This document shows positions 1 to 64,000 of a stretch of DNA of 64,000 bases, piece after piece. Source of the stretch: an uncultured bacterium (GTDB lineage: Bacteria > Patescibacteriota > Doudnabacteria > UBA920); NCBI GenBank assembly GCA_963749445.1, contig CAVVMJ010000010.1, positions 43,913 through 107,912 on the forward strand. Reading direction: 5' to 3'. A program made the position numbers and the translations under genes. The notes beneath the pieces were generated by a model. The model was not told the DNA's origin. It worked only from the letters and a program-made list of their open reading frames with translations, and ran no database searches. How positions within the stretch are numbered: position 1 is the first letter of the stretch; each line of letters begins with the position of its first letter.

Positions 1-377
1 CGGTCAACCGTTAAAACCACGGCCGCGGGCCTGTCGTTTAAATTCAGCATCATTCCGCCGCCGCGGTTTTGCGCTTCTGTAATTAGTTGCTCTAAATAAT
101 TATTGTCCATATGCCACCGATTTAACGCGGATAACTACGCGGATCATGCGCTGATAGACAGCTTTCCGCGTTCTATCCGCGCCGTCATCCGCGTCATTCC
201 GCGGCCTTAAATAAAAACAGCCTAGATTAATTTTTAAGCTGTCCTTGATTTGTATATTTATTTGTGCGCCCGAAACTGTGCCTAGACTAATCATAGCACG
301 TTAAAAAAAGATTGCAAATTGGCTGAAACAAACGTGGGTCTTTAAAATTTTATTGGCCTTAATCTTGACACTTTTTG

Positions 378-710
378 TTATTTTGCAAAAGGCGAGGCCA
401 AATAACCTTTCAACATAAACACAAGAAGCGCAAATAATAAAGTTCCAATAAGGGAAAGTTTTGAGTAATTATCTTTTGGGGTTTTGCCCCCAGTCAGCAG
501 GAAAGTCAGTTCATCGAGGAACAAAGCCCAGCCGATGGCGTATATCGTAACCGAGTGAATCATTAAACCGGCAAAGATGCCCGCAACCCCATACATGTAG
601 TGATGAATCCTGAATTTTCCGATGGTCGGGGCAGCTATTGGGCGAATAAAAAGAAATACCCTGATGACAAGAACCGTTGCTGCAAAAAAATAAAAAAAGT
701 AATTGCCCAT
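378..710 (-). CDS. small hydrophobic membrane protein (hypothetical)
   Basis: 110-aa ORF with several predicted TM segments; no recognisable motif. Confidence 0.3.
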   Translation of the reverse strand: MGNYFFYFFAATVLVIRVFLFIRPIAAPTIGKFRIHHYMYGVAGIFAGLMIHSVTIYAIGWALFLDELTFLLTGGKTPKDNYSKLSLIGTLLFALLVFMLKGYLASPFAK

Positions 711-806
711 AGTTCACCTGTTAAAAAAATAAATCACGAACACGCCGACAAAAACCAACAACCCGCCGATTATGGTGGCGGTGTTAACCACGCAACACCT
801 GTACCT

Positions 807-1658
807 TTATTTTTCGCCATAAAATATTCCGTAAACTCCTAAACCATCTCGCCAAGCAAAGTACTGGTCGCGGAAAGCTCGCATATGGGAAGTTCTAAGG
901 GCTTTAATTCCAAACCACCCTAACACTTTAGAGACAGGCAGCATAATGCAGGCGAGATTGTAAACGCGTTTGGCAATCGGCATGACAAAAGAAGTTTTAT
1001 CTATCCATCTGATTTGTTTAAATCCAATCTCATTAAGATACCGTTCAAATTCCGTTCGTTCCGGCAGCACGGGGACATGCACGCCTTCAAAACAGGTTTT
1101 GGCAATAGCTTGTTCCCTGGGCGTTAGGGTGTTTTTGTCTTTTCCAAAGTAACCGTCGGCAATCGCCATGCGTCCGCCGGGTTTTAATATCCTCAAAATC
1201 TCCTTAAGTACCAGGGGCTTTTGTGTGGAGTGGCAAATGCTCTCTATGGCTATAGTAACGTCAAAAGTATTGTCGGGGAAAGTAGTGTGATGATAATCCA
1301 TTGTCAGAAAATCTGTGAGATGTTCCACCCTGTATTTTTCGGCCAATTTTTTAGCATGCATCACTTGGTCTTCAGCAATGGTAATACCGGTCACGTGACA
1401 GCCGATATGAGAGGCAAGCCAAACTGCCGTTGCACCATAACCACAGCCTAAATCAATGACCTTATCAAAAGAGTTCAGCTTTACCAGTTCGGCTAAGACA
1501 CGGTTCTCATTGAGCAAAGCTTCCTTGTGGCTCCGGGTGGTTTTGTCCCATAAACCAAAATGCATGGAAATGTTACTAAAGCTGCCGCTGTAAAGGCGGT
1601 AGTCCAGTTTGCTGAAATTATAATAATCCACTATTTCCTTATCGGTTAGATTTGGCAT
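807..1658 (-). CDS. class I SAM-dependent methyltransferase
   Basis: Motif I VIDLGCGYGATAVWLA and acidic motif II. The real start is likely ATG at 1658 (MPNLTDKEIV); the track ORF extends to 1757 across a terminator hairpin. Confidence 0.65.
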   Translation of the reverse strand: MPNLTDKEIVDYYNFSKLDYRLYSGSFSNISMHFGLWDKTTRSHKEALLNENRVLAELVKLNSFDKVIDLGCGYGATAVWLASHIGCHVTGITIAEDQVMHAKKLAEKYRVEHLTDFLTMDYHHTTFPDNTFDVTIAIESICHSTQKPLVLKEILRILKPGGRMAIADGYFGKDKNTLTPREQAIAKTCFEGVHVPVLPERTEFERYLNEIGFKQIRWIDKTSFVMPIAKRVYNLACIMLPVSKVLGWFGIKALRTSHMRAFRDQYFAWRDGLGVYGIFYGEK

Positions 1659-1687
1659 ATTTATCTTTATTTTAGCAGTTTTTAAGG

Positions 1688-1725
1688 TAAAATAAAAACA
1701 AGGGCAAGGCCTTGCGGCCTTGCCC
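1688..1725 (-). terminator. rho-independent terminator downstream of the giant surface protein gene
   Basis: GGGCAAGGCC-ttgc-GGCCTTGCCC stem-loop followed on the minus strand by a T-run (TTGTTTTTATTTT). Confidence 0.65.
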
Positions 1726-1746
1726 TTTACGGATTTACTAATGTAA

Positions 1747-4700
1747 TTATCTTCCAACCAATTTCAGAAGCGTTTTGCGCTTTTTTACCACCGCGAACGC
1801 GCCGACCATCAATCCGGCAAAAACAAAAGCGTTGGTATCCGCGCCGGTCTTGGGGGCCACAAGCGCTCCCAAAACCTGCGGCGTGTTGATGTTAATCGTT
1901 ATCGCGTTGCCGTAAGTGTTGGTCATAACGTAATGCAGATTGCTGGCCAAAAAGTACTTAATGCGCACGCGGAACGATTTGCTCACGCTGCCGCCGGCCG
2001 ACACAGTAATGGGCGGATAGTTGATGACATTGCCGGAAAGCGTGCCGCCGCCGTTGTCACTGATGTCCGCGTAAGGCAGAACCTGGGACAAATCATCCGT
2101 GACCACAAAGTTGGTGGCCGGCGAATTGCCGTTATTGGTTACCGTCAAAGTGTAAGTAATATAGTCTTCTTTGGAAGCCGGCTGTGTGGTAGCGTCAACA
2201 TTTTTGGTATCGTTCCAGGCTTTTTTGGCGTATATCAAATTAACATTGCCGCCGAGCACGTTGCCGTTGCCGTTAACGAAGACCCACGCGTCATCCTGCA
2301 CATTCGGCACGCTGTCGCCGCGGGCGCTGGCCGTGTTTTCAATGCTGGTGCCGCTGCCGGCCACAACCTGGGCCTGGAAAGTCGCGGTAACGCTCTGACC
2401 CGTGGAAAGCGAGCCCAAATTCAGGCTGTTGCCATACCAGTTGCTGCCGGAATTATAACCGTTGTTGTAATTATTATTGTTGTAATAACCGCCGCTGACC
2501 TGCGTGCTGCCGGAAATCCATTGCAGGCCGCTTACGCCCGCGTCGGTCAAAACCACATTATTGACGCTGGCGTTGCCCGTGTTGGTCACGGTAATTTGGA
2601 ACTGTACGGTATCATTCACGTTGGCGCTTACGGTTTTTTGGAACGAGCCGCCCGCCGTAATATTCCTGACCATTTTTTGGATGCCCAACTGCACGTACTG
2701 GTTATACGGTACCGGGTTATTATAGTAGTAAGGATTACTGTTGGACGACGCGTAGTAATAATAGGTGTTGGTCGTATTAGTTACGTTGTGGGAATCCGTA
2801 GTATTGGTTGTGGTATTGGTTACATTGTGGGAGTCTGTGGTATTCGTAATGTTATGCGAATCGGTGCTGTAATTTATATTATGCGAATCCGAGGTGTTGA
2901 TAATATTATTGCAGGAATTGTTTATGCAGGTATTGATGTTGTTTGTATTGCCGCCGTTGTTGTTATTTGAAGCCTGCAAAGTTATGGCGATAGTAGAAAG
3001 CAGCTGGTTGCAGCTTGCATCATACATCTTAAATACATAACTGCCGCCGGCCTGCAAATCGGAAACCGTTTGCTGGCCGTTGGCACCGCCGCTGGCAAAA
3101 GCCAGTTCCGCGGAAGAGCCGGGGTTGATGCGGGTTATGCGGATTTGGTTGGTGCCCGATGAAGCCCAGCTTATGGTTGAGCTGTAAGCGCTCCCGTTAA
3201 TCAGCAAAGCAGGCGCGGAATAGTTTAAGGTTGCGCCGGTATTGGAGGTACAAACCTGCGGCTGCTGCGAGACATGGACGCTGCAGTTAGCAGATTGGCT
3301 GCCGCTGGTCACGGTTACTGTTTTGGTGCCGATTGAAGTGTAAGTGACTCCGCTGAGCGTATTGCCCAAGGCCGTGCCGTAATTGGCGCCGGGATCGGAC
3401 CAGTTATAACTGCCGTTGCCGCCGGTAGCGGTAAAGTTTACGGCTTGATTGGTTTGGACGCTGGTCGGGTTGGCAAAGCAGGTTAAAGTTTGCGGCTGCT
3501 GGATGACGATGTTAACAACCGGACAACTCACGCCGTTGACTGTGGTTATGCCGCTGGTTACGCCGGCATTAAAGCGGGTAAGAAAAGTCGTGCCCTGGCC
3601 GGCAAACGGCACGGCGCTTTGCGCCGACCAAGTGTAGGTCTGGCTGGAAACAGGGTTGCTAATAGCGTAAGAGACCTGGTCAGACGGCGCATTGCTGCTG
3701 CCGTTTACTGTGGAAGGGGAAGTTAACTGGCAAATCGGCTGATTATTAACAGGAGCAGAACATTTAGCCGAAGCCTGGGCGCTGGCATTGGCCTGGGCCT
3801 GAGCCTGGGCTTGCTGCTGGGCCTGGCTTTGCGCCTTGTTTTGCGCGTCGGCTTGGCTGACGTTGCTGGTGGCTGTGGCGCTGGCCGAAGCCGAGGCCGA
3901 AGCCGAGGCAAACGAGCCGTCAGGGCAGGAAGCGCTGGCCGAAGCCGTGGCGCTGGCCGTGGCAGTTGCCGTAAACGTTCCGGGCTGAACCTGGATATTA
4001 ATAGTCACTATCGGACAGCTCACACCGTTAACGGTAACCGTTCCGGTAGATACACCGGCGTTAAAGCGGGTAAGAAAAGTCGTACCCTGGCCGGCAAACG
4101 GCACGGCGCTTTGCGCCGACCAAGTGTAGGTCTGGCTGGAAACAGGGTTGCTAATAGCGTAAGAGACCTGGTCAGACGGCGCATTGCTGCTGCCGTTTAC
4201 TGTGGAAGGGGAAGTCAACTGGCAAATCGGCTGATTAGCCGGAGCCTGGTTAACCAAAACCGAACAATTGGCGCGCTGGCCGTCAATGCTGCTGACGCTG
4301 GCGGTCTGCGTGCCAACGACACTGTAGTTAACGGTATAACTGGTATAATCCGCCGAAGCGTTCGCCGAAGAAGCGTTGCTGGTAGACCAGCCATAAGCGC
4401 GGCTGGTATCGCCGCCACTGGCGGTAAATACAACCGGTTGACCAAGAGTAATCGAGGCAACGTTGGCGCTGCAGGTTAAAGTCGGAAACTGAGTAGGAGT
4501 GCTACCGCAGCTCAAACTCGGCACAGGCACGTATTTATCAATTTGCGGATAACCATCCGCGGTTAAATAGAAATGTACGGTTTTACCGGGAGTCAACCAC
4601 GGGGCGTCTTGTCCTCCGAAGGGGCTGTTGGCAGCCGCTGCAAATAAACTAGGCTGGCCGGTGGAAGTATTAACTACATAGACTTTAACATTGTTTAAAT

Positions 4701-6642
4701 TGGAAGATGTCCAAGTCACGGTGCCGTCATACAAACATTGATTATAAAGCTGGTTGCCTACCTGGACGTTCAAAGTGGCACTACCGGCCGGAGGAGTGGG
4801 CGTACTGCCGCAGCTCAAAGCGGGCACAGGGACATACTTGTCGATTTGCGGATAATTATCGGCAGTCAAGTAAAAATGGACGCTGGTGCCCGGGGTCAAC
4901 CACGGCGCATCCTGGCTGCCACTTACAGCCGCGGCAAACAAACTCGGCTGGCCGGTTGAAGTATTAACCACGTAAACTTTAACATTGTTTAAATTAGAGG
5001 AAGACCAGGTGACAGTGCCATCATATAAACACTGGTTAGCAACCTGGCTGTTAACCTGAACATTTAACGTAGCGGTGCCGGCCGGAGGAGTGGGCGTACT
5101 GCCGCAGCTCAAAGCGGGCACATTGACGTATTTATCAATTTGCGGATAGTTGTCCGCGGTTAAGTAAAAGTGGACAGACGTGCCCGGAGTAAGCCACGGA
5201 GCATCGGAATTCCCCGAAACGGCGGCGCCGACTAAGCTGGGCTGGCCGGTGGAAGTGTTAACCACGTAGACTTTAACATTGTTTAAATTGGAAGATATCC
5301 AAGTCACGGTGCCGTCATATAAACACTGACCGGAAACCTGTCCGTTAAGATTAACATCCAAAGTAGCTGTGCCGGCCGGAGGGGTAGGCGTACTGCCGCA
5401 GCTCAAAGCAGGCACGCTGACATACTTGTCAATTTGCGGGTAACCATCCGCAGTTAAGTAGAAATGGGTGCTGGTGCCGGGAGTGAGCCACGGCGCATCC
5501 TGGCTGCCACTTACAGCCGCGGCAAACAAACTCGGCTGGCCGGTGGAAGTGTTAACCGCGTAAATTTTAACATTATTTAAATTAGAGGAAGACCATGTGA
5601 CAGTACCATCACCCAAACACTGGCCACTAACCTGGCCGTTGTAGCTTACATCCAAAGTGGCGGTGCCGGCCGGAGGAGTAGGCGTACTGCCGCAGCTCAA
5701 AGCAGGCACGCTGACATACTTGTCAATCTGCGGATAACCATCGGCGGTTAAATAAAAATGGGTGGATGTGCCGGGAGTGAGCCACGGGACATCTGCGTTG
5801 CCGCTTGTAGCGGCGCCAACCAAACCAGGCTGGCCGGTGGAAGTGTTAACCGCGTAAACTTTTACATTATCTAAACCTGAAGAAGTCCATGTTACAGTAC
5901 CATCGCCCAAACACTGGCCACTAACCTGGCCGTTATAGCTTACGTCCAAAGTGGCGGTGCCGGCCGGAGGGGTGGGCTGGGTTTGGCCGGTAACGGTAAC
6001 GGTAAAATAAATCAGTCTGATATAACCAAAACACGCCGGCTGGTCAGGCAAAGAAGCCGAAGAGTTTACAAAATTCAAGCTGCCCTGCCCAATGGGATCC
6101 ATATTCGGATCGCCGGTTCTCGCGCGCCATTGCTGGCCGCTGGCCGAAAGCGTTGTGCCGGAAAGCGTATTAATGTACATCTGGCCGTTTAAGGAATTGG
6201 AAGTGTTGTTAGCCGTAACCGAGGCGGAAATCATGTGACTGTCCGATGTGTTACTGTCAACCGTGGCGCTGACCTGTTCGCCGGTAGCCGCGGGGCCGCC
6301 CACGACCGCGCCGTTGTGCACATATAAAACAAATTCCACCTGGTCGCCGGGCTGGGCGCTAATCATATTATTTTCCGTATCGCCCTGCCAATCGCCGACA
6401 GCTTGCCCGTTGCGCACAATCTGGGCGCGCATAAACGGGGCGTCATTACAGCCGCCGCCGGTATGGGAAATTGAGTAAGGATTTAAAATCGGCGTGCTAA
6501 AAGTCGGGGTGCAGTCGGTTTCCGCGTGCAAAGAATTAATAACCCGCGGAGCCGCGGCCAAAACCGTCAAAGATACCGCAAAAAAACTCACCGCTAAAAC
6601 TGCGCCGACCTTGAAATTTAAAACCTGAGTATATTTTTTCAT
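1747..6642 (-). CDS. giant secreted tandem-repeat cell-surface protein (1631 aa) with sortase-type sorting signal
   Basis: N-terminal signal peptide with hydrophobic core. Five 98-aa (294-nt) tandem repeats. A duplicated roughly 90-aa module, Ser/Ala and Asn/Thr low-complexity tracts, and DUF11-like TVTNNGN segments. C-terminus APKTGAD, then a hydrophobic stretch, then KKRK. Confidence 0.75.
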   Translation of the reverse strand: MKKYTQVLNFKVGAVLAVSFFAVSLTVLAAAPRVINSLHAETDCTPTFSTPILNPYSISHTGGGCNDAPFMRAQIVRNGQAVGDWQGDTENNMISAQPGDQVEFVLYVHNGAVVGGPAATGEQVSATVDSNTSDSHMISASVTANNTSNSLNGQMYINTLSGTTLSASGQQWRARTGDPNMDPIGQGSLNFVNSSASLPDQPACFGYIRLIYFTVTVTGQTQPTPPAGTATLDVSYNGQVSGQCLGDGTVTWTSSGLDNVKVYAVNTSTGQPGLVGAATSGNADVPWLTPGTSTHFYLTADGYPQIDKYVSVPALSCGSTPTPPAGTATLDVSYNGQVSGQCLGDGTVTWSSSNLNNVKIYAVNTSTGQPSLFAAAVSGSQDAPWLTPGTSTHFYLTADGYPQIDKYVSVPALSCGSTPTPPAGTATLDVNLNGQVSGQCLYDGTVTWISSNLNNVKVYVVNTSTGQPSLVGAAVSGNSDAPWLTPGTSVHFYLTADNYPQIDKYVNVPALSCGSTPTPPAGTATLNVQVNSQVANQCLYDGTVTWSSSNLNNVKVYVVNTSTGQPSLFAAAVSGSQDAPWLTPGTSVHFYLTADNYPQIDKYVPVPALSCGSTPTPPAGSATLNVQVGNQLYNQCLYDGTVTWTSSNLNNVKVYVVNTSTGQPSLFAAAANSPFGGQDAPWLTPGKTVHFYLTADGYPQIDKYVPVPSLSCGSTPTQFPTLTCSANVASITLGQPVVFTASGGDTSRAYGWSTSNASSANASADYTSYTVNYSVVGTQTASVSSIDGQRANCSVLVNQAPANQPICQLTSPSTVNGSSNAPSDQVSYAISNPVSSQTYTWSAQSAVPFAGQGTTFLTRFNAGVSTGTVTVNGVSCPIVTINIQVQPGTFTATATASATASASASCPDGSFASASASASASATATSNVSQADAQNKAQSQAQQQAQAQAQANASAQASAKCSAPVNNQPICQLTSPSTVNGSSNAPSDQVSYAISNPVSSQTYTWSAQSAVPFAGQGTTFLTRFNAGVTSGITTVNGVSCPVVNIVIQQPQTLTCFANPTSVQTNQAVNFTATGGNGSYNWSDPGANYGTALGNTLSGVTYTSIGTKTVTVTSGSQSANCSVHVSQQPQVCTSNTGATLNYSAPALLINGSAYSSTISWASSGTNQIRITRINPGSSAELAFASGGANGQQTVSDLQAGGSYVFKMYDASCNQLLSTIAITLQASNNNNGGNTNNINTCINNSCNNIINTSDSHNINYSTDSHNITNTTDSHNVTNTTTNTTDSHNVTNTTNTYYYYASSNSNPYYYNNPVPYNQYVQLGIQKMVRNITAGGSFQKTVSANVNDTVQFQITVTNTGNASVNNVVLTDAGVSGLQWISGSTQVSGGYYNNNNYNNGYNSGSNWYGNSLNLGSLSTGQSVTATFQAQVVAGSGTSIENTASARGDSVPNVQDDAWVFVNGNGNVLGGNVNLIYAKKAWNDTKNVDATTQPASKEDYITYTLTVTNNGNSPATNFVVTDDLSQVLPYADISDNGGGTLSGNVINYPPITVSAGGSVSKSFRVRIKYFLASNLHYVMTNTYGNAITININTPQVLGALVAPKTGADTNAFVFAGLMVGAFAVVKKRKTLLKLVGR
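3470..4235 (-). repeat. duplicated roughly 270-nt module (two copies about 490 nt apart) flanking a Ser/Ala/Gln low-complexity tract
   Basis: aagt(t/c)aactggcaaatcggctgatt at about 3721 and 4212. The protein segment APANQPICQLTSPSTVNGSSNAPSDQVSYAISNPVSSQTYTWSAQSAVPFAGQGTTFLTRFNAGV occurs twice. Confidence 0.8.
4497..6003 (-). repeat. five tandem 294-nt (98-aa) repeats inside the surface protein gene
   Basis: Near-identical DNA blocks starting at about 4500, 4801, 5097, 5391 and 5688 (cgtactgccgcagctcaaagc...). The protein repeats begin TPTPPAGTATL and end PALSCGS. Confidence 0.85.
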
Positions 6643-6691
6643 ATGTCCTAAATGTTAGCTTACCAAAGCTAAGTTTATAATTTAACTTATT

Positions 6692-6720
6692 ATACTACAA
6701 CTTTTCCAACCTTTTGTCAA
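6692..6720 (-). promoter_or_regulatory. sigma70-like promoter for the surface protein gene
   Basis: On the minus strand: TTGACA, 17-nt spacer, TAGTAT, located about 50 nt upstream of the ATG in an AT-rich 340-nt intergenic region. Confidence 0.4.
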
Positions 6721-6980
6721 CCTCACTATTTAAAAAATCGCTTAAATAAAAGGATAAAACTTTTTTATGCTTTAACTGTGTGTAAATATTACGGCTACTT
6801 AAAACATATTTATCTGCTTTTCATTGTATTATAACCGTCATTTAATTTCCACTAATGTTTTGATTGATGGAAATTAAGCAACGGTTAATTTTAATGAGAT
6901 CTGCAGGGCTGGAGGGTGAATGGTTCATGATTTCTCATGTCCACTCTCCCCGTCCAGCCCGACAAAGCATATGAATCGTG

Positions 6981-8489
6981 TTATTTGCAGGCGCCCGGCG
7001 TTCCCGGGGCCAAAATGGGATTACAGGTTGTGACCGGTGCCCCCGGCGGCTTGGCTGGCTCCGTTTGCGTCGTTGTTGTTGTACCGCCGCCGTGATGCGT
7101 GGCAGCGATAATCGCGCCGGCCGCGGCAATCGCGACTACAATCGCAATCCACCACTTGCTACCAGCCGCCTTGAGCAGACCCTCACAGTGGATAACGCAC
7201 CCATCGTCGGTTGTTACATCAAGGGCAAACTGAACTTCCTTCTTCTTGTTCAGCTCGGCTGTTGTAACGAGCAGCGAGTTATCGCTGCCTGTGACGTTAC
7301 CGTTTACTCCCCACCTAATGGACTTTATCTGCCGACCCTTGAGTTGGGCCGGGGAAATGAAATCAGAGATGTTGAGCCGAATGCCGTCCTTCCCAACCCT
7401 AAAAGTCTGGTTGGGCTTGGAACAAGTCGGGCAAACCGGTTTCGAAGGTAGTGGAGGTGGTGAAGCTTCAACCCTCTTGACCACTACCGCAAACGGGCAG
7501 CTCGATCGCCGACCGAACTGGTCGGTAAGATCAAACGAGCCGGGATAAGTCCCGGGAGCGAAGTTGGTGATCTTAGGGCCGAAGGCGAATACATCTTCGC
7601 GCCCGTCGAGATCAGGGTTAGTGGACTGCACCTCCCCTTTCACCAGCCATTCAGCCTTCAGCCTGAGGTTTTCCGCCGCCCCAATAGCCCTCCCCCTAAA
7701 CTCAAGCACCTGTTCAGGAGTCAAGGAAAAAGGCGGCGTGTCAGTGGTAATGAGGTCGCCGTTCTGCCAAAGTCCGCAGGTTGCGAACCCGGGCCGTGTA
7801 ACTGGCGGCGTCCCTGGTTCGCTTGGCGTGGTCTCAAACCACACTTCCACGAACACATATCCGAAGTTGCCACAAATGAACACCAGATTGATAACGACAG
7901 CTTCGGATTCGATGAAGAATTCACAAGACTGCGTTCTGGCGGCCAGCTCCGGCGGAACCTCCAACTTCTCGTTCACCCCTGTACCATTCGCCATGATCAC
8001 GAACCTGCTCGGTTCGAGTAGCTTACTTGGCTTGCATGCTCCGGCTTCGATCTTTTTCTTGAACTCTTCCTTAGCCTCTGCCGACAAATTCAAACGTTTA
8101 TCTATGGCTTCAAAGAGCTCATCTTGCTGGTTCACGGTCGGCGGCATATTGACGATCGGGGTGGACGTAATGGGATCCCGGCGCCATTCGTGCTGCATGA
8201 CTGTCCAGTCCATGTCTGCGAGCCGCTTCATTTCGGGATCAACGTTCCCCTGCCTTTGCAGGTACGCGTCGATCTCCTCACGGGTACGCAGAACATGGAA
8301 GTAAGTTACCTTGCCATCCTCCACCTTCTTGTAGTCATAGCGCCGGCCGGAGGCTGTCACGCCACCGCCGTTCTGGAGCGTCGTAGGCAGTTGGGTTTGC
8401 GGTTGCTGGGCGAGCACGGACTGAGGTCCGGTCACCATCAACAACGCCAAAATCAAGGCCAGTATCTGGCCCACGTTCATACGATTCAT
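6981..8489 (-). CDS. secreted/membrane-anchored protein of unknown function
   Basis: Likely start MNRMNVGQILALILALLMVTGPQSVLA (signal peptide) with a GGAGG ribosome-binding site upstream. C-terminal TM segment WWIAIVVAIAAAGAIIAA followed by a Gly/Thr/Pro-rich tail. GC content is higher than in neighbouring genes. Confidence 0.45.
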   Translation of the reverse strand: MNRMNVGQILALILALLMVTGPQSVLAQQPQTQLPTTLQNGGGVTASGRRYDYKKVEDGKVTYFHVLRTREEIDAYLQRQGNVDPEMKRLADMDWTVMQHEWRRDPITSTPIVNMPPTVNQQDELFEAIDKRLNLSAEAKEEFKKKIEAGACKPSKLLEPSRFVIMANGTGVNEKLEVPPELAARTQSCEFFIESEAVVINLVFICGNFGYVFVEVWFETTPSEPGTPPVTRPGFATCGLWQNGDLITTDTPPFSLTPEQVLEFRGRAIGAAENLRLKAEWLVKGEVQSTNPDLDGREDVFAFGPKITNFAPGTYPGSFDLTDQFGRRSSCPFAVVVKRVEASPPPLPSKPVCPTCSKPNQTFRVGKDGIRLNISDFISPAQLKGRQIKSIRWGVNGNVTGSDNSLLVTTAELNKKKEVQFALDVTTDDGCVIHCEGLLKAAGSKWWIAIVVAIAAAGAIIAATHHGGGTTTTTQTEPAKPPGAPVTTCNPILAPGTPGACK

Positions 8490-8679
8490 TTCATTAGGCC
8501 TCCTTGGCCCTTTTGATTCTGTTTGGATTTTTTCTCGGCCTCGGGCCGAATTTGTACTTCCTACTTGGTTGGCCCGAGTTGGGTACCGAGTAGATAAGAA
8601 TCGCCAAAAAATAATTAAGGGAAAACCCAAAATAAGGGTTTTCCCTCCTCAAATTATTTGGTAAACCTAATCCACCCGA

Positions 8680-8721
8680 TAATGATTGACTTTTTGACGG
8701 CCGTCAAAAAGTCAATCATTA
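8680..8721. repeat. perfect 21-bp-arm palindrome between the sortase gene and the downstream gene
   Basis: TAATGATTGACTTTTTGACGG|CCGTCAAAAAGTCAATCATTA with no loop. Confidence 0.7.
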
Positions 8722-8740
8722 CTAAAATATTTTAAATTTA

Positions 8741-10255
8741 TTAATTTTCCACTTGCGTTAGCTGGCCAAACACCACCAAACGATATTTCGTGGAACCAAC
8801 CGGCCAGCAGGTGGACAAAGCCACCACGCTCTGGCTGCTGTTTTTAAACTGCGCCTGGTCGCTCGGGCTGTATTGCTGGCGGCCGACCACCACATAATGA
8901 AGCACGTGGGTCTTGCCGTCTGTGGTGGTTACGGTAATGCTGAACGAAGTGTCGTCGGCCAGTTTATCCAGCTGGGTAAAAACGTGATTATAATTGCCTT
9001 TGGCCCAGGAATAATTGCTGGAGTGGCCTGAAATGTAAGTAGTGCCGATTTCGCCGGGCAAAGCCGTGCCGGGATAATGGATGACGCCGCTCTGCAAATC
9101 AGTATTAAAATTTTTGGGGTCCGTGCTCCAAATTAAAGGCGCGTCAATTTTTAATGACGGGATGGAAAGTTTACCCGGAATATTTTGGTTGATATCCAAA
9201 TTTGAACCGCCTAGTTGCTGCCCGGCAGGCAAAGCCACTGGCGGATTCTGCACGGTTGAATTTTGAACGGTCGGATTCTGATTCTGCGCAGTTGAATTCT
9301 GCGCGGCCGGCTGCCCGGCGGCTTGCGAACTGCCGTTTACAGACGGCGCAACCTGTGCCGTTGGCGTACCAAAACCATAATTGCCGACTACGGCGCCGGT
9401 TTGCGCCCCGGCCACCTGGCCGCTTTTTTGCATTTGCGCCAAAGTCTGGCGGTTGGAAATGACTTCAAAATCAAAATACTTATCAATAATCGCCTGCTGG
9501 GCCGAGGTCAGCTTTAAACCGCTGGTCGGGTCAATGCCGGCCTGTAGTGCGTCGCTGTCAGACATGCCGAGACCCATGGTATCGTAAGACTTGGGGTTCA
9601 AATTCAAAAGATATTTCTGGAAGTTGGACAAGCCGTTTCCGGAATTATCCGCGTTGGGATCCAAAACTGATGCTTGGGAAACATCATAATAAAACTGGCC
9701 AATCCATTGCTGATAGCCGGACAGGTTCCCCTGCTGCAGCTGGGCCAAAGAATTCTGCTTTGGCGTTTCGGCCTGGGCTTGGGGTTTTGTCAAAAAACCA
9801 AAATTTAAACTCGCGCCGCTGAAAAAATAAAGATAAACAAACAGGGCCACGGTAAACACCGCCACGTAAGGCGTAACGTTTTTAACGAGGTTCAAAATTT
9901 TATTGCCGCCGGAAGGCGGAGACTGATGCAAATCGCTAATATGTACCGGATCCGGTCCGTGATTAACCGCTTCATCATGCGCGGAGCCAACGCCGGGCAA
10001 ATCGCCAAAAACGGAGTGCTTGTCAGCGTTGTCCAACACCTCGCCCAAATCCACACCCGCGCCTTGGGCAAACAAACTCTTGCCCTCCGGCGCCTTGCCG
10101 AAACCGTCTTTATAACCGGGATCAACGCCGGCGCTGGACGGAGGCGTTTGAGGCGTTAGAGAGAGCGGAATGGGCATACCGAACAACTTGGCAACTTCCG
10201 GAGTTGCCGCCGGGTATTTTTTGGCCAAATTGTCTGTAGGATTATTGTCGCTCAT
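8741..10255 (-). CDS. sortase-family transpeptidase with long N-terminal membrane anchor and low-complexity linker
   Basis: C-terminal sortase domain with His in ISGHSS, active-site Cys in VALSTCWP (TLXTC-type) and Arg in RLVVFG. TM segment near residue 135. Confidence 0.7.
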   Translation of the reverse strand: MSDNNPTDNLAKKYPAATPEVAKLFGMPIPLSLTPQTPPSSAGVDPGYKDGFGKAPEGKSLFAQGAGVDLGEVLDNADKHSVFGDLPGVGSAHDEAVNHGPDPVHISDLHQSPPSGGNKILNLVKNVTPYVAVFTVALFVYLYFFSGASLNFGFLTKPQAQAETPKQNSLAQLQQGNLSGYQQWIGQFYYDVSQASVLDPNADNSGNGLSNFQKYLLNLNPKSYDTMGLGMSDSDALQAGIDPTSGLKLTSAQQAIIDKYFDFEVISNRQTLAQMQKSGQVAGAQTGAVVGNYGFGTPTAQVAPSVNGSSQAAGQPAAQNSTAQNQNPTVQNSTVQNPPVALPAGQQLGGSNLDINQNIPGKLSIPSLKIDAPLIWSTDPKNFNTDLQSGVIHYPGTALPGEIGTTYISGHSSNYSWAKGNYNHVFTQLDKLADDTSFSITVTTTDGKTHVLHYVVVGRQQYSPSDQAQFKNSSQSVVALSTCWPVGSTKYRLVVFGQLTQVEN

Positions 10256-10339
10256 AAATCTAAAAATGCCTTATTTATGATGATTTTACTAAATATTAAC
10301 CGGTACGTTAACATCACATATTAGCACATTTATATATAT

Positions 10340-10368
10340 TTGTCAAGTCCATAGTTTTGATGTAAAAT
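10340..10368 (+). promoter_or_regulatory. sigma70-like promoter for the CAP-domain gene
   Basis: TTGTCA, 17 nt, TAAAAT, with the ATG about 10 nt downstream. Confidence 0.4.
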
Positions 10369-10378
10369 ACCTTTAGGT

Positions 10379-11518
10379 ATGCTATCAAAATCCCCATCTG
10401 AACAAACTTTAACAGCCAGGCGCAAGCCACTGCCGACCCACGGCTTTTTACTGATTTTACTGATAATCTTTGTTGCCTTCAAGCTTGTATTGGCACTGGC
10501 GCTACCGCAAAGCGCGGTTTTTGCCTCTGACCTTACCATAGACAACATCCTTTCGGCTGTAAATAGCCAACGGAGCCAGCGCAACCTTGTTACGCTCAAC
10601 ACGGACAGCCGCTTAAGCAGCGCCGCGCAAAGCAAAGCCGACGATATGCAGGCGCGACACTATTTCGCGCACGTTGATCCGGACGGCAATTATATTTGGC
10701 CAAAAATCGTGGCCGCCGGTTACACGCCTTATTTGGAACTCGGGGAAAACTTGGCCATTGAATTTTACGATACAGATAGTTTGATATCCGCCTGGATGAA
10801 CAGCCCAACGCACCGCGCCAACATTTTAAACGACGGTTTCCAGGACCAGGGCATGGGTCTGGACTTTGGCGACGCTAATAGCGGCCAATACCATTCGGTG
10901 GTGGCCAATACCTTTGGAACGCTGCTGTTGGCAAAAAAAGTAGAGGCCGCACCTCAGACGACCAAGTTTACCCCGACTACAGCGTCGGGGCCGGCCGTGT
11001 CCGGCGCCAGCGAAAAAACCCCGACGCAAACGGCTCCAAAAAATACTGCCCAACCCAAACCCAAGGCCCCGCCTACCGCCCCGCCCGCTGCCGCCCAACC
11101 GGAGCCAGAGGCAACTTCGGCTCCAGCCACAACCACGGCACAAAATAATCCCGCCCCTGCTCCGGAACCTGTTGCTAATCCGGTTAATCCCCGCGGCGAT
11201 TATGCCATGGGCCTGAGCCCAAGCCAACCCGAAGCCAGTACGGCCCAAGCGCAAACTTCCCAACCGGTTTCGTCATCTTCACCCCCCGCCCTGACCACGG
11301 CGCCGGCCATAGTGAACACCGAATCCCAAAACCCGCTGGCAAACTTCCAAACCAACCGCTATTTTACGTTGGCCTTTGGCATCGTCTTATTTTTATTTTT
11401 ACTCACCGACCTGCGCGGCATAATGAAACAAAAATCCGAACTCGTCGGCAAAAAAATCAACAACCTGACGCTCCTGTTTTTGGCTTTGGTCGTGATTGCG
11501 ATGATGTACTGGCTGTAA
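10379..11518 (+). CDS. CAP/SCP/PR1-like domain protein (YkwD-like) with Pro/Ala/Thr-rich linker and C-terminal membrane anchor
   Basis: HYFAHVDPDG ... WMNSPTHRANIL motifs typical of the CAP superfamily. N-terminal TM/signal segment and C-terminal TM. Confidence 0.7.
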   Translation: MLSKSPSEQTLTARRKPLPTHGFLLILLIIFVAFKLVLALALPQSAVFASDLTIDNILSAVNSQRSQRNLVTLNTDSRLSSAAQSKADDMQARHYFAHVDPDGNYIWPKIVAAGYTPYLELGENLAIEFYDTDSLISAWMNSPTHRANILNDGFQDQGMGLDFGDANSGQYHSVVANTFGTLLLAKKVEAAPQTTKFTPTTASGPAVSGASEKTPTQTAPKNTAQPKPKAPPTAPPAAAQPEPEATSAPATTTAQNNPAPAPEPVANPVNPRGDYAMGLSPSQPEASTAQAQTSQPVSSSSPPALTTAPAIVNTESQNPLANFQTNRYFTLAFGIVLFLFLLTDLRGIMKQKSELVGKKINNLTLLFLALVVIAMMYWL

Positions 11519-11576
11519 TGACCAATAAAAAAATTGAAAGATTGAAAATTGAAAGATTATGGGACTTTACGAATCC

Positions 11577-12564
11577 TTAAATCTTTAAATCATTCAATCT
11601 CTCAATTGGACTTATCATCGCATAATTGCACCCGTCCAGAATCCGCGCGCGGAAGTTGGTTACGGAAATCACCATGGCCGCAACCAAAACACTAATCAAT
11701 AAAATCTCAATAAAACTTTGGCGGGTCAAAGCGCCGTCCAGCCGATAATGGAACACGCCCCAGAACAGGTTGTAAGCCGCGGTCATAAAAATAGCGCCTG
11801 TAAAATAATTGTAGCCCCAGCGCACGTACACCAATTGGCCGATTATGGCCATTAATACGGCAATAATCAGCGCCGAAGCGATAGTGTAAAAATTCACCCG
11901 GCGGTGCTGGTAAAGCGCCTGGTAAATCAACAGAAAAGTAAAACACAACACTTCAACGCTGAAATACCAGGCCGGCAGGCAATTATAGCGGAGCCAGGAC
12001 AAAGCGGCCGCGTAAAGTACGCCGACCGCGTAAATTTTGACCACGGTTAAAACCACAAAAATGTCGCGGTCCACGATTTCCCTGCGCCGGTAAAAAATTT
12101 CCTTTAAGTACCAATAATAAAGTAATTAGCGCCGCGGATGACAAAAGCAGGACGGTCTGCTGGATTTTGACAAAACCGAAATTGACGTAAAACAGGGACA
12201 CCGTGGCCCAAAAAATAAATCCGGGCAAAAGCAAAAAATGCAGCCATTGCCGAACGTATGACCAGCGGCGCAGGTGCTCAAAGCGATCCCAAAAAGCGGA
12301 AAAAATTATTTGCCCGTTGCGGTGCAACCTGGAAATTGTGTTTTGGTGCTTGCGTTTGGCCCGCTGCCAGCTGCCGCGCTTTTTAAAATGCAAATCAAAG
12401 AAAAAAACAATATTAAAAATCAAGTATACAAATATCCAAAAAGCCACATTCAAATAAGTGGCCGGCTGGTTAAGATTTAAAATGTAAACCAGCGCTTCAA
12501 AACCACCCAGCACGGCCAGGGCGATGACAAAAAGGGCAACGGTTTTTTGGGTTTTTTGGGTCAT
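11577..12564 (-). CDS. polytopic membrane protein, apparently one gene split by a frameshift near 12075-12125
   Basis: ORFs 11983..12564 and 11577..12074 are both multi-TM. The frame of the downstream ORF stays open upstream as LLYYWYLKEIFYRRREIV, while the upstream ORF tail becomes nonsense. Confidence 0.4.
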
Positions 12565-12640
12565 GATAGCGATCCTAATCTACGAATAACATCCGAATTA
12601 TCCGATTCGCAAAAGTCCCCGGGATTCGGAACATTCGGAT

Positions 12641-13372
12641 TTAATTCGTAACATTCGGATCGGATAATGCTTTGCGCCGCATCAGCTCTCCCGCTCGGAA
12701 AAGTGATTCAAAAGTGCCGGCGTCTATCCATTCCCCTGTTACCAAATCTACTTTCAGCTCGTCTTTTTTTAAATACCAATTGTGGATTTCGGTAATTTCC
12801 AACTCGCCGCGCTCCGAAGGCTTAGCCTGTTTGGCCGCCTCGGCTACGCGGTTGTCAAACAAGTAAAGCCCCGTAATGGCGAAATCCGACAAATATTTTT
12901 TTGGTTTTTCCTCAATTTTTACGGCATTCATTTTGCCGTCAAATTTGACCACGCCAAAACGCTGCGGGTCCGGAACTTTTTTGGCGAATATGTGGCCGCC
13001 GCTTTTAAACTTGCGGATGGTGGCCGAAAAATCGTCTTCAAAAATATTGTCCCCCAAAATCATACAAACGTTGTCGCTGCCAATGAAGTCTTTACCGATA
13101 ATAAACGCGTGCGCCAGGCCTTCGGGCTTGTCCTGGATTTCGTAAGCGATGCGGCAGCCAAATTCCCGGCCCGATCCTAGCAACTTCATATAATCGCCGG
13201 CGTGGTCCGGCGCGATTATGACCAAAATATCCTTAATACCGGCCTGCAGCAGCGTTTGCAGCGGATACAAAATCATCGGCTTGTCGTAAACCGGCAGTAG
13301 CTGTTTGGAAGTGACTTTGGTCAGCGGGTGCAGGCGCGTGCCTGTCCCGCCAGAAAGAATAATGCCTTTCAT
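12641..13372 (-). CDS. rfbA: glucose-1-phosphate thymidylyltransferase
   Basis: MKGIILSGGTGTRLHPLT...LPVYDKPMI N-terminus, diagnostic for RmlA. Start chosen at ATG 13372. Confidence 0.85.
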   Translation of the reverse strand: MKGIILSGGTGTRLHPLTKVTSKQLLPVYDKPMILYPLQTLLQAGIKDILVIIAPDHAGDYMKLLGSGREFGCRIAYEIQDKPEGLAHAFIIGKDFIGSDNVCMILGDNIFEDDFSATIRKFKSGGHIFAKKVPDPQRFGVVKFDGKMNAVKIEEKPKKYLSDFAITGLYLFDNRVAEAAKQAKPSERGELEITEIHNWYLKKDELKVDLVTGEWIDAGTFESLFRAGELMRRKALSDPNVTN

Positions 13373-13407
13373 ATCAACTTTATTTAATAATATGCGTTGC
13401 CGCAAAC

Positions 13408-13767
13408 CTATCTGCCCATTTCCCAAATGCTGATTAATATCCCGACAAAACATAATAACAAGAATAGCCAAATGAATGGCTTAAGGATCTTGCGCGCGGT
13501 AGTTTCTTTAACTTTTGAAACCGTGTGCTGCCGTAAGCCATCCTTCAAAATCTCCCGGGTCTGGTCAATAAATTGTTTTTTGACATATACACCCCAAGTC
13601 TCAAAGGGCAATACCGCATTGCCCCGGACTACGGACAAAGCTTCGGTTGCGTCATCTTGCTTTATAAGGGCATCGATGTTGGCCTGCTTAAGCAAAGCTT
13701 GCGCTATCTGAGCTTCGGGTCGACCAGTTGCCATAACTAAACAATATTGGGAAAAATCAATTGCCAT
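13408..13767 (-). CDS. small protein with C-terminal TM anchor (hypothetical)
   Basis: 119-aa ORF filling the rfbA-rfbD gap; C-terminal hydrophobic segment. Confidence 0.35.
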   Translation of the reverse strand: MAIDFSQYCLVMATGRPEAQIAQALLKQANIDALIKQDDATEALSVVRGNAVLPFETWGVYVKKQFIDQTREILKDGLRQHTVSKVKETTARKILKPFIWLFLLLCFVGILISIWEMGR

Positions 13768-14605
13768 ATTTGTCTGTTAAAAATTCTTTTAACGCCGCCT
13801 GCCATGGACGAAGTGGCGGCAGTTTGGTATTTAACAAAACCGCTTTTTTCGGCCGTTTGGCCTGACGTAAAAAGTCCGCAGACTTCACCGGAATCAAATT
13901 GATTTTTTTGCCCGCGATGTTAAAAATTTCTTTGGCAAAATCATACCAAGAAGCCTGCCCGCTGTTGATAATATGGTAAATGCCGTAAGGCAGCTTTTTG
14001 GTAATCAAACTTTCCACCGCTTTGGCCAAGTCAGCAACATAAGTCAAACTGTTGATTTCGTCATTTACCGCCTTAATTGTAGCAGTTTTTTCCGAAAGAC
14101 CCAACATCACATCTATAAAACTCTTTTCGCGATACTTGCTTTCCGCCTCCTGGCCGAACAAAACCGAAGTCCTGATAAGATAATACCTCAGACAGTTAGC
14201 CTGCAATAATTTCTCCCCTTCGTATTTGGACTTCGCATATACTGATATCGGATTGGGCTTGTCGGACTCTCGGTATTCGCCTTTGACTCCGTCAAACACA
14301 TAATTCGTGGAAAAATGCACCAACGGGATGCTGAATTTTTTGCAAGTCTTGGCAATATTGCCCACAGCTGCGGCGTTTATTGAAAAAGCCTGGTCCTTTT
14401 CTTTTTCCGCTCCGTCAACGTTATTATAGGCCGCGCAATTAATCAAGGCCGCGGGTTTTTGCCCGAGCGCCGCGATTTTATTTTCCAAATCTTCAGCGTT
14501 GACAATATCAATTTCCTGCCTGTCCCAACCCAAAGCGCGCGAAAAAGTTCTTTTCAATTCTCCTCCCAACATTCCCTGCGACCCTAAAATCAATATCGTG
14601 CCCAT
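13757..14605 (-). CDS. rfbD: dTDP-4-dehydrorhamnose reductase
   Basis: MGTILILGSQGMLGGEL Rossmann start; RmlD-like length and motifs. Confidence 0.75.
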   Translation of the reverse strand: MGTILILGSQGMLGGELKRTFSRALGWDRQEIDIVNAEDLENKIAALGQKPAALINCAAYNNVDGAEKEKDQAFSINAAAVGNIAKTCKKFSIPLVHFSTNYVFDGVKGEYRESDKPNPISVYAKSKYEGEKLLQANCLRYYLIRTSVLFGQEAESKYREKSFIDVMLGLSEKTATIKAVNDEINSLTYVADLAKAVESLITKKLPYGIYHIINSGQASWYDFAKEIFNIAGKKINLIPVKSADFLRQAKRPKKAVLLNTKLPPLRPWQAALKEFLTDKYGN

Positions 14606-14648
14606 AAAAGCCTGTCTAATATCAATTCTGGCCAGAATTGATATTAGA

Positions 14649-15182
14649 CTAGATAAAATTAAACTTTTTCCTTAAATCTTTATCACTGTCCATTTCTTCA
14701 ACTTTCAAAATTCGGATAAAAAGCAGCAGGCCTGTTTCTCTCAAATACATAATCGCCTCTCGGTTTAAAGGATACGGGCTGACATAAACGCTGTGCTGCA
14801 ATTTCTTAAAACCGTTTTTCTTGAGAAGGCTTCGAAAAAAATTGCGTTTATCTTCACTTTCTTCGGGAATATCAAACATTATTATTCGCCATTTGCCATC
14901 CCATTTTTTTGGCCGTTCCGGTAATCGAGCTTTTGACAACAATGCTTCAAGCTCGCCTTTTGCTGTCAGTCTTATAAAACGTTCATTATCTTTATTTACA
15001 TATTTAATCCAGCCTTTCGCCGCCAAATAACTGACAATTTTATAAAAATTTTTGTTGTCACCCAGCGGCTGCCCCTTATATAACCGCTTGCGCATTTCGT
15101 GGGGAGTAACCAAAAATGTATCCCCCGCAACCAGCAGGGACATCAATATTTTGCTAGTTAAAGTAAAATCTTTTTTTGCCAT
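14649..15182 (-). CDS. PaaX-like transcriptional regulator (winged HTH plus Cas2-like domain)
   Basis: N-terminal winged-HTH (FIRLTAKGELEAL). C-terminal WRIIMFDIPE...LQHSVYVS matches the Cas2/PaaX-middle-domain fold signature. Confidence 0.5.
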   Translation of the reverse strand: MAKKDFTLTSKILMSLLVAGDTFLVTPHEMRKRLYKGQPLGDNKNFYKIVSYLAAKGWIKYVNKDNERFIRLTAKGELEALLSKARLPERPKKWDGKWRIIMFDIPEESEDKRNFFRSLLKKNGFKKLQHSVYVSPYPLNREAIMYLRETGLLLFIRILKVEEMDSDKDLRKKFNFI

Positions 15183-15213
15183 TGTCTAATATAGTTTCCG
15201 GCCATAAATGATG

Positions 15214-16227
15214 TTAGATAAGATTTTTGCCGTATTGCTGCTTGTAATATTTCTGGTAATCCCCGCTCTTTACTCTTTTCCACCAACCCCGGTTGCTCTG
15301 ATACCAGTCCAAAGTTTTTTGCAAAGATTCGTCCAATCCGTATTTAGGCTGCCAGCCGAGCTCGCGGGTAATTTTGGAATGATCCAACGCGTACTTTTGA
15401 TCATGGCCCGGACGGTCGGCAACGAATTCTATCATTCCATCACTCTGCTTCATCATGACCAATAATTTCCTGATGATTTCCAAATTGCTGAATTCCGGAT
15501 TGTTAGGCCCGATAAAATAAGTCTCTCCCGCTTTGCCTTTTTCTAATATTGTTTCTATGCCGCTGCAGTGGTCTTCCACATAAAGCCATTCACGGATTTG
15601 GTTGCCGGGTTTATAAACCGGAACTTTTTTGCCTTCCAATAAATTGGTAATGGCCAGCGGGATTAGCTTTTCCGGAAACATATACGGGCCGATGTTATTG
15701 GCGCAATTGGAGATGGTTATAGGCAAACCATAGGTGTAATAATAAGCGCGGACAAGATGATCACTGGCCGCTTTGCTTGCCGAATACGGGCTGCGCGGAT
15801 TGTACGGACTCTCCTCTGTCCACTTTGTTTTGGAATCAAGGGGCAGCGATCCAAATACTTCATCAGTAGATACATGATGGAAGCGCTTTACCTGATATTT
15901 GCGGGCGGCTTTAAGCAACTCATGCGTACCAATAACATTTGTCCGGATAAAATCATCAGGGCCGGATATTGAACGGTCAACGTGCGTTTCGGCTGCAAAA
16001 TGGACAACAACCTCAACGCCCTGCATCGCCTTATTGACAGCCGCGGGGTCGCAAATGTCGCCTTTGATAAAAGTTATCTTATCCTTAACCGCAGCCAAAT
16101 TTTCCAAATTGCCGGCATAGGTTAATTTATCCAGCACGACAATTTTGTCGTCCGGATGATTCTTGACCCAATAATGGACAAAGTTGGAGCCAATAAACCC
16201 CGCCCCGCCGGTAATAAGAATCTTCAT
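15214..16227 (-). CDS. rfbB: dTDP-glucose 4,6-dehydratase
   Basis: MKILITGGAGFIGSNF...; YxxxK in YSASKAASD; 337 aa. Confidence 0.9.
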   Translation of the reverse strand: MKILITGGAGFIGSNFVHYWVKNHPDDKIVVLDKLTYAGNLENLAAVKDKITFIKGDICDPAAVNKAMQGVEVVVHFAAETHVDRSISGPDDFIRTNVIGTHELLKAARKYQVKRFHHVSTDEVFGSLPLDSKTKWTEESPYNPRSPYSASKAASDHLVRAYYYTYGLPITISNCANNIGPYMFPEKLIPLAITNLLEGKKVPVYKPGNQIREWLYVEDHCSGIETILEKGKAGETYFIGPNNPEFSNLEIIRKLLVMMKQSDGMIEFVADRPGHDQKYALDHSKITRELGWQPKYGLDESLQKTLDWYQSNRGWWKRVKSGDYQKYYKQQYGKNLI

Positions 16228-16228
16228 T

Positions 16229-16762
16229 TTATAAATTCTTTAATAGCTTAAAATAATACAAAGCCACCATAACCCAACCGTCGTGAATTTTGCCGCTTTT
16301 AATCATTTTGTCAATTTCTCCCAAGGTAAAACCTTTCATATATATGTCGGCTTCTCCGGATTCCAACTCAGGTTCACCAAATTTTAGCTTTTCGGCAAGA
16401 TAAATTTCCGTCAATTGGTTGTTTGAGCCATTTGAAGGGTTAAATTCCCCCAAATGAACCCATTTGGCCGCGGTAATCCCCGTCTCTTCCTTTAGCTCTT
16501 TTTTAGCCTGCACCAGGAAATTTTTGTTTTCCGCTCCTCCGGCGGGAAACTCCCAACTGCGTTTTTGGACAGGATATCGAAATTGATTAACCAAATAAAA
16601 TTTCTTTCCGTCAAAAGGAACAATCAGGACGCTGGGTTTCTTTTTTAACCAAAAATAAACTCCGTGGGCGCCGTCGGGTTTAATCACTTTGTCTTCATAG
16701 ACTGCGAATTTATAGCATTCATAAACTTTTTTACTGCTGATTTTTTTCCAGGATTTTTTCAT
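16229..16762 (-). CDS. NUDIX hydrolase
   Basis: Nudix box GGAENKNFLVQAKKELKEETGI. Confidence 0.75.
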   Translation of the reverse strand: MKKSWKKISSKKVYECYKFAVYEDKVIKPDGAHGVYFWLKKKPSVLIVPFDGKKFYLVNQFRYPVQKRSWEFPAGGAENKNFLVQAKKELKEETGITAAKWVHLGEFNPSNGSNNQLTEIYLAEKLKFGEPELESGEADIYMKGFTLGEIDKMIKSGKIHDGWVMVALYYFKLLKNL

Positions 16763-17822
16763 GGCTGCTTTAGCTGCCCCGCGGTTAAAGTCAAAGTCAT
16801 CTGGCTTTTGCCGCGAATGATTTTAACACTGATGTTATCCCCCGGCTTGGCTCCGGCCAAGGCCGCTTCCAAAGAATTATTGTCGTTGATGTCGGTTTGC
16901 CCCCAGGTCTGGATTACGTCATTTATCATAAATCCCGCTTTTTGCGCCGGCTGCCCCGAAGTGATGCTGACGACTTTCGCACCAGCAGCCGAACCCAAAG
17001 CCTGGCCCTCAGCCGGGCTCACCATCTTGTAGGAAAACCAAATTCGGGGCGAATAACTTGCCCTTGGTTATTCAAATACAAATTGTCTAAATTCTTAATT
17101 ACGTCAATGGAAACAATGTGCCCCGCATCCCACAAACCCAAAACCGCGCCGTTGGTATCGGCAACCGCGGTTCCCGGGAGCAAAGTGTCGCGATCCTGTA
17201 TGGTAAAAGTCCGACTCGGCATATCGGCGTTTTTTTCGCTCCAGCCTCCTTGCGTCTGGCTAATAAAACTGGCCTCAAACACAGCGGAAAAATTAGTCAG
17301 CTGCGGCGTGGCCAAAATAACCCGTTGTCCCGCGCTTGCGTCTTTGGAGCTCGCAAAATCCGCCACCGGCAAATTCTGCAAATCGGCTTTCAAAATCACC
17401 AAATCCGTCGCGTTATCCGGGGTTAATTTTACCACCGGAGCCAGAGTGCCGTCATCTAATTTTATTTTCAGATTGGATAATTTTTGGCCATCCACAGCGG
17501 ATTTTACGGTGACAAACAGCCCGTCGGAAGTTAAATTCAAAGCTCCGCCCAAAACCGTCACCTGGCCGCCGTTGTCGGATACCAGCAAACTTAACTTCGG
17601 ACGGATGGCGGCCAAAGCTTGCTGGACGTCGCCGCTGTCGCTAACTCGGACTTCCTCGCGGGTATTGATAACTATCGGCGCCTGCGGACTGACCAGCTTA
17701 TAACGGCTCAACAGAGGCAAAGTGGAAACTTTAGCAGTTAGCCAGCGGCCGAATAAGATGCTAAATAACTGCGACAATATGATAGCGGCTATGAGTACAA
17801 AGAAAACTCGCCTTTTATTCAT
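16759..17822 (-). CDS. membrane-anchored HtrA-like protein (trypsin-fold region plus C-terminal PDZ), split by a frameshift near 17019-17025
   Basis: ORF 17019..17822 has an N-terminal TM and a protease-like region. ORF 16759..17025 is a PDZ domain. The canonical GNSGG serine motif is not evident. Confidence 0.45.
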
Positions 17823-17828
17823 AAAAAT

Positions 17829-18629
17829 CTAGGTTAAAATCTTCCACGGGGTGGCTAAAGCAACAATAGTAATCGCCAACGCGACCAAAACTAAGTGAAA
17901 TTGGATTTTTTTGACGGTTAAAGTCTGGAACAAATGGTAGTAGTTTAAAATCAGGCAAAAATAAAACAGGCAAAGCAGTATCAGTCCCTGGGCCGAATAA
18001 TGAAGCGGCAAAAAACTTTCCGCCCAAAACAGCTCGGCGGAAAACAGGCTCAATGCCAGGGCCGCCACCCACTTGGTCTTATCCGGCTGGGGGACAAATT
18101 CGTAAAACGCGCGGCTAAGAAGCAAGGTCACAAAAAATACGCCGAGCAAATAGAGCGGCTGCAGGGAAAACTGCCAGTTGAGCAAATGCCAGCGGCCCAG
18201 ATGCACGGCAATTTGGTGAAAATCCGGAAAAAATTGTCCGGCGGCCGAAAGGCCCAGCAGCAAACCGAAAGCAATCAGCAGCGTTTCATTAATCACCATA
18301 TTTTCCGTGAAATTGCCCAAATTGACTTCCGCCAAAAAAATCACCACAGCCGCGCTGGCCAAAAACCAACCGCGGAACACGGGCGTGGGCAGCATAAAAA
18401 AAATCGCGAAGCCGCTGAAAAACTGCAGCACTGACCGCGTTAAAATCCAGGGGTTGTATTTTTGGACGGACAATAAATATTTTTTGTTATAGTAAGCCAC
18501 CGCGCCGCAAAACAACAAAAAAACCGGCAGCATGATGCGGAACACAGGCTGCGGATTTGACAAGCGCCAAAGGACTGCGGCATACAGCACCCCAATGACG
18601 GCGGAAATTATTTTATGTTTTTGGAACAT
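17829..18629 (-). CDS. polytopic membrane protein (hypothetical)
   Basis: 266-aa ORF with 7-8 predicted TM segments. Confidence 0.4.
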   Translation of the reverse strand: MFQKHKIISAVIGVLYAAVLWRLSNPQPVFRIMLPVFLLFCGAVAYYNKKYLLSVQKYNPWILTRSVLQFFSGFAIFFMLPTPVFRGWFLASAAVVIFLAEVNLGNFTENMVINETLLIAFGLLLGLSAAGQFFPDFHQIAVHLGRWHLLNWQFSLQPLYLLGVFFVTLLLSRAFYEFVPQPDKTKWVAALALSLFSAELFWAESFLPLHYSAQGLILLCLFYFCLILNYYHLFQTLTVKKIQFHLVLVALAITIVALATPWKILT

Positions 18630-19482
18630 TGCGGTAAAGATATATCAAAACGCAAAAACTTATTGCGGCCAGGAGCAAACTGACCAGAGCGTTAAGTCGG
18701 AAAGCCCCAATAAAAGTACTGTCAATTCTTAAAAACTCCAAACAAAATCTCAGTAAATTATACAATAAAAAATAAGAAAAAGCAACGAGCCCCGCTTTTT
18801 GTTTCTTGCCGATTTTGAGCAAAAAAATCAGGATAAAAGTATTGCCCACGACTTCATACAAAAACCAAGGGTGAAAAAAATTATAATTGACAAAAATTTC
18901 CGGACGGAATTGCAATGGCACAAACATTTTCCAGGGCAGGTTCGTTGGATAACCGAATGCTTCGTAATTAAACAGGTTGCCAAAACGGCCGATAATTTGG
19001 CCTAGCAAAACACACGGCGCGAGCCAGTCTAAAAGAGGGCTAAGGGCTAAGGGTTTAGGGCTAAGTCTCCGATAAATTTCTAATATCAAAATGCCGCCGA
19101 GGACAGCGCCGTAAATGGACAAGCCGCCGTTCCAGACTTTAAAAATATCGATCGGATATAGCCGGTAATACCCAATGGACGAAAGCACGTGATATAATCT
19201 GGCCCCGATGAAACCGCCAATAATCACCCAAAATAAAATATCCTCGGCTTGCTTTGGGGTTATCCCAAAAGTCGATGATCTTTTCATCGCGAGATAAAAG
19301 CCGGCCGCCGCCGCAGCTGCCATTATAAGCCCGTAATAATGAATGGTAACCAACCCGATACGGAAGTATTGGGGAAGAATTATACGACCAGAAAAGACGC
19401 GTTGCAAAAAGAAAACCAAGGCTATCAAACTCGCGCCAACTAGCCTAATAATGACCTTCCTCGATTTTGAGGCAAGAAGCAT
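18613..19482 (-). CDS. lgt: prolipoprotein diacylglyceryl transferase
   Basis: Lgt signature IGRFGNLFNYEAFG and multi-TM topology. Carries an in-frame short repeat insertion encoding LSPKPLALSP. Confidence 0.8.
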   Translation of the reverse strand: MLLASKSRKVIIRLVGASLIALVFFLQRVFSGRIILPQYFRIGLVTIHYYGLIMAAAAAAGFYLAMKRSSTFGITPKQAEDILFWVIIGGFIGARLYHVLSSIGYYRLYPIDIFKVWNGGLSIYGAVLGGILILEIYRRLSPKPLALSPLLDWLAPCVLLGQIIGRFGNLFNYEAFGYPTNLPWKMFVPLQFRPEIFVNYNFFHPWFLYEVVGNTFILIFLLKIGKKQKAGLVAFSYFLLYNLLRFCLEFLRIDSTFIGAFRLNALVSLLLAAISFCVLIYLYRNVPKT

Positions 19483-19528
19483 GAAGTAAGAGTCAAGGAA
19501 CTTAATTCTTAACTCTTGATTCTTGCCT

Positions 19529-20110
19529 CTAGAACAATGCCGCCTGATGCTTCACTCCCACCCGCGGCGCGGCGTCCGCGATTTTCAGCGGTATTTCTTT
19601 GGTCTTAAAAAAATCTTTATACAGCAGCTTTTGGTTTTTTAACGCGTAATCGTAAATTTGTTTGGTGATTTTTACGTCGTCGGTGCAATATTTTTTAAGC
19701 AAATCCATTCTTCCGTTTTTGTAATACAAAAGCGCCTCCAGCCCGCTGCCGGACTTGCCGCTGCCCAGCGTACCCTGGGCCACCAGTTCCAATTTTATCC
19801 GGTGGTGCAAAACCTTTTCAATTTCCGCGAGCAAATCCAAATACGGAACCTCGTCTATATTAAAATTTAAATAAGGTTTTAAAACCTCAAAATCAAAATC
19901 TTTTATGTTATAACCGATAATCTGGTCTGCGGTCTGTAAAATCGGCGCCAGCCTATTAAGCTCGTGCTCTTCGTAAGCTGTATATTTGTCGGTGCTGTAA
20001 TCGTAAATTACGCAAACACTCACCTTTAACAAATGGTTCTTCCCCCGCCCCCCTACATCCTGGAAAGATTTCTGGGTTTCAAGATCTAATACAATCTTTT
20101 TTAAAAACAT
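19529..20110 (-). CDS. RNase H-like 3'-5' exonuclease (YprB/PolB-exo-like)
   Basis: DEDD-type motifs LDLETQ, YNIKDFDFEVL and CTDDVKITKQIY. Confidence 0.5.
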   Translation of the reverse strand: MFLKKIVLDLETQKSFQDVGGRGKNHLLKVSVCVIYDYSTDKYTAYEEHELNRLAPILQTADQIIGYNIKDFDFEVLKPYLNFNIDEVPYLDLLAEIEKVLHHRIKLELVAQGTLGSGKSGSGLEALLYYKNGRMDLLKKYCTDDVKITKQIYDYALKNQKLLYKDFFKTKEIPLKIADAAPRVGVKHQAALF

Positions 20111-20951
20111 TTTGGTTTTATTGATCAGTTATATATAAGCAATGTAGCGTGCCGATTCATCGGCGTCCGAAAACCGCCCATAAATGGGCACGCTACACTT
20201 ATTCATTATATAAAACATTTGTCAAAAAGACAAAAAAAGCTCTCTGCCAGATCAGAGAGCAACGGTACCCGGAAGCCCGCGTGCGGCCCCGGGATTTTTC
20301 TACGATACGCAACCGTTCAAAAACAAACGGCTGGTTCCCGCGGCAGATGCTGGCAACCGCGAAAAATTCATAATTGCGGCCCGGAGCTTTCGCCCCGGAC
20401 TGTGCCCCATGTGGGGCTCCTTCTCCTTGGTATTGTATACCCGCTTGCCAGTTCAGGCGGGGTGATGCAAAAGGGCAGAAGCCCCAACTACGCCCAAAAT
20501 ATCACCGATATTACTGGTTGGGCCTGCCTGATCAAACGCTCCCGGAGCTAAATGGAGTTAAAAAATATCAGGGCAGAAGCGCCTGCAGTCCTCGGCCGTC
20601 AACCGAGTCCTTTGGCGATTTTTTGCCCCTATTTCGTCCAAACCATCAGGGGCCAATGGATTGCACGTTGGGCTATCGGCTCAGCAGGTTGACGGACATC
20701 GTCGCACTCATAGACGAAACTCCCTTCTTCATGTGTTCCAATTGTTTTTCCGCAGGCCTTTTTCCTGCGGCGATTGGTTTAACCAGATATTACTCTCTCT
20801 CTCTGTTTTTGTCAACATTTTTGCCATTTTTACAATTTTGTTGTAAAATACTTTTATCATTGATTTTTAACAGCCCTACCGACTGTTTATCGGACGAGGG
20901 CTATCCTCAGAGGCCGATAAATCGGCAAACTACACTGGGGTGAAAGCAAAT

Positions 20952-22815
20952 ATGCAACGAACACTATCTTTGGAAACGCCCGAAAAAATCGGGCAAGACG
21001 TCTCGGTTGAGGGCTGGGTAAATTCCCGGCGCGACCACGGGGGCGTTATTTTTATTGATTTGCGCGACCACACTGGTTTGGTCCAGCTCGCGATTCATCC
21101 TGATGAAAAAGAGGCTTTCGCGGCCGCTGATAAATGCCGCGACGAGTTTGTAATAAAAGCCGAGGGCAAAGTTATTGAACGGTCGCCCGAAACCAAAAAC
21201 GAAAACCTGCCCACAGGCGGCGTGGAAATTTTAACTTCATCTATCGTCATCCTTAATACTTCCAAACCCCTGCCGTTTCAGGTGGCGCACGGCCATGGTG
21301 AAGAACAGGAAATTAACGAGGATTTGCGATTAAAATATCGGTTCCTTGATCTGCGCCGCGAAAAAATGCAAGCAATGCTCGTCAAACGGCACAAAATGAT
21401 TAAGTTTATCCGCGACTGGATGGACGAACATCAATTTATAGAAATCACCACGCCGATTCTGACTTCCAGCAGCCCCGAAGGCGCGCGCGACTTTTTAGTG
21501 CCGTCGCGCCTGCACCCCGGAAAATTTTACGCTCTGCCGCAATCGCCTCAGCAATACAAACAGCTGCTGATGACCGGCGGCGTGCCGCGCTATTTCCAAA
21601 TCGCGCCATGTATGCGAGACGAAGACCCGCGTGCGGACAGAAGCCCGGGCGAACACTACCAGCTGGACTTGGAAATCGGTTTTGCCCAGGAACCGGAAGA
21701 TGTGTTTTCGGTGATGGAGCCGTTTTTTGTGGAGTTGGCCGAAAAATTCGCGGACAAAAAAATCTGGAAAAAACCTTTCCCGCGCATTTCCTACGAAGAC
21801 GCCATGAATTTATACGGCTCGGATAAACCGGATTTGCGTTTTGGAATGGCAATGGTGGATTTAACGGAAGATTTACGCAATACAAAATTTAGCGTTTTCG
21901 GCAACGCCATAAAAAACGGCGGGGTGGTCAAGGCCATTTGTTGCGACGACGGCGCAAAATTAACCCGCTCGCAAATTGACGAACTTACGGAAATGGTCAA
22001 AAAAGAAGGCGCCGGCGGGCTGGCGTATATTGTTGTTGATAGCAAATCCGATAGTGGCGTAGAGGCACGCCGCGGCGTGCCTGATCAAGACGGCATGCCT
22101 CGGCATGCCGCTACAGGGACAGAAAACCTCCGCTCCCCCATCCTTAAATTTTTATCATCTGACGAAATTTCCGCCATCCTCACCAAAACCAAGGCCGAGC
22201 CCGGTGACATTATTTTCTTTGGCGCGGACCAGTTGCCGATTGTGAACAAAGTCCTCGGGAAGCTCCGCAGTAAACTTGGCGACGTCTTCGGGTTAAAAGA
22301 TCGAAAACCTAATAGCCTGGGCCTGGATTTACAACTTCCCGATGTATGAATACAATGAGCAGGAAAAGCGCCTGGACTTCGGCCACAATCCGTTTTCCAT
22401 GCCCAAAGGCGGGCTGGAAGCATTAAACACGCAAGATCCGCTCAAAATCATTGCCCAGCAATATGACATTGTGGCCAACGGCCTGGAAATTTGCTCCGGC
22501 GCCATCCGCAATTACCATCCCGAAACTATGTATAAGGCTTTTGAAATTGTTGGTTACGACAAAAAAACTGTGGACGAAAAATTCGGCGGCATGATCCGCG
22601 CCTTTGAATTTGGCGCGCCGCCGCACGGCGGCATGGCCCCGGGCATTGATAGGATAATGATGCTTTTGGAAAATGAACCCAACATCCGCGAAATTATCGC
22701 CTTCCCCAAAAACGGCTCAGCCGAAGACGTCATGATGGGCGCCCCCGGCACCGTGGAAGAAAAACAGTTAAAAGAATTGCATATAAAACTGGACCTTCCA
22801 AAACCTAAAAAATAG
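20952..22815 (+). CDS. aspS: aspartyl-tRNA synthetase, with an apparent frameshift in an A4 run near 22295-22298
   Basis: N-terminal anticodon-binding OB fold, class II motifs and motif 3 [19 protein letters not shown]. ORFs 20940..22349 and 22342..22815 are in different frames. The upstream frame reads ...GLKD and the downstream frame ...[16 protein letters not shown], matching the E. coli sequence around WAPLWVIDFPMFE. Confidence 0.85.
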
Positions 22816-22875
22816 CAGTCCATCCCGGAATTTTTTGCGCTGATGGCTATCACAGGCCGCAAAAAATATCCGGGA
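22816..22875 (+). repeat. hairpin repeat family F2, copy 1
   Basis: CATCCCGGAATTTTTTGCG - 20-nt loop - CGCAAAAAATATCCGGGATCC. Near-identical copies at 43998-44057 and, inverted, at 55140-55213. Confidence 0.8.
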
Positions 22876-22971
22876 TCCAGAATCGAGCAAAAATCTGGAT
22901 TCCCGCTTCCGTGGGAATGGCAAAGAGTAATTCACCGATTTATCGGTCATAAAAAATTAAATGCAAAAAAA

Positions 22972-23340
22972 ATGAACAATATAACTCTAAATTTAATCAT
23001 AATATTGGTACCCTTGCTCATCCTTTTGGTACTTTATTATGCTTTTAAGCGTACACAAGGACATTCAGTCCAAGAAAGTTCTTCCAGAACTTTTAACAAA
23101 TTGCCTCACACTTTTAAGGCTGGCGTTTCATTAGGGCTAAAAATTACCATTTTGGTTTTTGTTATAATTGAAATTGTTATGGTAATATCAACCATCGTTA
23201 GCCAGGCAAAAGATCCGGCTCCAATAATAATGGGGCCAATATTTACTTTTTTAATCGTAAGTCCGTTCATACTGGTCTTTATTCTTGGCATAGGAATGAT
23301 AGGTCATTTTATAGGAAAATTTAATCGAAAAAATAATTAA
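22972..23340 (+). CDS. small membrane protein (hypothetical)
   Basis: Start MNNITLNLIIILVPLLILLVLYY; three to four TM segments. Confidence 0.4.
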   Translation: MNNITLNLIIILVPLLILLVLYYAFKRTQGHSVQESSSRTFNKLPHTFKAGVSLGLKITILVFVIIEIVMVISTIVSQAKDPAPIIMGPIFTFLIVSPFILVFILGIGMIGHFIGKFNRKNN

Positions 23341-23352
23341 TTTTTCTTACAA

Positions 23353-23868
23353 ATGAAAAAAACAATCAAATCAAAAAAATCAATCAATCAAAAAATCAAA
23401 AAACTTGAAACCAAAGTTACTAAACTTCTTGATAAGGCAAAAATCAAATACAAAACTCTGGAGCACAAAGTTGTTTTTACTGCTCACGATGTCGGCGCGA
23501 CAACCAAAAAGAAACTTAGCGAAATCGCCAAGGTGGTTTTGGTAAAGGCGGACAAAAATTTTGTGCTCATTGTTTTGCCCGCAGGAAAATATTTGGACTT
23601 TTCCGGCATTAAAAAAGCTCTAAAGGCGAAAAAAGTTTCAATGGCTTCCGAAAAAGACATTACCAAATACTTAAAAACCAAAGTCGGTCTTCTCCACCCC
23701 TTCGGCTCCGAATATAATCTAAAAACTCTGCTCGATAAAGGAATGTCCAGATCCAAAAAAATGATTGCTTCAGCCGGCACGTTTACGGACAGCGTGGAAG
23801 TCGCATTAAAGGATTTTGAAAAACTGGTAAAGCCGGTAAAAGGCGCGTTCTCAAAATCAAAAAAATAA
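23353..23868 (+). CDS. YbaK/ProX-type aminoacyl-tRNA deacylase domain protein with Lys-rich N-terminus
   Basis: Core VVFTAHDVGATTKKKLSEIAKVVLVKADKNFVLIVLPAGKYLDFSGIKKALKAKKVSMASEKDITKYLKTKVGLLHPFG resembles YbaK/EbsC. Confidence 0.5.
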   Translation: MKKTIKSKKSINQKIKKLETKVTKLLDKAKIKYKTLEHKVVFTAHDVGATTKKKLSEIAKVVLVKADKNFVLIVLPAGKYLDFSGIKKALKAKKVSMASEKDITKYLKTKVGLLHPFGSEYNLKTLLDKGMSRSKKMIASAGTFTDSVEVALKDFEKLVKPVKGAFSKSKK

Positions 23869-23871
23869 GCA

Positions 23872-24000
23872 TTACGGCCTTCTCCCCTTTTGAGGGGAGA
23901 TGTCGCGAATGCAGCTGAGCGACAGAGAGGTTGCAATCGCACAAGGATACAACCTCTCCCCTGCCCCTCTCCTCAAAAGGAGAGGGGGCTCCGCGAAATC
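23872..24000. repeat. variant copy of palindromic repeat family F1 in the ybaK-scpA intergenic region
   Basis: CTCCCCTTTTGAGGGGAG hairpin plus ACAACCTCTCCCCTGCCCCTCTCCTCAAAAGGAGAGGGGGCTCCGCG. Shares modules with the copy at 62129-62175. Confidence 0.7.
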
Positions 24001-24003
24001 ACC

Positions 24004-24735
24004 ATGCTCCAAACCAAACTCCGACAATTTGAAGGGCCGCTGGATCTGCTGCTGTCCCTGATTGAACAGCGGCAGCTGAACATTACCGAAATCGCGCTGG
24101 CCGAGGTGACCGAACAATTTTTGCAGCACATTAAACAGCTGGAAAAAATTGACCCGACCGTGCTGGCCGATTATCTGGCCATTGCCGCCAAGCTTTTGGT
24201 CATTAAATCCAAGGCCATTTTGCCGACTTTGGAAATTGAGGAAGAGGAAGAGGACGCCGGCTTTGATTTGGAAAGCCGATTGCTGCTTTACAAACAGTTT
24301 AAAGAAGCCGCCAAGTACTTAAAGCATCTGGATAACAAACGAAAACAAAGCTTCACCCGCTCTTTACAATTTGAACAGCGGATGAATTTTTATCCCGACC
24401 CCAATGTCAGCCCGGAGACTTTGCATAACTCCATCCTCAGGGTGCTGAACGCCTTAAAAGAACTGGATGCCCTGCCCAAAGCCCAAATCAAAGAAGCCAT
24501 TTCCATCCAGGAAAAAATTAACCAGTTGCGCAATTTCCTGGAATCGCAGGTGGAAACCAAATTAAGCGATCTGTTAAAATCCGCCAAAAACAAGTCGGAA
24601 GTGATAATTACTTTTTTGGCGCTGCTGGAACTCATTAAGCAAAAAATCCTCACCGTCAACCAGGAAGCGATGTTCGCAGATATTGCCATAAAAAAATACC
24701 ATCCCGACACAAGCGGAATGCCATCGGAAAATTAA
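24004..24735 (+). CDS. scpA: segregation and condensation protein A
   Basis: MLQTKLRQFEGPLDLLLSLIEQRQLNITEIALAEVTEQFL, the ScpA N-terminal signature. Confidence 0.8.
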   Translation: MLQTKLRQFEGPLDLLLSLIEQRQLNITEIALAEVTEQFLQHIKQLEKIDPTVLADYLAIAAKLLVIKSKAILPTLEIEEEEEDAGFDLESRLLLYKQFKEAAKYLKHLDNKRKQSFTRSLQFEQRMNFYPDPNVSPETLHNSILRVLNALKELDALPKAQIKEAISIQEKINQLRNFLESQVETKLSDLLKSAKNKSEVIITFLALLELIKQKILTVNQEAMFADIAIKKYHPDTSGMPSEN

Positions 24736-24736
24736 G

Positions 24737-24842
24737 TTGATGGACATCTTCCTGCGGCTAAATAAATCAGCCGATGTTTATTGATTAAAGGATATTTTAT
24801 CGCTAACAGCACCACAACCGCGAAGATGCCCATCAAGCTCAA
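24737..24842. repeat. MITE-like repeat family F3, copy 1
   Basis: Terminal inverted repeats TTGATGG(G/A)CATCTTC ... GAAGATGCCCATCAA around a roughly 75-nt core. Other copies at 25712-25815 and 27868-27972. Confidence 0.8.
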
Positions 24843-24857
24843 AAGTAAAATCGCTAT

Positions 24858-25094
24858 ATGAACCGCACCCTAATCGGCCTTTTATTTCTGCTGGCCGGAG
24901 TCGCTTACGGCTCCATGGCCATTGATTCTTTTTACAACCACACTTTGGGCTGGTTGGTGGCAAACGACTGGATTAGCCAACAAACGATAAAAAAAGTCCC
25001 CAAAACCGCGCTCGGCCGCAAACCAACAATTTTGCTATACAGCTTATCTTTAATTATTATCGGGATATTTATTCTATGGAACAGGAACAACTAG
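24858..25094 (+). CDS. small membrane protein (hypothetical)
   Basis: 78-aa ORF with two TM segments; overlaps the scpB start by 19 nt. Confidence 0.3.
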   Translation: MNRTLIGLLFLLAGVAYGSMAIDSFYNHTLGWLVANDWISQQTIKKVPKTALGRKPTILLYSLSLIIIGIFILWNRNN

Positions 25095-25699
25095 CCAACG
25101 TTTTAGAAAGCCTGCTGTTTATTTCCCACAAGCCGCAAAGGGCGAAAGATTTGGCGAAATTTTTGGAAGTTGATGAGCCGGCGGTACAAGCGGCTTTGGA
25201 CAAACTGGCGCGCGAAAAAAAAGACCGCGGCGTGGTAATTTTGGAAAACAACGGGGAGTACCAAATGGCCACCGCGCCTTTAAATTCCGCGCAGGTCAAA
25301 AACTTTTTGAATCTGGAGCTGCGGGAAAAACTCACGGAAGCCACCGTGGAAGTTTTGGCCATTGTCGCCTACCGCCAGCCGATTTCCAAAGCCGAACTTG
25401 AGGCCATCCGCGGCGTCAATTCCCAGTACAGCCTGCGCGCGCTGTTGATGCGCGGGCTGGTGGAAAAAATTCCCAATCCCCGCGACGCCCGAAGTTTCCT
25501 ATACCAAACCACCACGGAATTTCTCCAGCATTTAGGGATGCTTTCTGTTAAAGATTTGCCGGAATTTGACAAACTAGTTAGCCAAATCAAACTGCCCGAA
25601 ACCCCGGCAATTCAAGAAGCTTTGCGGGAGCCGGGTACTCCCGAAGAAACGGCGCCGCCCGGCAATATCAACCAACCAGATGAAAAACCTCCCGGCTAA
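25076..25699 (+). CDS. scpB: segregation and condensation protein B
   Basis: LESLLFISHKPQRAKDLAKFLEV...; tandem winged-helix ScpB architecture. Confidence 0.8.
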   Translation: MEQEQLANVLESLLFISHKPQRAKDLAKFLEVDEPAVQAALDKLAREKKDRGVVILENNGEYQMATAPLNSAQVKNFLNLELREKLTEATVEVLAIVAYRQPISKAELEAIRGVNSQYSLRALLMRGLVEKIPNPRDARSFLYQTTTEFLQHLGMLSVKDLPEFDKLVSQIKLPETPAIQEALREPGTPEETAPPGNINQPDEKPPG

Positions 25700-25711
25700 A
25701 ACGGGAGGTTT

Positions 25712-25815
25712 TGTTGATGGGCATCTTCTCGCTAACAATGCCGCTTGCGATAGTTATCAGGCTGTCGATAAACAATCGCCGACATTAAAACAATCACAAA
25801 GATGCCCATCAAGCA
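25712..25815. repeat. MITE-like repeat family F3, copy 2
   Basis: TTGATGGGCATCTTCTCGCTAACA ... AAAGATGCCCATCAA. Confidence 0.8.
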
Positions 25816-26012
25816 ACGGCCGGAAACGCTTATCTAGGCAACTGGTTATAAGAAGCCTGCGGACTGGACGGCACTTCCTGTTTGAGCTGAACTTTTTGGC
25901 AAGCGGCCGCCAAAAGCGACAGTAAAACCAAAACCAAAATCAATTTCCTTTTACCCATATTATAAATCCCTTGTCTAACATCATTTCCGGCCGGAAATGA
26001 TGTTAGAGTAAA

Positions 26013-26774
26013 TTAAATCAATAGCGCCGCGCCCAAAGCTCCAGCGTTCTTTAATTGCGAAACCAAAATTTCAGTCTCGGCATTTTTGTCGAAAAGATAC
26101 TGACGCATCTCTAACTTCGCCGCGGGCAAATACTTTTTGCTTTGGTCGCTGCCGAATCCGCCCCCGATAATGACGGCATCGGCCGCGAAAATATTTATAA
26201 AAGACGCCAGTGCTTTGCCGACCACTCTGCCTACCTGCTTATAATCTTTCTTGTCCCGAAACCGCTTGAAAGCCGCTTCAAAAAACTCCTCGCCCAAAAC
26301 TATGTGCCCAAGCTCGGCGCCAAAATTGTTTTCGCCCCGATACAGCCGCCTGTTAATCACAATCCCGCCGCCGATGCCGGTACCCAAAGTCAAAGCCAAA
26401 AAATTTTTGAATTTTCTCCCCTGCCCCAACATCAGTTCCGCCCGGGCAAAACAGTTGGCGTCATTGTCAACCCTGACCCTTTTTATGCCGTTTAATTTAA
26501 GCAGCTTGGCTAAATTTAAATCACGGATAAATTTTATATTCGGGGAATGCCTGACCATGCCATTTTTCTGATCTACCAATCCGGCCATGCCCGCGCCGAG
26601 GCCGGAAATTTTTCGCTTTGCTGACAAAAAATCCGCGAGCTTGATGATGTTCCGCTCAAACTCAAATAAATTTTTCGGGGTCACAACTGTCAGCTCGTCA
26701 ATGATTTTTTTACCGTCATAAACAATGCCGGTGATTTTAGTGCCGCCGATGTCAATTCCTATAATATTTTTCAT
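26013..26774 (-). CDS. ROK/BadF-type sugar kinase (ASKHA ATPase)
   Basis: MKNIIGIDIGGTKITGIV phosphate-1 motif; DNDANC and GTGIGGGIV motifs; no ROK zinc motif. Confidence 0.6.
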   Translation of the reverse strand: MKNIIGIDIGGTKITGIVYDGKKIIDELTVVTPKNLFEFERNIIKLADFLSAKRKISGLGAGMAGLVDQKNGMVRHSPNIKFIRDLNLAKLLKLNGIKRVRVDNDANCFARAELMLGQGRKFKNFLALTLGTGIGGGIVINRRLYRGENNFGAELGHIVLGEEFFEAAFKRFRDKKDYKQVGRVVGKALASFINIFAADAVIIGGGFGSDQSKKYLPAAKLEMRQYLFDKNAETEILVSQLKNAGALGAALLI

Positions 26775-26866
26775 ACAATAGTATTTCTATTTTATTTCCA
26801 CTTATTTCTATCGTATTCCATCACAAAAAGAAATACAGTTGAAATATAGTCGATATAAAATTGAAA

Positions 26867-27862
26867 TTAATTGTTAAACAACTGTTTTGCTTTTTCCCAA
26901 AACTCCGGATGCCCGCGCTGCTTCATCCAGTACCACCACTCCACTCCCCACAAATACTGAGGTGAAAAGCCGGTGCCCCGCGCGTAACTGACAATGGTAT
27001 CAAAATGGTCCAGACTCATGGTTTTAAACTGCTGGTCAATGGGCGTATTAGGGATGCCGGCTGTGGTCCACGGCTCGGCCTCCAGTTCTATTATAGCAAT
27101 TTGTTTGCCAGGATGCAGCATTTCCACCAAACCGGCCTTAAACCTATACACAATGGGCAAAAAATAAAAGTTCGTCCAATAGCGTTTTAAGACATCGGAA
27201 AACACGTAGCGGTAAAAGGTGGTGCCAAAAATGTCGCCCCGCGCCGAGGCTGAAAACCACCAGTTCAGCTCGCCGCTGTCGGTAACAATGACGGGACGGG
27301 ACGGGTCCAGCTTTTTCACCAAGGCGATTTCCTCATCGAGCAGCGCGATATTCAAAGGCGGGCAAATCCCGAAAGTGGACAAAAACGGCTCATTCTCCAC
27401 CTGCCATGCAATGAGATTGGAATTATTTTGATAACGCCTCACCACGGTTTCCACGTAAGAAAGCTGCGCGGCTTCAAGGCCACTTTGGGAAAGATTGTTA
27501 ATCCATGACGGATCATGGCATTCCGGCCAGCGCGGCAGCCGGCGGCCCACGACCAGGACAATCTTGGCATTATGGCTAGAGGCCTGATCCATTTGAAAAT
27601 CCAAATCGTCAAAATTATACTGATCCTTCTGCGGTTCAACAGCATCCCAGTAAGCTGACAGCCGCAAATATTTGGGTTTGAGATCGTTTAATATATCCTG
27701 ATAAGCCTGCTTCCAATCCAGTCCCAGGCTTTGCGCGTAGGGAGCGCTAAAAGTGACTCCGTATTCAATTTTTTGGCTCTTGGGCGCGAACAAAGACACA
27801 AACCACACCAATACAAGCGCGATGATGATTAGGGATATTAGCCATTTGAAAAATCTTTTCAT
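26867..27862 (-). CDS. secreted glycoside hydrolase, TIM-barrel (GH5/GH113-like)
   Basis: N-terminal TM/signal segment; WQVENEP catalytic acid/base motif; second Glu in IELEAEPW. Confidence 0.5.
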   Translation of the reverse strand: MKRFFKWLISLIIIALVLVWFVSLFAPKSQKIEYGVTFSAPYAQSLGLDWKQAYQDILNDLKPKYLRLSAYWDAVEPQKDQYNFDDLDFQMDQASSHNAKIVLVVGRRLPRWPECHDPSWINNLSQSGLEAAQLSYVETVVRRYQNNSNLIAWQVENEPFLSTFGICPPLNIALLDEEIALVKKLDPSRPVIVTDSGELNWWFSASARGDIFGTTFYRYVFSDVLKRYWTNFYFLPIVYRFKAGLVEMLHPGKQIAIIELEAEPWTTAGIPNTPIDQQFKTMSLDHFDTIVSYARGTGFSPQYLWGVEWWYWMKQRGHPEFWEKAKQLFNN

Positions 27863-27867
27863 ATATA

Positions 27868-27972
27868 CGCTCGATGGGCACTTTCTTGCTGACACTCCCG
27901 CTGTCTATAATTATCCCCCAACTGATAAACACCGGCCAGCGGCTAAATTAACAGGAAGGTGCCCATCAACTC
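27868..27972. repeat. MITE-like repeat family F3, copy 3 (more diverged)
   Basis: GATGGGCACTTTCTTGCTGACA ... GGAAGGTGCCCATCAA. Confidence 0.7.
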
Positions 27973-27974
27973 CT

Positions 27975-28864
27975 TTATTGGTTCCCCAAAAACAAAACCA
28001 CGGTGCCTAAAAAAATCAAGGCAATTGCGGCGAGCTTTAATTTAACGGCGTGACGGTCCGTGTCTTCATCCAAAATATGCCGGAATTTGTAGCTTAAAAT
28101 TAAAGCGAAAATAAATAAAAAAGCGTAGCGGAAGCCTGACAATCCGTCCACTATGGGAACTTTGCCACGCGCCAAAAAATAGCTCAAAAAAATAAAATTC
28201 AATCCGCCGAGCGCCTGTTTAAAGACAAACAAAACGCCGGTATGGGCTTTTTTTCAACGTGTTCGGTAACCAGCGCGGCGCGGCGGAATTTTGGAATAAC
28301 CAATAAAATTATCAGGACGCCGGCCGCGCCCAAGCGGTTCCACATTAAATTATTTAAGCTTGACCCAACCTGCGCCCCGTACTGCCACAAAAAATTATAA
28401 GCGCTGTATAAAAACGCGGAAAGCAGCGCCAGGCCGAGAATCTTTTGGTAATCTTTACCGGAATGATAGCCAATCAATAGCGCCCCCGGTATTAGCAGCG
28501 CCATGGCCCCCAACTCCGTGGTTGTCAATGCGCTGCGCCCCGTGGCAAAAGATAACAGCACGTCAAATACCGGTACCAAACCAAAAATCAAAGGCACCAC
28601 GCGCGACACCTCGCCGTGAGACAAAACTTTGTAATACACGTACATCACCAGCCCAAAAAACGCGCCCGACAAAAGGTTAAAAAAAATAAATTTACCCGGG
28701 AGGGGATTATAAACCCACGGCCAGATTGCCAGCAAAAGCGCGCCCGTAACCACGGTATAAAACGCGTACGACAGCGGCTGGATTTTGCGCTTGCTGATTA
28801 AAAATTTGTCGAACAAATCGACAACGGCAAAGCTGGCATAGAGGAGGATAACTTGTGCGAGCAT
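27975..28864 (-). CDS. EamA/DMT-family transporter, apparently split by a frameshift in a T7 run near 28249-28256
   Basis: ORFs 28199..28864 and 27975..28232 are both multi-TM and adjacent in different frames. Confidence 0.5.
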
Positions 28865-28984
28865 AAAGGTTATTGGTTATAAGATATAGCGACCGGTCTG
28901 GTCTTAGGTATGTAGTTTTAAGTTACAAATACCTTAAAACCTTTTACTACGCTGGCCGCCACAACTTATAACATACGCCTAACT

Positions 28985-30210
28985 TTAAATCTCCAAATAA
29001 TTATTCTTGCATACTTCCGCAAACTTGACGGCGCTAAAGCGCACCCTGCGACGCAGCAAATCTTCGCGGTCAATTTCCACCAGCCCGAACCGCGGCCAAA
29101 AACCTTCTTCCCATTCAAAATTATCGGTAAGCGACCAGTACAGGTAGCCGCGCACGTCCGCATTTTTTTGGATGGCGCGGTGCACATAGAACAAATGGTC
29201 CTTAATGAATTTTTCCCGCTTTTCGTCTTTGCGATCCGCGATGCCGTTTTCCAAAATATAAATCGGCTTGCCGTAGCCTTTAATCCCAAGCAGTACGCGC
29301 TCAATGCCTTCGGGATGTATGCCCCAGCCGCGGTCGGTTTCGTTATGCTGGCTGTGGCTGTGCTTGCGCAGGCCGAACAGGCCGAGGTGGTGGTGGAAAT
29401 AATAATTCACGCCAATGTAATCGCACGTCTTGATGGTGCGGCGTAAAATATAATCGTTAACTACATAATCCGCCAAGCCCGCCGCCAAGCCGCCCAAAAA
29501 TCCGTAAGGCTGCAAGTCAGACAAATTAAACGCCAAACTTACCGGCTGACGCAGATGCTGCTGGATGTATTCGGCCAATAAATTGTGGGACCTGATTAAA
29601 TTATCCACCACTCTCCAAGCCGTGCGGAAACTTTTAACCTGCGGCGGATGCACGCCCAGCCAATAACTTTGTCCAGCGTACAGGCCAGGCTCGTTAATTG
29701 TCACCCAAAAATCCACGTACTGGCTCAACCGCCTGGCGGTATGCCGCGCATAGTGCAAAAAATCGCTGATGTTTTCTTTTTTGGTAAATCCCCCTTTTTC
29801 ATAAACCACACCGGGCTGGTATAATGGTGCAAAGTCAAAAATACTTTCAGCCCGTGATATTTGGCGGACTGCAAAATTTTTTCGTAATGGTCCAAAGCCT
29901 TTTCGTCAAACACGCCTTCTTTGGGCTCTATGCGCGACCATTCCACGCCAAACCGCGTGGCGTTTTGGTTAAGATGCTCAGCCAAAGCGAAATCTTCATC
30001 GTACCGGTTATAAAAATCGCAGGCAATACCACTCTGGAATTCGGCCGGATTTTTACCCGCTTTCCTGAGCGCGTCTTCCCGCCGCGGCGACCGTTCCCAA
30101 ACCCACCAATCCGCGTTGCTGTTACCGCCCTCGGTCTGGTAAGCGCCGCTGGCCGCCCCCCACAAAAAATCTTTGGGAAAGATAAATTTTTGTATCTGTT
30201 TCATTGCCAA
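28985..30210 (-). CDS. GH1 beta-glucosidase, split by a frameshift near 29790-29800 (C5/T5 runs)
   Basis: N-terminal FLWGAASGAYQTEGG. Acid/base TINEP and nucleophile YILENG in the downstream ORF. The junction lies between NEP and YILENG, inside the catalytic barrel. Confidence 0.75.
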
Positions 30211-30403
30211 AATTATTTTTCGACCTCGTGGAGAAGATAATTTTGTCCCCGCGCAATCGAAAAGTTTAGTGCTTTCATTATGCCACAGTTGATAAAAAAA
30301 TCAAAATCTGGTAAGATTGGTAGGACTTATAGGACAAATAAGGCTGATAAGCCACATGTGCTTGCAATCTTAAATCCAAAATCATAAATCTAAAATTATT
30401 CAT

Positions 30404-30478
30404 GGCGCTATCGTCTAATGGTCAGGACGAATGGTTCTCAGCCATTAAATCAGGGTTCGATTCCCTGTAGCGCTACCA
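30404..30478 (+). tRNA. tRNA-Glu (anticodon CTC) with encoded CCA
   Basis: Cloverleaf: acceptor GGCGCTA/TAGCGCT, D-stem GTCT/GGAC, anticodon stem AATGG/CCATT with loop TTCTCAG, T-arm CAGGG-TTCGATT-CCCTG. Confidence 0.85.
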
Positions 30479-30620
30479 AGTTCGCAATTTTGGAAACAAC
30501 TGACCAATATCAATCGTATTATGCTGGCAATTACTAACAAAGGCTATGAACATCAAGGGCAAAGTCGTAATCATCACCAGCGCATCGCAAGGGATATGTC
30601 CAAGTTGGCCAATATAAAAC

Positions 30621-31663
30621 TGGTTTAATGGTAAATTCTAGTGCTTGAAACCGGCTAAAACTTCCTCGATTAACCGCCAGCGCCTGTCGCGTTTCAGACC
30701 GCTATGGATGCCAATCAGTTGTTTAAGATATTTAAAACTGCCGTCTAAAGAATTCGTAGTATTGGGAATATTTAAACCGGTATATCGTTGGTAAGTAAAC
30801 AGGTAAGGCGCGTTGGTTTTCAAACTCCGATAAGCAGACCTAATTCGCTTGTGGGTGTAAAACCACTTTTTAGGATTAAAGGGATTAACGGTTCGTTCTT
30901 TTAAAAAGTCTCCCCATTTTTCATGCCAGGCATCCAGCAACAACAGCAACATGTTTTCAGTTAATTCAGTTAAAGCCAAGGCAATCATCCGCAGTTCTTT
31001 TCCCGCTTCCAGCTTCGGCCGTTTGGTCAAATACCTGGTAACGATGGCCATTTGGTGGAACTGGCAGACTTGTACCGGAATGTCGGAAAACACTTCTCTG
31101 ACGCCCTTTTTACCGTCTAAGACCACTGCTTCAAAGGTGTAGCCCAATTCTTCCAGCAGTTGTCTGGCTTCCCGATACACATCAGCCGTTTCAGTTTTAA
31201 CCTCCGTCCAGTACAGGTTCTGTTTAAGGTCAAAGGATCTAAAAACCAACACCCCGTAACCCCGACCCCAGAATGTGCAATCAGCGATGGCAACTACAGG
31301 TTGCGGATAAAGGCGAAATGACTTTGTAGGAGCTTTATCCAGCTGCTGCCGAATCCACTTTTCACTCCGCTGATATTTTTTAACCAGCTGCTTAACTGTT
31401 TGTTTGCCCCAGATGTATTGCCGCCAGAGGGCGCGTTGAAGTTTCTGTTTACGCCGTTTATTCTCAAAATTCTTTCCGCAATTCTTGCACTGGTAACGCT
31501 GGAGCCCTAACTGTTTCCCTTTCTTAATAATTGCCGAAGAACGGCATCTTGGGCACTTTTTTTACAAGCCATACATAATCAAAGTTAATTATTTATCTTA
31601 AGTATGGCACAAACGCCGAAATCTAAGCACTAATATTTACCATTAAGCCAAATGTGTTAACAT
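30621..31663 (-). mobile_element. IS1595-family (ISXO2-like) insertion sequence next to tRNA-Glu
   Basis: Imperfect terminal inverted repeats TTAATGGTAAATTCTAGTGCTT (30626-30647) and, on the other strand, TTAATGGTAAATATTAGTGCTT (31636-31657). One transposase gene inside. Confidence 0.7.
30638..31572 (-). CDS. IS1595-family transposase (N-terminal zinc ribbon plus DDE domain), frameshifted in a homopolymer at 31557-31563
   Basis: With one extra A the N-terminus reads MACKKKCPRCRSSAIIKKGKQLGLQRYQCKNCGKNF (the Zn_Tnp_IS1595 pattern) and continues into the 204-aa DDE ORF. As sequenced there is no ATG in that frame. Confidence 0.7.
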
Positions 31664-32084
31664 ACTGCACACCTACCCGCCAGGCGGGCGGATCGCTGGT
31701 TTTCTATAAACCGGACAAAGGCTATTTAAGCAAACTTTTAAGGACAAAACGAAGAGAAACCGCCTTTTAAGTTGCCATGAATAGCAGGCCTGCCTGCCGA
31801 AAAAACCGGAGGACAAGTTTCGTCTTGCCGCGTTATCGGCTGCCGTATCGCCTTCAGGTCCGCGGCGAAACAGCACGCTGAGCGCGACATTGCCATGAGG
31901 GCAGCTGATTGGGCTTTTCATCTGCGGCCCGCAGTTGCCCTCGTCGGCAAAATTTCAATTTGAGATCGTTGATCAGCAGAAACCTATCCGGTGAACATCA
32001 TTGGGGATACCCGGAACAGGATGCCGATTTTGGGCTTTGCCCAAACAAGCAGAACACGACTGTTTGGTTTCAACGATTCTCCGG

Positions 32085-32128
32085 CCCGGCAATTGGTTTC
32101 AAGCACCAATTGCCGGGTGCGTTTTTTT
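32085..32128 (+). terminator. rho-independent terminator on the plus strand with no upstream plus-strand CDS
   Basis: CCCGGCAATTGG - 9-nt loop - CCAATTGCCGGG followed by TTTTTTT. Confidence 0.6.
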
Positions 32129-32368
32129 ATACCCGCGGCCAAAGCACACCCCTGAATTCGTTGTTCACGATTAGCGGAACGCCGCGCAAACTTTGCACGC
32201 GCGCGGAAATTTCACTCACCGGGCATCGGTGGGCGCGGTTTGATCCGCAGGAGCAATGCGCGCATAAGCCGGAAAGTTGGCTCACAATGTTCAATTTTTG
32301 CTTTTCAAGTTCGCTCATAAATTAGTGAGTAGTTAGTAGCGGGTAGTCAGTAGCCAAACAGAATGTGC

Positions 32369-32722
32369 TCAATTTTTGTTTTGAATAAGCTTGTTAAGCA
32401 TTTTCATAACCTCCTCAAGCAAGCTGTCAACTTTTGAAAAATCCAAGCCTTTGCCGAAAGGCAATCTTTTTGCTATTTCTATTTGGGTTTCCAATTCGGC
32501 TCCGGAAGCAAAAGCAATCGACAAAAAATGATAAAACTCATTATCCCCGAATCTACGCCTGCCCTCGGCAATATTTGACGGAATAGAAACTGAGCAACGG
32601 CGAGACTGCGAAACTAAACCATACAACTCATTCGGTGGATATCTTTCCGTAAGCTTATATACTTCAACGACTAAATCCATTGACTTGCGCCAAACAATTA
32701 AATTTTTGTAATCCGCGTACAT
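32369..32722 (-). CDS. four-helix-bundle protein (TIGR02436; 23S rRNA intervening-sequence protein family)
   Basis: SIPSNIAEGRRRF...EFYHFLSIAFASGAELETQIEIAKRL signature. Confidence 0.75.
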   Translation of the reverse strand: MYADYKNLIVWRKSMDLVVEVYKLTERYPPNELYGLVSQSRRCSVSIPSNIAEGRRRFGDNEFYHFLSIAFASGAELETQIEIAKRLPFGKGLDFSKVDSLLEEVMKMLNKLIQNKN

Positions 32723-32765
32723 ACTTCGTCATACTGGCTACTTACTACTAACTACCATCTACTTA

Positions 32766-33380
32766 CTACTCAAGGTTTCTAATGACTCCAACCACCTTCC
32801 CCTGCACGCTCCATTCTTCCTTGGGATAAATGTTCTTATAGTCCGGATTCTCGGCTTTTAAGTAGGCGCGGTTTTTTACGTAGACCAGCCGTTTAACCGT
32901 GGCTTCGTCGTGCAGCAGCGCCACCACGATTTCGTTATTTTTGGCTTCCTTGGTCGGCCGCACGATTACCAAATCGCCCTCAAAAATTCCGGCGTTTATC
33001 ATGCTGCCTCCGCGCACCTTAAGCAAGAACACATCGCGCCGGCCTTTAATTAAGCTGGAAGGCAAATTAATCCATTCTTCAATTTGCTCTTCGGCCAAAG
33101 TCGGCACGCCGGCCTGGATGGCGCCCAGTAAAGGCACTCTGATTAGCCCTTTTTGCAAACTTTCGCCCAAAGTCTTTAGCACTTCAATGCCGCGCGCCTT
33201 GCCGGAAATCCTGATAAAACCTTCGCTTTCCAAAGCGTTCAGCAATTTAGCCACCCCGTTTTTGGATTTGACCTTAAGGTAAGTGGCCATTTCCGAAATG
33301 GACGGCGGCAAATTGTATTCCCGCACCTGCTTAATGATGAATTGGAGCAGTTCTTTTTGGCGCTGTGTGATTTTGTCCAT
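32766..33380 (-). CDS. lexA: LexA repressor
   Basis: N-terminal winged HTH; cleavage site region AIQAG (Ala-Gly); S24 catalytic Ser in GGSMINAGI and Lys in TVKRL. Confidence 0.85.
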   Translation of the reverse strand: MDKITQRQKELLQFIIKQVREYNLPPSISEMATYLKVKSKNGVAKLLNALESEGFIRISGKARGIEVLKTLGESLQKGLIRVPLLGAIQAGVPTLAEEQIEEWINLPSSLIKGRRDVFLLKVRGGSMINAGIFEGDLVIVRPTKEAKNNEIVVALLHDEATVKRLVYVKNRAYLKAENPDYKNIYPKEEWSVQGKVVGVIRNLE

Positions 33381-33490
33381 AGGTTTAAAATTAATGATAT
33401 TTAAATAGTATACCTTCGTTCACCGTCAGTCAACAGCATTAAAATACCGGCCTTTCGTCTGCCCGATTAAAGTTATCCACAAGCAATTAT

Positions 33491-33578
33491 AGCTAATAGC
33501 GCTTAGCGTTTAGCGATTAGCCTAACAAAAACCAGCCCTTTATGGCTGGCTAAACGCTAAATGCTAAACGCTAAATGC
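33491..33578. repeat. large imperfect palindrome built from TAGCGTTTAGC units around a central hairpin
   Basis: AGCGCTTAGCGTTTAGCGATTAGCC ... CCAGCCctttaTGGCTGG ... CTAAACGCTAAATGCTAAACGCTAAATGCT. Confidence 0.7.
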
Positions 33579-33815
33579 TCATTTCGTATTCAGCAAAAAC
33601 TTAATAAACTCCACCACCCCCTGCCAAATATTCTGCAGCATTGGCACCGATGTCGGCAGTAAAATCAGCAGGGCAATAATAAAAATAAAATCCTTTTTTA
33701 CCACCTTAAAAATGGAGTAGACCAAAAATATGGCCAAGGCGATGGAAATGACCGGCCGCGTGTTGACCGGAAAGTTGGCAAGAAACTGCAGGTAAAGGGA
33801 CTGAATTTGGTCCAT
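33579..33815 (-). CDS. small membrane protein (hypothetical) immediately upstream of lexA
   Basis: Start chosen at MDQIQSLYLQ. The longer track ORF translates the upstream repeat array. Two TM segments. Confidence 0.4.
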   Translation of the reverse strand: MDQIQSLYLQFLANFPVNTRPVISIALAIFLVYSIFKVVKKDFIFIIALLILLPTSVPMLQNIWQGVVEFIKFLLNTK

Positions 33816-33820
33816 AGAAT

Positions 33821-33920
33821 AATTGACAAGATTTAAAAGATTTAAATGATTGACAAGATTTTCAACTGGCAATCTTGCTCAATCATGTCAATCTTGTCAA
33901 TCTTGTCAATCTTGTCAATA
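33821..33920. promoter_or_regulatory. array of about six ATTGACAAGAT motifs (two forward, four reverse at 9-bp spacing) upstream of the small membrane gene
   Basis: AATTGACAAGATTT at 33821 and 33850. ATCTTGTCAAT at 33888, 33897 and 33906, with a partial fourth reverse copy ending near 33918. Each contains a TTGACA hexamer. Confidence 0.5.
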
Positions 33921-33951
33921 ATATTATAGCACAAACAAGCCGGATGTAAAG

Positions 33952-34560
33952 TTAATGCTTACCTTTACCCAGCGTGTCGCAAACCACGATGTGCGGGTAA
34001 TCAAAAATGTCCTTGATAAACTTGTCAAAAGTGTCGCGCCGGAGTTCAAACTCCGGCTGGGTCATTAAGCTGTAGTTGATGTCCTGGCTCATCATTTTTT
34101 CCACGGCTTTCAAAAAATCCGCCAGTTTCCTTAAGTTGATCCGGCCGACCAAAAGCAAATCAACCGGTAAGTTCGGCTGGCCGCAGAACAGGCCGCTTAA
34201 AAAGGCCGCCTTAATCTCCCCTAAATTCTTCAGCGCGGCAAACAGCTCGTCTTTGTAGGCCGGAACTCGGCCCAGACGGCGCTTGAGGTCAGGCAGAAGC
34301 GGATGACGAAGATTAACCAAAAAATATTTCTTGCCGCGCTTGCTGAAACTTTTAAGCAGGCCGGCCTCTGCCAGCTTATTTAAACTCACAGCGGCCTGCG
34401 CGTGGCTGAATCCCAGACGCCGGGCGATTTCGTGAATGGAAAAAGCCCTCGGCGGGGCGGCCAGAAAAAAACTCAAAGCCGGGCTTTCGGTTTTGGAATC
34501 AATGATGGTTTCCAGCATATGGTTGGAATTATAACACAGGCGCGGGGTATTTTGAAACAA
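33952..34560 (-). CDS. winged-HTH transcriptional regulator-like protein with uncharacterised C-terminal domain
   Basis: HEIARRLGFSHAQAAVSLNKLAEAGLL HTH-like segment. Confidence 0.35.
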   Translation of the reverse strand: MFQNTPRLCYNSNHMLETIIDSKTESPALSFFLAAPPRAFSIHEIARRLGFSHAQAAVSLNKLAEAGLLKSFSKRGKKYFLVNLRHPLLPDLKRRLGRVPAYKDELFAALKNLGEIKAAFLSGLFCGQPNLPVDLLLVGRINLRKLADFLKAVEKMMSQDINYSLMTQPEFELRRDTFDKFIKDIFDYPHIVVCDTLGKGKH

Positions 34561-34796
34561 ATTGATGCGAATCTTCGCAATTGTTTTATCGCCAGCCGAT
34601 ATTTATATATCGGGGGTTGATTTTCGGCGACCTTACTATACACAAGAAGATTCCCATCAAACCCTTAAAATATTTTGAATTCTTTTAAATTTGTTGTATA
34701 ATATAGCAGTAATCTTCACCCGCCAAAATTTGTTTCGGATTTGGAAATAAAGCTTAGGTCAATTAGGTCAAATTTCAATCAAATCTAAACTATTGT

Positions 34797-34925
34797 GGGT
34801 AACCACAAATTTAGGCGAAGGTTTACCCGCCAAAATTTTGCGGTTCCCAACAAAACGCTGGCGGTGACCATCCACGATATAAAAATAATAACTTTGTCCA
34901 AAATTATTGGGCAAAATTTAGGCGG
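34797..34925. repeat. MITE-like repeat family F4 (terminal inverted repeats TTTACCCGCCAAAATTTTG / TTGGGCAAAATTTAGGCGGGTAAA)
   Basis: TIR pair flanking a roughly 60-nt core. Solo half-site at 34718-34745. Second full element at 39912-40040. Confidence 0.7.
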
Positions 34926-34929
34926 GTAA

Positions 34930-36960
34930 ATGGAAGAATTAGAAAGCCAAATCGCCAAAATCCAACTAGGCAATTTCCGGCATACCGCCAGTTTCGTTTA
35001 CGCGATGGCCGAAAAAGCCGGCGGCAGCCCGGCCGAGCTTTTTGCCGTGGCCGAATTGCCCCTGCTCAACCCGGCGGCGCAGGAGTCGTGCGAAAGGATC
35101 TGCCTGGCCATAGCCGGCGCCCTAAGGCGGATTTACAAAAAACCCATAACAGCAGGCAGTTTTGAAACAGCCATTGCCCAAATCAACGACGACCTGGGCG
35201 CAGCAGCTTCTTTGGGCCAAACCCATTGGATCAATAAGCTCAACTGCGTCATCGGCGTCAAAAATGAAAACTCCTTTACCGTCGCTTCCTGCGGCAAGGT
35301 GGCGGCTTACCTGCTGCGGGGCGGCGAGTTCACGGACATTGCCTGTTCCCCGGACCAAAGCCATCCGCTCAAAACTTTTGAAAATTACGCCACGGGCAAA
35401 ATCCGTTTGGGCGATTTGCTGATTTTATCCACCACCCAACTGCTGAATTACGTGGCTTTGGACAGATTAAAAAATATTCTTATGGGGGCGGAATTTTTGC
35501 CCGCAACCCAAACCATCGTCAATTTACTTAAAGACAATGCCGGCCCGGAAGTCGCCTTTGGCGCGATTTTTAACCTCCAGGTACAACCCGGGCAAACCAA
35601 GGACGAAGAAATTGATTTGGAAAGTTACGCGGCGGAGACCCAAACCCCACGCGCTCCGATTTTTGCCAAAGCCTGGGATTACGTAAAATCCATGCTGGCT
35701 TTGGACAAAAAAAAGCGCCAGCCGCAAACCTCCCTGCCCGGCATCAAGTCTACCAGCCGGCTTGCCGGCTTCAAAACCGGCGCCAGATCGGCCTGGAGCA
35801 AAAGCAAAAGTTTTTGGACGCTGTTCGGCCGCGGCACTCAAGCCGGCCGGCGGGCGTTGGATCCCGAAAACTTTAAAACCTACAGCCCGGAAAAAAAGTT
35901 TTTTCTGGTTTCCCTTGGCGTTTTGTTAATGACTTTGGCGGTGTGTTTGACCGTGGCGGTGCACGTCAGGCAAACCCGGCAAAACGACGCGAATACCGCT
36001 GCCCGCTTGAAACAAACGCAAACCCTGCTGGGCAGCGCGCAGACGTCCTTTTTGTACAACGACCAAAACGGCGCCGGTAATTTTTTGGCCCAGGCCGAAC
36101 AGGCTATGCCGCCGACCGGCCAAATCAGCGGCGTTAACAAAACTTTATACCAAACGGTCGGCGGGCAATTGGCGGACCTGCGGCAAAAAATCCAAAAAGA
36201 AACCCAAGCCCAGGTAACAAATCTCGGCGCGCTGGCTTCAGGAAACTCTTTGATTAAATTGCCCAACCTTTTGGCCGTCCAGAGCAAAGGCAGCATCATC
36301 AGCTACAGCCAAACCACGGGAAAAATTGAGGAAGGCGTTTTAAAATCAAACGACAATATTTTGGATGAAGTCTATTTCGGCAATAATTTGGCGGCCATTT
36401 ACAATGGCGGCGCTTTGCGGCTGTGGGATTTTACGACCGGCAATTTAACAGCGCCGTTTACGCAAAACGTGCCGGCCCAAAGCGACTTTACGGGGCTGGC
36501 CGTTTATCCCACCAACAGCCGCGTTTACACTATCAACACCAAAACCGGCCAAATTGTGAGTTTCGCGGTTTTCGCCAATAATTTTATCAAACCGGTAATT
36601 TCCGTTTCCGCTGATGTCCTCAAAAATGCCCAGGATTTGGCTGTTGACGGCGCAATCTATGTACTGGCCAACAAAAGCGTCAGCAAATTCCAAAACGGCC
36701 AGCCGGCAACGTTCAGCATGCCGGTTTTAACCACGCCTTTGAGCGGCAAAGGCAAAATTTACACGGAAAAAGGCTGGCAAAATTTGTATATTTTGGATGT
36801 TGGCAACAGCCGCATAGTAATTTTGGACAAAAAAGGCAATTTGATTTCCGTTTTGCAAAGCAACCAATTTACCAAATTGATAGATTTTTCCGTGGATGAA
36901 AAAAATAAGGTGATGTACGTGCTCAACGATTCCAGTTTGCTCAAAGTGACGCTACCATAA
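34930..36960 (+). CDS. large membrane protein: cytoplasmic N-terminal domain, one TM, C-terminal beta-propeller-like repeat domain
   Basis: 676 aa; TM FFLVSLGVLLMTLAVCLTVAV near residue 320; C-terminal repeated YVLAN/LYILDVGNSRIVILD motifs (NHL/propeller-like). Confidence 0.4.
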   Translation: MEELESQIAKIQLGNFRHTASFVYAMAEKAGGSPAELFAVAELPLLNPAAQESCERICLAIAGALRRIYKKPITAGSFETAIAQINDDLGAAASLGQTHWINKLNCVIGVKNENSFTVASCGKVAAYLLRGGEFTDIACSPDQSHPLKTFENYATGKIRLGDLLILSTTQLLNYVALDRLKNILMGAEFLPATQTIVNLLKDNAGPEVAFGAIFNLQVQPGQTKDEEIDLESYAAETQTPRAPIFAKAWDYVKSMLALDKKKRQPQTSLPGIKSTSRLAGFKTGARSAWSKSKSFWTLFGRGTQAGRRALDPENFKTYSPEKKFFLVSLGVLLMTLAVCLTVAVHVRQTRQNDANTAARLKQTQTLLGSAQTSFLYNDQNGAGNFLAQAEQAMPPTGQISGVNKTLYQTVGGQLADLRQKIQKETQAQVTNLGALASGNSLIKLPNLLAVQSKGSIISYSQTTGKIEEGVLKSNDNILDEVYFGNNLAAIYNGGALRLWDFTTGNLTAPFTQNVPAQSDFTGLAVYPTNSRVYTINTKTGQIVSFAVFANNFIKPVISVSADVLKNAQDLAVDGAIYVLANKSVSKFQNGQPATFSMPVLTTPLSGKGKIYTEKGWQNLYILDVGNSRIVILDKKGNLISVLQSNQFTKLIDFSVDEKNKVMYVLNDSSLLKVTLP

Positions 36961-37056
36961 TTTAATAAACATAGTAGCGTCATCCTGAGGAGTGCACCCG
37001 ACGAAGGATCTCAAACACGGTTAAAAGATTCTTCGTCCCCCAGATGCATTCGGGAC

Positions 37057-38421
37057 TCAGAATGACGCCCTTGATAAATAATCTCCGATAATTTGCCTGG
37101 TTTCGTCCAGGTTTTTTGTTTGCATTAGCTTGGCGCGTAGCTCGTGCGCGCCGGCAAAACCGGAACAATAAGCTTTAAAATGCTTGCGCATAATCGCGAA
37201 TGATTTATTTTTGCCAAGTTCCCGGTCAAACAGTTCCGCGTGTTCCAGCATGACGCGGAGGCGTTCTTTTATGTCCGTCTGGTAATTATCATCGCGAAAT
37301 ACCCAAGGGTGCCCAAACGCTCCCCTGCCGATCATTACGCCGTCGCAACCCGTCTCCGCGACGCGCGCCAGCCCTTCCTCGCGCGACTTAATGTCGCCAT
37401 TCCCGATAATCAAAGTCTTAGCCCTTAGCCCTAAAACCTTAGCCCTGATATTCACCGCCTCGGCAATCTTGTCCCAATGCGCCGGAACTTTGGACATTTC
37501 CTGTTTGGTACGGCCGTGCAAAATCAGCGCCGCGATGTCCATCGCGAGCAAATTTTCCACCCATTTTTCCATCTCCGATGTTTTGCTGTAGCCGATGCGG
37601 GTTTTGACTGATATCGGCACCAAAACCACCTCCCCCCTCGGCTTCGCTCGGGGTACTCCTCCTTGAAAAGGAGGAGAGCTCCGCACTTTATCCGATAACG
37701 GGGACAATTGCGGAGCCTCCCCTCCTGTTAAGGAGGGGTGTCCCGCGGAGCGGGACGGGGTGGTTGGAGATTGCACGGATTGTCCCGACAGCCACCCTTC
37801 TTTTGTCGCGCTGATGATTTCCCAGGCGAGTTTCGGTTCGCGGATAAGCGCCGCGCAAGTCCCGCCCGCAATTTCTTTTTGCTGCGGACAGCCCATATTA
37901 ATGTCAATGCCGTCAAATTTTAAATCGCGGATGATTCGCGCGGCCTCTTTAAATTTTTCCGGGTCGCGCCCCCACAACTGCGCCACAATCGGTCTCTGCG
38001 CTTCGCTGTATTTTAAATCGATGGATAAATTTTTCCTGCCTTCCGGATGCGTCAACCCGTCCACGTTTATAAATTCCGTGAACGTAACAAAATTATTACC
38101 ACCTCCCCCGCCTTCGGCGGGTACTCCTCCTATGAGAGGAGGAGAGCTCCGCAAAATATTCGAGGATAACCGCGGAGCGCTCCCCTCCTTTTTTGAGGCC
38201 TTGATGAAGGCAAAGGAGGGGTGGCTCGCGCAGCGAGACGGGGTGGTACTTCCACTTTTAACTTTTAATTTTCCACTTTTAACTTGCCCGCCATAGCGGG
38301 CCACCATCTCCCGAAACGCAAAGTCAGTGACTTGCTCCATCGGAGCCAAGCAAAATATCGGTTTCTTTAAATTATTCCAAAAATTATTCATTGCGCAAGC
38401 AAACGACCTCTCTGTCGCCAA
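37057..38421 (-). CDS. tRNA-dihydrouridine synthase (Dus family; specific paralog not determined) carrying three in-frame repeat-element insertions
   Basis: CLAPMEQVTDFAFREMV, DINMGCPQQKEIAGGTCAAL and IGNGDI motifs. At 454 aa versus about 330 expected. Inserts correspond to family F1 copies at 38098-38240 and 37625-37766 and a short TTAGCCCT repeat at 37416-37451. Confidence 0.8.
   Translation of the reverse strand: MATERSFACAMNNFWNNLKKPIFCLAPMEQVTDFAFREMVARYGGQVKSGKLKVKSGSTTPSRCASHPSFAFIKASKKEGSAPRLSSNILRSSPPLIGGVPAEGGGGGNNFVTFTEFINVDGLTHPEGRKNLSIDLKYSEAQRPIVAQLWGRDPEKFKEAARIIRDLKFDGIDINMGCPQQKEIAGGTCAALIREPKLAWEIISATKEGWLSGQSVQSPTTPSRSAGHPSLTGGEAPQLSPLSDKVRSSPPFQGGVPRAKPRGEVVLVPISVKTRIGYSKTSEMEKWVENLLAMDIAALILHGRTKQEMSKVPAHWDKIAEAVNIRAKVLGLRAKTLIIGNGDIKSREEGLARVAETGCDGVMIGRGAFGHPWVFRDDNYQTDIKERLRVMLEHAELFDRELGKNKSFAIMRKHFKAYCSGFAGAHELRAKLMQTKNLDETRQIIGDYLSRASF
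37625..37766. repeat. palindromic repeat family F1, copy A (module order 1 then 2), inside dus
   Basis: CCACCTCCCCCC..GGGGTACTCCTCCttgaaaaGGAGGAGAGCTCCGC ... GCGGAGCCTCCCCTCCtgttaaGGAGGGGTG..GGGACGGGGTGG. Confidence 0.85.
38098..38285. repeat. palindromic repeat family F1, copy B, plus adjacent tandem TTCCACTTTTAACTT x2, inside dus
   Basis: Same module structure. Module 2 is nearly identical to the copies at 62499 and 63405. Confidence 0.85.
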
Positions 38422-38768
38422 AAACGATATTATTCTAAAAATTTTGGCGACATCTCCCCTCGCCAGGGGAGAATAATAATGAAGAATCTATCGCGAAATC
38501 CGTCACCTCTTCCATCGGCGCGAGGCAAAATATCGGTTTTTTTAGTTGTTGCCAAAAGTTGACAAACATATATTTATAACATAGCTGCCATCCCGAGGAG
38601 TGCAGCCGACGAGGGATCTTTCACATAGTTTAAATCAAAAACCGCGCTGATGCAATCGGTGCGGTTTTTGAACGTTTGATGATAATCGATGATTATTTAG
38701 GGGATCCTTCGGCCGCCTGTATAATTCTGATGACGGCCTCGGGATGAATTTGAAATAACAATGCTGTG

Positions 38769-39149
38769 TTATTTCAAATTCACCTTGCCGCCGGCGTCTT
38801 CAATTTTCTTTTTCCAGGCTTCAGCGTCGGCTTTGGCCACGTTTTCTTTGATGACCTTGGGCGCGGCATCCACGATATCCTTGGCTTCTTTGAGCCCGAG
38901 GCCCGTGACTTCGCGCACGACTTTGATTACGGAAATTTTGTTGGCGCCGGTTTCGGCGAGCTCAACCGTAAATTCCGTTTTTTCCTCGGCCGGGGCGGCC
39001 GCGGCGGCTGCCGGACCCGCCATCATCATGGCCGGGGCGGCGGCGGAAACGCCGAATTTCTCTTCCAAAACTTTTACCAGTTCGCTTAATTCGAGCACGG
39101 TGAGCTTTTCAAGGTGTTCGACGATTGTCTTAAACTTTTCTTCGCTCAT
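38769..39149 (-). CDS. rplL: 50S ribosomal protein L7/L12
   Basis: [34 protein letters not shown]...; Ala-rich hinge; C-terminal [26 protein letters not shown]. Confidence 0.95.
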
Positions 39150-39238
39150 AATATTAGTTGATTTCTGAATTCCGGATTGCGGATTGCGGATTAATCCGTA
39201 ATGCGTAATTCGTAATTCGTAATAAATTAATTAATAAT

Positions 39239-39757
39239 TTAGGTTTTTTGCGCTTTAGCGTTTAACACATTAAGCAGCCCGCGGATGGTGCCGGCCAAAA
39301 CGTTGACAAAGCCCGAAACGGGCGCGTTAATGGTGCGGACGATTTGGGCGCGCAGCTGGTCTTTGGACGGCAAATCGGCCAAAACCAAAACCTGGGCCTT
39401 GTTGACCAATTTTTTATCCACAATCCCTTCAAGCACCAAAATGGTTTTTAAATCCTTGGACAGATTTTTTACCGCGCGGGCCGGAGCGGTTTCGTCATCG
39501 GCCGAGACCGACAAAATCATCGGCTGTTTGTAATCCGCGATTTCCCCATCAATCCCCGCGTCCTTCATGGCCTTTTTGACCAAAGTGAGTTTATAGACTT
39601 TGGAAAAAACTTTTTGTCTACGCAGGGTTTTGCGGAAAGTATCCAGGTCTTTAACCGTTGTGCCGCGGTAATTGGAAAACACCACGCCTTTGGCTTCCTT
39701 GAGTTTGGCCGTGAGTTCCTTTAGGTCTTCGGTTTTCTGATTTTTTGCTTTGGGCAT
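39239..39757 (-). CDS. rplJ: 50S ribosomal protein L10
   Basis: 172 aa, N-terminus MPKAKNQKTEDLKELTAKLKEAKGVVFSNYRGTTVKDL. Placement immediately upstream of rplL. Confidence 0.9.
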   Translation of the reverse strand: MPKAKNQKTEDLKELTAKLKEAKGVVFSNYRGTTVKDLDTFRKTLRRQKVFSKVYKLTLVKKAMKDAGIDGEIADYKQPMILSVSADDETAPARAVKNLSKDLKTILVLEGIVDKKLVNKAQVLVLADLPSKDQLRAQIVRTINAPVSGFVNVLAGTIRGLLNVLNAKAQKT

Positions 39758-39900
39758 AATTTATTAGTAGTTAGCAGATAGTATTTAGCAGTTAGGGCTA
39801 GATCGACCTCGTAGCCGATAAATATCCTTTTAATAAAAAGACTCGGGCTTACCCGAGTGAATAAGTGTAGTGTGCACATTTATGGGCAACTAATGATGGC
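39758..39900 (-). promoter_or_regulatory. rplJ 5' leader (candidate L10-leader autoregulatory structure)
   Basis: A 140-nt untranslated region with hairpin potential (GGGCTTACCCGAG..) upstream of rplJ. Call is by position only. Confidence 0.3.
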
Positions 39901-39911
39901 CGATAAATCGG

Positions 39912-40040
39912 CGCACTACATTTTCCTCGGTGGGTTTACCCGCCTAAATTTTGCGCTTGTCTTTAGGGTTTGATAAATAACGAAATAATTTTGTTATCGA
40001 TCAAATTTCCAACTAATTGGGCAAAATTTTGGCGGGTGAA
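39912..40040. repeat. MITE-like repeat family F4, second element
   Basis: TTTACCCGCCTAAATTTTGCGC ... AATTGGGCAAAATTTTGGCGGGTGAA flanking an 85-nt core. Confidence 0.7.
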
Positions 40041-40253
40041 TTAAGGCCTTTCGGCCGCCAACTGTCTTTGGATATTTTCCGCCGGTCCTCGACTCTGAGG
40101 GACGAGCATCGCTCGGACTCGAATGAGAGACGGATCCGCCTTTGGCGGAAATTAAACCTATTATAGCAAACCCTTTAAAATCCGTCAACCCGCATCCGTA
40201 GATCTGTGTCCCGACATTTTAAGGCTAAAAAATCACAGCTGTGATAATTCAGC

Positions 40254-40892
40254 CTAATGCCCCAGTGCAAACTTGGGCAAATAATCAATCAATGCCGCGG
40301 CTTCGCGCAGGTAATGGAAAACCAAATCAGCCGACGAATACCCGCCGGACGTCTCCGGCGCTTTCCAATAAACCGGGCTAAACCCGGCCAGTTTGGCGGT
40401 AATCACGCCGCGCGCCAAATGGTAGGTATCGCTGACAATAATAACGCTTTTGGCCGACGGAATTAATTTTTTGGAATCGGCGATGTTTTCAAAAGTTGAT
40501 TGGGAATTTTGTTCCAAAATCATCACCGGCGCTTTATTCTCCCTCCCCTTTTGAGGGGAGGGATTAAGGGAGAGGTTGCTGTCTGATTCTTTCGCCACCT
40601 CATCCAGCACCGCGTTCTCCATATACTGCGCTTCGGAAATAGATTTAGGATAATCCTCCCCGCCGGACAAAACCAGTACGGGCGCCTTGCCTTCATCGTA
40701 CAGTTTTAACCCCTCAAGCGCGCGGTTATAAGCCGCTGGCGTCTTAATGGCCGCGCCAAGCACTATAATAGCGTCCGCCTGCCCCACCGGCCGCTGCCAG
40801 TGCCCCACGCCAATCACAACGCCAAGCGATATAACAAACACCGCGCACGTGGCGTAAATTAAATATCTGATGGTTTTCCAAAGTTTCCTCAT
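40254..40892 (-). CDS. DUF218 (YdcF/ElyC/SanA-like) membrane-anchored protein with an in-frame mini-repeat insertion
   Basis: N-terminal TM; LVLSGGEDYPKSISEA and TFENIADSK motifs. Insert at 40548-40585 encodes NPSPQKGREN. Confidence 0.55.
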   Translation of the reverse strand: MRKLWKTIRYLIYATCAVFVISLGVVIGVGHWQRPVGQADAIIVLGAAIKTPAAYNRALEGLKLYDEGKAPVLVLSGGEDYPKSISEAQYMENAVLDEVAKESDSNLSLNPSPQKGRENKAPVMILEQNSQSTFENIADSKKLIPSAKSVIIVSDTYHLARGVITAKLAGFSPVYWKAPETSGGYSSADLVFHYLREAAALIDYLPKFALGH

Positions 40893-40995
40893 ATGCCTTT
40901 AATTATAGCACTTTTCTTTTTTACCCAGATTTTGTATAATATATCAGTTACCCGATGTTAATCGTTAATTGTAAATTGTTAATCGTTGTCCGCAT

Positions 40996-41069
40996 TGGGG
41001 TGTAGCCAAGCGGTAAGGCAAGCGGCTCTGAACCGCTCATCCCAGGTTCGAATCCTGGCACCCCAGCCA
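40996..41069 (+). tRNA. tRNA-Gln (anticodon CTG) with encoded CCA
   Basis: TGGGGTGTAGCCAAGCGGTAAGGCAAGCGGCTCTGAACCGCTCATCCCAGGTTCGAATCCTGGCACCCCAGCCA; the U1:A72 pair and overall sequence are close to E. coli tRNA-Gln. Confidence 0.85.
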
Positions 41070-41077
41070 ACACTTTT

Positions 41078-41102
41078 CACCAATGTTTATTGGTGTTTTT
41101 TG
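41078..41102 (+). terminator. rho-independent terminator after tRNA-Gln
   Basis: CACCAAT-gttt-ATTGGTG followed by TTTTTT. Confidence 0.6.
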
Positions 41103-41167
41103 TTAGGCTATAAATTACTTTGGAGCTGTGATATAATAATGATGTAAAATACATTAATTCATTTTTT

Positions 41168-41383
41168 ATGAGTATAAACAATAGCGGCGAATTTGTTAGG
41201 GATAGCGAAGGTCCCGATATTAGCGGAAATCCCGAACGAGAAGAGCTAATAAGGCAATCTAGGGAACGGGCAGCAAGACAAGGCCAAGAGCCAGATCCAG
41301 TAGAAGAAACCAACCCTGAAATTAGGGCAAGGCAAAAAGCCGAAATGAAAAGACGCCTTTGGGCAATAATTTTATCTTACTAA
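41168..41383 (+). CDS. small charged protein (hypothetical)
   Basis: 71-aa ORF, Glu/Arg-rich; weak support. Confidence 0.2.
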   Translation: MSINNSGEFVRDSEGPDISGNPEREELIRQSRERAARQGQEPDPVEETNPEIRARQKAEMKRRLWAIILSY

Positions 41384-41509
41384 ATTTCTAACTTGGTCAA
41401 ATAAGACAGCCTTTAAAAATCACAAAACAACGAAACGCCAACGAGGCGTTTTTTTGATGCACCCAAAAACCAACATCCTTCGTATTAAAATTACAGAAAG
41501 TCAAATTCT

Positions 41510-42386
41510 ATGCGGAAAAAATATTCCTCTTTTTTAACCAGTTTGGCGGCGGCGGTTATTGTTATGCCGGTTTTTTTGGCGCAAACGGCGGCTGCGCAAA
41601 CCGTTAACAGCTCACGCAACTGGGCGGGTTATGTGGCTCAAAGCGGGCCGTACACCTCGGTCAGCGGTTCCTGGGGTTGTACCAGCAGTAAGCGGCGCGG
41701 GATCAACATCAGCCGACGCAGAGTGGGTCGGCATCGGCGGCGTCAGCTCCCCCGATTTAATCCAAAGCGGCACCCAGGCAATTACGGACACCAACGGACA
41801 AATTACATACCAGGCCTGGCTGGAAACTTTGCCGCAGGTCTCGCAATTCATCCCTGTTGCCGTCAAACCCGGCGACAGCGTAAGCGCGTCCATTACCCAA
41901 ACCTCGACCAACCAGTGGCAAATAGTTTTTAATGATTTAACCTCCACCCAAACTTTCCAGACAACTGTATCATACGTCTCTTCCCAATCTTCAGCAGAAT
42001 GGATAGTGGAAGCGCCGGCCTTGCGCGGCGGATTTTTGCCCCTGGATAATTTTGGCACAATCCAATTCAGCGGCGGCTTGGCAACGGCTAACGGCCAAAC
42101 TCAAACCATCGCGGGATCCGGCGCCGCGATTATTAACATGCTCAACAACAGCCAACAGGCATTGGCCAATGTTTCGGCTTTGGATGGTTCCGGCCAAAGC
42201 TTTACCGTAACCCGCACTTCTGCCACCGCCTCACCGCCGACCGGCCGCTACATTATTTCCCGCGGCCGCACTTTCCGCCGCGGCGGCAGTGGCGTCAACC
42301 AGCGCACGACCTGGCCGTGGGGTTTTGGCGGCAATGGTTTGAGAAATAATAACCGGATGATGTTTAGGTTTTCGTTTGATAGATAA
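41510..42386 (+). CDS. secreted peptidase G1 (eqolisin/scytalidoglutamic peptidase)-like protein, with a frameshift in a G4 run near 41672-41675
   Basis: Signal peptide; SRNWAGYVA, AEWVGIGG and QSSAEWIVEAP motifs of the G1 family. The N-terminal 50 aa lie in the frame of ORF 41510..41932 and the rest in 41559..42386. Confidence 0.55.
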
Positions 42387-42432
42387 AACTGCTTTTTGGT
42401 CGTAGCTTACAGCCCGCGCAATATCCGCACTT

Positions 42433-42537
42433 CCTGTCATTGCGAGGAGGCCGGGGCTTCGACCGGCCGACGCGGCAATCTCCTTCAACAATCGATAAAG
42501 ATTGCTTCGGTCGGATGCTACTGCCTCGCAATGACAG
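42433..42537 (+). other. compound hairpin element in an ORF-free gap
   Basis: Outer stem CTGTCATTGCGAGG / CCTCGCAATGACAG encloses two inner hairpins (GCCGGggcttcgaCCGGC; GCAATCT...AGATTGC). Confidence 0.6.
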
Positions 42538-42616
42538 CAAGTTTCGGTTTCTCTTGGCTTGAGCCGCCGGAACTGCTATAATTTAAAGGTCGTCAATCAT
42601 TAATCAAACCATACAA

Positions 42617-42919
42617 ATGGACCAACCAACTGAGACTAAAGATTCCCGTTCCCACGATTGCTCCTGCGGCATGGGCGGATGCCACGGCCACTGGGGCAGG
42701 TTTTCCCTGCTCCGCATACTGCTCGCCCTGATAGTCGCCGTTTTGCTGTTCGTGTTCGGCTTTGCCCTGGGCAGAGTCAGCGGCGGACGTTTCCGCGCCG
42801 GCAACATGATGTACTACCGCGGAGGCGCGCCCCTGATGCGCTATTATCAGGGTTATGCCCCGGGAACCATGGTGCCCTATGGCAACTGGCCAACGGCCAC
42901 CAGCACCCCTGCGAAATAG
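42617..42919 (+). CDS. small membrane protein with N-terminal Cys/His cluster
   Basis: HDCSCGMGGCHGHW followed by a TM segment LLRILLALIVAVLLFVFGFAL. Confidence 0.45.
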   Translation: MDQPTETKDSRSHDCSCGMGGCHGHWGRFSLLRILLALIVAVLLFVFGFALGRVSGGRFRAGNMMYYRGGAPLMRYYQGYAPGTMVPYGNWPTATSTPAK

Positions 42920-42932
42920 TTAGAATTGATAA

Positions 42933-42966
42933 CCCCGCCCTTTGCTAGCAAAGGGCGGGGTTTTTG
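42933..42966 (+). terminator. rho-independent terminator
   Basis: CCCCGCCCTTTGC-tag-GCAAAGGGCGGGG followed by TTTTT. Confidence 0.75.
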
Positions 42967-43021
42967 CGCTTTTTTATGGCTGTGATAAACTATTATCAGA
43001 GCAACTTTATCCTTACCCGCA

Positions 43022-43204
43022 ATGAAAACCCTTAAACGCCTCCTAATCGTCCTGCTGGTTTTGGCCGCTGTGTTTTTGTACTGGTTTTTACCCAAATATT
43101 CCTTTGTCCGTAAAAATCCCGGCTATTGCACGAATTTAACCTCGCACATTTACTACTGCGGAAGCCAGGCGGGGCTGGACAGGCTGTTTGACACAGTGAA
43201 ATAG
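43022..43204 (+). CDS. small membrane protein (hypothetical)
   Basis: 60-aa ORF with one TM. Confidence 0.2.
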   Translation: MKTLKRLLIVLLVLAAVFLYWFLPKYSFVRKNPGYCTNLTSHIYYCGSQAGLDRLFDTVK

Positions 43205-43365
43205 CGGCAGGCTTTCTGCTAAATGCTAAAGAAGCTAAAAAATACTAAACTTATATGCATCGGCTTTTTTTGTATTTAGTATATTTTAGTATTTAGTAGG
43301 GATTTGACAGAACTTCATCGGCAATCGTATAATAATACCAAAGACCAAAATCATCCGAAACTAAA

Positions 43366-43929
43366 ATGTCCAAATATAAACACTTAGCCCCCCAGACCAA
43401 AAGCTTTGTCATTCTGTTCGCCATCGCGGTGGTGGGCACATATTTGACGGTGATGGTCGCCGAACACCCGCTGGCGCCGGGACTAAACGGCTATCAACAA
43501 ATTTACTACCCCGCGCCACCGACCGGCTCCGTCCAGTCGGCGACCGACCGCTATTTGCCGAGCTTTAAACCCGTGGACACCTCCGCTTGGAAAACTTACC
43601 AGGACACGGCTTATGCCTTTAGCTTTAAATACGACCCGGCCTGGAAAATTTCGCCGGCCAAAAAACAAAACGGCTTTTACGTTTTGGAGATTGATCCCGG
43701 GGCAAAATTTTACAACATGAAAATTTACATCAGCGGCAGCGGTTATTACTACTCGCTGGACGGCCTGCCTGTTGTGGAAACCGACATCGGCAGCGCCAAG
43801 GCTTCTGACGTTTCCGACCTGCTTTACGCGATCAAAATGGGGCCGGATTATTACACTTTTGACAACGGTTTGTCCACGGCCATGATGGACGGTTTTAACG
43901 CAATGGTAAGAACCGTTAAATTTCAATAA
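43366..43929 (+). CDS. membrane-anchored extracytoplasmic protein (hypothetical)
   Basis: N-terminal TM FVILFAIAVVGTYLTVMV; Tyr-rich soluble domain. Confidence 0.4.
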   Translation: MSKYKHLAPQTKSFVILFAIAVVGTYLTVMVAEHPLAPGLNGYQQIYYPAPPTGSVQSATDRYLPSFKPVDTSAWKTYQDTAYAFSFKYDPAWKISPAKKQNGFYVLEIDPGAKFYNMKIYISGSGYYYSLDGLPVVETDIGSAKASDVSDLLYAIKMGPDYYTFDNGLSTAMMDGFNAMVRTVKFQ

Positions 43930-43997
43930 CTTTTTGTTTGCCCAAAAATCCCTGAAATGGGATTTTTTTCTTATTAACAAATCCTACAGGCCTTCCC

Positions 43998-44057
43998 ATC
44001 CCAGAATTTTTTTGTGCTGATGGTATTCATCGGCCACAAAAAAATATCCGGGATCCA
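43998..44057 (+). repeat. hairpin repeat family F2, copy 2
   Basis: CATCCCAGAATTTTTTTGTG ... CACAAAAAAATATCCGGGATCC. Confidence 0.8.
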
Positions 44058-44198
44058 AAAAGAAGCGCAACTGGATCCCGGCTCTCGGCGGCACTCGGCC
44101 GGGATGGCACAAGAAATACAAAACTTACCATCAATCATTGCCAACTTTTTTATTTTGCCCTATAATTTACGAAGAAATATCATTAATTAAAAGCAAAC

Positions 44199-46268
44199 AT
44201 GAACGAGAATACGTATTTGTACTACGCCTTGGCAGCCGGCATTTTGGCCCTTGCCTACGGCGTGTTTTTAATTTTTAGGATATTGGCCCAGCCGCAGGGC
44301 CAAGGCAAAATGGTGGAAATTTCGCGCGCCATCCAGGACGGTGCCAAGGCGTATTTGTCGCGGCAGTATAAAACTGTCGGCATTGTGGCGGTGGTGGTGA
44401 TTTTATTGATGTGGCTCGCGCGCTTTTCCGGACACACGATTGTTGGATTCATTTTAGGCGCGGTTCTTTCCGCTGTGGCGGGTTTTGTGGGCATGAACAT
44501 TTCCGTGCGCGCCAATGTGCGCACCACCGAAGCCGCCAAAAAAGGTTTGGGTTCGGCCTTGTCTTTGGCTTTCCAAGGCGGCTCGGTCACCGGTTTGTTC
44601 GTGGCGGGCTTAGGACTCTTGGCGGTTACCGGATTTTTGATGTTTGCCAGAACCGCTGCCGGACCCTGCATAAATTTGGGCGATGCCAACCAGTGCATTC
44701 CGACTCCGACTTTTGACCTGTCCGCGCTGGCGGGTTTGGCTTTTGGCGCGTCCCTGATATCGGTCTTTGCCCGTTTGGGGGGCGGCATTTTTACCAAGGG
44801 CGCTGACGTGGGCACGGATATGGTCGGCAAAGTTGAAGCCGGCATTCCGGAGGACGATCCGCGCAACCCGGGCGTGATTGCCGATAACGTGGGCGACAAC
44901 GTGGGCGACTGCGCGGGCATGGCCGCGGATTTGTTTGAAACTTACGTGGTTTCGTCCGTGGCCGTCATCTTGCTCGGCGCCGCGATTTTACCCGACTTTA
45001 CCAACGCGATTTTGTACCCGCTGATGATTGGCGCGGCTTCCATTGTCACCACGATTATCGGCACCTGGTTTGTGCGCTTGGGCAAATCCCAAAACATAAT
45101 GGGCGCGCTGTACAAAGGCCTGGCTGTTTCCGGAATTTTGTCTGCGATTGCTTTTTACCCGATTACTATGAAACTCATGGATGGCAATGGTTTGTATCCG
45201 ACGATGAATTTATTTTACTGCGCGCTAATTGGCTTAGCCGTCACCGCGGCCGTGGTGGTGATTACCGAATACTACACGTCCAAAAAATTCTCGCCGGTTA
45301 AAAATATTGCCGCCGCCTCCACCACGGGCCACGGCACCAATATTATCCAAGGGCTGGCCGTGGGCATGCAGTCCACGGCGCTGCCGGTTATTGTTATTGT
45401 CTGCGCTATCTTGTTATCGTTCCACCTGGCCGGTCTTTACGGTATTGCTTTGGCTGTGATGAGTATGCTATCGCTGACCGGAATAATTGTCGCGATTGAC
45501 GCTTTTGGCCCAATTACGGACAACGCCGGAGGAATTGCCGAAATGGCCGGGCTGGACAAATCCGTGCGCGACATCACCGACCCGCTGGATGCCGTCGGTA
45601 ACACCACCAAAGCCGTTACCAAGGGTTATGCCATTGCCTCAGCCGGTTTAGCCGCTATGGTGCTGTTTGCCGCCTACACGCAGGAATTAAGCGCACGCGG
45701 CATTTCGGCCGTGTTTGATCTGTCTGATAGTAAAGTATTAGTTGGCTTACTTATAGGCGGTTTGCTGCCTTATTTGTTCGCTTCCATTGCCATGTCAGCC
45801 GTGGGCAAGGCGGCCAAAGCCGTGGTGGAAGAGGTTCGTAGGCAGTTTAGGGAGATAAAAGGGATAATGTCAGGCGAGGCCAAACCGGATTATTCGCGCG
45901 CCGTGGATATTGTTACCAAAGCGGCGATGCGGCAAATGATTATTCCGGCTTTGATTCCGGTCGTGGTGCCGATTTTAGTTGGATGGTTGCTCGGCGCCGC
46001 GGCTTTGGGCGGGCTTTTGGTTGGCACGATTGTGACCGGATTGTTTGTTGGTATCTCGATGACAACTGGCGGCGCGGCCTGGGACAATGCCAAAAAATAT
46101 ATTGAAGAAGGCCACTTTGGCGGCAAAGGTTCGGAAGCGCACAAAGCTGCCGTCACCGGCGACACCGTCGGCGACCCCTACAAAGACACCGCCGGCCCGG
46201 CGATAAATCCGATGATTAAGATTATAAACATTGTCGCATTGTTGATGGTAAAATTTTTAAAGCCGTAA
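44199..46268 (+). CDS. hppA: membrane-bound proton/sodium-translocating pyrophosphatase
   Basis: [55 protein letters not shown] and about 16 TM helices. Confidence 0.95.
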
Positions 46269-46294
46269 ATTATCCACAAATAATCCAAATTGTA

Positions 46295-46323
46295 GGGACA
46301 GGGTATTGCCCTGTCCCTTTTTG
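46295..46323 (+). terminator. rho-independent terminator after hppA
   Basis: GGGACAGGG-tatt-GCCCTGTCCC followed by TTTTT. Confidence 0.75.
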
Positions 46324-46440
46324 GTGCCCCCGGGATTTTTGGCGCTAGTGGCTATTACTAAAATAAGAACCCGGACACAACATTATTAGTAGTGCCCGGA
46401 TTCGTTGATCTTAAGCTTCCAAAGCCTGTCTTGCTTCCCG

Positions 46441-48054
46441 CTACTTTCTTACGGAATAGCTTTTCTCGGCCTCTTGGTAAACTCGAATGAAGAAATCCCT
46501 ACGGCCAGGCGAAGTCCCGAAGTGCAAGGTCTTACGAGCCGTCGACTCTAAGAAGTACCCTAGTGATTCGTCCCATCCCATATCCTGGATAACGAATTGC
46601 AGGCACTTAACTTCCCATTTGGGCAGGCGCAGATACGAAATGTCAACCGCGCCGACGCAATGGGTGGGGAACTGGGTGTGCGAGTTCGGATTCTTGGCCA
46701 ACAACTTCTGGTATTCCAAGCTCCGAACCAGGGCGGTAATTTCCAGGGCGACAAAATCCTTTTCGCCCTTGGGGTGCGTTGCTTCCCAGAATCGCCGCGT
46801 CTCGAACGCGACGTACTCCAGGGCGCCGATGTCATCGGGCGGATCCTGCAAAAACAGTTGTCGGTGTTCCGGATCTTTCTCCCCGATTGCCTCAGGGCCG
46901 TTCGTGCGCAAAGTGTAACTGAAGAACTCCGTCCACTCCGGCACGGTAACAAGTCGCTTGCCGCGCGCTTCCGCCAAGTCACTGTTAAGTTGGAACATGT
47001 CTTTCGGCATATTCCATACCCATAAGCGGTTAAGCGCTCGCTCGTTAGGGTTGATGGGGTTGGTGTAGTGGCTCGCCAGGGTCTTGTAGGCGTTCGGGTC
47101 GTGACGATACAGAGCGAGCAGTTCCTCGCCCTTCCGGACACAGAAATAGTATGTCGGGCCATAGTCCTTTTCCATATCCTTTCCGATTAACTCATACAAG
47201 TCCTTCCGCCACTCCGGTGTGTTGCCAAAAAACACCAACGGCACGGTCGCGTCTTCTATTCGGTACTTGCCGATGAGCTTACGGACTTGGCCGATGCGTC
47301 CCTCGCCGGAATGGTAAGCCCAAAGGGCAAAATCCACGCCGCCGTAGCGCCTGGCCATGTCAGCCAAGTACTTGGCCGCGGCCGGAACCGCTTTGCTCGG
47401 GTCTAAACGCTCATCTACCAGGACTTTGTACTTTTCCTTTCTCGCCGGAACGTCTTTGTAAACAGCCGGGTGCCCGGGACGCGCTTTTTTAACCAGCTTG
47501 CGTTGCGCCAGGACTTGCCGTAGACGGGTCTCGGAATACTGCCTAAGACCCATGAGCTTGGCGGTTGACTTGCTGATCTGAATTATGCCCGCAGGCCCGC
47601 TTGGGCTTTTTGCGTTAGGATCACACCCGCTTTCCACAAATGACAGTCCCTCCAAAAGCCCTTTGGGAAAACCCGCTTCCTTGGCGGCAGAGATAAACAG
47701 CGCCTGCAACGAGCTGTCATTGCAGGTCTGGGCCCATGCAACGGCCCGCGGATCCCGCAAGATGGAAAAAGCCTGCGATTGAATCAGATTCGAGGTCCGG
47801 AATTGCAAGACTGCCGGACTCATGCTTTGGCGGTCAAGGCCGATGCCGGGCAAACGATTAGTCGGTTGAAAATACTGCTGCCCGGCCGGGATCTTGACCA
47901 CCGGCGGCAAAGCGTCCGGCTTTTTGTGCGGCTTCTTTGTTGCAGTTGCACCTTTGGGTACCGGCCGTACTGCCTGTAATTGCCAAACCTCGCCAAACAG
48001 GGCCAATACGACCGCCAGTAACGATAGCGAATACGCTTTCTTCATTCTCATCAT
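46441..48054 (-). CDS. secreted lytic transglycosylase (SLT domain) family protein
   Basis: Signal peptide. SLT motif ESGCDPNAKSPSGPAGIIQI at about aa 140-160, plus TLASHYTNP (aa 326-334). Longer than typical SLT proteins. Confidence 0.55.
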   Translation of the reverse strand: MMRMKKAYSLSLLAVVLALFGEVWQLQAVRPVPKGATATKKPHKKPDALPPVVKIPAGQQYFQPTNRLPGIGLDRQSMSPAVLQFRTSNLIQSQAFSILRDPRAVAWAQTCNDSSLQALFISAAKEAGFPKGLLEGLSFVESGCDPNAKSPSGPAGIIQISKSTAKLMGLRQYSETRLRQVLAQRKLVKKARPGHPAVYKDVPARKEKYKVLVDERLDPSKAVPAAAKYLADMARRYGGVDFALWAYHSGEGRIGQVRKLIGKYRIEDATVPLVFFGNTPEWRKDLYELIGKDMEKDYGPTYYFCVRKGEELLALYRHDPNAYKTLASHYTNPINPNERALNRLWVWNMPKDMFQLNSDLAEARGKRLVTVPEWTEFFSYTLRTNGPEAIGEKDPEHRQLFLQDPPDDIGALEYVAFETRRFWEATHPKGEKDFVALEITALVRSLEYQKLLAKNPNSHTQFPTHCVGAVDISYLRLPKWEVKCLQFVIQDMGWDESLGYFLESTARKTLHFGTSPGRRDFFIRVYQEAEKSYSVRK

Positions 48055-48171
48055 CTGGCCCTCCTGGCCATTGTAAAATTGATTCCAAAGCTAATCTGGA
48101 ATCTTATTATTATTCTATATTTTCAGACTTTTGTCAAGCCTTATCTACCGCCAAACAAGATTCATTGACCT

Positions 48172-48732
48172 TCAAAGCCCATTTTTTGCTTCTAAAACGT
48201 TTAACTGTAATGATTTTTTTATCTCTTCCAGCGCTATTTGTTTGTTTTCTAAACTTTTAACCTCTGTCACTTTGTTTTTCTGTCGGCCCACTTCGCGGTA
48301 AAAGGCCGTGCATTTTTCCAAAAAGCCCGGCGGCAAATTATCAGCGTCAAGATATTTACCGGCAAGTTCGTCGTCCAGAGGCACAACAATAATTTTATCA
48401 TCCACTTCGCCGCGGTCAATGGTTTTTAACATACCGACCGCTTTGCACTTCACGAACTCGCCCATCTTAATCGGCGCGGATGACAAAACTATGGCGTCCA
48501 AAGGGTCACCGTCGCCGCCCAAAGTGTGCGGAATGAATCCGTAATTAAAAGGAAAAACCAAATCCTTAAATACAAAATCCAATTTTAAACTGTCTGAGGC
48601 TTCGTCGTACTCGTACTTTAAATTACTCCCTTGCGGAATTTCCACAATGACGTTAAAAGCCTCCAAACTGCCAAAAGGAATTTGTTCCAGATTAATTTTG
48701 TCATTTTTATTATTTTTACTCATTTTTGTCAT
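48172..48732 (-). CDS. ppa: soluble inorganic pyrophosphatase (family I)
   Basis: Core region FNVIVEIPQGSNLKYEYD...LDFVFKDLVFPFNYGFIPHTLGGDGDPLDAIVL. Confidence 0.85.
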   Translation of the reverse strand: MTKMSKNNKNDKINLEQIPFGSLEAFNVIVEIPQGSNLKYEYDEASDSLKLDFVFKDLVFPFNYGFIPHTLGGDGDPLDAIVLSSAPIKMGEFVKCKAVGMLKTIDRGEVDDKIIVVPLDDELAGKYLDADNLPPGFLEKCTAFYREVGRQKNKVTEVKSLENKQIALEEIKKSLQLNVLEAKNGL

Positions 48733-50138
48733 TACCCAATTATTCCGCCGCCAACGCACACTTTACCCTTATATAATACCAAACTCTGCCCCGAAGCGAC
48801 AGCTTTTTGGGGATCTTTAAAGGTTACGCGATAAAGGCCATTTTTAATTTTGTCGATAGTTAGCGGCACCAGTTGGCCCTGGTGGCGGTAGCGGCCAACT
48901 AGGGCTAAGGGTCTAGGGCTAAGAGCTAAGTCGCTTTTGCTTAGCCCTATAACCTTAGCGCTTAGCCCTGTTTGCCCAATCCAGTTCACGCTATAAATTT
49001 GTACTTCTTTCGTCATCAGATTTTCGTCATCCGGATTATTTGTAACGTACAACGCATTGCTCTTTAAATCTTTTCTTACCACATAATACGGCCCGCCGGC
49101 GCCAACATGAATTCCCTGCCGCTGGCCGATGGTATAGTTAAATAATCCCTGATGTTGGCCGATTATGTTTCCTGAAATTGCAAGTGCAGCCGACTTGTCC
49201 GCCGAAGCTTCAGCGAAGGTGGAAGCAATCCCGTCTTTTATGGGATTGCCACGTCGCCCCTCCGGTGCAGTCGGGGCTCCTCGCAATTTCAAATCAGAAG
49301 AAACAAGAACAATCGGACCCGGTTTTGGCTTTAACCTCTGTTCCAAAAAATCTTTTAATCTTATCTTGCCGACAAAGCACAGTCCCATACTCTCTTTTTT
49401 CTCGGCGTTGGGCAGATCGATTTTCCGCGCCAGCGCGCGCACCGCCGATTTTTTCATCCCGCCGATGGGAAACAACAAATGCGGCAGCTGGTGGGTTTTG
49501 ATGTTATAGATAAAGTAGGTCTGGTCTTTAAATTCGTCGATACTGCGCATAAGACCATACCTAACTCCAACCTCCTCCCCCGCCTGACGGCGGGTACTCC
49601 TCCTTAAAAAGGAGGAGAGCTCCGCGGAGCCGCCAAGAACATCTGCAGAGCCTCCCCTCCTGCCAAGGAGGGGCGTCTGCGAAGCAGACGGGGTGGTATG
49701 AATCTGCGCGTAATGGCCGGTGGCCAAATAATCAAATCCGTTTTGCATTGCCCAGTTATACAAAAGTTTGAACTTGATTTCCTTATTGCACATCACGTCC
49801 GGGTTGGGGGTGAGGCCTTTTTTGTATTGGTCAAAAAAATAACGCATCACGTTTTTTTGGTACTGTTTTTCAAAATCCAAAGTATGCAGCGGAATTCGCA
49901 AAAACGCGGCCACGCGCAGCGCGTCCTGGCGATCTATTAGCCACGGACATTCGTTTTTTAAAAGCCCGGCCGTGGAAGACCAATTCTTCATAAACGCGGC
50001 CTCAACTTCGTAGCCCTGCTTAATCAGCAAATACGCCGAAACCGCGGAATCAATCCCGCCTGACAGGGCGATTAAAACTTTTCGTTTCTTAACTCCCCCT
50101 CTTTTGAAAAGAGAGGGCTGGGGGAAGTTCTTTTTCAT
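48732..50138 (-). CDS. mnmA: tRNA-specific 2-thiouridylase MnmA carrying in-frame repeat-element insertions
   Basis: PP-loop LIALSGGIDSAV; KDQTYF; C-terminal domains. The F1 copy at 49566-49700 encodes a 46-aa insert. A TTAGCCCT repeat at 48901-48972 encodes ALSPRPLAL. A mini-hairpin sits at 50091-50130 near the N-terminus. Confidence 0.85.
   Translation of the reverse strand: MKKNFPQPSLFKRGGVKKRKVLIALSGGIDSAVSAYLLIKQGYEVEAAFMKNWSSTAGLLKNECPWLIDRQDALRVAAFLRIPLHTLDFEKQYQKNVMRYFFDQYKKGLTPNPDVMCNKEIKFKLLYNWAMQNGFDYLATGHYAQIHTTPSASQTPLLGRRGGSADVLGGSAELSSFLRRSTRRQAGEEVGVRYGLMRSIDEFKDQTYFIYNIKTHQLPHLLFPIGGMKKSAVRALARKIDLPNAEKKESMGLCFVGKIRLKDFLEQRLKPKPGPIVLVSSDLKLRGAPTAPEGRRGNPIKDGIASTFAEASADKSAALAISGNIIGQHQGLFNYTIGQRQGIHVGAGGPYYVVRKDLKSNALYVTNNPDDENLMTKEVQIYSVNWIGQTGLSAKVIGLSKSDLALSPRPLALVGRYRHQGQLVPLTIDKIKNGLYRVTFKDPQKAVASGQSLVLYKGKVCVGGGIIG
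49566..49700. repeat. palindromic repeat family F1, copy C, inside mnmA
   Basis: CCTCCTCCCCCGCC..GGGTACTCCTCCttaaaaaGGAGGAGAGCTCCGCGGAGC ... CTCCCCTCCtgccaaGGAGGGG..GACGGGGTGG. Confidence 0.85.
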
Positions 50139-50268
50139 CCCGCTGATTATAGCAAAATTAAACAGAAAAATCTATGTCTTATATAACGTGCGGCCGCACG
50201 TTATATAAGACTAATAAAAAAACCCACTGCCACACGGCGACGTATGGCAGTAGGAAAACCCAAGCTTT

Positions 50269-51009
50269 CTATCTGGTAAACTTTAACAATTCTTGATGAA
50301 CTTTGCCGTTGGTAATAAGCGCGCCGTTGACTTGCCTATCATACCGTTGTTCCCTGCCATAGCGGTCTGTGACCTTACCGCCGGCCTCTTCCACGATAAT
50401 TTCTAACGCCGCCACGTCGTGGGCATTTTTGCCGGGATAACAAGTCGCGTTCAGCTCCCCGCAGGCAACCATGACCCCTTCATAACAAATGCACCACAGG
50501 CAAATTGCCTGAACTTTTGGATAATAATATTTCGCAATTTTGGTCATTCCCCTGTTGCTCCAGCCGATGACCCCGCTTTTCATATTCAAATTATTAACGC
50601 GGATTTTTTTGCCGTTTAAAGTCGCGCCTTTGCCAAGCTCGGCAAAAAACATCCGGTCCATAATCGGATCGTACACAACGCCCAAAATCGGTTTGCCGTC
50701 TTTAACCAGGGCCAAAGAAAAAACAAAAGTCGGGATAGCATGGGAAAACGGCACCGTGCCGTCCACCGGATCGCAGACCCACAAATATTCACCATGGTTT
50801 GATCTGTAACTTTCTTCCTCCCCCAACACATCGTGGCCGGGAAAATTCTTTTTAACCGCTTCAATGACCATTTTGTTGACCGCAACATCCGTTTTGGTTA
50901 CCGGCGAACCGTCCGCCTTAAACTTCTTTTCCATCCCGGCTTTAAAATCCTTCCGGATAATCTCTCCGGCCTGCTTGGCGATTTTGATGGCAAATTTTTT
51001 GTAAGTCAT
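50269..51009 (-). CDS. inositol monophosphatase family protein (SuhB/CysQ-like)
   Basis: VLGEEE and WVCDPVDGT metal-binding motifs. Confidence 0.8.
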   Translation of the reverse strand: MTYKKFAIKIAKQAGEIIRKDFKAGMEKKFKADGSPVTKTDVAVNKMVIEAVKKNFPGHDVLGEEESYRSNHGEYLWVCDPVDGTVPFSHAIPTFVFSLALVKDGKPILGVVYDPIMDRMFFAELGKGATLNGKKIRVNNLNMKSGVIGWSNRGMTKIAKYYYPKVQAICLWCICYEGVMVACGELNATCYPGKNAHDVAALEIIVEEAGGKVTDRYGREQRYDRQVNGALITNGKVHQELLKFTR

Positions 51010-51059
51010 AAAATCATTGGTAAAAGAGATCCCGCTCGTTCAGGGTGACGCCCCTGGTG

Positions 51060-51788
51060 TCATTTGTTCACGTACTGCTGCGCCTGCTGGAGCAAGCCGT
51101 TTAAGTCAGAAGCCTGCAGCTCGTGGCCGTTAAAAAAATAACTCGGCGTGCCCTGCAAATTTAAACCCAGCGCCTGGTTGTTGTCGTTCTCTATGGCGGG
51201 CAGGTATTTTTTCCCGGTTACGTCATTTTTAAATTGATTGATGTCGGAAACGCCGACGGTTTGGGCGTACTGGGCAAAGGTGTCCAGCGGATCGCCTAGA
51301 CCTTCCCAATCGGATTGTTTTTGGAAAAGGATGTCGTGCATTTCCCAATATTTTCCCTGCGCTCCGGCGGCTTCCGCGGCCATGGCCGATTCCACCGAAT
51401 TGGCGTGGATTTGCACCAGCGGAAAATAACGGAACACGAACACGGTGTCGGGAAATTTGTCCGGCACCTGCTTAAGCTCGACGCTGGCCGCGGCGCAGGA
51501 TGGGCACTGAAAATCAGCGTACTCGATTAGGACATTTTTGGCCTTGGCGTTGCCCAAATAATGATCCGCGGCCGGGTCAAAAGCCGGCACAGCCGAAAGC
51601 GGTTTGGCGCCGGAAGTGTCCAAGCTGGCGTTGTAAGAAGACGTGTTCCCCGTGCCGGTTTGCGTATTCGGCGAAATCTTGAGCAGGTAATATCCAAAAC
51701 CCAAAATCACCACCAAAATGATTATAATCGTAATAATTTTTTTTGCGCCCGATGACGATCCGCCGTCGGCGGGATTAAAATTTGCCAT
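51060..51788 (-). CDS. membrane-anchored DsbA-like thiol:disulfide oxidoreductase
   Basis: N-terminal TM; thioredoxin-fold CPSC active site in LIEYADFQCPSCAA. Confidence 0.75.
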   Translation of the reverse strand: MANFNPADGGSSSGAKKIITIIIILVVILGFGYYLLKISPNTQTGTGNTSSYNASLDTSGAKPLSAVPAFDPAADHYLGNAKAKNVLIEYADFQCPSCAAASVELKQVPDKFPDTVFVFRYFPLVQIHANSVESAMAAEAAGAQGKYWEMHDILFQKQSDWEGLGDPLDTFAQYAQTVGVSDINQFKNDVTGKKYLPAIENDNNQALGLNLQGTPSYFFNGHELQASDLNGLLQQAQQYVNK

Positions 51789-51818
51789 ATCTTGATGTTA
51801 GTTGTTAATCGTAAATTG

Positions 51819-52784
51819 TTAATTGTTTCCGCCAAAGGCGGATCCGCCTCCGGCGGAAATTGTGGATACCGCCGTGCTCGTGCCCAAAACTGTCTGACCC
51901 GAATTCAGCCACGCCAGGGCTTTGGCCTCTTGCGCCAGGCCGGCCAGAAGTTTAGTTTCCGCAAACGCCGTGTACAAATGCTGTTCGCCCAAAACCACAA
52001 TGGCCAGTTCCTGGCCGCCGGAGTAAACCAGCGAAGCAAAATTGTAACCGGATTGATCAAGGTAGCCGGTTTTGGCGCCGATGATCTGAACATCGCCGTC
52101 CGACAGCAGCTTGTCAGTATTCTTAATAGTCTGATTATAGCGGGGATTGTTGGTGGAGCGCAACGCGTAAGATTGCAGCACCGCAATGTTGGCCAAATAA
52201 GAATTTTCAAACGCGGCTTTGACAATAGCGGCGTAATCGGCCGCGGTAATGGTGTTGCCGGGATCCATACCCGTGGGTTCGTTAAAATGGGTTTGCGTGG
52301 CTCCCAAAACAGCCGCTTTTTCGTTCATGCGCGCTGCAAATTCTTCGGCAGACAAACCGGTGCTGCGTGCCAAAGCCGCGGCCGCGTTATTGGCCGAAGG
52401 CATCAACGCGGCGTGGAATAAGCCGTCCACCGTAAATTTGACGCCGGGCTTAACTTTAATACAAGCGCCGCCGCTGCTGCATCCGCCCGCGACTTGGTCG
52501 GCTGCGGTCATGGCCACGGTTTTTTTAAGGTTCGGGTTGGTATCCAAAACCACTAAAGCCGTGACCAGCTTGGTCAGACTGGCCGGCACCCAAGGTTCGC
52601 CGGAATTTTTGTTGACCAACACCTGGCCGCTTTGCGCGTCAACCACCACGTAACTCTGCGCGTTAAACCCGGCCATGTCCGCCAGCTCGTTAATGCTGGT
52701 CGGCAGCTGCAAGGCCAAGGTGAAAGTTGGAAACGTTAACAGTAAAACCGCAACTCCTGCAATTATTTTCGTTTTTTTGATCAT
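51819..52784 (-). CDS. D-alanyl-D-alanine carboxypeptidase (S11, PBP5-like)
   Basis: Signal peptide; SLTK (SxxK), SAN (SxN) and KTG motifs in order. Confidence 0.8.
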   Translation of the reverse strand: MIKKTKIIAGVAVLLLTFPTFTLALQLPTSINELADMAGFNAQSYVVVDAQSGQVLVNKNSGEPWVPASLTKLVTALVVLDTNPNLKKTVAMTAADQVAGGCSSGGACIKVKPGVKFTVDGLFHAALMPSANNAAAALARSTGLSAEEFAARMNEKAAVLGATQTHFNEPTGMDPGNTITAADYAAIVKAAFENSYLANIAVLQSYALRSTNNPRYNQTIKNTDKLLSDGDVQIIGAKTGYLDQSGYNFASLVYSGGQELAIVVLGEQHLYTAFAETKLLAGLAQEAKALAWLNSGQTVLGTSTAVSTISAGGGSAFGGNN

Positions 52785-52851
52785 TATTTTGTATTAAGAA
52801 GTACGGCAACTTTCTCCCTTAACTCTTAACTCCTAATTCTTAACTCTTGTC

Positions 52852-53154
52852 TTACTCTTTCATCATATTGCCGAACTTGCTTTGCAGCATTTTTTTATGA
52901 TGCTTAAACAAATCCTCCAGGGCCGAGCGAATGTGCCGCGCGATTTCGCTTTTGTCGCCGGCAATGTCCGGGCTGACTTCCACGCTTTTAACGTTTTGGT
53001 TGCCGTCAATGATTAAAACGATTTTGCCGCCGGACGATTTGCCGCTCACGGTTTCCACTGCCAACAGGCTTTCCATCTGCTTGGCCTGCTTGCGCATTTC
53101 GTTAATATCCTTTAACTTGTCAAAAATTCCCATAAAATAATTTTTTAATGACAA
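52852..53154 (-). CDS. ybaB: nucleoid-associated protein YbaB/EbfC
   Basis: 100 aa; central SSGGKIVLIIDGNQNVKSVEVSP pattern. Confidence 0.8.
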   Translation of the reverse strand: MSLKNYFMGIFDKLKDINEMRKQAKQMESLLAVETVSGKSSGGKIVLIIDGNQNVKSVEVSPDIAGDKSEIARHIRSALEDLFKHHKKMLQSKFGNMMKE

Positions 53155-53223
53155 TTCATTTCATTATAGCAAAATTTTGGGATAAATAAAATAGCCGTCC
53201 GCTTGCAGCAGATACGGCGACTA

Positions 53224-54093
53224 TCAGGACGCGCAGGCGTTAAAAGCCTGCACCCCAGCGTTATACTGTCCGGTGTCCTGCTTTAGCAAATCAACCTTAT
53301 TATTATAAATGTTCACCAAGTCGTTATATTGCGCGACGAGCTGGTTATACTGGTTGGCCTGCTGCTGGTTTTGCGGCTCAGGCGAACTGTCAATCTGGCT
53401 TTTGAGCGCCTGGAGCTGGGGCAAAATTGAGTCCACGTCGGACTTTAAACTGTCAATCTGGCTTTTGAGAACCGCGTCAACTTGCGGACAGCTTGACAAA
53501 GGTTTGCCGAATTCCTGCACCGCCAGCCACGTCTGCTTGCCTTCAAACTGCCCCTGGCCCACGGCCGCGCCGATTTCCTGGTACTTAATATTTAAAATAT
53601 TGGCGCGATGGCCCGGGCTGTTCATCCAGGCGTCCACTAAAGCGGCGTCGTCTTTAAAGTTGCCTAAAGCCAGATTTTCGCCGATGATGACATATTGGTA
53701 GCCCGCGGCCTTGGCCTGGTCCGCCGGCCCTTTGCCGTCCGGCGAAACGTGCTCAAAATACTGCCGCGCGAACATGTCAGCCAGTTTATTTTGCGCGTCT
53801 TGATCCAATTTTTGATTTTCTATTAATGGCGGTAAATTGCCGTTTTGCTGCCGCGCCTGGTTGGTAAAATTAATCACGCCGGCACGGGTTAAAAAAGCGT
53901 CGGGACTGTCCTGGGTGCCGCGCAAAGCGCCGCCGTTTAAGACCTGTTGCTTTAAATCCTGCACGGCCTGGTTATTTTGGATAATCTGCACCAGTTGTGG
54001 GCTTTTTTTGACCAACGATTCCAGCTGCGGCCAAAACAGCGCCGCCGCGGCGCCTAAAACTGCCAAGCCGATAATAAAAAAAACTTTTTTCAT
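53224..54093 (-). CDS. second CAP/SCP/PR1-like domain protein (YkwD-like), secreted, with C-terminal coiled-coil/Gln-rich region
   Basis: FEHVSPDGKG...WMNSPGHRANIL motifs; signal peptide. Confidence 0.7.
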   Translation of the reverse strand: MKKVFFIIGLAVLGAAAALFWPQLESLVKKSPQLVQIIQNNQAVQDLKQQVLNGGALRGTQDSPDAFLTRAGVINFTNQARQQNGNLPPLIENQKLDQDAQNKLADMFARQYFEHVSPDGKGPADQAKAAGYQYVIIGENLALGNFKDDAALVDAWMNSPGHRANILNIKYQEIGAAVGQGQFEGKQTWLAVQEFGKPLSSCPQVDAVLKSQIDSLKSDVDSILPQLQALKSQIDSSPEPQNQQQANQYNQLVAQYNDLVNIYNNKVDLLKQDTGQYNAGVQAFNACAS

Positions 54094-54111
54094 AAAAACT
54101 TTTCTTATGGC

Positions 54112-54393
54112 TTACTGGCAAAAATGGTTTTGGCAGGTTTGGCCGGCTGGGCATTCGTTACTGGCCACACATTCGCGGGCTACGGTCTGTTCAATGAACA
54201 TCCTGCCGCCGGGAGCCCCGCACTGCCTGGGATAACTTTGCATTACCGGATAGCCGGCTGCCGCGCACTCCTGGAAATTGCTGATTTTCGGCAATGGGGG
54301 ATTTTTTGACTTAAAAAAAATAATCACGGCTGCGGCCGCCAACAAAACCAAAAAAATTCCCGAATAAATTCTGACGTCACTGCGGATTTCCAT
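54112..54393 (-). CDS. small secreted Cys-rich protein (hypothetical)
   Basis: Signal/TM start, then six Cys in about 55 aa (QECAAAGYP...CVASNECPAGQTCQNHFCQ). Confidence 0.35.
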   Translation of the reverse strand: MEIRSDVRIYSGIFLVLLAAAAVIIFFKSKNPPLPKISNFQECAAAGYPVMQSYPRQCGAPGGRMFIEQTVARECVASNECPAGQTCQNHFCQ

Positions 54394-55078
54394 AATTTGC
54401 GATGTTAATTGCCAAACCCGGATTGTTGGTTATAATGCCGGTTATTTCCGGCCGCTGTAACAGCCGGCGGATCATTTTAGGATCATCAACCGTCCAAACC
54501 CACACGGCATGATGCTTTAAAGGAAATAGTTTATAAAATTTATATGCCCAATGCTTATAACTCAAAGACAGGTCATCAAATTGCCGGCTGAATTTCCTCA
54601 CAAAAATTAACTTTAAGATGCCAAACCATTCATGGGGATAGGTACCCAGGATCAGGCCGATTTTTATTTGCGGATAAAGCCGCTTAAGTTCGGCCAGATT
54701 CTTGGCGGAAAATGAAGTGACCAGCAAATCGTCAGCAACAAAATTCTTCGTCAAAATTTCCCCGACCAAATTTTCATAACCGCCTTCCTTTAACTCTACG
54801 TTTAGTTTGATTTTTCCGCGGCACAAATCCAAAACCTCTTTAAGGGTTGGAATTTGATGCTGCGATAAATCTGATAATTCCTGATAACCTAAGTCGCAAA
54901 TTAATTTTCCGCGATAAATTGGATCGTGCGCGGCCACCAAAACACCGTCTCTGGTCTTCCGGACATCCAGCTCAATCATGTCCGCGCCGATTTCTATGGC
55001 TTTTTGGAAAGCTTTGATGGTGTTTTCCGGCGCAAGATTGGACGCGCCCCTATGCGCGACAATTAATTTTTTAGCCAT
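54377..55078 (-). CDS. glycerophosphodiester phosphodiesterase
   Basis: HRGASNLAPENTIKAF...ELDV GDPD catalytic motifs. Confidence 0.85.
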   Translation of the reverse strand: MAKKLIVAHRGASNLAPENTIKAFQKAIEIGADMIELDVRKTRDGVLVAAHDPIYRGKLICDLGYQELSDLSQHQIPTLKEVLDLCRGKIKLNVELKEGGYENLVGEILTKNFVADDLLVTSFSAKNLAELKRLYPQIKIGLILGTYPHEWFGILKLIFVRKFSRQFDDLSLSYKHWAYKFYKLFPLKHHAVWVWTVDDPKMIRRLLQRPEITGIITNNPGLAINIANYGNPQ

Positions 55079-55139
55079 ACTTTTATTATAGCTTGTCCAC
55101 CCCGGAACCCCGGACTCCGATCCGGGGTATCCGGGGTCC

Positions 55140-55213
55140 AGGTAAAAGCCTATATCTGGATCCCGGATATTTTTTGCGGCTTATAATAATCGTCAACGCA
55201 AAAAATTCCGGGA
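55140..55213 (-). repeat. hairpin repeat family F2, copy 3 (inverted orientation)
   Basis: Reverse complement reads CCATCCCGGAATTTTTTGCG ttgacgattattataagc CGCAAAAAATATCCGGGATCC. Confidence 0.8.
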
Positions 55214-55221
55214 TGGAACCT

Positions 55222-55635
55222 TCAAAGATTAGCTACCCCGTTATCAACCAGCTCCTTGAAAAAGCTGTCCAAAATAGAAATGTCCATTGTTTTTATTTCT
55301 CCCGAGCTAAACCATTTGGCTTCCAGATGATCATCGTCAATCACCGGCTGACCGTCAAGCTCGCCAATGTAAGTCAAACGCACCACATGCTTATCGGTTG
55401 ACTTTAGAATATCCTGCGCCGCGACTAACTTAGGGTTGCCGATGTAGTCCAACCCGACCTCTTCTTTTATCTCCCGCTTCAAATTATCCAAAAGCGGCGA
55501 GCCGGGATTAATTCGGCCGCCGACAATGTCCCACTTGGGTCCGACCTCGGGGTATTTTTTAGGGTTGCGCCGCACCAGCAAATATTTGCCGTCGCGATTT
55601 TTCAGCAGCGCCTTCACACCGACCTGAAGTTCCAT
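55222..55635 (-). CDS. NUDIX hydrolase (second)
   Basis: Nudix box GGRINPGSPLLDNLKREIKEEVGL. Confidence 0.75.
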   Translation of the reverse strand: MELQVGVKALLKNRDGKYLLVRRNPKKYPEVGPKWDIVGGRINPGSPLLDNLKREIKEEVGLDYIGNPKLVAAQDILKSTDKHVVRLTYIGELDGQPVIDDDHLEAKWFSSGEIKTMDISILDSFFKELVDNGVANL

Positions 55636-55641
55636 ATTATT

Positions 55642-56388
55642 TTAGTTCTCGCGTGAGTCTTTTATTTTTTTCAAATGTAAAAGTAAATCGGGGGCGTTGC
55701 AGTCAAAACCAATTTTTGCCGAACTGGCTAACTGTTTTTGTAAAACTAAAAGCCCTCTTTCGGCTTCCTGACGGTTTTTAGAATGCCATTGCGCGAATAA
55801 AACCCCTCCGTCATTTAACAACCTAAAACATTTTCTAAATTGAAAAAGCCAAAAATAATTACTTACATTAAAATCAGAAATCGCTCCCTCCATCCTTTCA
55901 TCTGCGAAATCCGCTTTGCCGTTCCCGTACTTTGCCAACCATGATTCAATGTCAGAAAAGCCTGTCTGCTCAAAAACATTAGCTTCAATAACATCATGAC
56001 CTCTAACTTCATCAGCCTCTTTTTCCATGCCTTTACGGGTATCCAAGAGTACTACGCCGAGAGTTCTTTTAAAAAACCCATCTGAAAACCCTCTGAATAA
56101 TTTTGAGCCCAAACCTCCCAACTCAATGCCTAAAGCCTGTCCTTGTCTGTCCTGCAATTCAGATTCAACATAGCTTTTTAAGCCTCTTTCTTTCAAAAAT
56201 ACCCTATAAGTGCTGCTAAAACTGCCTATTGGCTTGTCATAAATCGCCCATGGAGCATATATGCTAGATTTGTCCCGGGGATATTGAGTTTTTCTATCAC
56301 GCAGAAGATTGTGGGCTGCTTTTTGCTCCTCAACCCTATAATCAGCTTTCAAAATCTGGAACATCTCATGTAGTTTTTCTGAATCCAT
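55642..56388 (-). CDS. hypothetical protein, possibly SAM-dependent methyltransferase-like
   Basis: Gly-rich LGIELGGLGSKLF segment; otherwise no firm motif. Confidence 0.25.
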   Translation of the reverse strand: MDSEKLHEMFQILKADYRVEEQKAAHNLLRDRKTQYPRDKSSIYAPWAIYDKPIGSFSSTYRVFLKERGLKSYVESELQDRQGQALGIELGGLGSKLFRGFSDGFFKRTLGVVLLDTRKGMEKEADEVRGHDVIEANVFEQTGFSDIESWLAKYGNGKADFADERMEGAISDFNVSNYFWLFQFRKCFRLLNDGGVLFAQWHSKNRQEAERGLLVLQKQLASSAKIGFDCNAPDLLLHLKKIKDSREN

Positions 56389-56398
56389 ACACTCTTCC

Positions 56399-57691
56399 TC
56401 AACTTGATTTTAAATATAAAATCAAGTTTTCTTTATTTACTATTGATTCTACCGACGTTGCCAAGCTTTTGACTTTAAACTTTTCACTTTTAACTTCCTC
56501 TTCGCCGACCACCAGCACGTACGGGATTTTTTCCCTGTCCGCGGTTTTGACCTGGGCGGAAACTTTTTTATCGGTAAGGTCAACGGCCACATTCACCCCT
56601 TGCTTTCTAATGTAGTCTGCCAATTTATTGGCCTCTTCGATATATCCTTCAAGATGACAAATGTACAGTTTTACCGGCGGATGATATTCGGGCAACAAAT
56701 CATAAGTCTCCAAAAAATCCCGCGTGGTCACGTCGCCCCAACCAAAGCCGATGCCCGAAACTTTTTCCACGCCAAAAATCCCGACCAAATCATCGTACCT
56801 CCCGCCGCCGAACAACGCGCGGGGGTTTTTGGGATTGGTATCGTACATTTCAAACACCGTGCCGGTGTAATAGTCAAAGCCGCGGGTTAAAGGAAAGTGA
56901 AATTTGATATTTTTTATTCCCTTATCATTTAATATTTTAAATATTCCGATGAACGATTTTACTTCGGGATTATGTCCAAACTCTTTTACCATGTATTCCA
57001 TTGTCAAAGTTTGTATCAGCTTATCAAATTCAAACGCTTTCTCTCTTGACCCAACTATTTCCGACAGGGCATCAACAAACTTATTAGGATCCAATTTATC
57101 TGATTTATCCAACAATTTCATAAACTTATGTTCTTGTACTTCTGACCATTTGTGTAATTTTGCAAACTCTTTTAAAATTTTGCGGCTGTTTATTCTTATC
57201 TCAAAATTTTCATCCTTTGCCCCAAACGCCTTCATAATATCATAGGCGAGCGATATTATTTCCACATCAGCCTCAATTGAATCCACGCCGAACAAATCGC
57301 AGTTCAGCTGCCAGTGTTCGCGCAAACGGCCGCGCTGGGGGCGTTCGTAACGAAATAAGTTCGGGATAGAATACCAGCGCAAAGGAAAAGTTAATTCTTT
57401 GCGCTTTTGCGCCACCATACGAGCCACGGTTGGCGTCATCTCGGGACGAATGGTTACATCGCGACCGCCGCGATCAGTAAAAGAGTAAGTTTGCTCGTTG
57501 ACGATTTCCTCGCCGGTTTTAGCACGGTACAAATCCGTCTCTTCCAAAATAGACGCGCCGTATTCCAAATAACCGTAGCTTTCCGCCACTTTTTTCCATA
57601 TTGAAAAAATGTAATTTTGCACGAACTGGTCCTGCGGATAAAAATCCCTCGTGCCTTTGTAGGGCTCCAAACTTAACTTTTTTTGTGTCAT
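56399..57691 (-). CDS. hisS: histidyl-tRNA synthetase
   Basis: Class II motifs, RYERPQRGRLREHWQ and anticodon-binding C-terminus. Confidence 0.9.
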   Translation of the reverse strand: MTQKKLSLEPYKGTRDFYPQDQFVQNYIFSIWKKVAESYGYLEYGASILEETDLYRAKTGEEIVNEQTYSFTDRGGRDVTIRPEMTPTVARMVAQKRKELTFPLRWYSIPNLFRYERPQRGRLREHWQLNCDLFGVDSIEADVEIISLAYDIMKAFGAKDENFEIRINSRKILKEFAKLHKWSEVQEHKFMKLLDKSDKLDPNKFVDALSEIVGSREKAFEFDKLIQTLTMEYMVKEFGHNPEVKSFIGIFKILNDKGIKNIKFHFPLTRGFDYYTGTVFEMYDTNPKNPRALFGGGRYDDLVGIFGVEKVSGIGFGWGDVTTRDFLETYDLLPEYHPPVKLYICHLEGYIEEANKLADYIRKQGVNVAVDLTDKKVSAQVKTADREKIPYVLVVGEEEVKSEKFKVKSLATSVESIVNKENLILYLKSS

Positions 57692-57772
57692 AATGAAAAA
57701 TCCTTACTTAAAATATAGCAAAGATAAGGATTTTTTACAATGATTGATGTCACGACGTTGTTGCTTAGGAAA

Positions 57773-57930
57773 ACTGCGGAGCATTCCCCTCCTATTCCCA
57801 GAATATCATCAGAATATAGGAGGGGTGTCGCCCGCAGGGTGACAGGGTGGTAAATACAGGTTGCCGATGTCTACCACCTCCCCCTGCTAGTGCAGGGTAC
57901 TCCTCCTGTTCCAGGAGGAGAGGCTCCGCA
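57773..57930. repeat. palindromic repeat family F1, copy D (module order 2 then 1), intergenic
   Basis: GCGGAGCATTCCCCTCC..GGAGGGGTG..GGGTGGTA - spacer - TACCACCTCCCCC..GGGTACTCCTCCtgttccaGGAGGAGAGGCTCCGC. Confidence 0.85.
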
Positions 57931-57956
57931 TATACCCCTATACTGAACAATTTCAG

Positions 57957-58208
57957 CTACTGCGCCGTCACATCTTTGCAGAAAAACTTCTGCGCGCCCA
58001 ACGCCAGCCAGGCAACCGCAAGAATCCCTGTGGAAGCCACACTCAGCCACAAATGCAGGGTGAAATACACAACCGTGTAAATAAGCAAAACACCACCGGT
58101 TAAAACGCTGGTGGAAACAGGCGGTTTGTCTTTGCCAAACAGCGAAGGAAACAAGGCAAAAATAAAAACCCACGAACCCACGGACAACACAACATCTTGC
58201 CAACTCAT
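57957..58208 (-). CDS. small membrane protein (hypothetical)
   Basis: 83 aa, three TM segments. Confidence 0.35.
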   Translation of the reverse strand: MSWQDVVLSVGSWVFIFALFPSLFGKDKPPVSTSVLTGGVLLIYTVVYFTLHLWLSVASTGILAVAWLALGAQKFFCKDVTAQ

Positions 58209-58266
58209 ATTTTTAAAATATAATTTTTTTGACCGCTATACTAAACTATAGCGATATTTATTGATG

Positions 58267-58452
58267 TTACTTTTTGTGCTGCGGTTTACAATTTCTGAAC
58301 CCTTCGCGCTTATCCCGCATGGCTTTAATTTTACTTTTGGACAGGGACGTCCAGGCTAAAACGCCGATAGCGGTAAAAACCGCCTCCCTTTCTTCATCTT
58401 CAAGCTGATCTTTATCCAACAACTTCATTAAGATTGTGGAAGCTTTTTGATG
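58267..58452 (-). CDS. small hypothetical protein
   Basis: Likely start MDHQKASTILMKLLDK; no recognisable domain. Confidence 0.3.
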   Translation of the reverse strand, partial: HQKASTILMKLLDKDQLEDEEREAVFTAIGVLAWTSLSKSKIKAMRDKREGFRNCKPQHKK

Positions 58453-58535
58453 GTCCATAACGATTGTATTATAACACTCCCGACAACAAATTGATAAATT
58501 GCCCAAAATCTTGTACTATTATTACAGTTTAAGCA

Positions 58536-58609
58536 AGCGGGATTAGTACAATGGCAGTATGAGACCTTCCCAAGGTTTAGACACGGGTCCGATTCCCGTA
58601 TCCCGCTCC
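58536..58609 (+). tRNA. candidate tRNA-Gly (anticodon CCC) with atypical T-loop
   Basis: Acceptor GCGGGAT/ATCCCGC plus T plus CCA. D-stem GTAC/GTAT. Anticodon stem AGACC/GGTTT with loop TTCCCAA. T-arm ACGGG-TCCGATT-CCCGT, where position 55 is C instead of T. Confidence 0.55.
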
Positions 58610-58655
58610 AAGTTTCCAAATTAGACAATATAATAAGCAATTAAATTAAACTTAT

Positions 58656-58997
58656 ATGGAAGAACAATTCATAAAAAAACAAAATTTAAACTTAAAATCA
58701 ACAGGCAGCGTCACCAATCCTTTTAAAATAGCCTATTATTTTTTTGGGTACATCACACTAACACTCAATACATTTATAGTTTATTTGGTTTTGAGATACG
58801 GGGCTGATTATGTGAACAAAATTTTTTTGGTTTGCGTGATTATTTTAGAAATTTTTCTTCCGATATCGCTTTTCTTTAGACGAAAAATTCAGAATGTAAA
58901 ATACTTAAAATTTGTGGTGCTTGTTATTTTTATTGCTTCTCTAATTGGAGTATCATTGTTTATATATTCATACGCTACCTTCAAAATCCATTTTTAA
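58656..58997 (+). CDS. small polytopic membrane protein (hypothetical)
   Basis: 113 aa; three TM segments; AT-rich codon usage. Confidence 0.35.
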   Translation: MEEQFIKKQNLNLKSTGSVTNPFKIAYYFFGYITLTLNTFIVYLVLRYGADYVNKIFLVCVIILEIFLPISLFFRRKIQNVKYLKFVVLVIFIASLIGVSLFIYSYATFKIHF

Positions 58998-59090
58998 ATA
59001 ACGGCGTTTGAATTAACTATTTCCGTCCGAACATCGTTCCATAACCCGCTCCAAAAAATCACAATTGGTACCAATTGTGATTTTTTGTAA

Positions 59091-59711
59091 TCAATCTTCC
59101 ACCAAAGGCACAAAGGCAAAGCCCCAATGCTCGGCGGTGCGGAAATTATCTTTGCCGATTTTGTCCAGAACAACAACATTGTCTTTAACCGGAGCCACAA
59201 TCCGCCCGCCGATTTTTAATTGCTCTTTCCACGCCTGAGGAATCTCTTGTGCCGCGGCCGCGGCTATGATTTTATCAAACGGCGCGGCCGCGGCAAAACC
59301 TTTTGTCCCGTCGCCCAGCGCTATCGTAATATTCCGATGAAGCCCGGGATATTTGGCAACATTTTTTTCGGCCAACGACTTTAACTCCGCGACCCGTTCA
59401 ACCGCAAAAATTTTCCCCGTTTTGCCGGCCAAAGAACAAAGCAACGCGGTTTGCCAGCCGCTGCCAGCGCCGATTTCCAAAATTTTATCCCCTGCTCGAA
59501 CATCTAGCAAGCCCAACATAAACGCCACGGTATACGGCTGGGAAATCGTCTGGCCGAATCCGATGGGCAACGGGAAATTTTCGTAAGCTGAATCCCGCAG
59601 CTGGGGCGGCACAAAATCCGCGCGGTCCACCTTCGCCAAAGCTTTTGCCAAGCGCTTATCCTTAAGTACGCCCTGCGCCGTTAACTCATTTAATAATTGC
59701 TTTTTTGTCAT
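59091..59711 (-). CDS. pcm: protein-L-isoaspartate O-methyltransferase
   Basis: VLEIGAGSGWQTALL motif I; QPYTVAFML; about 206 aa. Confidence 0.85.
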   Translation of the reverse strand: MTKKQLLNELTAQGVLKDKRLAKALAKVDRADFVPPQLRDSAYENFPLPIGFGQTISQPYTVAFMLGLLDVRAGDKILEIGAGSGWQTALLCSLAGKTGKIFAVERVAELKSLAEKNVAKYPGLHRNITIALGDGTKGFAAAAPFDKIIAAAAAQEIPQAWKEQLKIGGRIVAPVKDNVVVLDKIGKDNFRTAEHWGFAFVPLVED

Positions 59712-59758
59712 TTGTATGGAATAATCTAAAAGGCTCCAATCTATATTTTAAACCAATT

Positions 59759-61318
59759 ATGGCAAAAATCCAGCGCAAAATTCCGGCCACCATGGCTACA
59801 CAGCATCCTGACCACGCCGGCAAGCCGTTTTGGCATAAGGACAGTTTTATCCCCGCGACCGAGGAGGCCAGGGAGCTGTTTTTGTCGTTCGCCGATTTGG
59901 GAATTTCGGAATATATGTGGGACTGGGAAGGCAAGCTGGTTGACGAATCAATCCTGGAGCGCCTCTTTGGCGAACACTACCGTTTTTTCCAAAAACTTCC
60001 TTTGGGCAAAGAAAGGTTTTTGACGTTCCGCCTGCCCAACTCCAAAGTGGAAAACGAATTCCGCCTCGGCCGCGCCCTCATTGGCATGCTGTCCTCGGCC
60101 TCCATGGCCAAAAAGGTGGGTATGCACAGCCCGCCGATGTTTGAGGTGATTTTGCCGATGACGGAATCGGCGTCAGAAATGATAGACGTGCAGGAAGCCT
60201 TCGCGGAAATTACCGACTTAAAGCACCCGCTCAACAAATTCCAAAAAAACCTGCTGTCCCACATTTTGCTCATCCCGCTGTTCGAACAGGTTTCCACCAT
60301 CATCGGTTCCGATAAAATCCTCGGGTCATATTTAAAAAACCATAAAAAAAATTTTGGCTTTAACCCGCCGTATTTGCGCCCGTTTATTGCGCGTTCCGAT
60401 CCGGCGCTGAACTCCGGGCTGGTGCCCACGGTCTTGGCCGTCAAGATCGCGCTGTCGCGCTACCAAAAATTCGCGCGGCAACATAAAATTAATTTATACC
60501 CGATTATCGGCTGCGGCAGCCTGCCGTTCCGCGGCGGGCTGTATCCGCTCCGGCCGGAACGATTTTTGCGCGAATACCAAGGGATCAGGACAGCCACCAT
60601 CCAAAGCGCTTTTAGATACGACTACCCCAAAGCCACCGTCATCAAGGCGATTAAAACTTTGGAAAGGGGCTTGCCCAAAGGCAAGGCGGTTGAAATGACA
60701 ACCCGCGAAGAACAGGACTTGATTTTGGCAATAAAGCCGTTTGAGGCCGCTTACAAACACACTGTGGAGGGAATTGCGCCGTTGATTAACCATTTGGCGA
60801 CATTCATACCGCGCCGCCGCGAACGCGTGCAGCATATTGGGTTATTCGGATATTCCCGCGGCCACGGTAAAGTCAGCCTGCCGAGGGCCATTGGTTTTAC
60901 CGCGGCGCTGTATTCTTTGGGCGTGCCGCCTGAACTTATAGGCACCGGCCGCGGCTTGGCCTTGGCCAAAAAACAGGGGCGCGCGCATTTGGTGGAAAAG
61001 CATTATCTTAATTTCAAGCACGATGTGTATTTTGCCGGAAAATTTTTATACAAACCCGGCCTAGTCAGTTTGGCCAAAAAATTTCCGGCCTGGAATAACA
61101 TTTTGACCGACGTTGAAGAATTAGAAAAATACCTGGGTAAACCGTTTGCCCCCAAATATTTAAACGAGCAGGAACACCAGCTGGTTTCCGCGCGCATCCA
61201 CCAAAACCTAAAAAACCCGTCTCGACTCGGCAAGGCTTCTGTCCGATCCGAGGCGGGCGGCAAAAATCTTGCAAAATTAATTGAACAGGCCGCCGTTTTG
61301 CGGCATAGCATGGGGTAA
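59759..61318 (+). CDS. ppcA: archaeal-type phosphoenolpyruvate carboxylase
   Basis: N-terminus KIPATMATQHPDHA matches the atPEPC signature (..MSTQHPDN..); about 520 aa. Confidence 0.7.
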   Translation: MAKIQRKIPATMATQHPDHAGKPFWHKDSFIPATEEARELFLSFADLGISEYMWDWEGKLVDESILERLFGEHYRFFQKLPLGKERFLTFRLPNSKVENEFRLGRALIGMLSSASMAKKVGMHSPPMFEVILPMTESASEMIDVQEAFAEITDLKHPLNKFQKNLLSHILLIPLFEQVSTIIGSDKILGSYLKNHKKNFGFNPPYLRPFIARSDPALNSGLVPTVLAVKIALSRYQKFARQHKINLYPIIGCGSLPFRGGLYPLRPERFLREYQGIRTATIQSAFRYDYPKATVIKAIKTLERGLPKGKAVEMTTREEQDLILAIKPFEAAYKHTVEGIAPLINHLATFIPRRRERVQHIGLFGYSRGHGKVSLPRAIGFTAALYSLGVPPELIGTGRGLALAKKQGRAHLVEKHYLNFKHDVYFAGKFLYKPGLVSLAKKFPAWNNILTDVEELEKYLGKPFAPKYLNEQEHQLVSARIHQNLKNPSRLGKASVRSEAGGKNLAKLIEQAAVLRHSMG

Positions 61319-61543
61319 AATATGCATAAAGAACATCACATGACAGATCCCGCACTTGATGAAGATCCATTAATTGATCCACCTAACCAAGTACCTAACG
61401 TTGATGTGAGGCACAACCCATTAATTGAAAACATGCCGGACGACACCCGAATGGATAAGACTTTATTAAAAGACAAACATAATTATACAAAAAAGTAAAT
61501 TTATGCTGCCTTATCCTATGTAAATTTTTGATATAATTCCATC

Positions 61544-62491
61544 ATGAGCTTATTAATCGTCGGTAGCGTGGCGTTTGACAGCATTGAGACGCCGTTTGGG
61601 AAAATTAAAAAAGCTTTGGGCGGCAGCGCCAGCTATTTTTCTTTGGCTGCTTCGTTTTTTGCGCGGCCGAGCGTAGTCGGCGTGGTCGGAAAGGATTTTG
61701 CCGATATTTATCGGCAACCGCTAAAAAAGAAAAACATTGACCTCTCGGGCCTGGAGCAAACAGCGGGAAAGACTTTTGCCTGGGGCGGCAAGTACAGTTT
61801 TGATTTGAACAACCGCGAAACCCTGTTTACCCATTTAAACGTTTTTGAAAATTTCAAGCCAAAACTTTCGGCCGGCCACAAAAACGCATCTTATATTTTT
61901 TTGGGCAACATCCACCCGGCGCTGCAGCTTGAAGTTTTATCGCAAATAAAAAAACCAAAACTCGTAGGGCTGGACACGATGAATTTATGGATAGAAAAAA
62001 CGCCCAAGGAACTGGCTAAAATTTTAAAACTGGTTGATGTTTTTGTGATTAACGATTCCGAGGCGCGGGAACTGTCGGGGGAACATAATTTGGTGAAAGC
62101 CGCAAAGAAAATCATCGCGATGATGGACACAACCTCTCCCCAGCCCTCCCCTCAAAAGGGGAGGGAGACTGCAACGCTGATTATCAAGCGCGGGGAATAT
62201 GGGCTGCTGCTGTTTAAAGGCCGCGATGTGTTCCATCTGCCGGGATATCCCTTAGAAGACGTGATTGACCCCACCGGCGCGGGCGACAGCTTTGCCGGAG
62301 GGCTGATGGGCTTTTTAGCCAAAACTGAAGACCTAAGTTGGGGCAATTTAAAACGAGCCTGCGTGGCAGGCTCGGTCATGGCCAGTTTTTGCTGCGAGCG
62401 GCTGGGTACCCAAAGGTTGCAGGAAATATCGCCGGGTGATATAAAACGGCGGTTCAAAGAATTTAAACGGTTGACGCACTTTGATAACTAG
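61544..62491 (+). CDS. PfkB-family carbohydrate kinase with in-frame mini-repeat insertion
   Basis: DPTGAGDSFAGGLMGFL ATP-binding motif; N-terminal GG sugar-binding region. Insert 62129-62175 encodes TTSPQPSPQKGRETA. Confidence 0.75.
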   Translation: MSLLIVGSVAFDSIETPFGKIKKALGGSASYFSLAASFFARPSVVGVVGKDFADIYRQPLKKKNIDLSGLEQTAGKTFAWGGKYSFDLNNRETLFTHLNVFENFKPKLSAGHKNASYIFLGNIHPALQLEVLSQIKKPKLVGLDTMNLWIEKTPKELAKILKLVDVFVINDSEARELSGEHNLVKAAKKIIAMMDTTSPQPSPQKGRETATLIIKRGEYGLLLFKGRDVFHLPGYPLEDVIDPTGAGDSFAGGLMGFLAKTEDLSWGNLKRACVAGSVMASFCCERLGTQRLQEISPGDIKRRFKEFKRLTHFDN

Positions 62492-62498
62492 CAAACCC

Positions 62499-62647
62499 GC
62501 GGAGCACTCCCCTCCTTTTTTGAGGTCTTGATGAGCACAAAGGAGGGGTGGCTCGCGCAGCGAGACGGGGTGGTATTTATCGTTGATTCTACCACCTCCC
62601 CCCGCTTCGCGGGGTACTCCTCCTTTTCAGGAGGAGAGGCTCCGCAA
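62499..62647. repeat. palindromic repeat family F1, copy E (module order 2 then 1)
   Basis: Module 2 is identical over about 78 nt to copy F (63405-63480). Confidence 0.85.
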
Positions 62648-62993
62648 TTATTCTATGACAAAGGGCGGCCAATGGCCGCCCTATACGTCACCGGCTATTA
62701 GTTTCTCCGTTCAGCCAGCTATCCATCGTGGTGGGGTTAAAATTATAGGTTCGGCCGCCAAGGTGGCCGGACACGGGTACGCGGAACAGCCAGAGTACAA
62801 AGGCGGCTAAAATCAGCAGCATCAAAATTACGCTGATAATGGGGACTGGTGCATATATCTGTTGGTGGATAAATCAAAATCGCCTGTAGCTACAGGCGAT
62901 TTTGTGTATTTTTTCGTTACTAATTTCGTTTATGAAATCAGTTTTGCTTTTATGCTAATCAGTTAATCATCAAGCGCCGGTAAACATTAACGT

Positions 62994-63362
62994 TTATCGA
63001 TAATTTTGCCGTTTATCGATTAACTTTACCAACAGGTTAGTGCAGCAGTCCCTGATAATGCGGGCAAAAATTCCGGCGCGCGACAGAATGGACAGGCCCA
63101 AAAAAATTATCAGCACCGGCCAAACGTGGGAGAAAAACTGTCCCCACTCAAAACCGGTCACGTAGCCCAATGAGCGGGCCAAAAATGCCAGGCCGATCAT
63201 AATAATTATCATTCCCCAAAACAAGTGCCCGAACCAATGACCGTGGTAATGATCGTGGCGATGGTAATGCAAATCTTTAAATTTATCCCTTTGCTGCTGC
63301 TCGGGCGTGGGTTGGGTCGGCGTGGGCTGATGAATATTTGGATTCGTTTGATTGTTTTCCAT
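62994..63362 (-). CDS. small membrane protein with His-rich N-terminus (paralog of 63562..63906)
   Basis: HYHRHDHYHGHW His cluster; TM segments; shared WPVLIIFLGLSILSR motif. Confidence 0.4.
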   Translation of the reverse strand: MENNQTNPNIHQPTPTQPTPEQQQRDKFKDLHYHRHDHYHGHWFGHLFWGMIIIMIGLAFLARSLGYVTGFEWGQFFSHVWPVLIIFLGLSILSRAGIFARIIRDCCTNLLVKLIDKRQNYR

Positions 63363-63404
63363 AAGATTATAAATAGTTTTTATACTACGGTTTTAAGGAA
63401 TATC

Positions 63405-63558
63405 GCGGAGCACTCCCCTCCTTTTTTGAGGTCTTGATGAGCACAAAGGAGGGGTGGCTCGCGCAGCGAGACGGGGTGGTATTATCATAGCGAGTATTTA
63501 TACCACCTCCCCCCGACAAGTCGGGGTACTCCTCCTATGATAGGAGGAGAGGCTCCGC
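63405..63558. repeat. palindromic repeat family F1, copy F (module order 2 then 1)
   Basis: CGCGGAGCACTCCCCTCCttttttgagg..GGAGGGGTGGCTCGCGCAGCGAGACGGGGTGGTA - spacer - TACCACCTCCCCCCGAC..GGGGTACTCCTCCtatgataGGAGGAGAGGCTCCGCGG. Confidence 0.85.
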
Positions 63559-63561
63559 GGA

Positions 63562-63906
63562 CTACCTATGGCTCCCGCCGCGCGACAAAATCGCGATTCC
63601 CAAAACGATTATCAGCACCGGCCAGAGCACGTTCCAGCCAATCCAGGGCTGCGGGAACAACTGGTTCATTAAAGCCACGGCGCCGACAATTACAACAATC
63701 AACCCAAACCACAAACGGCGGTTTTGGCGCCTTTTTTCCCAATCGATATTTTTAACTTCACCCCTCACTTCGCCGGCCCAGTGTTGGGCGCTGGCTCTTA
63801 CGTCGGCCACGAAATCGTGAAATTGCTCGCCGTGGTTAACGACTCCGGCGCCTGGCCTGCCAAAGGCTCTTTGGGAATAATGATCGCCAAAATAATATAC
63901 AGCCAC
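63562..63906 (-). CDS. small membrane protein (paralog of 62994..63362)
   Basis: Shared WPVLIIVLGIAILSR motif and two TM segments. Confidence 0.4.
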   Translation of the reverse strand: MAVYYFGDHYSQRAFGRPGAGVVNHGEQFHDFVADVRASAQHWAGEVRGEVKNIDWEKRRQNRRLWFGLIVVIVGAVALMNQLFPQPWIGWNVLWPVLIIVLGIAILSRGGSHR

Positions 63907-64000
63907 GCTCCGCTGCCGCCGGCAAACAGCAAAACTAAAAAGATAATGCGGAAAATCAGCGCGTCCATGCTAAAATACTCGCCTAATCCCCCGCAAACCC

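Follow-up and report, generated by a model that had tools for sequence, protein, structure and literature searches.

What role, if any, is played by a cluster of TTGACA-containing 11-mers that lies directly upstream of a small membrane-protein gene close to lexA? An earlier note on this DNA had proposed that the cluster could be iterated binding sites for a regulator, not necessarily LexA, or a tunable promoter, and had placed the downstream gene in a lexA operon, its product fitting the pattern of SOS-linked toxic small proteins. We analysed the cluster within the surrounding 64-kb stretch of DNA (referred to as the window) and at related loci in other genomes.

The repeats form a single quasi-palindromic array of 9-bp units

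Exact copies of the 11-mer ATTGACAAGAT were found at 33822 and 33849 on the plus strand and at 33891, 33900 and 33909 on the minus strand, together with a one-mismatch copy (ATTGACATGAT) at 33882 on the minus strand. The two forward and four reverse copies reported for positions 33821-33920 are thus present, five of them exact and one with a single mismatch. No further exact copies were detected in the 64-kb window outside 33822-33919; when up to two mismatches were allowed, the window gave 35 matches compared with 16.1 ± 3.8 in shuffled sequences. The 9-bp spacing reported earlier holds for the reverse copies, whereas 27 bp separate the forward copies, an interval that includes two degenerate units (ATTTAAAAG and ATTTAAATG). 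Because these degenerate units fill the 27-bp gap, both halves, and with them the whole 98 bp, are in 9-bp register. Tandem Repeats Finder (TRF) detected one 9-bp array at 33870-33919 (5.4 copies, 92% matches, score 84) and a second at 33828-33861, and the halves, inverted relative to each other, make up an imperfect palindrome whose arms are 78-88% complementary, with 78% for arms of 55 nt (Table 1). When three units in a row were required (at least 19 of 27 positions matching), the scan returned this single locus in the window compared with 0.15 matches in shuffles, indicating that the arrangement, which had been called unusual, is indeed non-random.

Consecutive -35-like TTGACA hexamers on the coding strand, as described in the earlier note, are present in the A arm, distal to the gene, but the ATG-proximal B arm reads TTGTCA in the sense direction. 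As mRNA (minus strand) the B arm is ATCTTGTCA ATCATTTAA ATCTTTTAA ATCTTGTCAAT, and it is the best-conserved block in the alignment of related elements described below. The spacer between the last unit and the ATG of the small gene (33816..33821) holds no Shine-Dalgarno motif. In the window the element is flanked by AAT or TATT at both ends (a 3-4 bp repeat), but there is no equivalent flanking repeat at two other loci with the element (L012 and L115), and thus no consistent target-site duplication. An Rfam search of the window at the gathering score returned three tRNAs only and no match for the element.

Table 1. Coordinates of the array and of the neighbouring features in the window.
Feature	Position	Strand	Remarks
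Quasi-palindromic element of 9-bp units	33822..33919	none	98 bp; TRF, motif and palindrome scans, colinearity with other loci
B arm: ATTGACAAG, ATTTAAAAG, ATTTAAATG, ATTGACAAG(AT)	33822..33859	+	adjoins start codon
Palindrome centre/loop: TTTCAACTGGCAAT on plus strand	33860..33873		
A arm: (ATTGACAAG)x3, ATTGACATG, ATTGAGCAAG, read on minus strand	33874..33919	-	promoter-proximal
Spacer TATTCT (minus strand), last unit to ATG	33816..33821	-	six bases
Gene for 78-aa protein with two hydrophobic segments	33579..33815	-	conserved ORF
Gene for 188-aa protein with weak N-terminal MarR-type winged helix (wHTH)	33952..34518	-	
Best sigma-70-type promoter: TTTACA (33950-33945), 16 nt, TGcTATAAT	33923..33950	-	11/12 with TG
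Heptamer-repeat palindrome around GC hairpin and T-run (33530-33551)	33497..33579	-	terminator-like; in the gap between small gene and lexA
lexA promoter TTGACT-17-TACTAT with operator-like box GTGAACGAAGGTAT (33410-33423)	33405..33433	-	
lexA	32766..33380	-	199 bp downstream of small gene, same strand

The small gene is paired with a winged-helix gene

The small gene starts 6 nt from the array. Its product has 57 homologues that are 50-100% identical, nearly all of them 77-80 aa long apart from a few annotated as longer (92 aa at most); 15 residues are invariant in an alignment of 30 homologues. Given this conservation of length and sequence, we conclude that the gene is real. The protein belongs to no family in Pfam or NCBIfam, and the wHTH protein encoded upstream gave weak HTH matches only in the same databases; elsewhere in the window, the ORF at 30638-31252 had no Pfam match. 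The gene order on the minus strand is wHTH gene, array, small gene, heptamer palindrome, lexA and a 23S_rRNA_IVP-type gene. Sufficient upstream sequence was available for ~53 small-gene loci; in ~48 of these the gene directly upstream is the wHTH gene, and in 27 loci the spacer between the two genes is 30 nt or less and carries no array. The conserved partner of the small gene is therefore the upstream wHTH gene, not lexA. In the window the wHTH gene has its own leaderless-type promoter, TGtTATAAT-N9-ATG.

The proposal that the small gene and lexA form an operon is not supported, since the two are separated by the terminator-like hairpin at 33530-33551 and by a promoter of lexA's own, and the synteny is broken in relatives L057, L059 and L150, where other genes are inserted between the two. 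The one point in favour of the repeats being a LexA/SOS operator, which would control an SOS-induced membrane toxin co-transcribed with lexA, is the proximity of lexA on the same strand. The box in the lexA promoter (GTGAACGNNNGTATA; GTGAACGNNNGTAT) is conserved in the window and in L056, L057, L060 and L150, and L152 differs from it by a single base (GTGGACG), but it is unlike the 11-mer ATTGACAAGAT; its only exact match in the window is the one at lexA, and the surroundings of the small gene contain no LexA-type box. SOS-controlled type I membrane toxins such as TisB and DinQ are very small single-helix peptides of narrow distribution, with a LexA-controlled promoter and an antisense RNA. 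The present locus resembles theirs in having, close to lexA, a gene for a small hydrophobic protein that is preceded by repeats. It differs in the length of the protein (78 aa), its two hydrophobic segments, its wide conservation, its pairing with the wHTH gene and the separation from lexA described above. We found nothing that links the repeats to LexA or the SOS response; the idea is extremely improbable and the reading as an SOS-linked toxic small protein is largely refuted. This removes a false lead, as the locus is no pointer to an SOS-controlled toxin or a LexA regulon.

The array belongs to a family of elements found at unrelated genes

Using one genome per species for 185,579 species, we searched for stretches with two exact 11-mers within 30 nt. 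This strict scan gave 89 stretches, 13 of which came from seven MAGs, five labelled Candidatus Doudnabacteria and two Candidatus Saccharibacteria, with at most four contigs per MAG (three to four contigs with the element in each of JARLHZ01 and CAZAED01). Copies of the element were also detected in related metagenome contigs. The source genome of the window is absent from the matches of the scan, such that multi-copy status refers to the relatives, with one copy in the 64 kb analysed here. When window ORFs were compared by tblastn with the Doudnabacteria loci, a single weak match to a paralogue was obtained.

We aligned the element in the window with six others (L012, L089, L130, L115, L116 and L147). 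The seven loci (alignment A2) are colinear from one end of the element to the other, the variant units follow one another in an identical order, and 42 columns are invariant. The family B arm reads ATTGACAAG-ATTTAAAAG-ATTTAAAWG-ATTGACAAG, and the A' arm reads ..CTTG(C/G)TCA-ATCATGTCA-WTCTTGTCAAT. A profile made from this alignment detected strong copies in L012, L089, L147, L130, L115, L082, L116, L117 and L110 (E-values 1e-19 to 1e-26), where the flanking genes differ from locus to locus, and a single match in the window (33810-33902, E 1.6e-22). The downstream genes are unrelated to one another and encode ribosomal protein S8 (rpsH, with S14 upstream in an S14-S8 operon), SSB (ssb), EF-P (efp), PGK (pgk), dUTPase (dut), PRPP synthetase (prs), a DNA polymerase III delta-type protein (holB-like), an ABC ATPase and a MacB/FtsX permease. 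The elements are ~75-130 bp long and are made of 9-bp units of two types, ATTGACAAG and ATTTAAAAG, and the conserved unit core is a perfect -35 hexamer.

In the aligned loci the adjacent gene lies on either side of the element, which means that both orientations occur. The constant orientation of the arm proximal to the gene, considered as a sign of strand specificity, is a trivial outcome of the palindrome, the element as a whole being found both ways round. Homologous copies at unrelated loci, inverted-repeat ends with hairpin potential, and the presence or absence of the element at a given site together with its two orientations are features that the family shares with interspersed palindromic repeats or MITE-like elements. 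The family consensus structure has 25 pairs, most of which are invariant, with only two showing a compensatory change. We found no description of such elements in literature searches on CPR leaderless promoters, tandem repeats in Patescibacteria and Doudnabacteria, and the family appears to be undescribed. The earlier note had allowed that its reading would fail if the motif were a generic repeat, and this is largely what was found, as the motif belongs to a dispersed family in related genomes.

Presence and make-up of the element vary among relatives

At the small gene, the element is present in the window, L153, L154, L056 and L057, and absent in L059, L060 and L152. The relatives with an 83-88% identical protein have no array and carry a leaderless-type TGnTATAAT, 6 nt from the ATG in one and 25 nt in the other; in L060 (83% identical protein) the sequence is TGcTATAAT-AAAGTC-ATG, and in L059 and L152 TGnTATAAT is followed by short unstructured leaders. 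TATAAT-N6-ATG is likewise seen at the small gene in L035, L032, L026, L016 and L021, and many remoter orthologues have either this arrangement or a zero spacer. In two relatives at this locus (L012 and L003) the element instead precedes the wHTH gene.

Where the element is present, its units change rapidly. Most relatives lack the 11-mer at the corresponding site, and it differs even among those with a 92-97% identical protein, which argues against iterated sites for a gene-specific regulator. In L153 (94% identical protein), TGgTATAAT-ATT is kept while both arms have changed together, such that GACATAAT pairs with ATTATGTC, and the predicted hairpin is stable (-30.7 kcal/mol, z -5.6). In L154 (92% identical protein) little of the distal arm is left and the leader forms no hairpin (-3.6 kcal/mol, z +0.5), and family copies L122, L132 and L144 are also without the inverted arm. 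These four copies indicate that the hairpin is dispensable. The contigs of the closest strains (L056, L057 and L058) end inside the array and show yet other unit variants. Unrelated tandem-repeat hairpins occupy the same spacer in remoter relatives (L150, L006, L009, L018, L023, L027 and L036). We conclude that the hairpin is often maintained, either by selection or by template switching between the arms, but is not essential for the small gene.

The element lies between a -10 box and the start codon

The best sigma-70-type promoter for the small gene, with its TG at 33931-33930 and its -10 hexamer at 33928-33923, extends from 2 nt past the stop codon of the wHTH gene to 3 nt short of the first repeat unit. 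TGnTATAAT is also found at the orthologous position in L060, L059, L152, L153 and L154. Transcription is predicted to start near 33916, inside the first repeat unit, and the predicted leader of ~100 nt folds with -37.7 kcal/mol (z -6.2) into a hairpin that ends 6 nt before the AUG. Two further possibilities were examined and set aside. The gene-proximal GTCAAT does not qualify as a -10 mimic, as it is without A at position 2 and has no -35 at the right distance. Translation of the array as an N-terminal extension (NLV...) is permitted by an open frame, yet the homologues start at the annotated Met.

Promoters close to start codons are not confined to this gene. At least six window genes (starting at 34518, 40892, 50138, 55078, 58458 and 61544) have a perfect TATAAT at a distance of 6-9 nt from the ATG, with TGn in front of it in five, and only 8 of 70 window genes have an SD-like motif. 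Judged by these two features, leaderless-type transcription units seem to be common in the window.

Against this background, the position of the element follows a rule. In 12 of 17 family copies exactly 6 nt separate the ATG from the last unit, which ends in ...AAT, and CT is found at -2/-1 in 13 of 15 ATG-adjacent copies compared with 6 of 70 genes in the window. For three copies (window, L115 and L012) the element takes up the interval from TGnTATAAT to N6-, N6- and N9-ATG, respectively, its distal end lying 3-8 nt past the perfect TGnTATAAT. Removing the element in silico leaves TATAAT-N6-ATG (window and L115) or TATAAT-N9-ATG (L012), which is the geometry of the array-free orthologues; the N9 case (...CCTACTACT-ATG) has its counterpart in the wHTH gene of the window, which is array-free (TGtTATAAT-TCCAACCAT-ATG). 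L130 (CATAAT) and L082 (TGaAATAAT) show a similar geometry. Because deletion restores these arrangements, the simplest explanation for the constant 6-nt distance is that it results incidentally from insertion at the downstream edge of -10 boxes in leaderless-type promoters.

Alternative explanations for the array

Collectively, these data lead us to favour, with some confidence, the explanation that the array is one copy of a fast-evolving interspersed quasi-palindromic (REP/MITE-like) element that acts, if at all, on the mRNA. We weighed this against several other explanations. If the repeats were a start-codon-proximal translational signal, the sense 9-mers (AUCUUGUCA) would be bound by the ribosome or an RNA-binding protein, initiation would proceed without a Shine-Dalgarno motif, and pairing with the distal arm would mask the 9-mers. 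The 6-nt rule and the CT at -2/-1 are in keeping with such a signal, as are the missing SD motif at this gene and the rarity of SD-like motifs in the window, the copies that have the proximal arm only (L122, L132, L144 and L154), and the diversity of the downstream genes, a ribosomal protein gene among them, which recalls the TAACTGA repeats (PMC4679880). It is nevertheless unlikely, since insertion at the -10 edge of TATAAT-N6-ATG promoters gives the same 6-nt distance, either arm can be proximal as the element occurs in both orientations, and the units differ between close strains. The suggestion of a tunable promoter, in which each ATTGACAAG unit supplies a perfect -35 hexamer, TGn-CAAGAT/CATGAT provides an extended -10 two units downstream, and strength and start site vary with copy number, survives in part. 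The A arm does hold an internal match, TTGACA-16-TGaCATGAT (33909-33882, minus strand, 10/12), there are 8 promoter-like sites in 1.4 kb compared with 2.8 ± 2.1 expected, and no block of the family is more invariant than TTGACAAGATT. In L112 a TATAAT follows the array, the last unit of which occupies the -35 position, and the copies in L089 and L110 begin at the stop codon of the upstream gene, leaving no room for another promoter. However, the stronger canonical promoter directly upstream (11/12 with TG) is the one conserved in the orthologues, and it is ancestral given that array-free orthologues have kept it. In addition, the ATG-proximal arm has TTGTCA in sense, L082 has 12 such units facing away from the gene, and by inspection no -10 partner is consistently present across the family. 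A promoter module as the main explanation is thus distinctly unlikely; the promoter-like potential is real but secondary.

It is also improbable that the array is a functionless, immobile local minisatellite or palindrome, produced by slippage and template switching, with similar units elsewhere having arisen independently. The very fast turnover of units, copy number and arms among 92-97% identical strains would fit this, as would the unrelated tandem-repeat hairpins at the same spacer in other relatives, the many other 7-11-bp tandem arrays and long intergenic hairpins in the window, and the palindromic TTGACA-type 9-mer arrays found in distant phyla. Independent origin leaves the colinear two-arm structure unexplained, though, and the order of variant units (ATTTAAAAG-ATTTAAATG; GCTCA-CATGTCA) is common to unrelated genes in different genomes, with the E-values given above. 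An operator array, on which the wHTH protein or a global factor would polymerise to block the upstream promoter, would be well placed directly downstream of the -10 box, a classic roadblock position, with the wHTH gene as immediate neighbour, and contiguous direct and inverted short repeats are the operator style of some ribbon-helix-helix repressors. Yet the two genes are joined by a short array-free spacer in 27 loci, the element is found at many genes that do not adjoin this wHTH gene, the unit sequence changes between close strains, and a 9-bp period would put successive sites on different faces of the helix. We regard this explanation as very unlikely. On the favoured reading, the TTGACA hexamers are part of the repeat unit and give promoter-like matches, and the element is no array of operators, be it for LexA or a gene-specific regulator.

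Discussion

The interspersed element that we favour suggests the following history. In recent ancestry, a copy would have arrived between the -10 box (TGcTATAAT) and the ATG of an originally leaderless small gene. With a start near 33916, the element would be transcribed as a leader of ~100 nt, and this leader would form a long hairpin, with 6 nt between its end and an AUG not preceded by a Shine-Dalgarno motif. The effect, if any, would be exerted in cis, with a leaderless message converted to one with a structured leader and altered in translation or stability, by analogy with REP, ERIC and Correia repeats. More speculatively, a mobile hairpin might insert specifically at leaderless-type promoters, just downstream of the -10 hexamer where the open complex is single-stranded, via a single-stranded DNA (HUH/RAYT-like) or template-switch mechanism, a proposal to which we give a low probability. 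If it were true, each insertion would turn a leaderless mRNA into an mRNA with a structured leader, constituting a lineage-specific switch between two modes of translation initiation, with the -35 cores serving as back-up promoters.

If the interspersed-element reading holds, the tiny, tightly packed genomes of the CPR/Patescibacteria still carry fast-evolving interspersed palindromic repeats, and these occupy the most sensitive position of a gene, from the -10 box to the start codon. They would offer a handle on the start of transcription and translation in uncultivated CPR, with their few Shine-Dalgarno motifs and many TGnTATAAT-N6-ATG genes. The element would also be useful as a strain-level marker, given that copy number and unit sequence vary between strains, and the repeats would be a practical explanation for contig breaks in CPR assemblies.

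Several known systems bear comparison with the array. Contiguous short operator repeats are found as the heptads of the omega repressor, the met-boxes of MetJ and the centromere repeats of ParR. The array shares with these its contiguous units within the range of 7-11 bp, direct and inverted, beside a promoter; unlike them, its unit is not conserved at the locus, and the same element is present at unrelated housekeeping genes.

Interspersed palindromic repeats, including REP/BIME/REPIN, ERIC, Correia/NEMIS and RUP/BOX, are MITE-like, non-coding, imperfectly palindromic sequences of ~100 bp. They occur at many unrelated intergenic sites in both orientations, are co-transcribed with their neighbours, form long RNA hairpins and vary in presence between strains; BOX elements have a variable number of internal tandem units, and Correia elements carry promoter-like hexamers. 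The element described here is like these repeats in its length of ~100 bp, its palindromic structure, its unrelated sites in both orientations and its presence or absence between relatives, with transcription and the hairpin being predicted in this case. Unlike them, it is built entirely of 9-bp units with a perfect -35 core and is placed 5´ of genes, in typical cases at 6 nt from the ATG, with three copies exactly between a -10 box and a leaderless-type start codon; it also differs in showing no consistent target-site duplication and in belonging to a CPR lineage.

Finally, TAACTGA heptamer direct repeats have been described upstream of start codons in Beggiatoaceae, Cyanobacteria and Bacteroidetes, where they precede genes of all kinds, those for ribosomal proteins included, without a ribosome-binding site and a role in translation was proposed (MacGregor, 2015; PMC4679880). 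Only 1 of 170 sets is inverted, and 'split' sets have related units between exact ones (PMC4679880). Both kinds of repeat consist of tandem short units that run toward the start codon and end a few nt before it, at diverse genes without an RBS. The unit here, however, is a 9-mer of different sequence (ATCTTGTCA / ATTGACAAG), and an inverted partner array, giving a hairpin, is usual. The two-arm structure is, moreover, colinear between loci, and the array thus behaves as a discrete dispersed element.

A conserved two-gene module and the lexA promoter

Across the window and loci L001-L055, the gene for the 188-aa winged-helix-turn-helix (wHTH) protein makes up a conserved module with that for the 78-aa membrane protein. 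The two genes stand side by side at ~48 loci, often with a gap of 0-15 nt, and neither protein has a known family. On visual inspection, the wHTH protein's C-terminal half resembles a minimal nucleotidyltransferase (..PVDLLLVG..).

At the lexA promoter, an operator-like box, GTGAACGNNNGTATA, overlaps the spacer and the -10 box and is conserved in the window and in loci L056, L057, L060 and L150 and, as a one-base variant, in L152; L150 has a second palindrome, GTATACGAATGTATAC. The operator-like box is a candidate LexA box for this lineage. The window, L056, L057, L060 and L150 also keep a perfect DnaA box, TTATCCACA, some 50-80 bp ahead of this promoter, a hint of DnaA input to lexA.

Repeats and promoter elements close to start codons

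Further tandem arrays, with 7-11-bp units of differing sequence, end 7-33 nt upstream of the starts of - strand genes, and several heptamer families were found at more than one window locus. In the source genome, repeats placed shortly upstream of start codons look like a general trait. Six window genes have a perfect TATAAT 6-9 nt upstream of the ATG, preceded by TGn in five of the six, an arrangement that suggests leaderless mRNAs. Of 70 putative window genes, only 8 have an SD-like motif no further than 20 nt from the start.

Palindromic elements within and beyond the window

Intergenic palindromes of tandem TTGACA-containing 9-mers were also detected in Bacteroidota, Acidobacteriota, Chloroflexota and Planctomycetota metagenome-assembled genomes (MAGs), with units such as GGTTGACAA... 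/ ...TTGTCAACC. Either the palindromic tandem-repeat elements belong to a broader class, or these cases could reflect convergence on the -35 hexamer. In a Doudnabacteria MAG (L082), 12 perfect tandem ATTGACAAG units lie immediately upstream of a MacB/FtsX permease gene, while the opposite arm has only ~4; independent expansion of each arm is therefore possible.

A palindrome of 8-bp units (ATTGAAAG / CTTTAAAT) lies within the 188-bp gap following a + strand ORF that ends at 11518. The unit is similar to the 9-mer ATTGACAAG but one base shorter, and the palindrome did not match the profile of the 9-mer element family. Long near-perfect intergenic palindromes or hairpins, with stems of 16-19 bp or more and some centred on GGCC/GCGGCCGC, are also present; intergenic structure is unusually abundant across the whole window. 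Separately, a 1631-aa ORF contains 4.6 tandem copies of a 294-bp repeat, with 80% matches; its predicted product is a giant protein of repeated 98-aa modules.

Coordinates of the features described (window positions unless a locus is named)
Feature	Position	Context
wHTH gene	33952-34518	- strand
78-aa membrane protein gene	33579-33815	- strand
Operator-like and DnaA boxes	33405-33480 (DnaA box 33472-33480)	lexA promoter; conservation in relatives
Start-codon-proximal tandem arrays	19501-19524, 26782-26817, 39169-39192, 39765-39795, 51796-51827, 52818-52859	- strand genes
GTTAATY	40957, 51796	
CTTTTAA	38254, 56466	
TTAGCCC	19036, 37417	
CTTAACT	19501, 52818	
TATAAT-N6-9-ATG	34518, 40892, 50138, 55078, 58458, 61544	gene starts
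TTGACA 9-mer palindromes	L080 2299-2425, L081 7749-7854, L078 3149-3243, L084 1172-1355, L123 5148-5288, L092 6380-6476, L135 5258-5389	other genomes
ATTGACAAG element	L082 5723-5830	permease gene
8-bp-unit palindrome	11529-11600	intergenic
Long palindromes/hairpins	8680-8722, 50176-50211, 39860-39925, 20140-20200, 55095-55215	intergenic
294-bp repeat	4632-5977	ORF 1747-6642, - strand
23S_rRNA_IVP gene	32369-32722	
TAGTGAG-type arrays and complement, inverted	32323-32353, 32738-32770	flank 23S_rRNA_IVP gene

Comparison with rRNA intervening sequences

Downstream of lexA, a gene for a four-helix-bundle 23S_rRNA_IVP protein is flanked on both sides by inverted heptamer-repeat arrays. These arrays resemble the processing stem that surrounds an rRNA intervening sequence, although here they are found in a protein-gene context.

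Follow-up and report, generated by a model that had tools for sequence, protein, structure and literature searches.

In-frame palindromic elements in a Patescibacteria tRNA-dihydrouridine synthase gene: RPE-like behaviour and a likely link to DUF559 cassettes

A tRNA-dihydrouridine synthase (Dus) gene from Patescibacteria carries two copies of a palindromic repeat, F1, both of which remain open in the reading frame of the gene and lengthen the predicted protein. The window, the stretch of 64,000 nt analysed here as a whole, contains six F1 copies 130-165 nt long, three of which are genic (Table 1). We propose that F1 is a dispersed palindromic element, defined by its structure and about 130-150 nt long, copies of which would have landed at many sites in Patescibacteria genomes. 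The survivors in essential genes would be those copies that keep the frame, contain no stop codon and lie in structurally permissive loops. The two copies in Dus would persist on the non-catalytic side of the TIM barrel, where they would be transcribed and presumably translated as disordered loops rich in Pro, Gly and Ser, the product being a Dus protein of 444-454 aa built around an otherwise normal core of approximately 326 aa. We assign a probability of roughly 0.75 to this reading as a whole, which includes the kinship of F1 with cassettes encoding a DUF559 endonuclease and the role of that enzyme as its likely partner.

Table 1. Positions of the Dus gene, the F1 copies and the associated repeats in the window
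Feature	Coordinates	Strand	Remarks
Dus (tRNA-dihydrouridine synthase) ORF	37057..38421	(-)	454 aa from TTG; ORF listing, Pfam, synteny
F1 copy E1	37624..37764	(-)	Dus residues 220-266, site 2; repeat families D6, D9
F1 copy E2	38098..38247	(-)	Dus residues 59-108, site 1; repeat families D5, D6, D13
F1 copy E3	49567..49700	(-)	In frame in MnmA; covariance-model match 121.2 bits
F1 copy E4	57767..57929	(+)	Intergenic; permuted B-L2-A; outer stem GCGGAGC/GCTCCGC
F1 copy E5	62490..62645	(+)	Intergenic; permuted B-L2-A; starts at the stop codon of a PfkB-family kinase gene
F1 copy E6	63396..63558	(+)	Intergenic; permuted B-L2-A; two LiaF-TM paralogs on either side
AT-rich spacer, internally duplicated (QVKSGKLKVKSGS)	38248..38286	(-)	Adjoins E2; sequence and alignment
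TTAGCCCT heptamer repeat, three copies	37416..37451	(-)	AKVLGLRAK at variable Dus site 3
Palindromic element distinct from F1	36977..37068		Inverted repeats I8, I9; sequence
Displaced partial duplicate of the Dus 5' end, diverged (MFVNFWQQLKKPIFCLAPMEEVTDFA)	38492..38560	(-)	Direct repeat D12, 75% identity

The first-pass annotation had described an uninterrupted Dus open reading frame (ORF) containing two F1 copies. Upon exact recomputation of the frames the ORF proved real and intact, matching the Dus profile PF01207 at 1.1e-57 (196 bits) in two stretches (Pfam); both copies were recovered as members of the six-copy family, both are free of stop codons, and conserved Dus motifs lie on both sides of them in a single frame. 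By homology, the true start is likely the ATG at 38391, which would give a protein of 444 aa. The gene order DUF218-L10-L12-Dus is conserved among orthologs, and the motifs DINMGCP and IGNGD occupy invariant columns of the ortholog alignment. The PDB relatives of the protein are 1vhn and 6ei9, the former aligning in three blocks around the inserts.

E1 encodes the peptide TTPSRSAGHPS...PRGEVV (covariance-model score, 122.6 bits) and is directly preceded by 8 further extra residues (212-219). E2 encodes TTPSRCASHPS...AEGGGGG (128.7 bits), and the 39-nt spacer beside it adds 13 residues that are missing from all aligned orthologs. Removal of E1, E2 and the spacers (approximately 118 aa) leaves approximately 326 aa, the normal size of a Dus protein. 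The excess length had originally been ascribed to three repeats. For the two F1 copies this is correct, whereas the third, the TTAGCCCT repeat, contributes nearly nothing (approximately 4-6 residues, in a loop that is variable across all orthologs), and the 39-nt spacer had not been listed. An AlphaFold2 model of Dus (pTM 0.79; 303 residues with pLDDT >= 90) shows low confidence at residues 1-7 and at the two F1 inserts only. Insert residues 56-106 (site 1) and 223-255 (site 2) have pLDDT below 50 and no secondary structure, and the inserts are placed between H34-44 and E111-114 and between H196-211 and E270-277, respectively, of a barrel with pLDDT above 90. The helix-to-strand loops of a TIM barrel form its non-catalytic face. 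Both inserts are modelled as disordered loops that lead from a helix to a strand in a TIM barrel otherwise folded with confidence, in keeping with the initial expectation of a surface-loop location.

Syntenic orthologs of 56-62% identity with neither F1 insert encode Dus proteins of 320-347 aa (347 aa in L003, 338 aa in L006). Occupancy is polymorphic at both sites. F1 is also present at site 2 in L001, L002 and L004 and is absent there from L003, L005 and L006; at site 1, P0003, P0010, P0020 and L002 have no insert, in contrast to L005, L088 and L118, where F1 is present. Unrelated types of repeat fill the same loops in further orthologs. These comparisons support the view that the F1 segments were inserted, and the absence of the extra segments from orthologs agrees with their first interpretation as insertions. 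They could instead be ancestral, lineage-specific loop expansions, as the site-2 insert is common to four Dus orthologs at the same position and sites 1 to 4 vary in length in many relatives. We consider this extremely improbable in view of the short syntenic orthologs, the presence of the F1 sequence family in intergenic DNA and in unrelated genes, where the other copies are not Dus fragments, and the different repeat families found in the same loops of different orthologs. An origin as assembly chimeras, through repeat-induced misjoins in a metagenome-assembled genome with many short repeats, is no more credible: F1 recurs at the same Dus site in assemblies that are independent and differ in sample and source (Logan for L001 and L002, JGI for L004), a misjoin would not keep both frame and synteny, and NCBI and ENA both list an identical Dus protein. 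The Dus frame is broken in three metagenomic orthologs (L123, L143 and L148), in the last two of them inside the site-1 repeat region, which weighs against the reading proposed here.

F1 is built from two hairpin modules in inverted orientation, A and B, with six helices (P1, H1, H2, P2, H4 and H5), and it exists in two circularly permuted forms, A-L1-B in the genic copies of the window and B-L2-A in the intergenic ones. The terminal inverted repeats read (CTCCA)ACCACC...GGTGGT(TGGAG) in the genic form and GCGGAGC...GCTCCGC in the intergenic form; the module ends in an alignment of 17 copies are ACCACC(T)CCCC and GCGGAGC. The z-scores of the fold energies range from -4.7 to -8.2. Compensatory double changes are present in all of the helices across the 17 copies, at least one per helix, as at one pair of H1 (CG in 6 copies, AT in 3, TA in 3 and GC in 3), these counts being biased towards the set structure to which the model-made alignment was fitted. 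For that structure, local hairpins were fixed by hand and converted into a covariance model, and pairs were counted on 17 best-strand rows. The local hairpins were adopted instead of the rod-like A:B pairing favoured by the single-sequence minimum-free-energy fold of L075; RNAalifold on a MAFFT alignment missed P2 and H5 owing to errors of alignment register. Over 83 distinct sequences the H1 stems are variable. At the Rfam gathering threshold, a scan of the whole window returned three tRNAs only, and a permissive scan of the Dus inserts gave chance-level matches alone (serC, Vault, miRNAs). The modules are widespread in Bacteroidota and Patescibacteria and are found singly as well as permuted.

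In-frame F1 copies recur in at least seven gene families beyond Dus. Within the window, E3 splits the HUP domain of MnmA (ORF 48732..50138, 468 aa), PF03054 being matched in two stretches, and in other Patescibacteria F1 is in frame in genes for GrpE, ArgRS, an IleRS-like synthetase, PPDK and a DUF6580 protein. The RPE-like in-frame entry that had been noted for Dus is therefore borne out in unrelated genes, among which three different F1 reading frames are used. The statement that genic copies always keep the frame is to some extent circular, because they were ascertained by a spanning ORF and a copy that broke a gene would score as intergenic. As to orientation, eight verified or likely genic copies read rc(B)-rc(A) and two, in PPDK (verified) and in L084 (unverified ORF), read the opposite way; this bias is suggestive and not significant, and we make no claim from it.

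The intergenic copies E4 and E6 contain stop codons in all six frames, and each of the genic copies E1-E3 has two or three open frames. For this reason selection among insertions accounts better for the in-frame state of F1 than does an element that itself selects for in-frame entry, one of the two possibilities suggested earlier. Intrinsic freedom from stops was rejected as the main cause: the conserved stems hold no stop triplets, and 37 of 96 frames are open against 21.5 expected from shuffles, which is a modest excess, with none open in E4 and E6. It could be supposed that F1 is removed at the RNA level, as a self-excising or processed element, and that normal-length Dus is made from the mature mRNA. 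The structure is very stable and covarying, as for a functional RNA, and the two host flanks meet where the closing stem P1 ends. An excised element would, though, be free of constraint on both frame and stops, so that the verified genic copies, all of them in frame and stop-free in three element frames, argue against excision when set beside intergenic copies with stops. Moreover, F1 matches no Rfam family, ribozymes and introns included, and its modules also occur singly and permuted; we judge excision highly improbable. Under the reading preferred here, the genic copies would be translated and selection would have acted as the filter.

The peptide frame of F1 differs even between Dus orthologs (GGVP..GGGG versus KEEYP..GEVV). 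At site 2, the stem CCCCTCCT/AGGAGGGG is replaced by CCTCCCCT/AGGGGAGG, a compensatory change, and such changes are seen between species whose Dus proteins are 59-68% identical. Because the helices stay paired through compensatory changes while three element frames are used, the constraint acts on the nucleic-acid hairpins and not on the peptide. The intact site-2 hairpins could reflect repeated re-insertion or gene conversion instead of selection. The compensatory changes at one Dus site, together with the Shine-Dalgarno-like AGGAGG in stems H2 and H4, might also mean that the inserts have been co-opted, either as mRNA hairpins tuning translation or stability or as functional Pro/Gly-rich loops, and that selection keeps the hairpins. 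This appears quite improbable, since many close orthologs manage without the inserts, their peptide frame is not kept between orthologs, and the intergenic copies are equally conserved.

F1 modules are also physically associated with DUF559 genes, which encode a Vsr-like PD-(D/E)XK endonuclease. In L075, L158 and L159 such a gene has rc(A) on its upstream side and rc(B) on its downstream side, and Bacteroidota loci have the same arrangement. At the three Patescibacteria loci, the ATG lies 1-5 nt past one arm of P1 and the stop codon abuts the other arm. In Bacteroidota, the module-DUF559-module cassette lies in frame inside Eco57I, MmeI and Type ISP restriction-modification genes, such as those of L059, L063 and L080, and splits their domains. 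Inside the cassette Pfam detects only DUF559 (PF04480) and MTES_1575, and no Hint or other protein-splicing domain. No DUF559 gene lies within the 64-kb window; three DUF559 proteins are encoded on a contig of 372,259 bp, and the contig that carries the Dus gene of the window is likewise 372,259 bp long. Because the modules bracket DUF559 and the intergenic window copies match the cassette arrangement minus the gene, we infer that F1 copies are gene-less relatives of the cassette. The genic A-L1-B form differs from a cassette minus its gene and would need an extra, unexplained step. From this association, the DUF559 endonuclease is the likely mobilising or maintaining partner of F1, itself a putatively mobile element.

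Homing endonuclease genes and inteins include Vsr-like PD-(D/E)XK homing endonucleases, and the Bacteroidota cassette resembles them as an endonuclease-bearing selfish insertion within a host protein. It differs from inteins and introns in that no Hint domain or intron RNA family was detected and in that the Dus copies have no nuclease gene. Integron attC sites carry core sites R''/R' (RYYYAAC ... GTTRRRY) at the ends of a palindrome. F1 was rejected as an attC site: its ends are ACCACC/GGTGGT or GCGGAGC/GCTCCGC, and by eye the linker GGATAAC does not fit RYYYAAC. DUF559 and Eco57I proteins are enriched among predicted targets of programmed inversion (PMC9881135), which is compatible with inverted modules flanking DUF559; the modules are not described in that work.

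The F1 modules might alternatively be of the REP/BIME/REPIN type and be moved by an IS200/IS605-like Y1 transposase (RAYT) encoded elsewhere, the DUF559 genes being passengers in a repeat-rich safe haven. Like REPs in BIMEs, the modules are short imperfect palindromes that occur singly or in head-to-head and tail-to-tail pairs, in alternating orientation and with variable, non-conserved linkers, and their hairpin structure is kept over sequence. The ends of 13 full F1 copies show no visible direct repeat, and target-site duplications are likewise not a feature of IS200/IS605 elements and REPINs. The comparisons yielded no matching filled and empty sites from close strains by which the exact ends of F1 could be set. 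The conserved REP head, given as GTAG or CGTC in PMC3733652, is however not present in F1, whose module heads in the 17-copy alignment are ACCACC and GCGGAGC, and many F1 copies lie inside genes, unlike the extragenic REPs and REPINs. No Y1 transposase is present in the gene lists of related loci, which cover small parts of these genomes, and at all three Patescibacteria loci the DUF559 gene is an exact fit to the P1 stem. We therefore regard a REP-type origin as unlikely, and a relationship of F1 to the DUF559 cassette as the better reading.

The comparison with Rickettsia palindromic elements (RPEs) supports the RPE-like behaviour of F1 in Dus. Of 44 RPE insertions in R. conorii, close to half lie inside ORFs, and each RPE is reported to encode a conserved peptide (PMC10969869, which summarises the RPE work of Ogata et al. 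2000 and 2002). This 2024 review treats Rickettsia as the outstanding case of palindromic repeats lying routinely within protein-coding genes and does not offer a mechanism for their spread. RPEs and F1 are both palindromic repeats of approximately 100-150 bp that are dispersed through a small genome and encode no transposase; a large fraction of each (three of the six F1 copies in the window) is in frame in unrelated housekeeping genes and open to read-through, inserted where the fold tolerates it. We liken the two by behaviour and claim no homology, as F1 is found in another phylum, Patescibacteria by the names given to homologs of its host, and has an unrelated, GC-rich sequence. Unlike RPEs, F1 has a covarying architecture of six helices, two permuted forms and modules that extend across phyla; its peptide frame is not conserved, and it adjoins a DUF559 endonuclease gene, whereas no nuclease partner for RPEs is mentioned in PMC10969869. 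Thus, the initial description of F1 as an RPE-like element of unrelated sequence in an unrelated lineage stands, except that the element is not confined to that lineage, its modules being spread across Patescibacteria and Bacteroidota.

With MITEs such as ERIC, Correia/NEMIS, the Anabaena MITEs and Coxiella QMITE1 (PMC10969869), F1 shares small size, non-autonomy and terminal inverted repeats, and with those MITEs that fuse in frame it shares the capacity to extend or interrupt ORFs and the existence of a longer, gene-carrying relative. That relative encodes a DUF559 (PF04480) endonuclease in the case of F1 and a DDE transposase in the case of MITEs; F1 also differs in the lack of a visible target-site duplication and in an internal structure more elaborate than plain terminal inverted repeats. 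PARCELs (PMC2996958) are, like F1, palindromic, translated within proteins and present in distant lineages. They are tandem, amphipathic modules of surface proteins in Mollicutes and some eukaryotic microbes, in contrast to F1, which forms single insertions in housekeeping enzymes and is constrained at the level of nucleic acid. A search of the literature on palindromic elements, MITEs and in-frame repeats of CPR/Patescibacteria, and on DUF559, retrieved no description of the F1 system.

More tentatively, and with clearly less confidence than in the reading above, we suggest that F1 may be the miniature of an undescribed, cross-phylum selfish element in which a DUF559 gene sits in a loop of a covarying six-helix DNA or RNA structure, both forms enter genes in frame, and the ring can be opened at P1 or P2. 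If so, the restriction-modification genes of Bacteroidota would harbour the full-length form and the housekeeping genes of Patescibacteria the gene-less one, and opening of the ring-like structure at one stem or the other would yield the two permuted forms. Such an element would be a DNA-level counterpart of an intein without splicing, the host tolerating an extra loop or domain.

A second, unrelated system in Patescibacteria would mean that in-gene palindromic repeats are not a Rickettsia oddity. Because F1, unlike RPEs, offers a candidate enzyme in DUF559 and a defined covarying structure, the question of its mobilisation is testable. For annotation, Patescibacteria proteins that are 30-40% too long or have split Pfam domains may simply carry such repeats, and it would be wrong to annotate their genes as pseudogenes or as new domain architectures. 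Similarly, DUF559 "fusions" to Bacteroidota restriction-modification enzymes may represent selfish in-frame insertions and not functional combinations of domains.

Further repeats lie in and around the Dus gene. The TTAGCCCT heptamer, repeated in Dus at 37418-37446, has 12 copies in the window where 2.2 would be expected, a count reached in 0 of 100 shuffles; the repeat is also found in Lgt (19036-19064) and, in a palindromic arrangement, in MnmA (48901-48969), and VLGLRAK is present at site 3 of the Dus ortholog L119 as well. The D15 repeat (38255-38285, with weaker copies at 52823-52853 and 56466-56496) was rejected as a fourth mobile family, as its match in HisRS falls within ordinary HisRS sequence, and the similarity probably reflects AT-rich composition. 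The final three Dus codons (A-S-F) and the TGA stop are supplied by a palindromic element distinct from F1 (arms GCGTCATCCTGAG / CTCAGAATGACGC, with the hairpin GACGAAGGATCT inside), and the same ...ASF terminus is found in the ortholog L004. Finally, 175 nt separate the functional copy from the fragment of the Dus 5' end upstream of it, with hairpin-rich sequence in between, and the fragment is closer than the present Dus N-terminus to the N-termini of L003, L148 and L149.

The Dus (tRNA-dihydrouridine synthase) reading frame runs uninterrupted for 454 codons across both of its copies (E1 and E2) of F1, a GC-rich two-module palindromic repeat family, as the first-pass annotation had proposed, and matches the Pfam Dus family (PF01207) at 1.1e-57 in two separate stretches. 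Against the closest solved structure, T. maritima 1vhn, three blocks of the query align (25-48, 136-197 and 269-447), and the gaps between them coincide exactly with the extra sequence. Judged against orthologs, the true start is probably the ATG at 38391 (MNNFWNN...), which would give 444 aa. The excess length had been ascribed to three repeats; this attribution stands for E1 and E2, without which, and without their spacers, the protein would have a typical Dus length of about 326 aa, but it overlooked a spacer adjoining E2 and overrated the third repeat. That repeat, of the TTAGCCCT type, is real (12 heptamers in the window versus 2.2 expected, in frame within Dus, Lgt and MnmA), but its contribution to Dus is just a few residues, in a loop that varies in every ortholog. 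Also missed were an element of a palindromic family other than F1 (GCGTCATCCTGAG...CTCAGAATGACGC), which provides the final three codons of Dus and its stop, and an incomplete, diverged duplicate of the Dus 5' end. The orthologous locus L004 likewise ends in ...ASF. The 5'-end duplicate is 75% identical to 38317-38385 and lies 175 nt upstream of this working copy, from which hairpins (TCTCCCCTGGCGAGGGGAGA; TGTCGCCAAAA...TTTTGGCGACA) separate it; in three orthologous loci (L005, L121 and L124) a comparable in-frame duplication of the N-terminus (SNFWQKLNKP...NFWK.LGKP) brackets another insert, and some insertions in this region seem to duplicate tens of target bases.

Features of the window and free-standing DUF559 cassettes from other genomes
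Feature	Position	Strand	Length	Context
Dus ORF	37057..38421	minus	454 codons	open
E1 (F1)	37624-37764			inside Dus
E2 (F1)	38098-38247			inside Dus
Spacer adjoining E2	38248-38286		39 nt	
Second-family palindromic element	36977-37068			overlaps Dus 3' end
Partial copy of Dus 5' end	38492-38560			upstream of Dus
Three TTAGCCCT heptamers (LSPKPLALSP)	19036-19064			in frame, Lgt ORF 18616-19551
MnmA gene	48732-50138		468 aa	
E3 (F1)	49567-49700			inside MnmA
Composite palindrome (...STFAEASADKS...)	about 49180-49290			in frame, MnmA
Palindromic TTAGCCCT cluster	48901-48969			in frame, MnmA
E4 (F1)	57767-57929			intergenic
E5 (F1)	62490-62645			intergenic
E6 (F1)	63396-63558			intergenic
DUF559 cassette	L075:2100-2720			Doudnabacteria
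DUF559 cassette	L158:1580-2070			Patescibacteria
DUF559 cassette	L159:1440-1925			Patescibacteria

The nearest homologs of this Dus (292-462 aa) are all from Patescibacteria, some labelled Doudnabacteria. The six with recovered DNA share the order DUF218-L10-L12-Dus, with a conserved protein of about 680 aa encoded next on the opposite strand, and are therefore orthologs. L003 (347 aa) and L006 (338 aa) lack F1 at site 1, the E2 loop, and are empty at site 2, the E1 loop; L002 is empty at site 1 and carries F1 at site 2; L001 and L004 carry F1 at site 2 and other repeat types at site 1; and L005, L088 and L118 carry F1 at site 1, with site 2 empty in L005 and L118. By this sequence comparison, the F1 segments of Dus are insertions and not loops ancestral to the subfamily. 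Other orthologs bear unrelated repeat-derived peptides at both sites and at two more, so that these loops are permissive hot spots, entered repeatedly by different repeat families. The presence of the site-2 insert in four independent assemblies, from differing samples and sources, argues against an assembly artefact. Reading frames are broken in three metagenomic orthologs, at the site-1 repeat region in L143 and L148 and further downstream in L123, which may reflect either assembly errors or real pseudogenes in which a repeat broke the gene. Small 23S_rRNA_IVP (PF05635) and GIY-YIG genes recur near Dus in L001, L005 and L006 and may be further small selfish genes with hairpin flanks of their own.

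An AlphaFold2 model built with a 120-sequence alignment predicts a confident TIM barrel and a C-terminal helical domain (pTM 0.79; pLDDT >= 90 for 303 residues). Residues 56-106 and 223-255 have pLDDT < 50 and no predicted secondary structure, and both inserts run from a helix to the next strand (H34-44 to E111-114 and H196-211 to E270-277), as does the heptamer-repeat loop, site 3 (H316-333 to E337-341). (beta/alpha)8 barrels carry their catalytic residues on the face formed by the C-terminal strand ends, opposite the helix-to-strand loops; the inserts would thus sit where the fold should tolerate them best.

A search for repeats shows F1 to have six copies in the window (E1-E6), and residence within genes extends beyond Dus. 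MnmA contains three in-frame insertions from three repeat families, one of which, E3, splits the HUP domain. In Lgt, the prolipoprotein diacylglyceryl transferase, the seven-nucleotide length of TTAGCCCT shifts the frame from one unit to the next. An exact-pattern scan for F1 module A, with one genome per species, placed it in more than 111 stretches among the matches listed, which include cultured Bacteroidota (Bacteroides, Mediterranea, Flavipsychrobacter, Salegentibacter and Plebeiibacterium), many Patescibacteria (Doudna-, Woese-, Roizman- and Saccharibacteria), one Marinimicrobia MAG and one Gammaproteobacteria MAG. In Patescibacteria, F1 lies within Pfam-identified genes for DUF6580, GrpE, PPDK, an IleRS-like class I synthetase and ArgRS, each homologous to its family on either flank of the insert. 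Together with the two Dus sites and MnmA these make at least eight separate in-frame insertions, which bears out the claim of recurrence, in a count that recognises genic copies by a spanning ORF and that disrupted genes would escape. The modules are read in several frames in different genes and Dus orthologs (RSSPP..GGVP..GGGG, SPP.KEEYP..GEVV and LSSF.RRST..GRW), and conservation therefore does not lie in the peptide. Stop triplets are absent from both strands of the conserved stems but occur in loops and linkers; stops close every one of the six frames of E4 and E6, two to three frames stay open in each of the genic copies E1-E3, and over 16 copies 37 of 96 frames are open versus 21.5 expected from shuffles. 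The simplest reading is that insertions would land everywhere and that selection inside essential genes would keep only in-frame, stop-free copies in tolerant loops. Since frame and openness are kept in genes and not in intergenic copies, we infer with good support that the inserts are translated.

Module A consists of ACCACCTCCCC, a variable hairpin H1, GGGTA, hairpin H2 (CTCCTCCT/AGGAGGAG) and AG-GCTCCGC; module B, its diverged reverse complement, consists of GCGGAGC, hairpin H4 (CCCCTCCT/AGGAGGGG), TG, a variable hairpin H5 and GGGGTGGT. Genic copies have the order A-L1-B, in which P1 (ACCACC/GGTGGT) closes the structure and joins the host gene and P2 (GCTCCGC/GCGGAGC) closes a loop of 19-25 nt. 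In intergenic copies the order is B-L2-A, with P2 as the outer stem and P1 closing a 14-19 nt loop. The two forms are circular permutations, a single six-helix wheel opened at different places. Single strands give multi-branched folds of -76 to -88 kcal/mol, with z-scores of -4.7 to -8.2 versus dinucleotide shuffles. When 17 distinct Patescibacteria copies were aligned to a covariance model made from a hand-set local-hairpin structure, no helix lacked a compensatory double change, and H1 and H5 varied freely yet remained paired (one H1 pair: CG 6, AT 3, TA 3, GC 3; one H5 pair: GC 11, CG 4, AT 1), counts that lean towards that structure because the alignment was fitted to the model. Independently of this alignment, the raw sequences contain the H1 stems CCCACC/GGTGG, CCCAGC/GCTGG, CCCCGC/GCGGG, CCCGCC/GGCGG and CCCTGC/GCAGG and long H1 variants of 33-53 nt, and paired switches distinguish orthologous site-2 copies, from CCCCTCCT/AGGAGGGG to CCTCCCCT/AGGGGAGG in H4 and from CTCCTCCT/AGGAGGAG to CTCCCCCT/AGGGGGAG in H2. 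Rfam scans of the window and of the Dus inserts returned no family matching F1.

In loci found by the module-A pattern, the module adjoins a short ORF whose N-terminus carries the motif LRxxLTPAExxLW, identified as DUF559 (PF04480; Pfam 1e-29 to 1e-33), a family with a Vsr-like PD-(D/E)XK nuclease fold. The layout is constant: upstream, the reverse complement of module A, rc(A), ends in ...GGAGGTGGTTGGAG, followed after one to a few bases by the ATG; downstream, the stop codon abuts CTCCAACCACCCC... of rc(B). In all three free-standing Patescibacteria cassettes examined, two of them (L158 and L159) retrieved through the DUF559 protein and not the repeat pattern, the ATG lies 1-5 nt past GGTGGTTGGAG and the stop lies against CTCCAACCACC; the outer stem in L159 has covaried to GTGCAGT/ACTGCAC. 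The gene fills exactly the P1 loop, the place of the short L2 linker in E4-E6, which makes these intergenic copies resemble cassettes that lack the gene. The two halves of the L001 Dus site-2 insert agree at nearly every base with the modules that lie downstream and upstream, respectively, in the L158 cassette. The DUF559 motif does not occur within the 64-kb window; the source genome very probably encodes DUF559 proteins (P0135, P0142 and P0150) outside it. In Bacteroidota (L007, L008, L059, L063 and L080) long Eco57I/MmeI/Type ISP restriction-modification ORFs carry in frame a complete rc(A)-DUF559-rc(B) cassette, which splits their domains, as between TPREIVNYMVDESL and ILDPACGSGAF in L063 and within Type_ISP_C (profile position about 185) in L007. 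DUF559 "fusion" architectures in Bacteroidota may therefore be selfish in-frame insertions.

More tentatively, F1 copies could be non-autonomous relatives of this cassette, spread or maintained by a candidate DUF559 nuclease that perhaps acts on hairpin or cruciform DNA, and a ring-like structure opened at P1 or P2 might yield the two permuted forms. No target-site duplication was visible at the ends of 13 full F1 copies. Mobilisation by a RAYT-type transposase encoded elsewhere is a live alternative: F1 resembles REP/BIME/REPIN elements in module organisation, but it lacks the GTAG/CGTC tag ascribed to them (PMC3733652), and their extragenic habit is not that of F1. Like MITEs, F1 is bounded by terminal inverted repeats and has a longer relative; this relative, however, carries an endonuclease rather than a transposase. 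The Bacteroidota cassettes recall inteins and homing-endonuclease insertions, but without any splicing domain. As first suggested, F1 behaviour matches that of Rickettsia palindromic elements as summarised in PMC10969869. In one study (PMC9881135), the gene classes over-represented among predicted programmed-inversion targets include DUF559 and Eco57I proteins, a result that would fit inverted modules around DUF559. Full-text literature searches turned up no account of elements of this kind in CPR/Patescibacteria or of DUF559 as cargo of a repeat-bounded cassette. The chance that the DUF559 cassette represents a new class of selfish element is substantial.

Other repeats occur in the window. 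E6 is flanked by tandem LiaF-TM small membrane protein paralogs (62994-63362 and 63562-63906) that share a 50-nt repeat, D16. The ORF at 1747..6642 (minus strand, 1631 aa) contains about five tandem 294-nt units of 72-89% identity and a 247-nt repeat pair at 3499-5947, and probably encodes a repeat-domain surface protein. An AT-rich palindromic family unrelated to F1, TTGTCTAATAT...GGCC...ATATTAGAC, is present at 14609-14655, 15179-15225 and 25968-26014.

Follow-up and report, generated by a model that had tools for sequence, protein, structure and literature searches.

Two unrelated proteins encoded in the window (the whole 64,000-nucleotide stretch of DNA that was analysed) contain the same peptide, PSPQKGRE, which raises the question of what the two genes share and how they came to share it. 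The host genes are as follows:

40254-40892, - strand: DUF218/YdcF family protein, 212 aa (Pfam E 4.6e-20)
61544-62491, + strand: PfkB-family sugar kinase, 315 aa (Pfam E 1.6e-27)

A search of the window found CCTCCCCTCAAAAGGGGAGGG exactly at 40541-40561 (-) and 62145-62165 (+), with 21 nt identical. Both exact copies are located within long ORFs, the DUF218 gene reading ...NLSLNPSPQKGRENK... and the PfkB gene reading ...TTSPQPSPQKGRETA..., and they have the same coding-strand orientation and codon phase (CCC TCC CCT CAA AAG GGG AGG GAG), which gives PSPQKGRE in both proteins. Relatives with 2–3 mismatches occur at 23880-23900 and 23966-23986, the upstream tract CAACCTCTCCC adjoins three of the CCTCCCCTCAAAAGGGGAGGG-type copies, and no CCTCCCCTCAAAAGGGGAGGG-type match was present in 100 dinucleotide shuffles. 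The original prediction that one DNA module is common to the two genes is borne out by the 21-nt identity and its absence from the shuffles. Its claim that the peptide likeness comes from shared DNA is likewise supported by the exact 21-nt match and the tract beside the copies. Convergence on a low-complexity Pro/Ser composition was ruled out by the exact DNA identity, and an assembly artefact by independent assemblies with related inserts at the same sites.

Three-part units and the mirror rule

The module had been described as a minimal hairpin, which is too narrow. The unit consists of a Y arm, an R arm and a mirror tract, and the larger family of which it is part includes inverted doublets of 140–160 nt inside Dus and MnmA that the original prediction had left unconnected. 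On the G-rich strand, the order of the unit is a homopyrimidine arm, a short loop, a homopurine arm, a linker (2–7 nt or a variable GC hairpin) and a G/A/T tract mirroring the purine arm. The loci of the window and their further host genes are:

40540-40576, G-rich strand +: single unit in the DUF218 gene (gene on -), mirror match 9/10; on the + strand, Y arm TCCCTCCCCT (40540-49), loop TTTG (40550-53), R arm AGGGGAGGGA (40554-63), linker TTA (40564-66), mirror (reverse-Hoogsteen) tract AGGGAGAGGT (40567-76)
62132-62165, triplex-capable G-rich strand -: single unit in the PfkB gene (gene on +), mirror match 8/9; on the + strand, ACCTCTCCC (mirror-tract complement), CAG, Y arm CCCTCCCCT (62144-52), loop CAAA, R arm AGGGGAGGG (62157-65)
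50091-50130, +: degenerate single unit at the MnmA N-terminus, translated MKKNFPQPSLFKRGGV..., stem 10/11
23881-23996: intergenic inverted pair in the ybaK-scpA spacer, mirror matches 7/8 and 10/10
23881-23931, G-rich on +: spacer unit with a 23-nt hairpin linker
23950-23987, G-rich on -: spacer unit with a 2-nt linker
37057-38421, -: host gene Dus
38094-38251: inverted A+B doublet, in frame within Dus, mirror matches 8/8 and 9/10
37626-37764: second inverted A+B doublet, in frame within Dus, mirror matches 9/9 and 8/8
48732-50138, -: host gene MnmA
49564-49700: inverted A+B doublet, in frame within MnmA, mirror matches 9/9 and 8/8
57767-57929: intergenic doublet upstream of hisS, B then A on +, mirror matches 7/8 and 8/8
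62490-62650: intergenic doublet beginning at the PfkB stop codon, mirror matches 10/10 and 8/8
63396-63558: intergenic doublet, mirror matches 10/10 and 8/8
38453-38472: related hairpin TCTCCCCT-CGCC-AGGGGAGA, upstream of Dus, without mirror tract

The DUF218 gene does contain the predicted module, but not at 40548-40585, as the unit really spans 40540-40576. Folded as DNA, it forms a 10-bp hairpin (-11.7 kcal/mol, z -3.9) and leaves the mirror tract unpaired. The related module expected at the MnmA N-terminus also exists, but it is degenerate, with 10 of 11 stem pairs and a mirror tract of about 7/11 by hand count. The module expected in the ybaK-scpA spacer was confirmed as an inverted pair of units. 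Next to this spacer, the ScpA Pfam match starts at residue 57 of the long ORF, and the scpA start is probably the ATG near 24005.

Six of the ten triplex-type loci are in frame within genes (DUF218, PfkB, MnmA twice and Dus twice). The 18 half-units align to one architecture, and each of the seven doublets pairs an A-type unit with a B-type unit in inverted orientation. The single units are about 35–45 nt long. The doublet at 38094-38251 has the ends ACCACCCC...GGGGGAGGTGGT, and that at 57767-57929 has none of its six frames open. The B half of 62490-62650 is identical to the B half of 63396-63558, which points to recent copying.

Among the 17 GC-rich Y/R hairpins of the window, 16 are accompanied on exactly one strand by a mirror tract with no more than one mismatch, and no hairpin following this rule was found in 30 dinucleotide shuffles. 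The sole exception is the hairpin at 38453-38472, whose best mirror match is 5–6 of 8. Most units score 8/8 to 10/10, and the two exact mini-copies (8/9 and 9/10) have one mismatched triad each. Stem and tract covary (AGGAGGGG/GGGGTGGT, AGGAGGAG/GAGGTGGT, AAGGAGGAG/GAGGAGGTT, AGGAGAGGGG/GGGGAGAGGT and AAAGGAGGGG/GGGGTGGTAT), with more pairs in other genomes. Copies that are kin by descent are not independent; the weight of the covariation is that of about 10 distinct stem/mirror pairs and of the cross-phylum test.

A scan of a genome collection detected the hairpin at 41 loci, none of them in the window's own genome. The test itself took 42 occurrences of the bare hairpin from species representatives of many phyla. 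A perfect 8/8 mirror tract was found within 35 nt for 21 of 42 hairpins (50%) versus 0.95% in the control, and a tract of at least 7/8 for 35 of 42 hairpins versus 10.4% in the control. In unrelated phyla, too, this hairpin obeys the mirror rule, and so do single units without a partner.

The mini-module has a loop of 4 nt and a linker of 2–3 nt. In the A and B units the second loop is a 16–23-nt hairpin, and the first loop can measure 20–24 nt. Long linkers fold as hairpins in 113 of 116 cases versus 28% when shuffled. In the computed Watson-Crick folds the hairpin forms, with z-scores of -3 to -4.7, and the mirror tract is left free. A single long RNA hairpin, in which the A and B halves pair via G-U wobbles, was rejected, as the outer tracts mirror their own stems. 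In many mirror tracts, T stands opposite A-T pairs. Judged by its sequence, the unit carries the signature of a putative intrastrand triple helix of the class II purine motif, which would be built from G*G-C, A*A-T and T*A-T triads. The mirror symmetry could also serve another end, for example protein recognition. The shared hairpin of DUF218 and PfkB is probably one copy of a dispersed triplex-type repeat family, which occurs as single units or as inverted A+B pairs.

The doublets also suggest another reading, in which a transposase (RAYT/IS200-IS605-type, or of an IS with the same ends) moves what is simply a MITE or a palindromic repeat of the REP/REPIN type; the mirror tract would then just belong to the terminal inverted repeat, and any triplex potential would be incidental. 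The doublets are 137–163 nt long and end in the inverted repeats ACCACCYCCCC...GGGGRGGTGGT, the occurrence of singlets and inverted doublets recalls REP and REPIN organisation, and presence or absence varies among close relatives. However, the outer tract mirrors the stem of its own half and not the complement of its partner, the outer arms of A and B pair only with mismatches, and the single units have no terminal inverted repeats. The mirror rule holding in partnerless units and across phyla is also against this reading, as are the lack of a visible target-site duplication at three compared sites and the lack of a match to the A-type unit in viral contigs. We consider it rather unlikely.

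Insertion sites, reading frames and peptides

Comparison with insert-free orthologs, as the original prediction had suggested, showed a true insertion, since orthologs of 64–77% identity are empty at the PfkB and DUF218 sites. The PfkB insert is 36 nt relative to the empty orthologs L042 and L044, and where the DNA was alignable the insert lengths are multiples of 3 (36 and 33 nt in PfkB). Ortholog L047 lacks the DUF218 unit, as do most DUF218 orthologs. In Dus, the doublet at 38094-38251 is a 52-codon insertion and the doublet at 37626-37764 one of about 55 codons, and both are missing in the syntenic relative L046. The MnmA doublet occurs in the four closest orthologs only; for the N-terminal segment of MnmA, ortholog P0212 starts MENSPRPPLWKRGGV, and most orthologs are without the segment. 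MnmA orthologs range from 359 to 492 aa. The relative L042 has doublets in IleRS and ArgRS instead, and no doublets were found in 21 kb of the relative L044. No target-site duplication was visible when the PfkB, DUF218 and Dus sites, three sites with diverged flanks, were compared with the empty alleles. Ortholog occupancy is patchy, and the comparisons show that new copies arose in this lineage.

At the PfkB site, the peptide TSP[RQ]PSP[QH]KGRE recurs in several orthologs, and the TSPxPSPxKGRE allele is scattered among relatives with an empty site. The distribution among 40 orthologs suggests at least 14 gain or loss events in this loop.

A preferred frame and orientation of insertion had been proposed from three copies, and this was not sustained in a larger sample. 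Metagenomic copies were taken as securely intragenic if they lay well within ORFs of 250 codons or more (57 of 128), and Pfam confirmed that their host genes are real. These copies use both orientations and all six frames. The coding strand is C-rich in 17 and G-rich in 40 of them, with frame counts of 7/4/6 and 10/18/12 for the two orientations, and the low-GC loci represent about 10 (C-rich coding) versus 13 (G-rich) host families. The intragenic copies of the window are in frame and stop-free, and in its three intragenic singlets the mRNA carries the C-rich strand. With only 3 frames open, the DUF218 copy is partly forced into its frame. Freedom from stops by composition was rejected as the whole explanation of tolerance in ORFs, as the effect is modest (4.88 versus 4.13 open frames of six).

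The orientations bear on whether the repeats are kept as RNA structures for ribosome pausing, RNase protection or transcription termination. Consistently with such a role, the hairpins are strong (fold z -3 to -4.7), several intergenic doublets are directly after or between genes, and the three intragenic singlets of the window are all C-rich in the mRNA. However, both orientations are used among the 57 intragenic copies, and T opposite A-T agrees with the purine motif of DNA and disagrees with a pyrimidine-motif RNA triplex on the other strand. According to PMC4666352, RNA does not form purine-motif triplexes, and neither promoter nor terminator activity was seen for PIT elements in E. coli. 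At gathering thresholds, Rfam matched only three tRNAs in the whole window, and only sub-threshold noise was obtained for the region 62100-63600 at E <= 5, which indicates that the repeats are not a described RNA family; the patchy ortholog occupancy is also against an RNA role. We give this explanation little chance.

In translation, the Y arm gives Pro/Ser, the loop Gln-Lys and the R arm Gly-Arg-Glu; an example of a predicted junction-spanning peptide is MMDTTSPQPSPQK. Whether the insert falls in loops was answered positively for the two proteins modelled with AlphaFold, PfkB and DUF218 (mean pLDDT 89.8 and 92.1), where it is in a low-confidence surface coil. PfkB residues about 195–210 form a coil between H183-194 and E211-215 with pLDDT 55–68, and the DUF218 insert is in the coil 109–122 with pLDDT 62. 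It could be argued that the peptide itself is selected, as a shared functional tag or a flexible linker S-P-Q-K-G-R-E, since it occurs in two unrelated proteins of the window and recurs at the PfkB site in several orthologs. In contrast, the six frames used family-wide give six different peptides, the segments are predicted to be disordered with low pLDDT, close relatives are without them, and identical units also occur between genes. We consider selection of the peptide very unlikely.

A dispersed family of triplex-type repeats, our preferred reading, suggests the following mechanism. When the G-rich strand becomes transiently single-stranded during replication, repair or transcription, the unit may fold as a hairpin plus triplex. 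This fold, or a protein recognising it, would underlie copying, deletion and local instability, and the peptide would be a tolerated by-product. A far-reaching extension is that the repeats form a cross-phylum class of transposase-less triplex-forming elements with short-linker and hairpin-linker forms, still moving, re-entering and leaving the same loop codon, and acting as a major driver of protein length variation in the candidate phyla radiation (CPR). The scattered PfkB allele and the repeated gains and losses in that loop would in this case point to site-directed insertion or allele homing. We consider this extension unlikely.

BoxC/PIT/TMECO elements have been on record for over 20 years, but neither a function nor a mode of spreading is known for them, and in E. 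coli they are described as intergenic. If our reading is true, the same architecture is common within protein-coding genes of Patescibacteria and other phyla, including essential genes such as those of aminoacyl-tRNA synthetases, CarB, RecG, BipA, ATP synthase gamma and PurA. The analysis also revealed a second, hairpin-linker form, which earlier searches could not detect. The insertions would then be natural in-frame experiments showing where proteins tolerate additional residues, they would explain part of the protein length variation in the CPR, for example among MnmA orthologs, and occupied and empty orthologous sites would provide a comparative system for non-B DNA in insertion, deletion and recombination. 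For annotation, Pro/Ser-Gly/Arg/Glu segments common to unrelated proteins may be repeat-derived and not homologous domains.

Relation to known repeat systems

Holder et al. 2015 (PMC4666352) give the class II definition and in-vitro triplex evidence from CD and NMR; they also describe inverted pairs of type A and type B, connect the elements with local instability and report no associated transposase. In-vivo footprinting of TMECO detected no stable triplex (PMC4666352). Allowed loops are 1–6 nt in ITxF (PMC4666352) and 0–10 nt in Hoyne et al. as reported there; for BoxC/PIT elements, Hoyne et al. 2000 and Hoyne & Maher 2002 are used as cited in PMC4666352.

The window repeats resemble BoxC/PIT/TMECO of E. 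coli and other Proteobacteria in the three-block class II order (pyrimidine arm, purine arm, mirror tract), in G/C-rich stems of 8–10 nt, often with one mismatched triad, and, for the mini-module, in a short first loop; the stems here measure 8 nt or more and include no more than one mismatched triad. Both have many dispersed copies per genome, inverted pairs that always combine two subtypes (A+B), and occupancy varying between relatives. In contrast, the stems here are CCCTCCCCT/AGGGGAGGG, CCCCTCCT and CTCCTCCT, whereas those of TMECO are CCCTCNCCC/GGGNGAGGG. The TMECO consensus CCCTCNCCC N3-6 GGGNGAGGG N3 GGGNGAGGG does not match the window units, and an exact copy was found only inside a Saccharibacteria ORF (L005). 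The window repeats share the architecture of TMECO without belonging to its sequence family. Many units here also have a 12–27-nt hairpin in the second loop and an extra GCTCCGC flank, and the host is a Patescibacteria genome; a literature search found no report of such repeats in Patescibacteria. TMECO is reported to be always intergenic in E. coli K-12 (PMC4666352), whereas six of ten loci here are in frame within genes.

REP/BIME/REPIN repeats and intragenic MITEs (ERIC, Coxiella QMITE1 and pneumococcal BOX) are also short hairpin repeats occurring as singlets and inverted doublets, the Y/Z REPs of BIMEs are two alternating subtypes, like A and B here, and the MITE examples include occasional in-frame intragenic copies (PMC3116915, PMC5896051, PMC10969869). 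However, REPs are extragenic by definition and tied to RAYT transposases via a conserved 5' tetranucleotide, whereas the repeats here are partly intragenic, and a third tract in mirror repeat is not a defining feature of any of these families. The doublets have the terminal inverted repeats and small size of MITEs, but no target-site duplication was seen at the three compared sites.

Rickettsia palindromic elements (RPE; Ogata et al. 2000, Science, as summarised in PMC10969869) are described in that summary as palindromic repeats of about 100–150 nt, comparable to the doublets here. Like the repeats here, which are absent from orthologs, they are in frame in unrelated housekeeping genes of a reduced genome and are translated as extra peptide segments compatible with the fold, as are the surface-loop segments in PfkB and DUF218. 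In contrast to RPE as summarised, the units here are much smaller, with homopurine/homopyrimidine arms and a mirror tract, and they occur across many phyla rather than in one genus, in all six reading frames family-wide. The repeats here work at most like RPE and are not members, with host phylum and unit design setting them apart as far as the descriptions go. The repeats of this window combine a PIT/TMECO-type architecture with Rickettsia-style in-frame palindromic insertion.

The shared hairpin and its repeat family

The 21-mer CCTCCCCTCAAAAGGGGAGGG has exact copies at 40541-40561 (-) and 62145-62165 (+), both within long ORFs, and diverged copies at 23880-23900 and 23966-23986. It did not occur in 100 dinucleotide-preserving shuffles. 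The 11-mer CAACCTCTCCC lies immediately 5' of the hairpin at 40568-40578 (-), 62130-62140 (+) and 23950-23960 (+). The two host ORFs are:

40254-40892, minus strand, DUF218/YdcF protein
61544-62491, plus strand, PfkB kinase

The coding strand of both genes reads CCC TCC CCT CAA AAG GGG AGG GAG (P-S-P-Q-K-G-R-E), and the peptides are identical because the DNA is identical. The peptide shared by two unrelated proteins, as stated in the original prediction, is therefore real. The window is Patescibacteria (candidate phyla radiation) DNA, and the closest named homologs belong to Candidatus Doudnabacteria.

A repeat scan and reading of the sequence yielded 18 half-units that were aligned. In one orientation they start with ACCACC(TC)CCC or CAACCTCTCCC, followed by an optional small GC hairpin that varies among copies through compensating changes, then a pyrimidine (Y) arm (CTCCTCCT, CCCCTCCT or CCCTCCCCT), a loop, the complementary purine (R) arm and often GCTCCGC. 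Units are found alone (singlets) or as doublets, in which one A-type and one B-type unit are inverted relative to each other. The window contains ten triplex-type loci and one related bare hairpin:

40540-40576, singlet, in DUF218
62132-62165, singlet, in PfkB
50091-50130, degenerate singlet, MnmA N-terminus
37626-37764, doublet, in Dus
38094-38251, doublet, in Dus
49564-49700, doublet, in MnmA
23881-23996, doublet, intergenic, ybaK-scpA spacer
57767-57929, doublet, intergenic
62490-62650, doublet, intergenic
63396-63558, doublet, intergenic
38453-38472, related bare hairpin, upstream of Dus

Since these units share one layout, the mini-module is the short-linker, single-unit form of a larger repeat family. 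The repeated module itself was confirmed, including the related copies noted at the MnmA N-terminus and in the ybaK-scpA spacer, but it is not the minimal hairpin first described: it belongs to a family with mirror tracts.

The window also carries other repeats. A small palindromic family, TTGTCTAACATCATTTCCGGCCGGAAATGATGTTAGA, at 14609-14655, 15179-15225 and 25968-26014 is not related to the triplex-type units. Five tandem 294-nt repeats (4491-5977, 72–85% identity) lie in ORF 1747-6642 (-, 1631 aa), whose product is probably a repeat-domain surface protein. Long-range inverted repeats were found between 22819-22881 and 55155-55217 (63 nt, 89%), 10624-10830 and 53591-53797 (42–66 nt, 73–86%), and 20130-20210 and 39858-39887 (30 nt, 93%).

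Mirror tracts and the predicted triplex

Beside each hairpin lies a tract that mirrors the purine arm, with A retained or swapped for T, and that is complementary to nothing nearby. Judged from sequence, the order on the G-rich strand (Y arm, loop, R arm, linker, mirror tract) is that of a putative class II purine-motif intrastrand triplex, in which the third strand would run antiparallel to the purine arm and form G*G-C, A*A-T and T*A-T triads. Of the 17 GC-rich Y/R hairpins in the window, 16 carry a mirror tract within 2–23 nt, on exactly one strand, with mirror scores of 7/8 to 10/10 (9/10 and 8/9 for the exact mini-copies). The mirror-tract motif was absent from 30 dinucleotide shuffles. 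Each tract covaries with its own stem, which accounts for the imperfect pairing between the outer arms of A and B halves.

Purine arms and their mirror tracts in the window
AGGAGGGG, mirror tract GGGGTGGT
AGGAGGAG, mirror tract GAGGTGGT
AAGGAGGAG, mirror tract GAGGAGGTT
AGGAGAGGGG, mirror tract GGGGAGAGGT
AAAGGAGGGG, mirror tract GGGGTGGTAT

Other genomes add further pairs, such as GGGAGAAGG with GGATGAGGG and GGGGGAGG with GGTGGGGG. For an unbiased test, species-representative genomes were queried with the bare 20-nt hairpin only, and the flanks were inspected afterwards. A perfect 8/8 mirror tract at most 35 nt from the purine arm was present in 21 of 42 hairpin occurrences versus 0.95% of controls, and a mirror of at least 7/8 in 35 of 42 (21 perfect plus 14) versus 10.4%. 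The hosts include Clostridia, Bacteroidia, Alphaproteobacteria, Chloroflexi, Saccharibacteria, Peribacteria and Doudnabacteria. The full motif was found at more than 120 viral-contig loci with a bimodal linker length (3–7 or 12–27 nt). A stem of at least 4 bp was present in 113 of 116 long linkers versus 28% of shuffled ones, and the usual long linker is TG-[stem-loop]-AC, the same as in the B units of the window.

In the computed Watson-Crick fold of the DNA strand, the hairpin forms and the mirror tract stays unpaired. RNA is reported not to form purine-motif triplexes (PMC4666352). Because many mirror tracts place T opposite A-T pairs, a DNA purine-motif structure is favoured over an RNA structure. 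Once single-stranded, the G-rich strand could fold as hairpin plus triplex, and this fold, or a protein that recognises it, may promote copying, deletion and replacement; the inserted peptides would be tolerated by-products.

Insertion into genes

Orthologous sites were compared at loci from other genomes and metagenomes (L-numbers). The PfkB site carries +36 nt in the window and +33 nt in L043, where the loop is CGCC in place of CAAA, and no insert in L042 and L044 (75–77% identity). L047 (64% identity) has an empty DUF218 site, as do most of the remaining orthologs (191–193 aa), and in L046 and L048 the site is filled by other variants, one with an extra hairpin linker. The Dus doublets are in-frame insertions of 52 and ~55 codons with ends ACCACCCC...GGGGGAGGTGGT; Dus of the syntenic relative L046 (347 aa) has neither. 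No target duplication was visible at the Dus insertions when the window was compared with empty L046. The family may spread via a conventional transposase. MnmA orthologs are 359 to 492 aa long and vary at four or five sites. The MnmA doublet is common to only the four closest orthologs, and the N-terminal unit is also present in ortholog P0212, which begins MENSPRPPLWKRGGV.

The original prediction had proposed checking for predicted loops and for orthologs lacking the insert, and both were found. In AlphaFold models, the PfkB insert (~residues 195–210) is coil between helix 183–194 and strand 211–215 with pLDDT 55–68 (model mean 89.8), and the DUF218 insert is coil 109–122 with pLDDT 62 (model mean 92.1). 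Together with the empty sites in PfkB, DUF218 and Dus relatives, these results show lineage-specific in-frame insertion with loop placement.

Among 40 PfkB orthologs, 20 have a segment of at least 9 residues at this loop, and parsimony on a short neighbour-joining tree requires at least 14 gains or losses. Tree neighbours can differ in state (P0002 occupied, P0004 empty; P0005 occupied, P0019 empty), the empty state G-K-N-[PS]-T is kept throughout the tree, and the TSP[RQ]PSP[QH]KGRE allele reappears on scattered branches. As a lead, this pattern may stem from repeated insertion, from loss or from allele exchange. Two more hot spots lie at columns ~365–405 and ~440–455 of the PfkB ortholog alignment (A1), one following ..LLMFxxx with IAASPAKALAPRND-type peptides and the other following ..LAKT; the window PfkB is empty at both.

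L042, a close relative without the PfkB insert, has A+B doublets inside IleRS (15338-15470) and ArgRS (17994-18105), whereas no doublet was found across 21 kb of L044. In the window, B halves 62490-62578 and 63396-63484 are identical over ~85 nt, and their A partners differ in the small hairpin and loop; doublet halves thus seem to evolve or get replaced independently. The L042/L044 contrast and the identical B halves indicate that the family is recently active, differently in each lineage.

The MnmA ORF (48732-50138, -) also contains a separate 117-nt in-frame palindromic element at 49173-49290, the one copy in the window, with terminal repeats GAAATTGCaAG / CTcGCAATTTC and a central hairpin GCAATCCC-9 nt-GGGATTGC. 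MnmA orthologs carry related peptides at this site (SLRG..RRGNL..IAS..LAMT), which suggests a possible second repeat family translated within genes.

The three intragenic singlets of the window have the same orientation (C-rich coding strand) and the same hairpin codon phase. A metagenome scan for module plus mirror tract gave at least 120 loci and at least 128 copies. Intragenic copies, defined as at least 40 codons deep in a stop-free ORF of at least 250 codons, numbered 57 of 128 among the matches listed, in 46 host protein clusters.

Frames of the 57 intragenic copies among the matches listed
C-rich coding strand: frame 0, 7; frame 1, 4; frame 2, 6
G-rich coding strand: frame 0, 10; frame 1, 18; frame 2, 12

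By host cluster, C-rich versus G-rich coding was ~10 to 13 for loci below 50% GC among the matches listed. Ten hosts, with both orientations represented, are genuine genes by Pfam (CarB, BipA, TPR-CHAT protein, M1 aminopeptidase, RecG, STAND-WD40 protein, Orn/Lys/Arg decarboxylase, ATP synthase gamma, T9SS-tail protein and PurA). The preferred frame and orientation originally proposed do not hold, since all six frames and both orientations are occupied. These results show a repeat family with a mirror rule, covariation and no family-wide frame or orientation preference. Open frames of the units are modestly enriched (4.88 versus 4.13 of six), and no frame is open in the intergenic doublets at 57767 and 63396, which fits selection filtering the intragenic copies.

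Tandem copies were also observed. L085 10363-10514 has four consecutive modules with a 39-nt period inside an ORF, giving a repeated EPLPRPLPWEGRG-type peptide, and L163 1-152 has three (starts 1, 79 and 118) encoding PPSPRRGGAGGEV.

Comparison with known repeats

Holder et al. 2015 (PMC4666352) covers BoxC, PIT elements and TMECO. TMECO is class II with the consensus CCCTCNCCC N3-6 GGGNGAGGG N3 GGGNGAGGG; E. coli K-12 has 23 copies, all intergenic, and five inverted pairs, each of type A plus type B. Its triplex forms in vitro and was undetected in vivo, it is tied to local instability, and a transposase link was not found (PMC4666352). Loops were limited to 1–6 nt in that search and, as cited there, to 0–10 nt in the search of Hoyne et al. 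In-frame palindromic repeats are known from Rickettsia (RPE) and, less often, ERIC, BOX and QMITE1 (PMC10969869). L005 7111-7143, within a 1055-codon Saccharibacteria ORF that also has two mini-module copies, matches the E. coli TMECO consensus exactly (CCCTCTCCC TTT GGGAGAGGG N3 GGGTGAGGG).

No literature on such repeats in Patescibacteria and no matching Rfam family were found. The window family has the architecture and A+B pairing of BoxC/PIT/TMECO, but its stem sequences are different and its second loop is often a hairpin. Unlike the intergenic TMECO of E. coli K-12, it occurs in frame within genes, with the same effect on proteins as RPE. Therefore, the family combines the PIT/TMECO design with an RPE-like protein consequence and is by sequence a member of neither.
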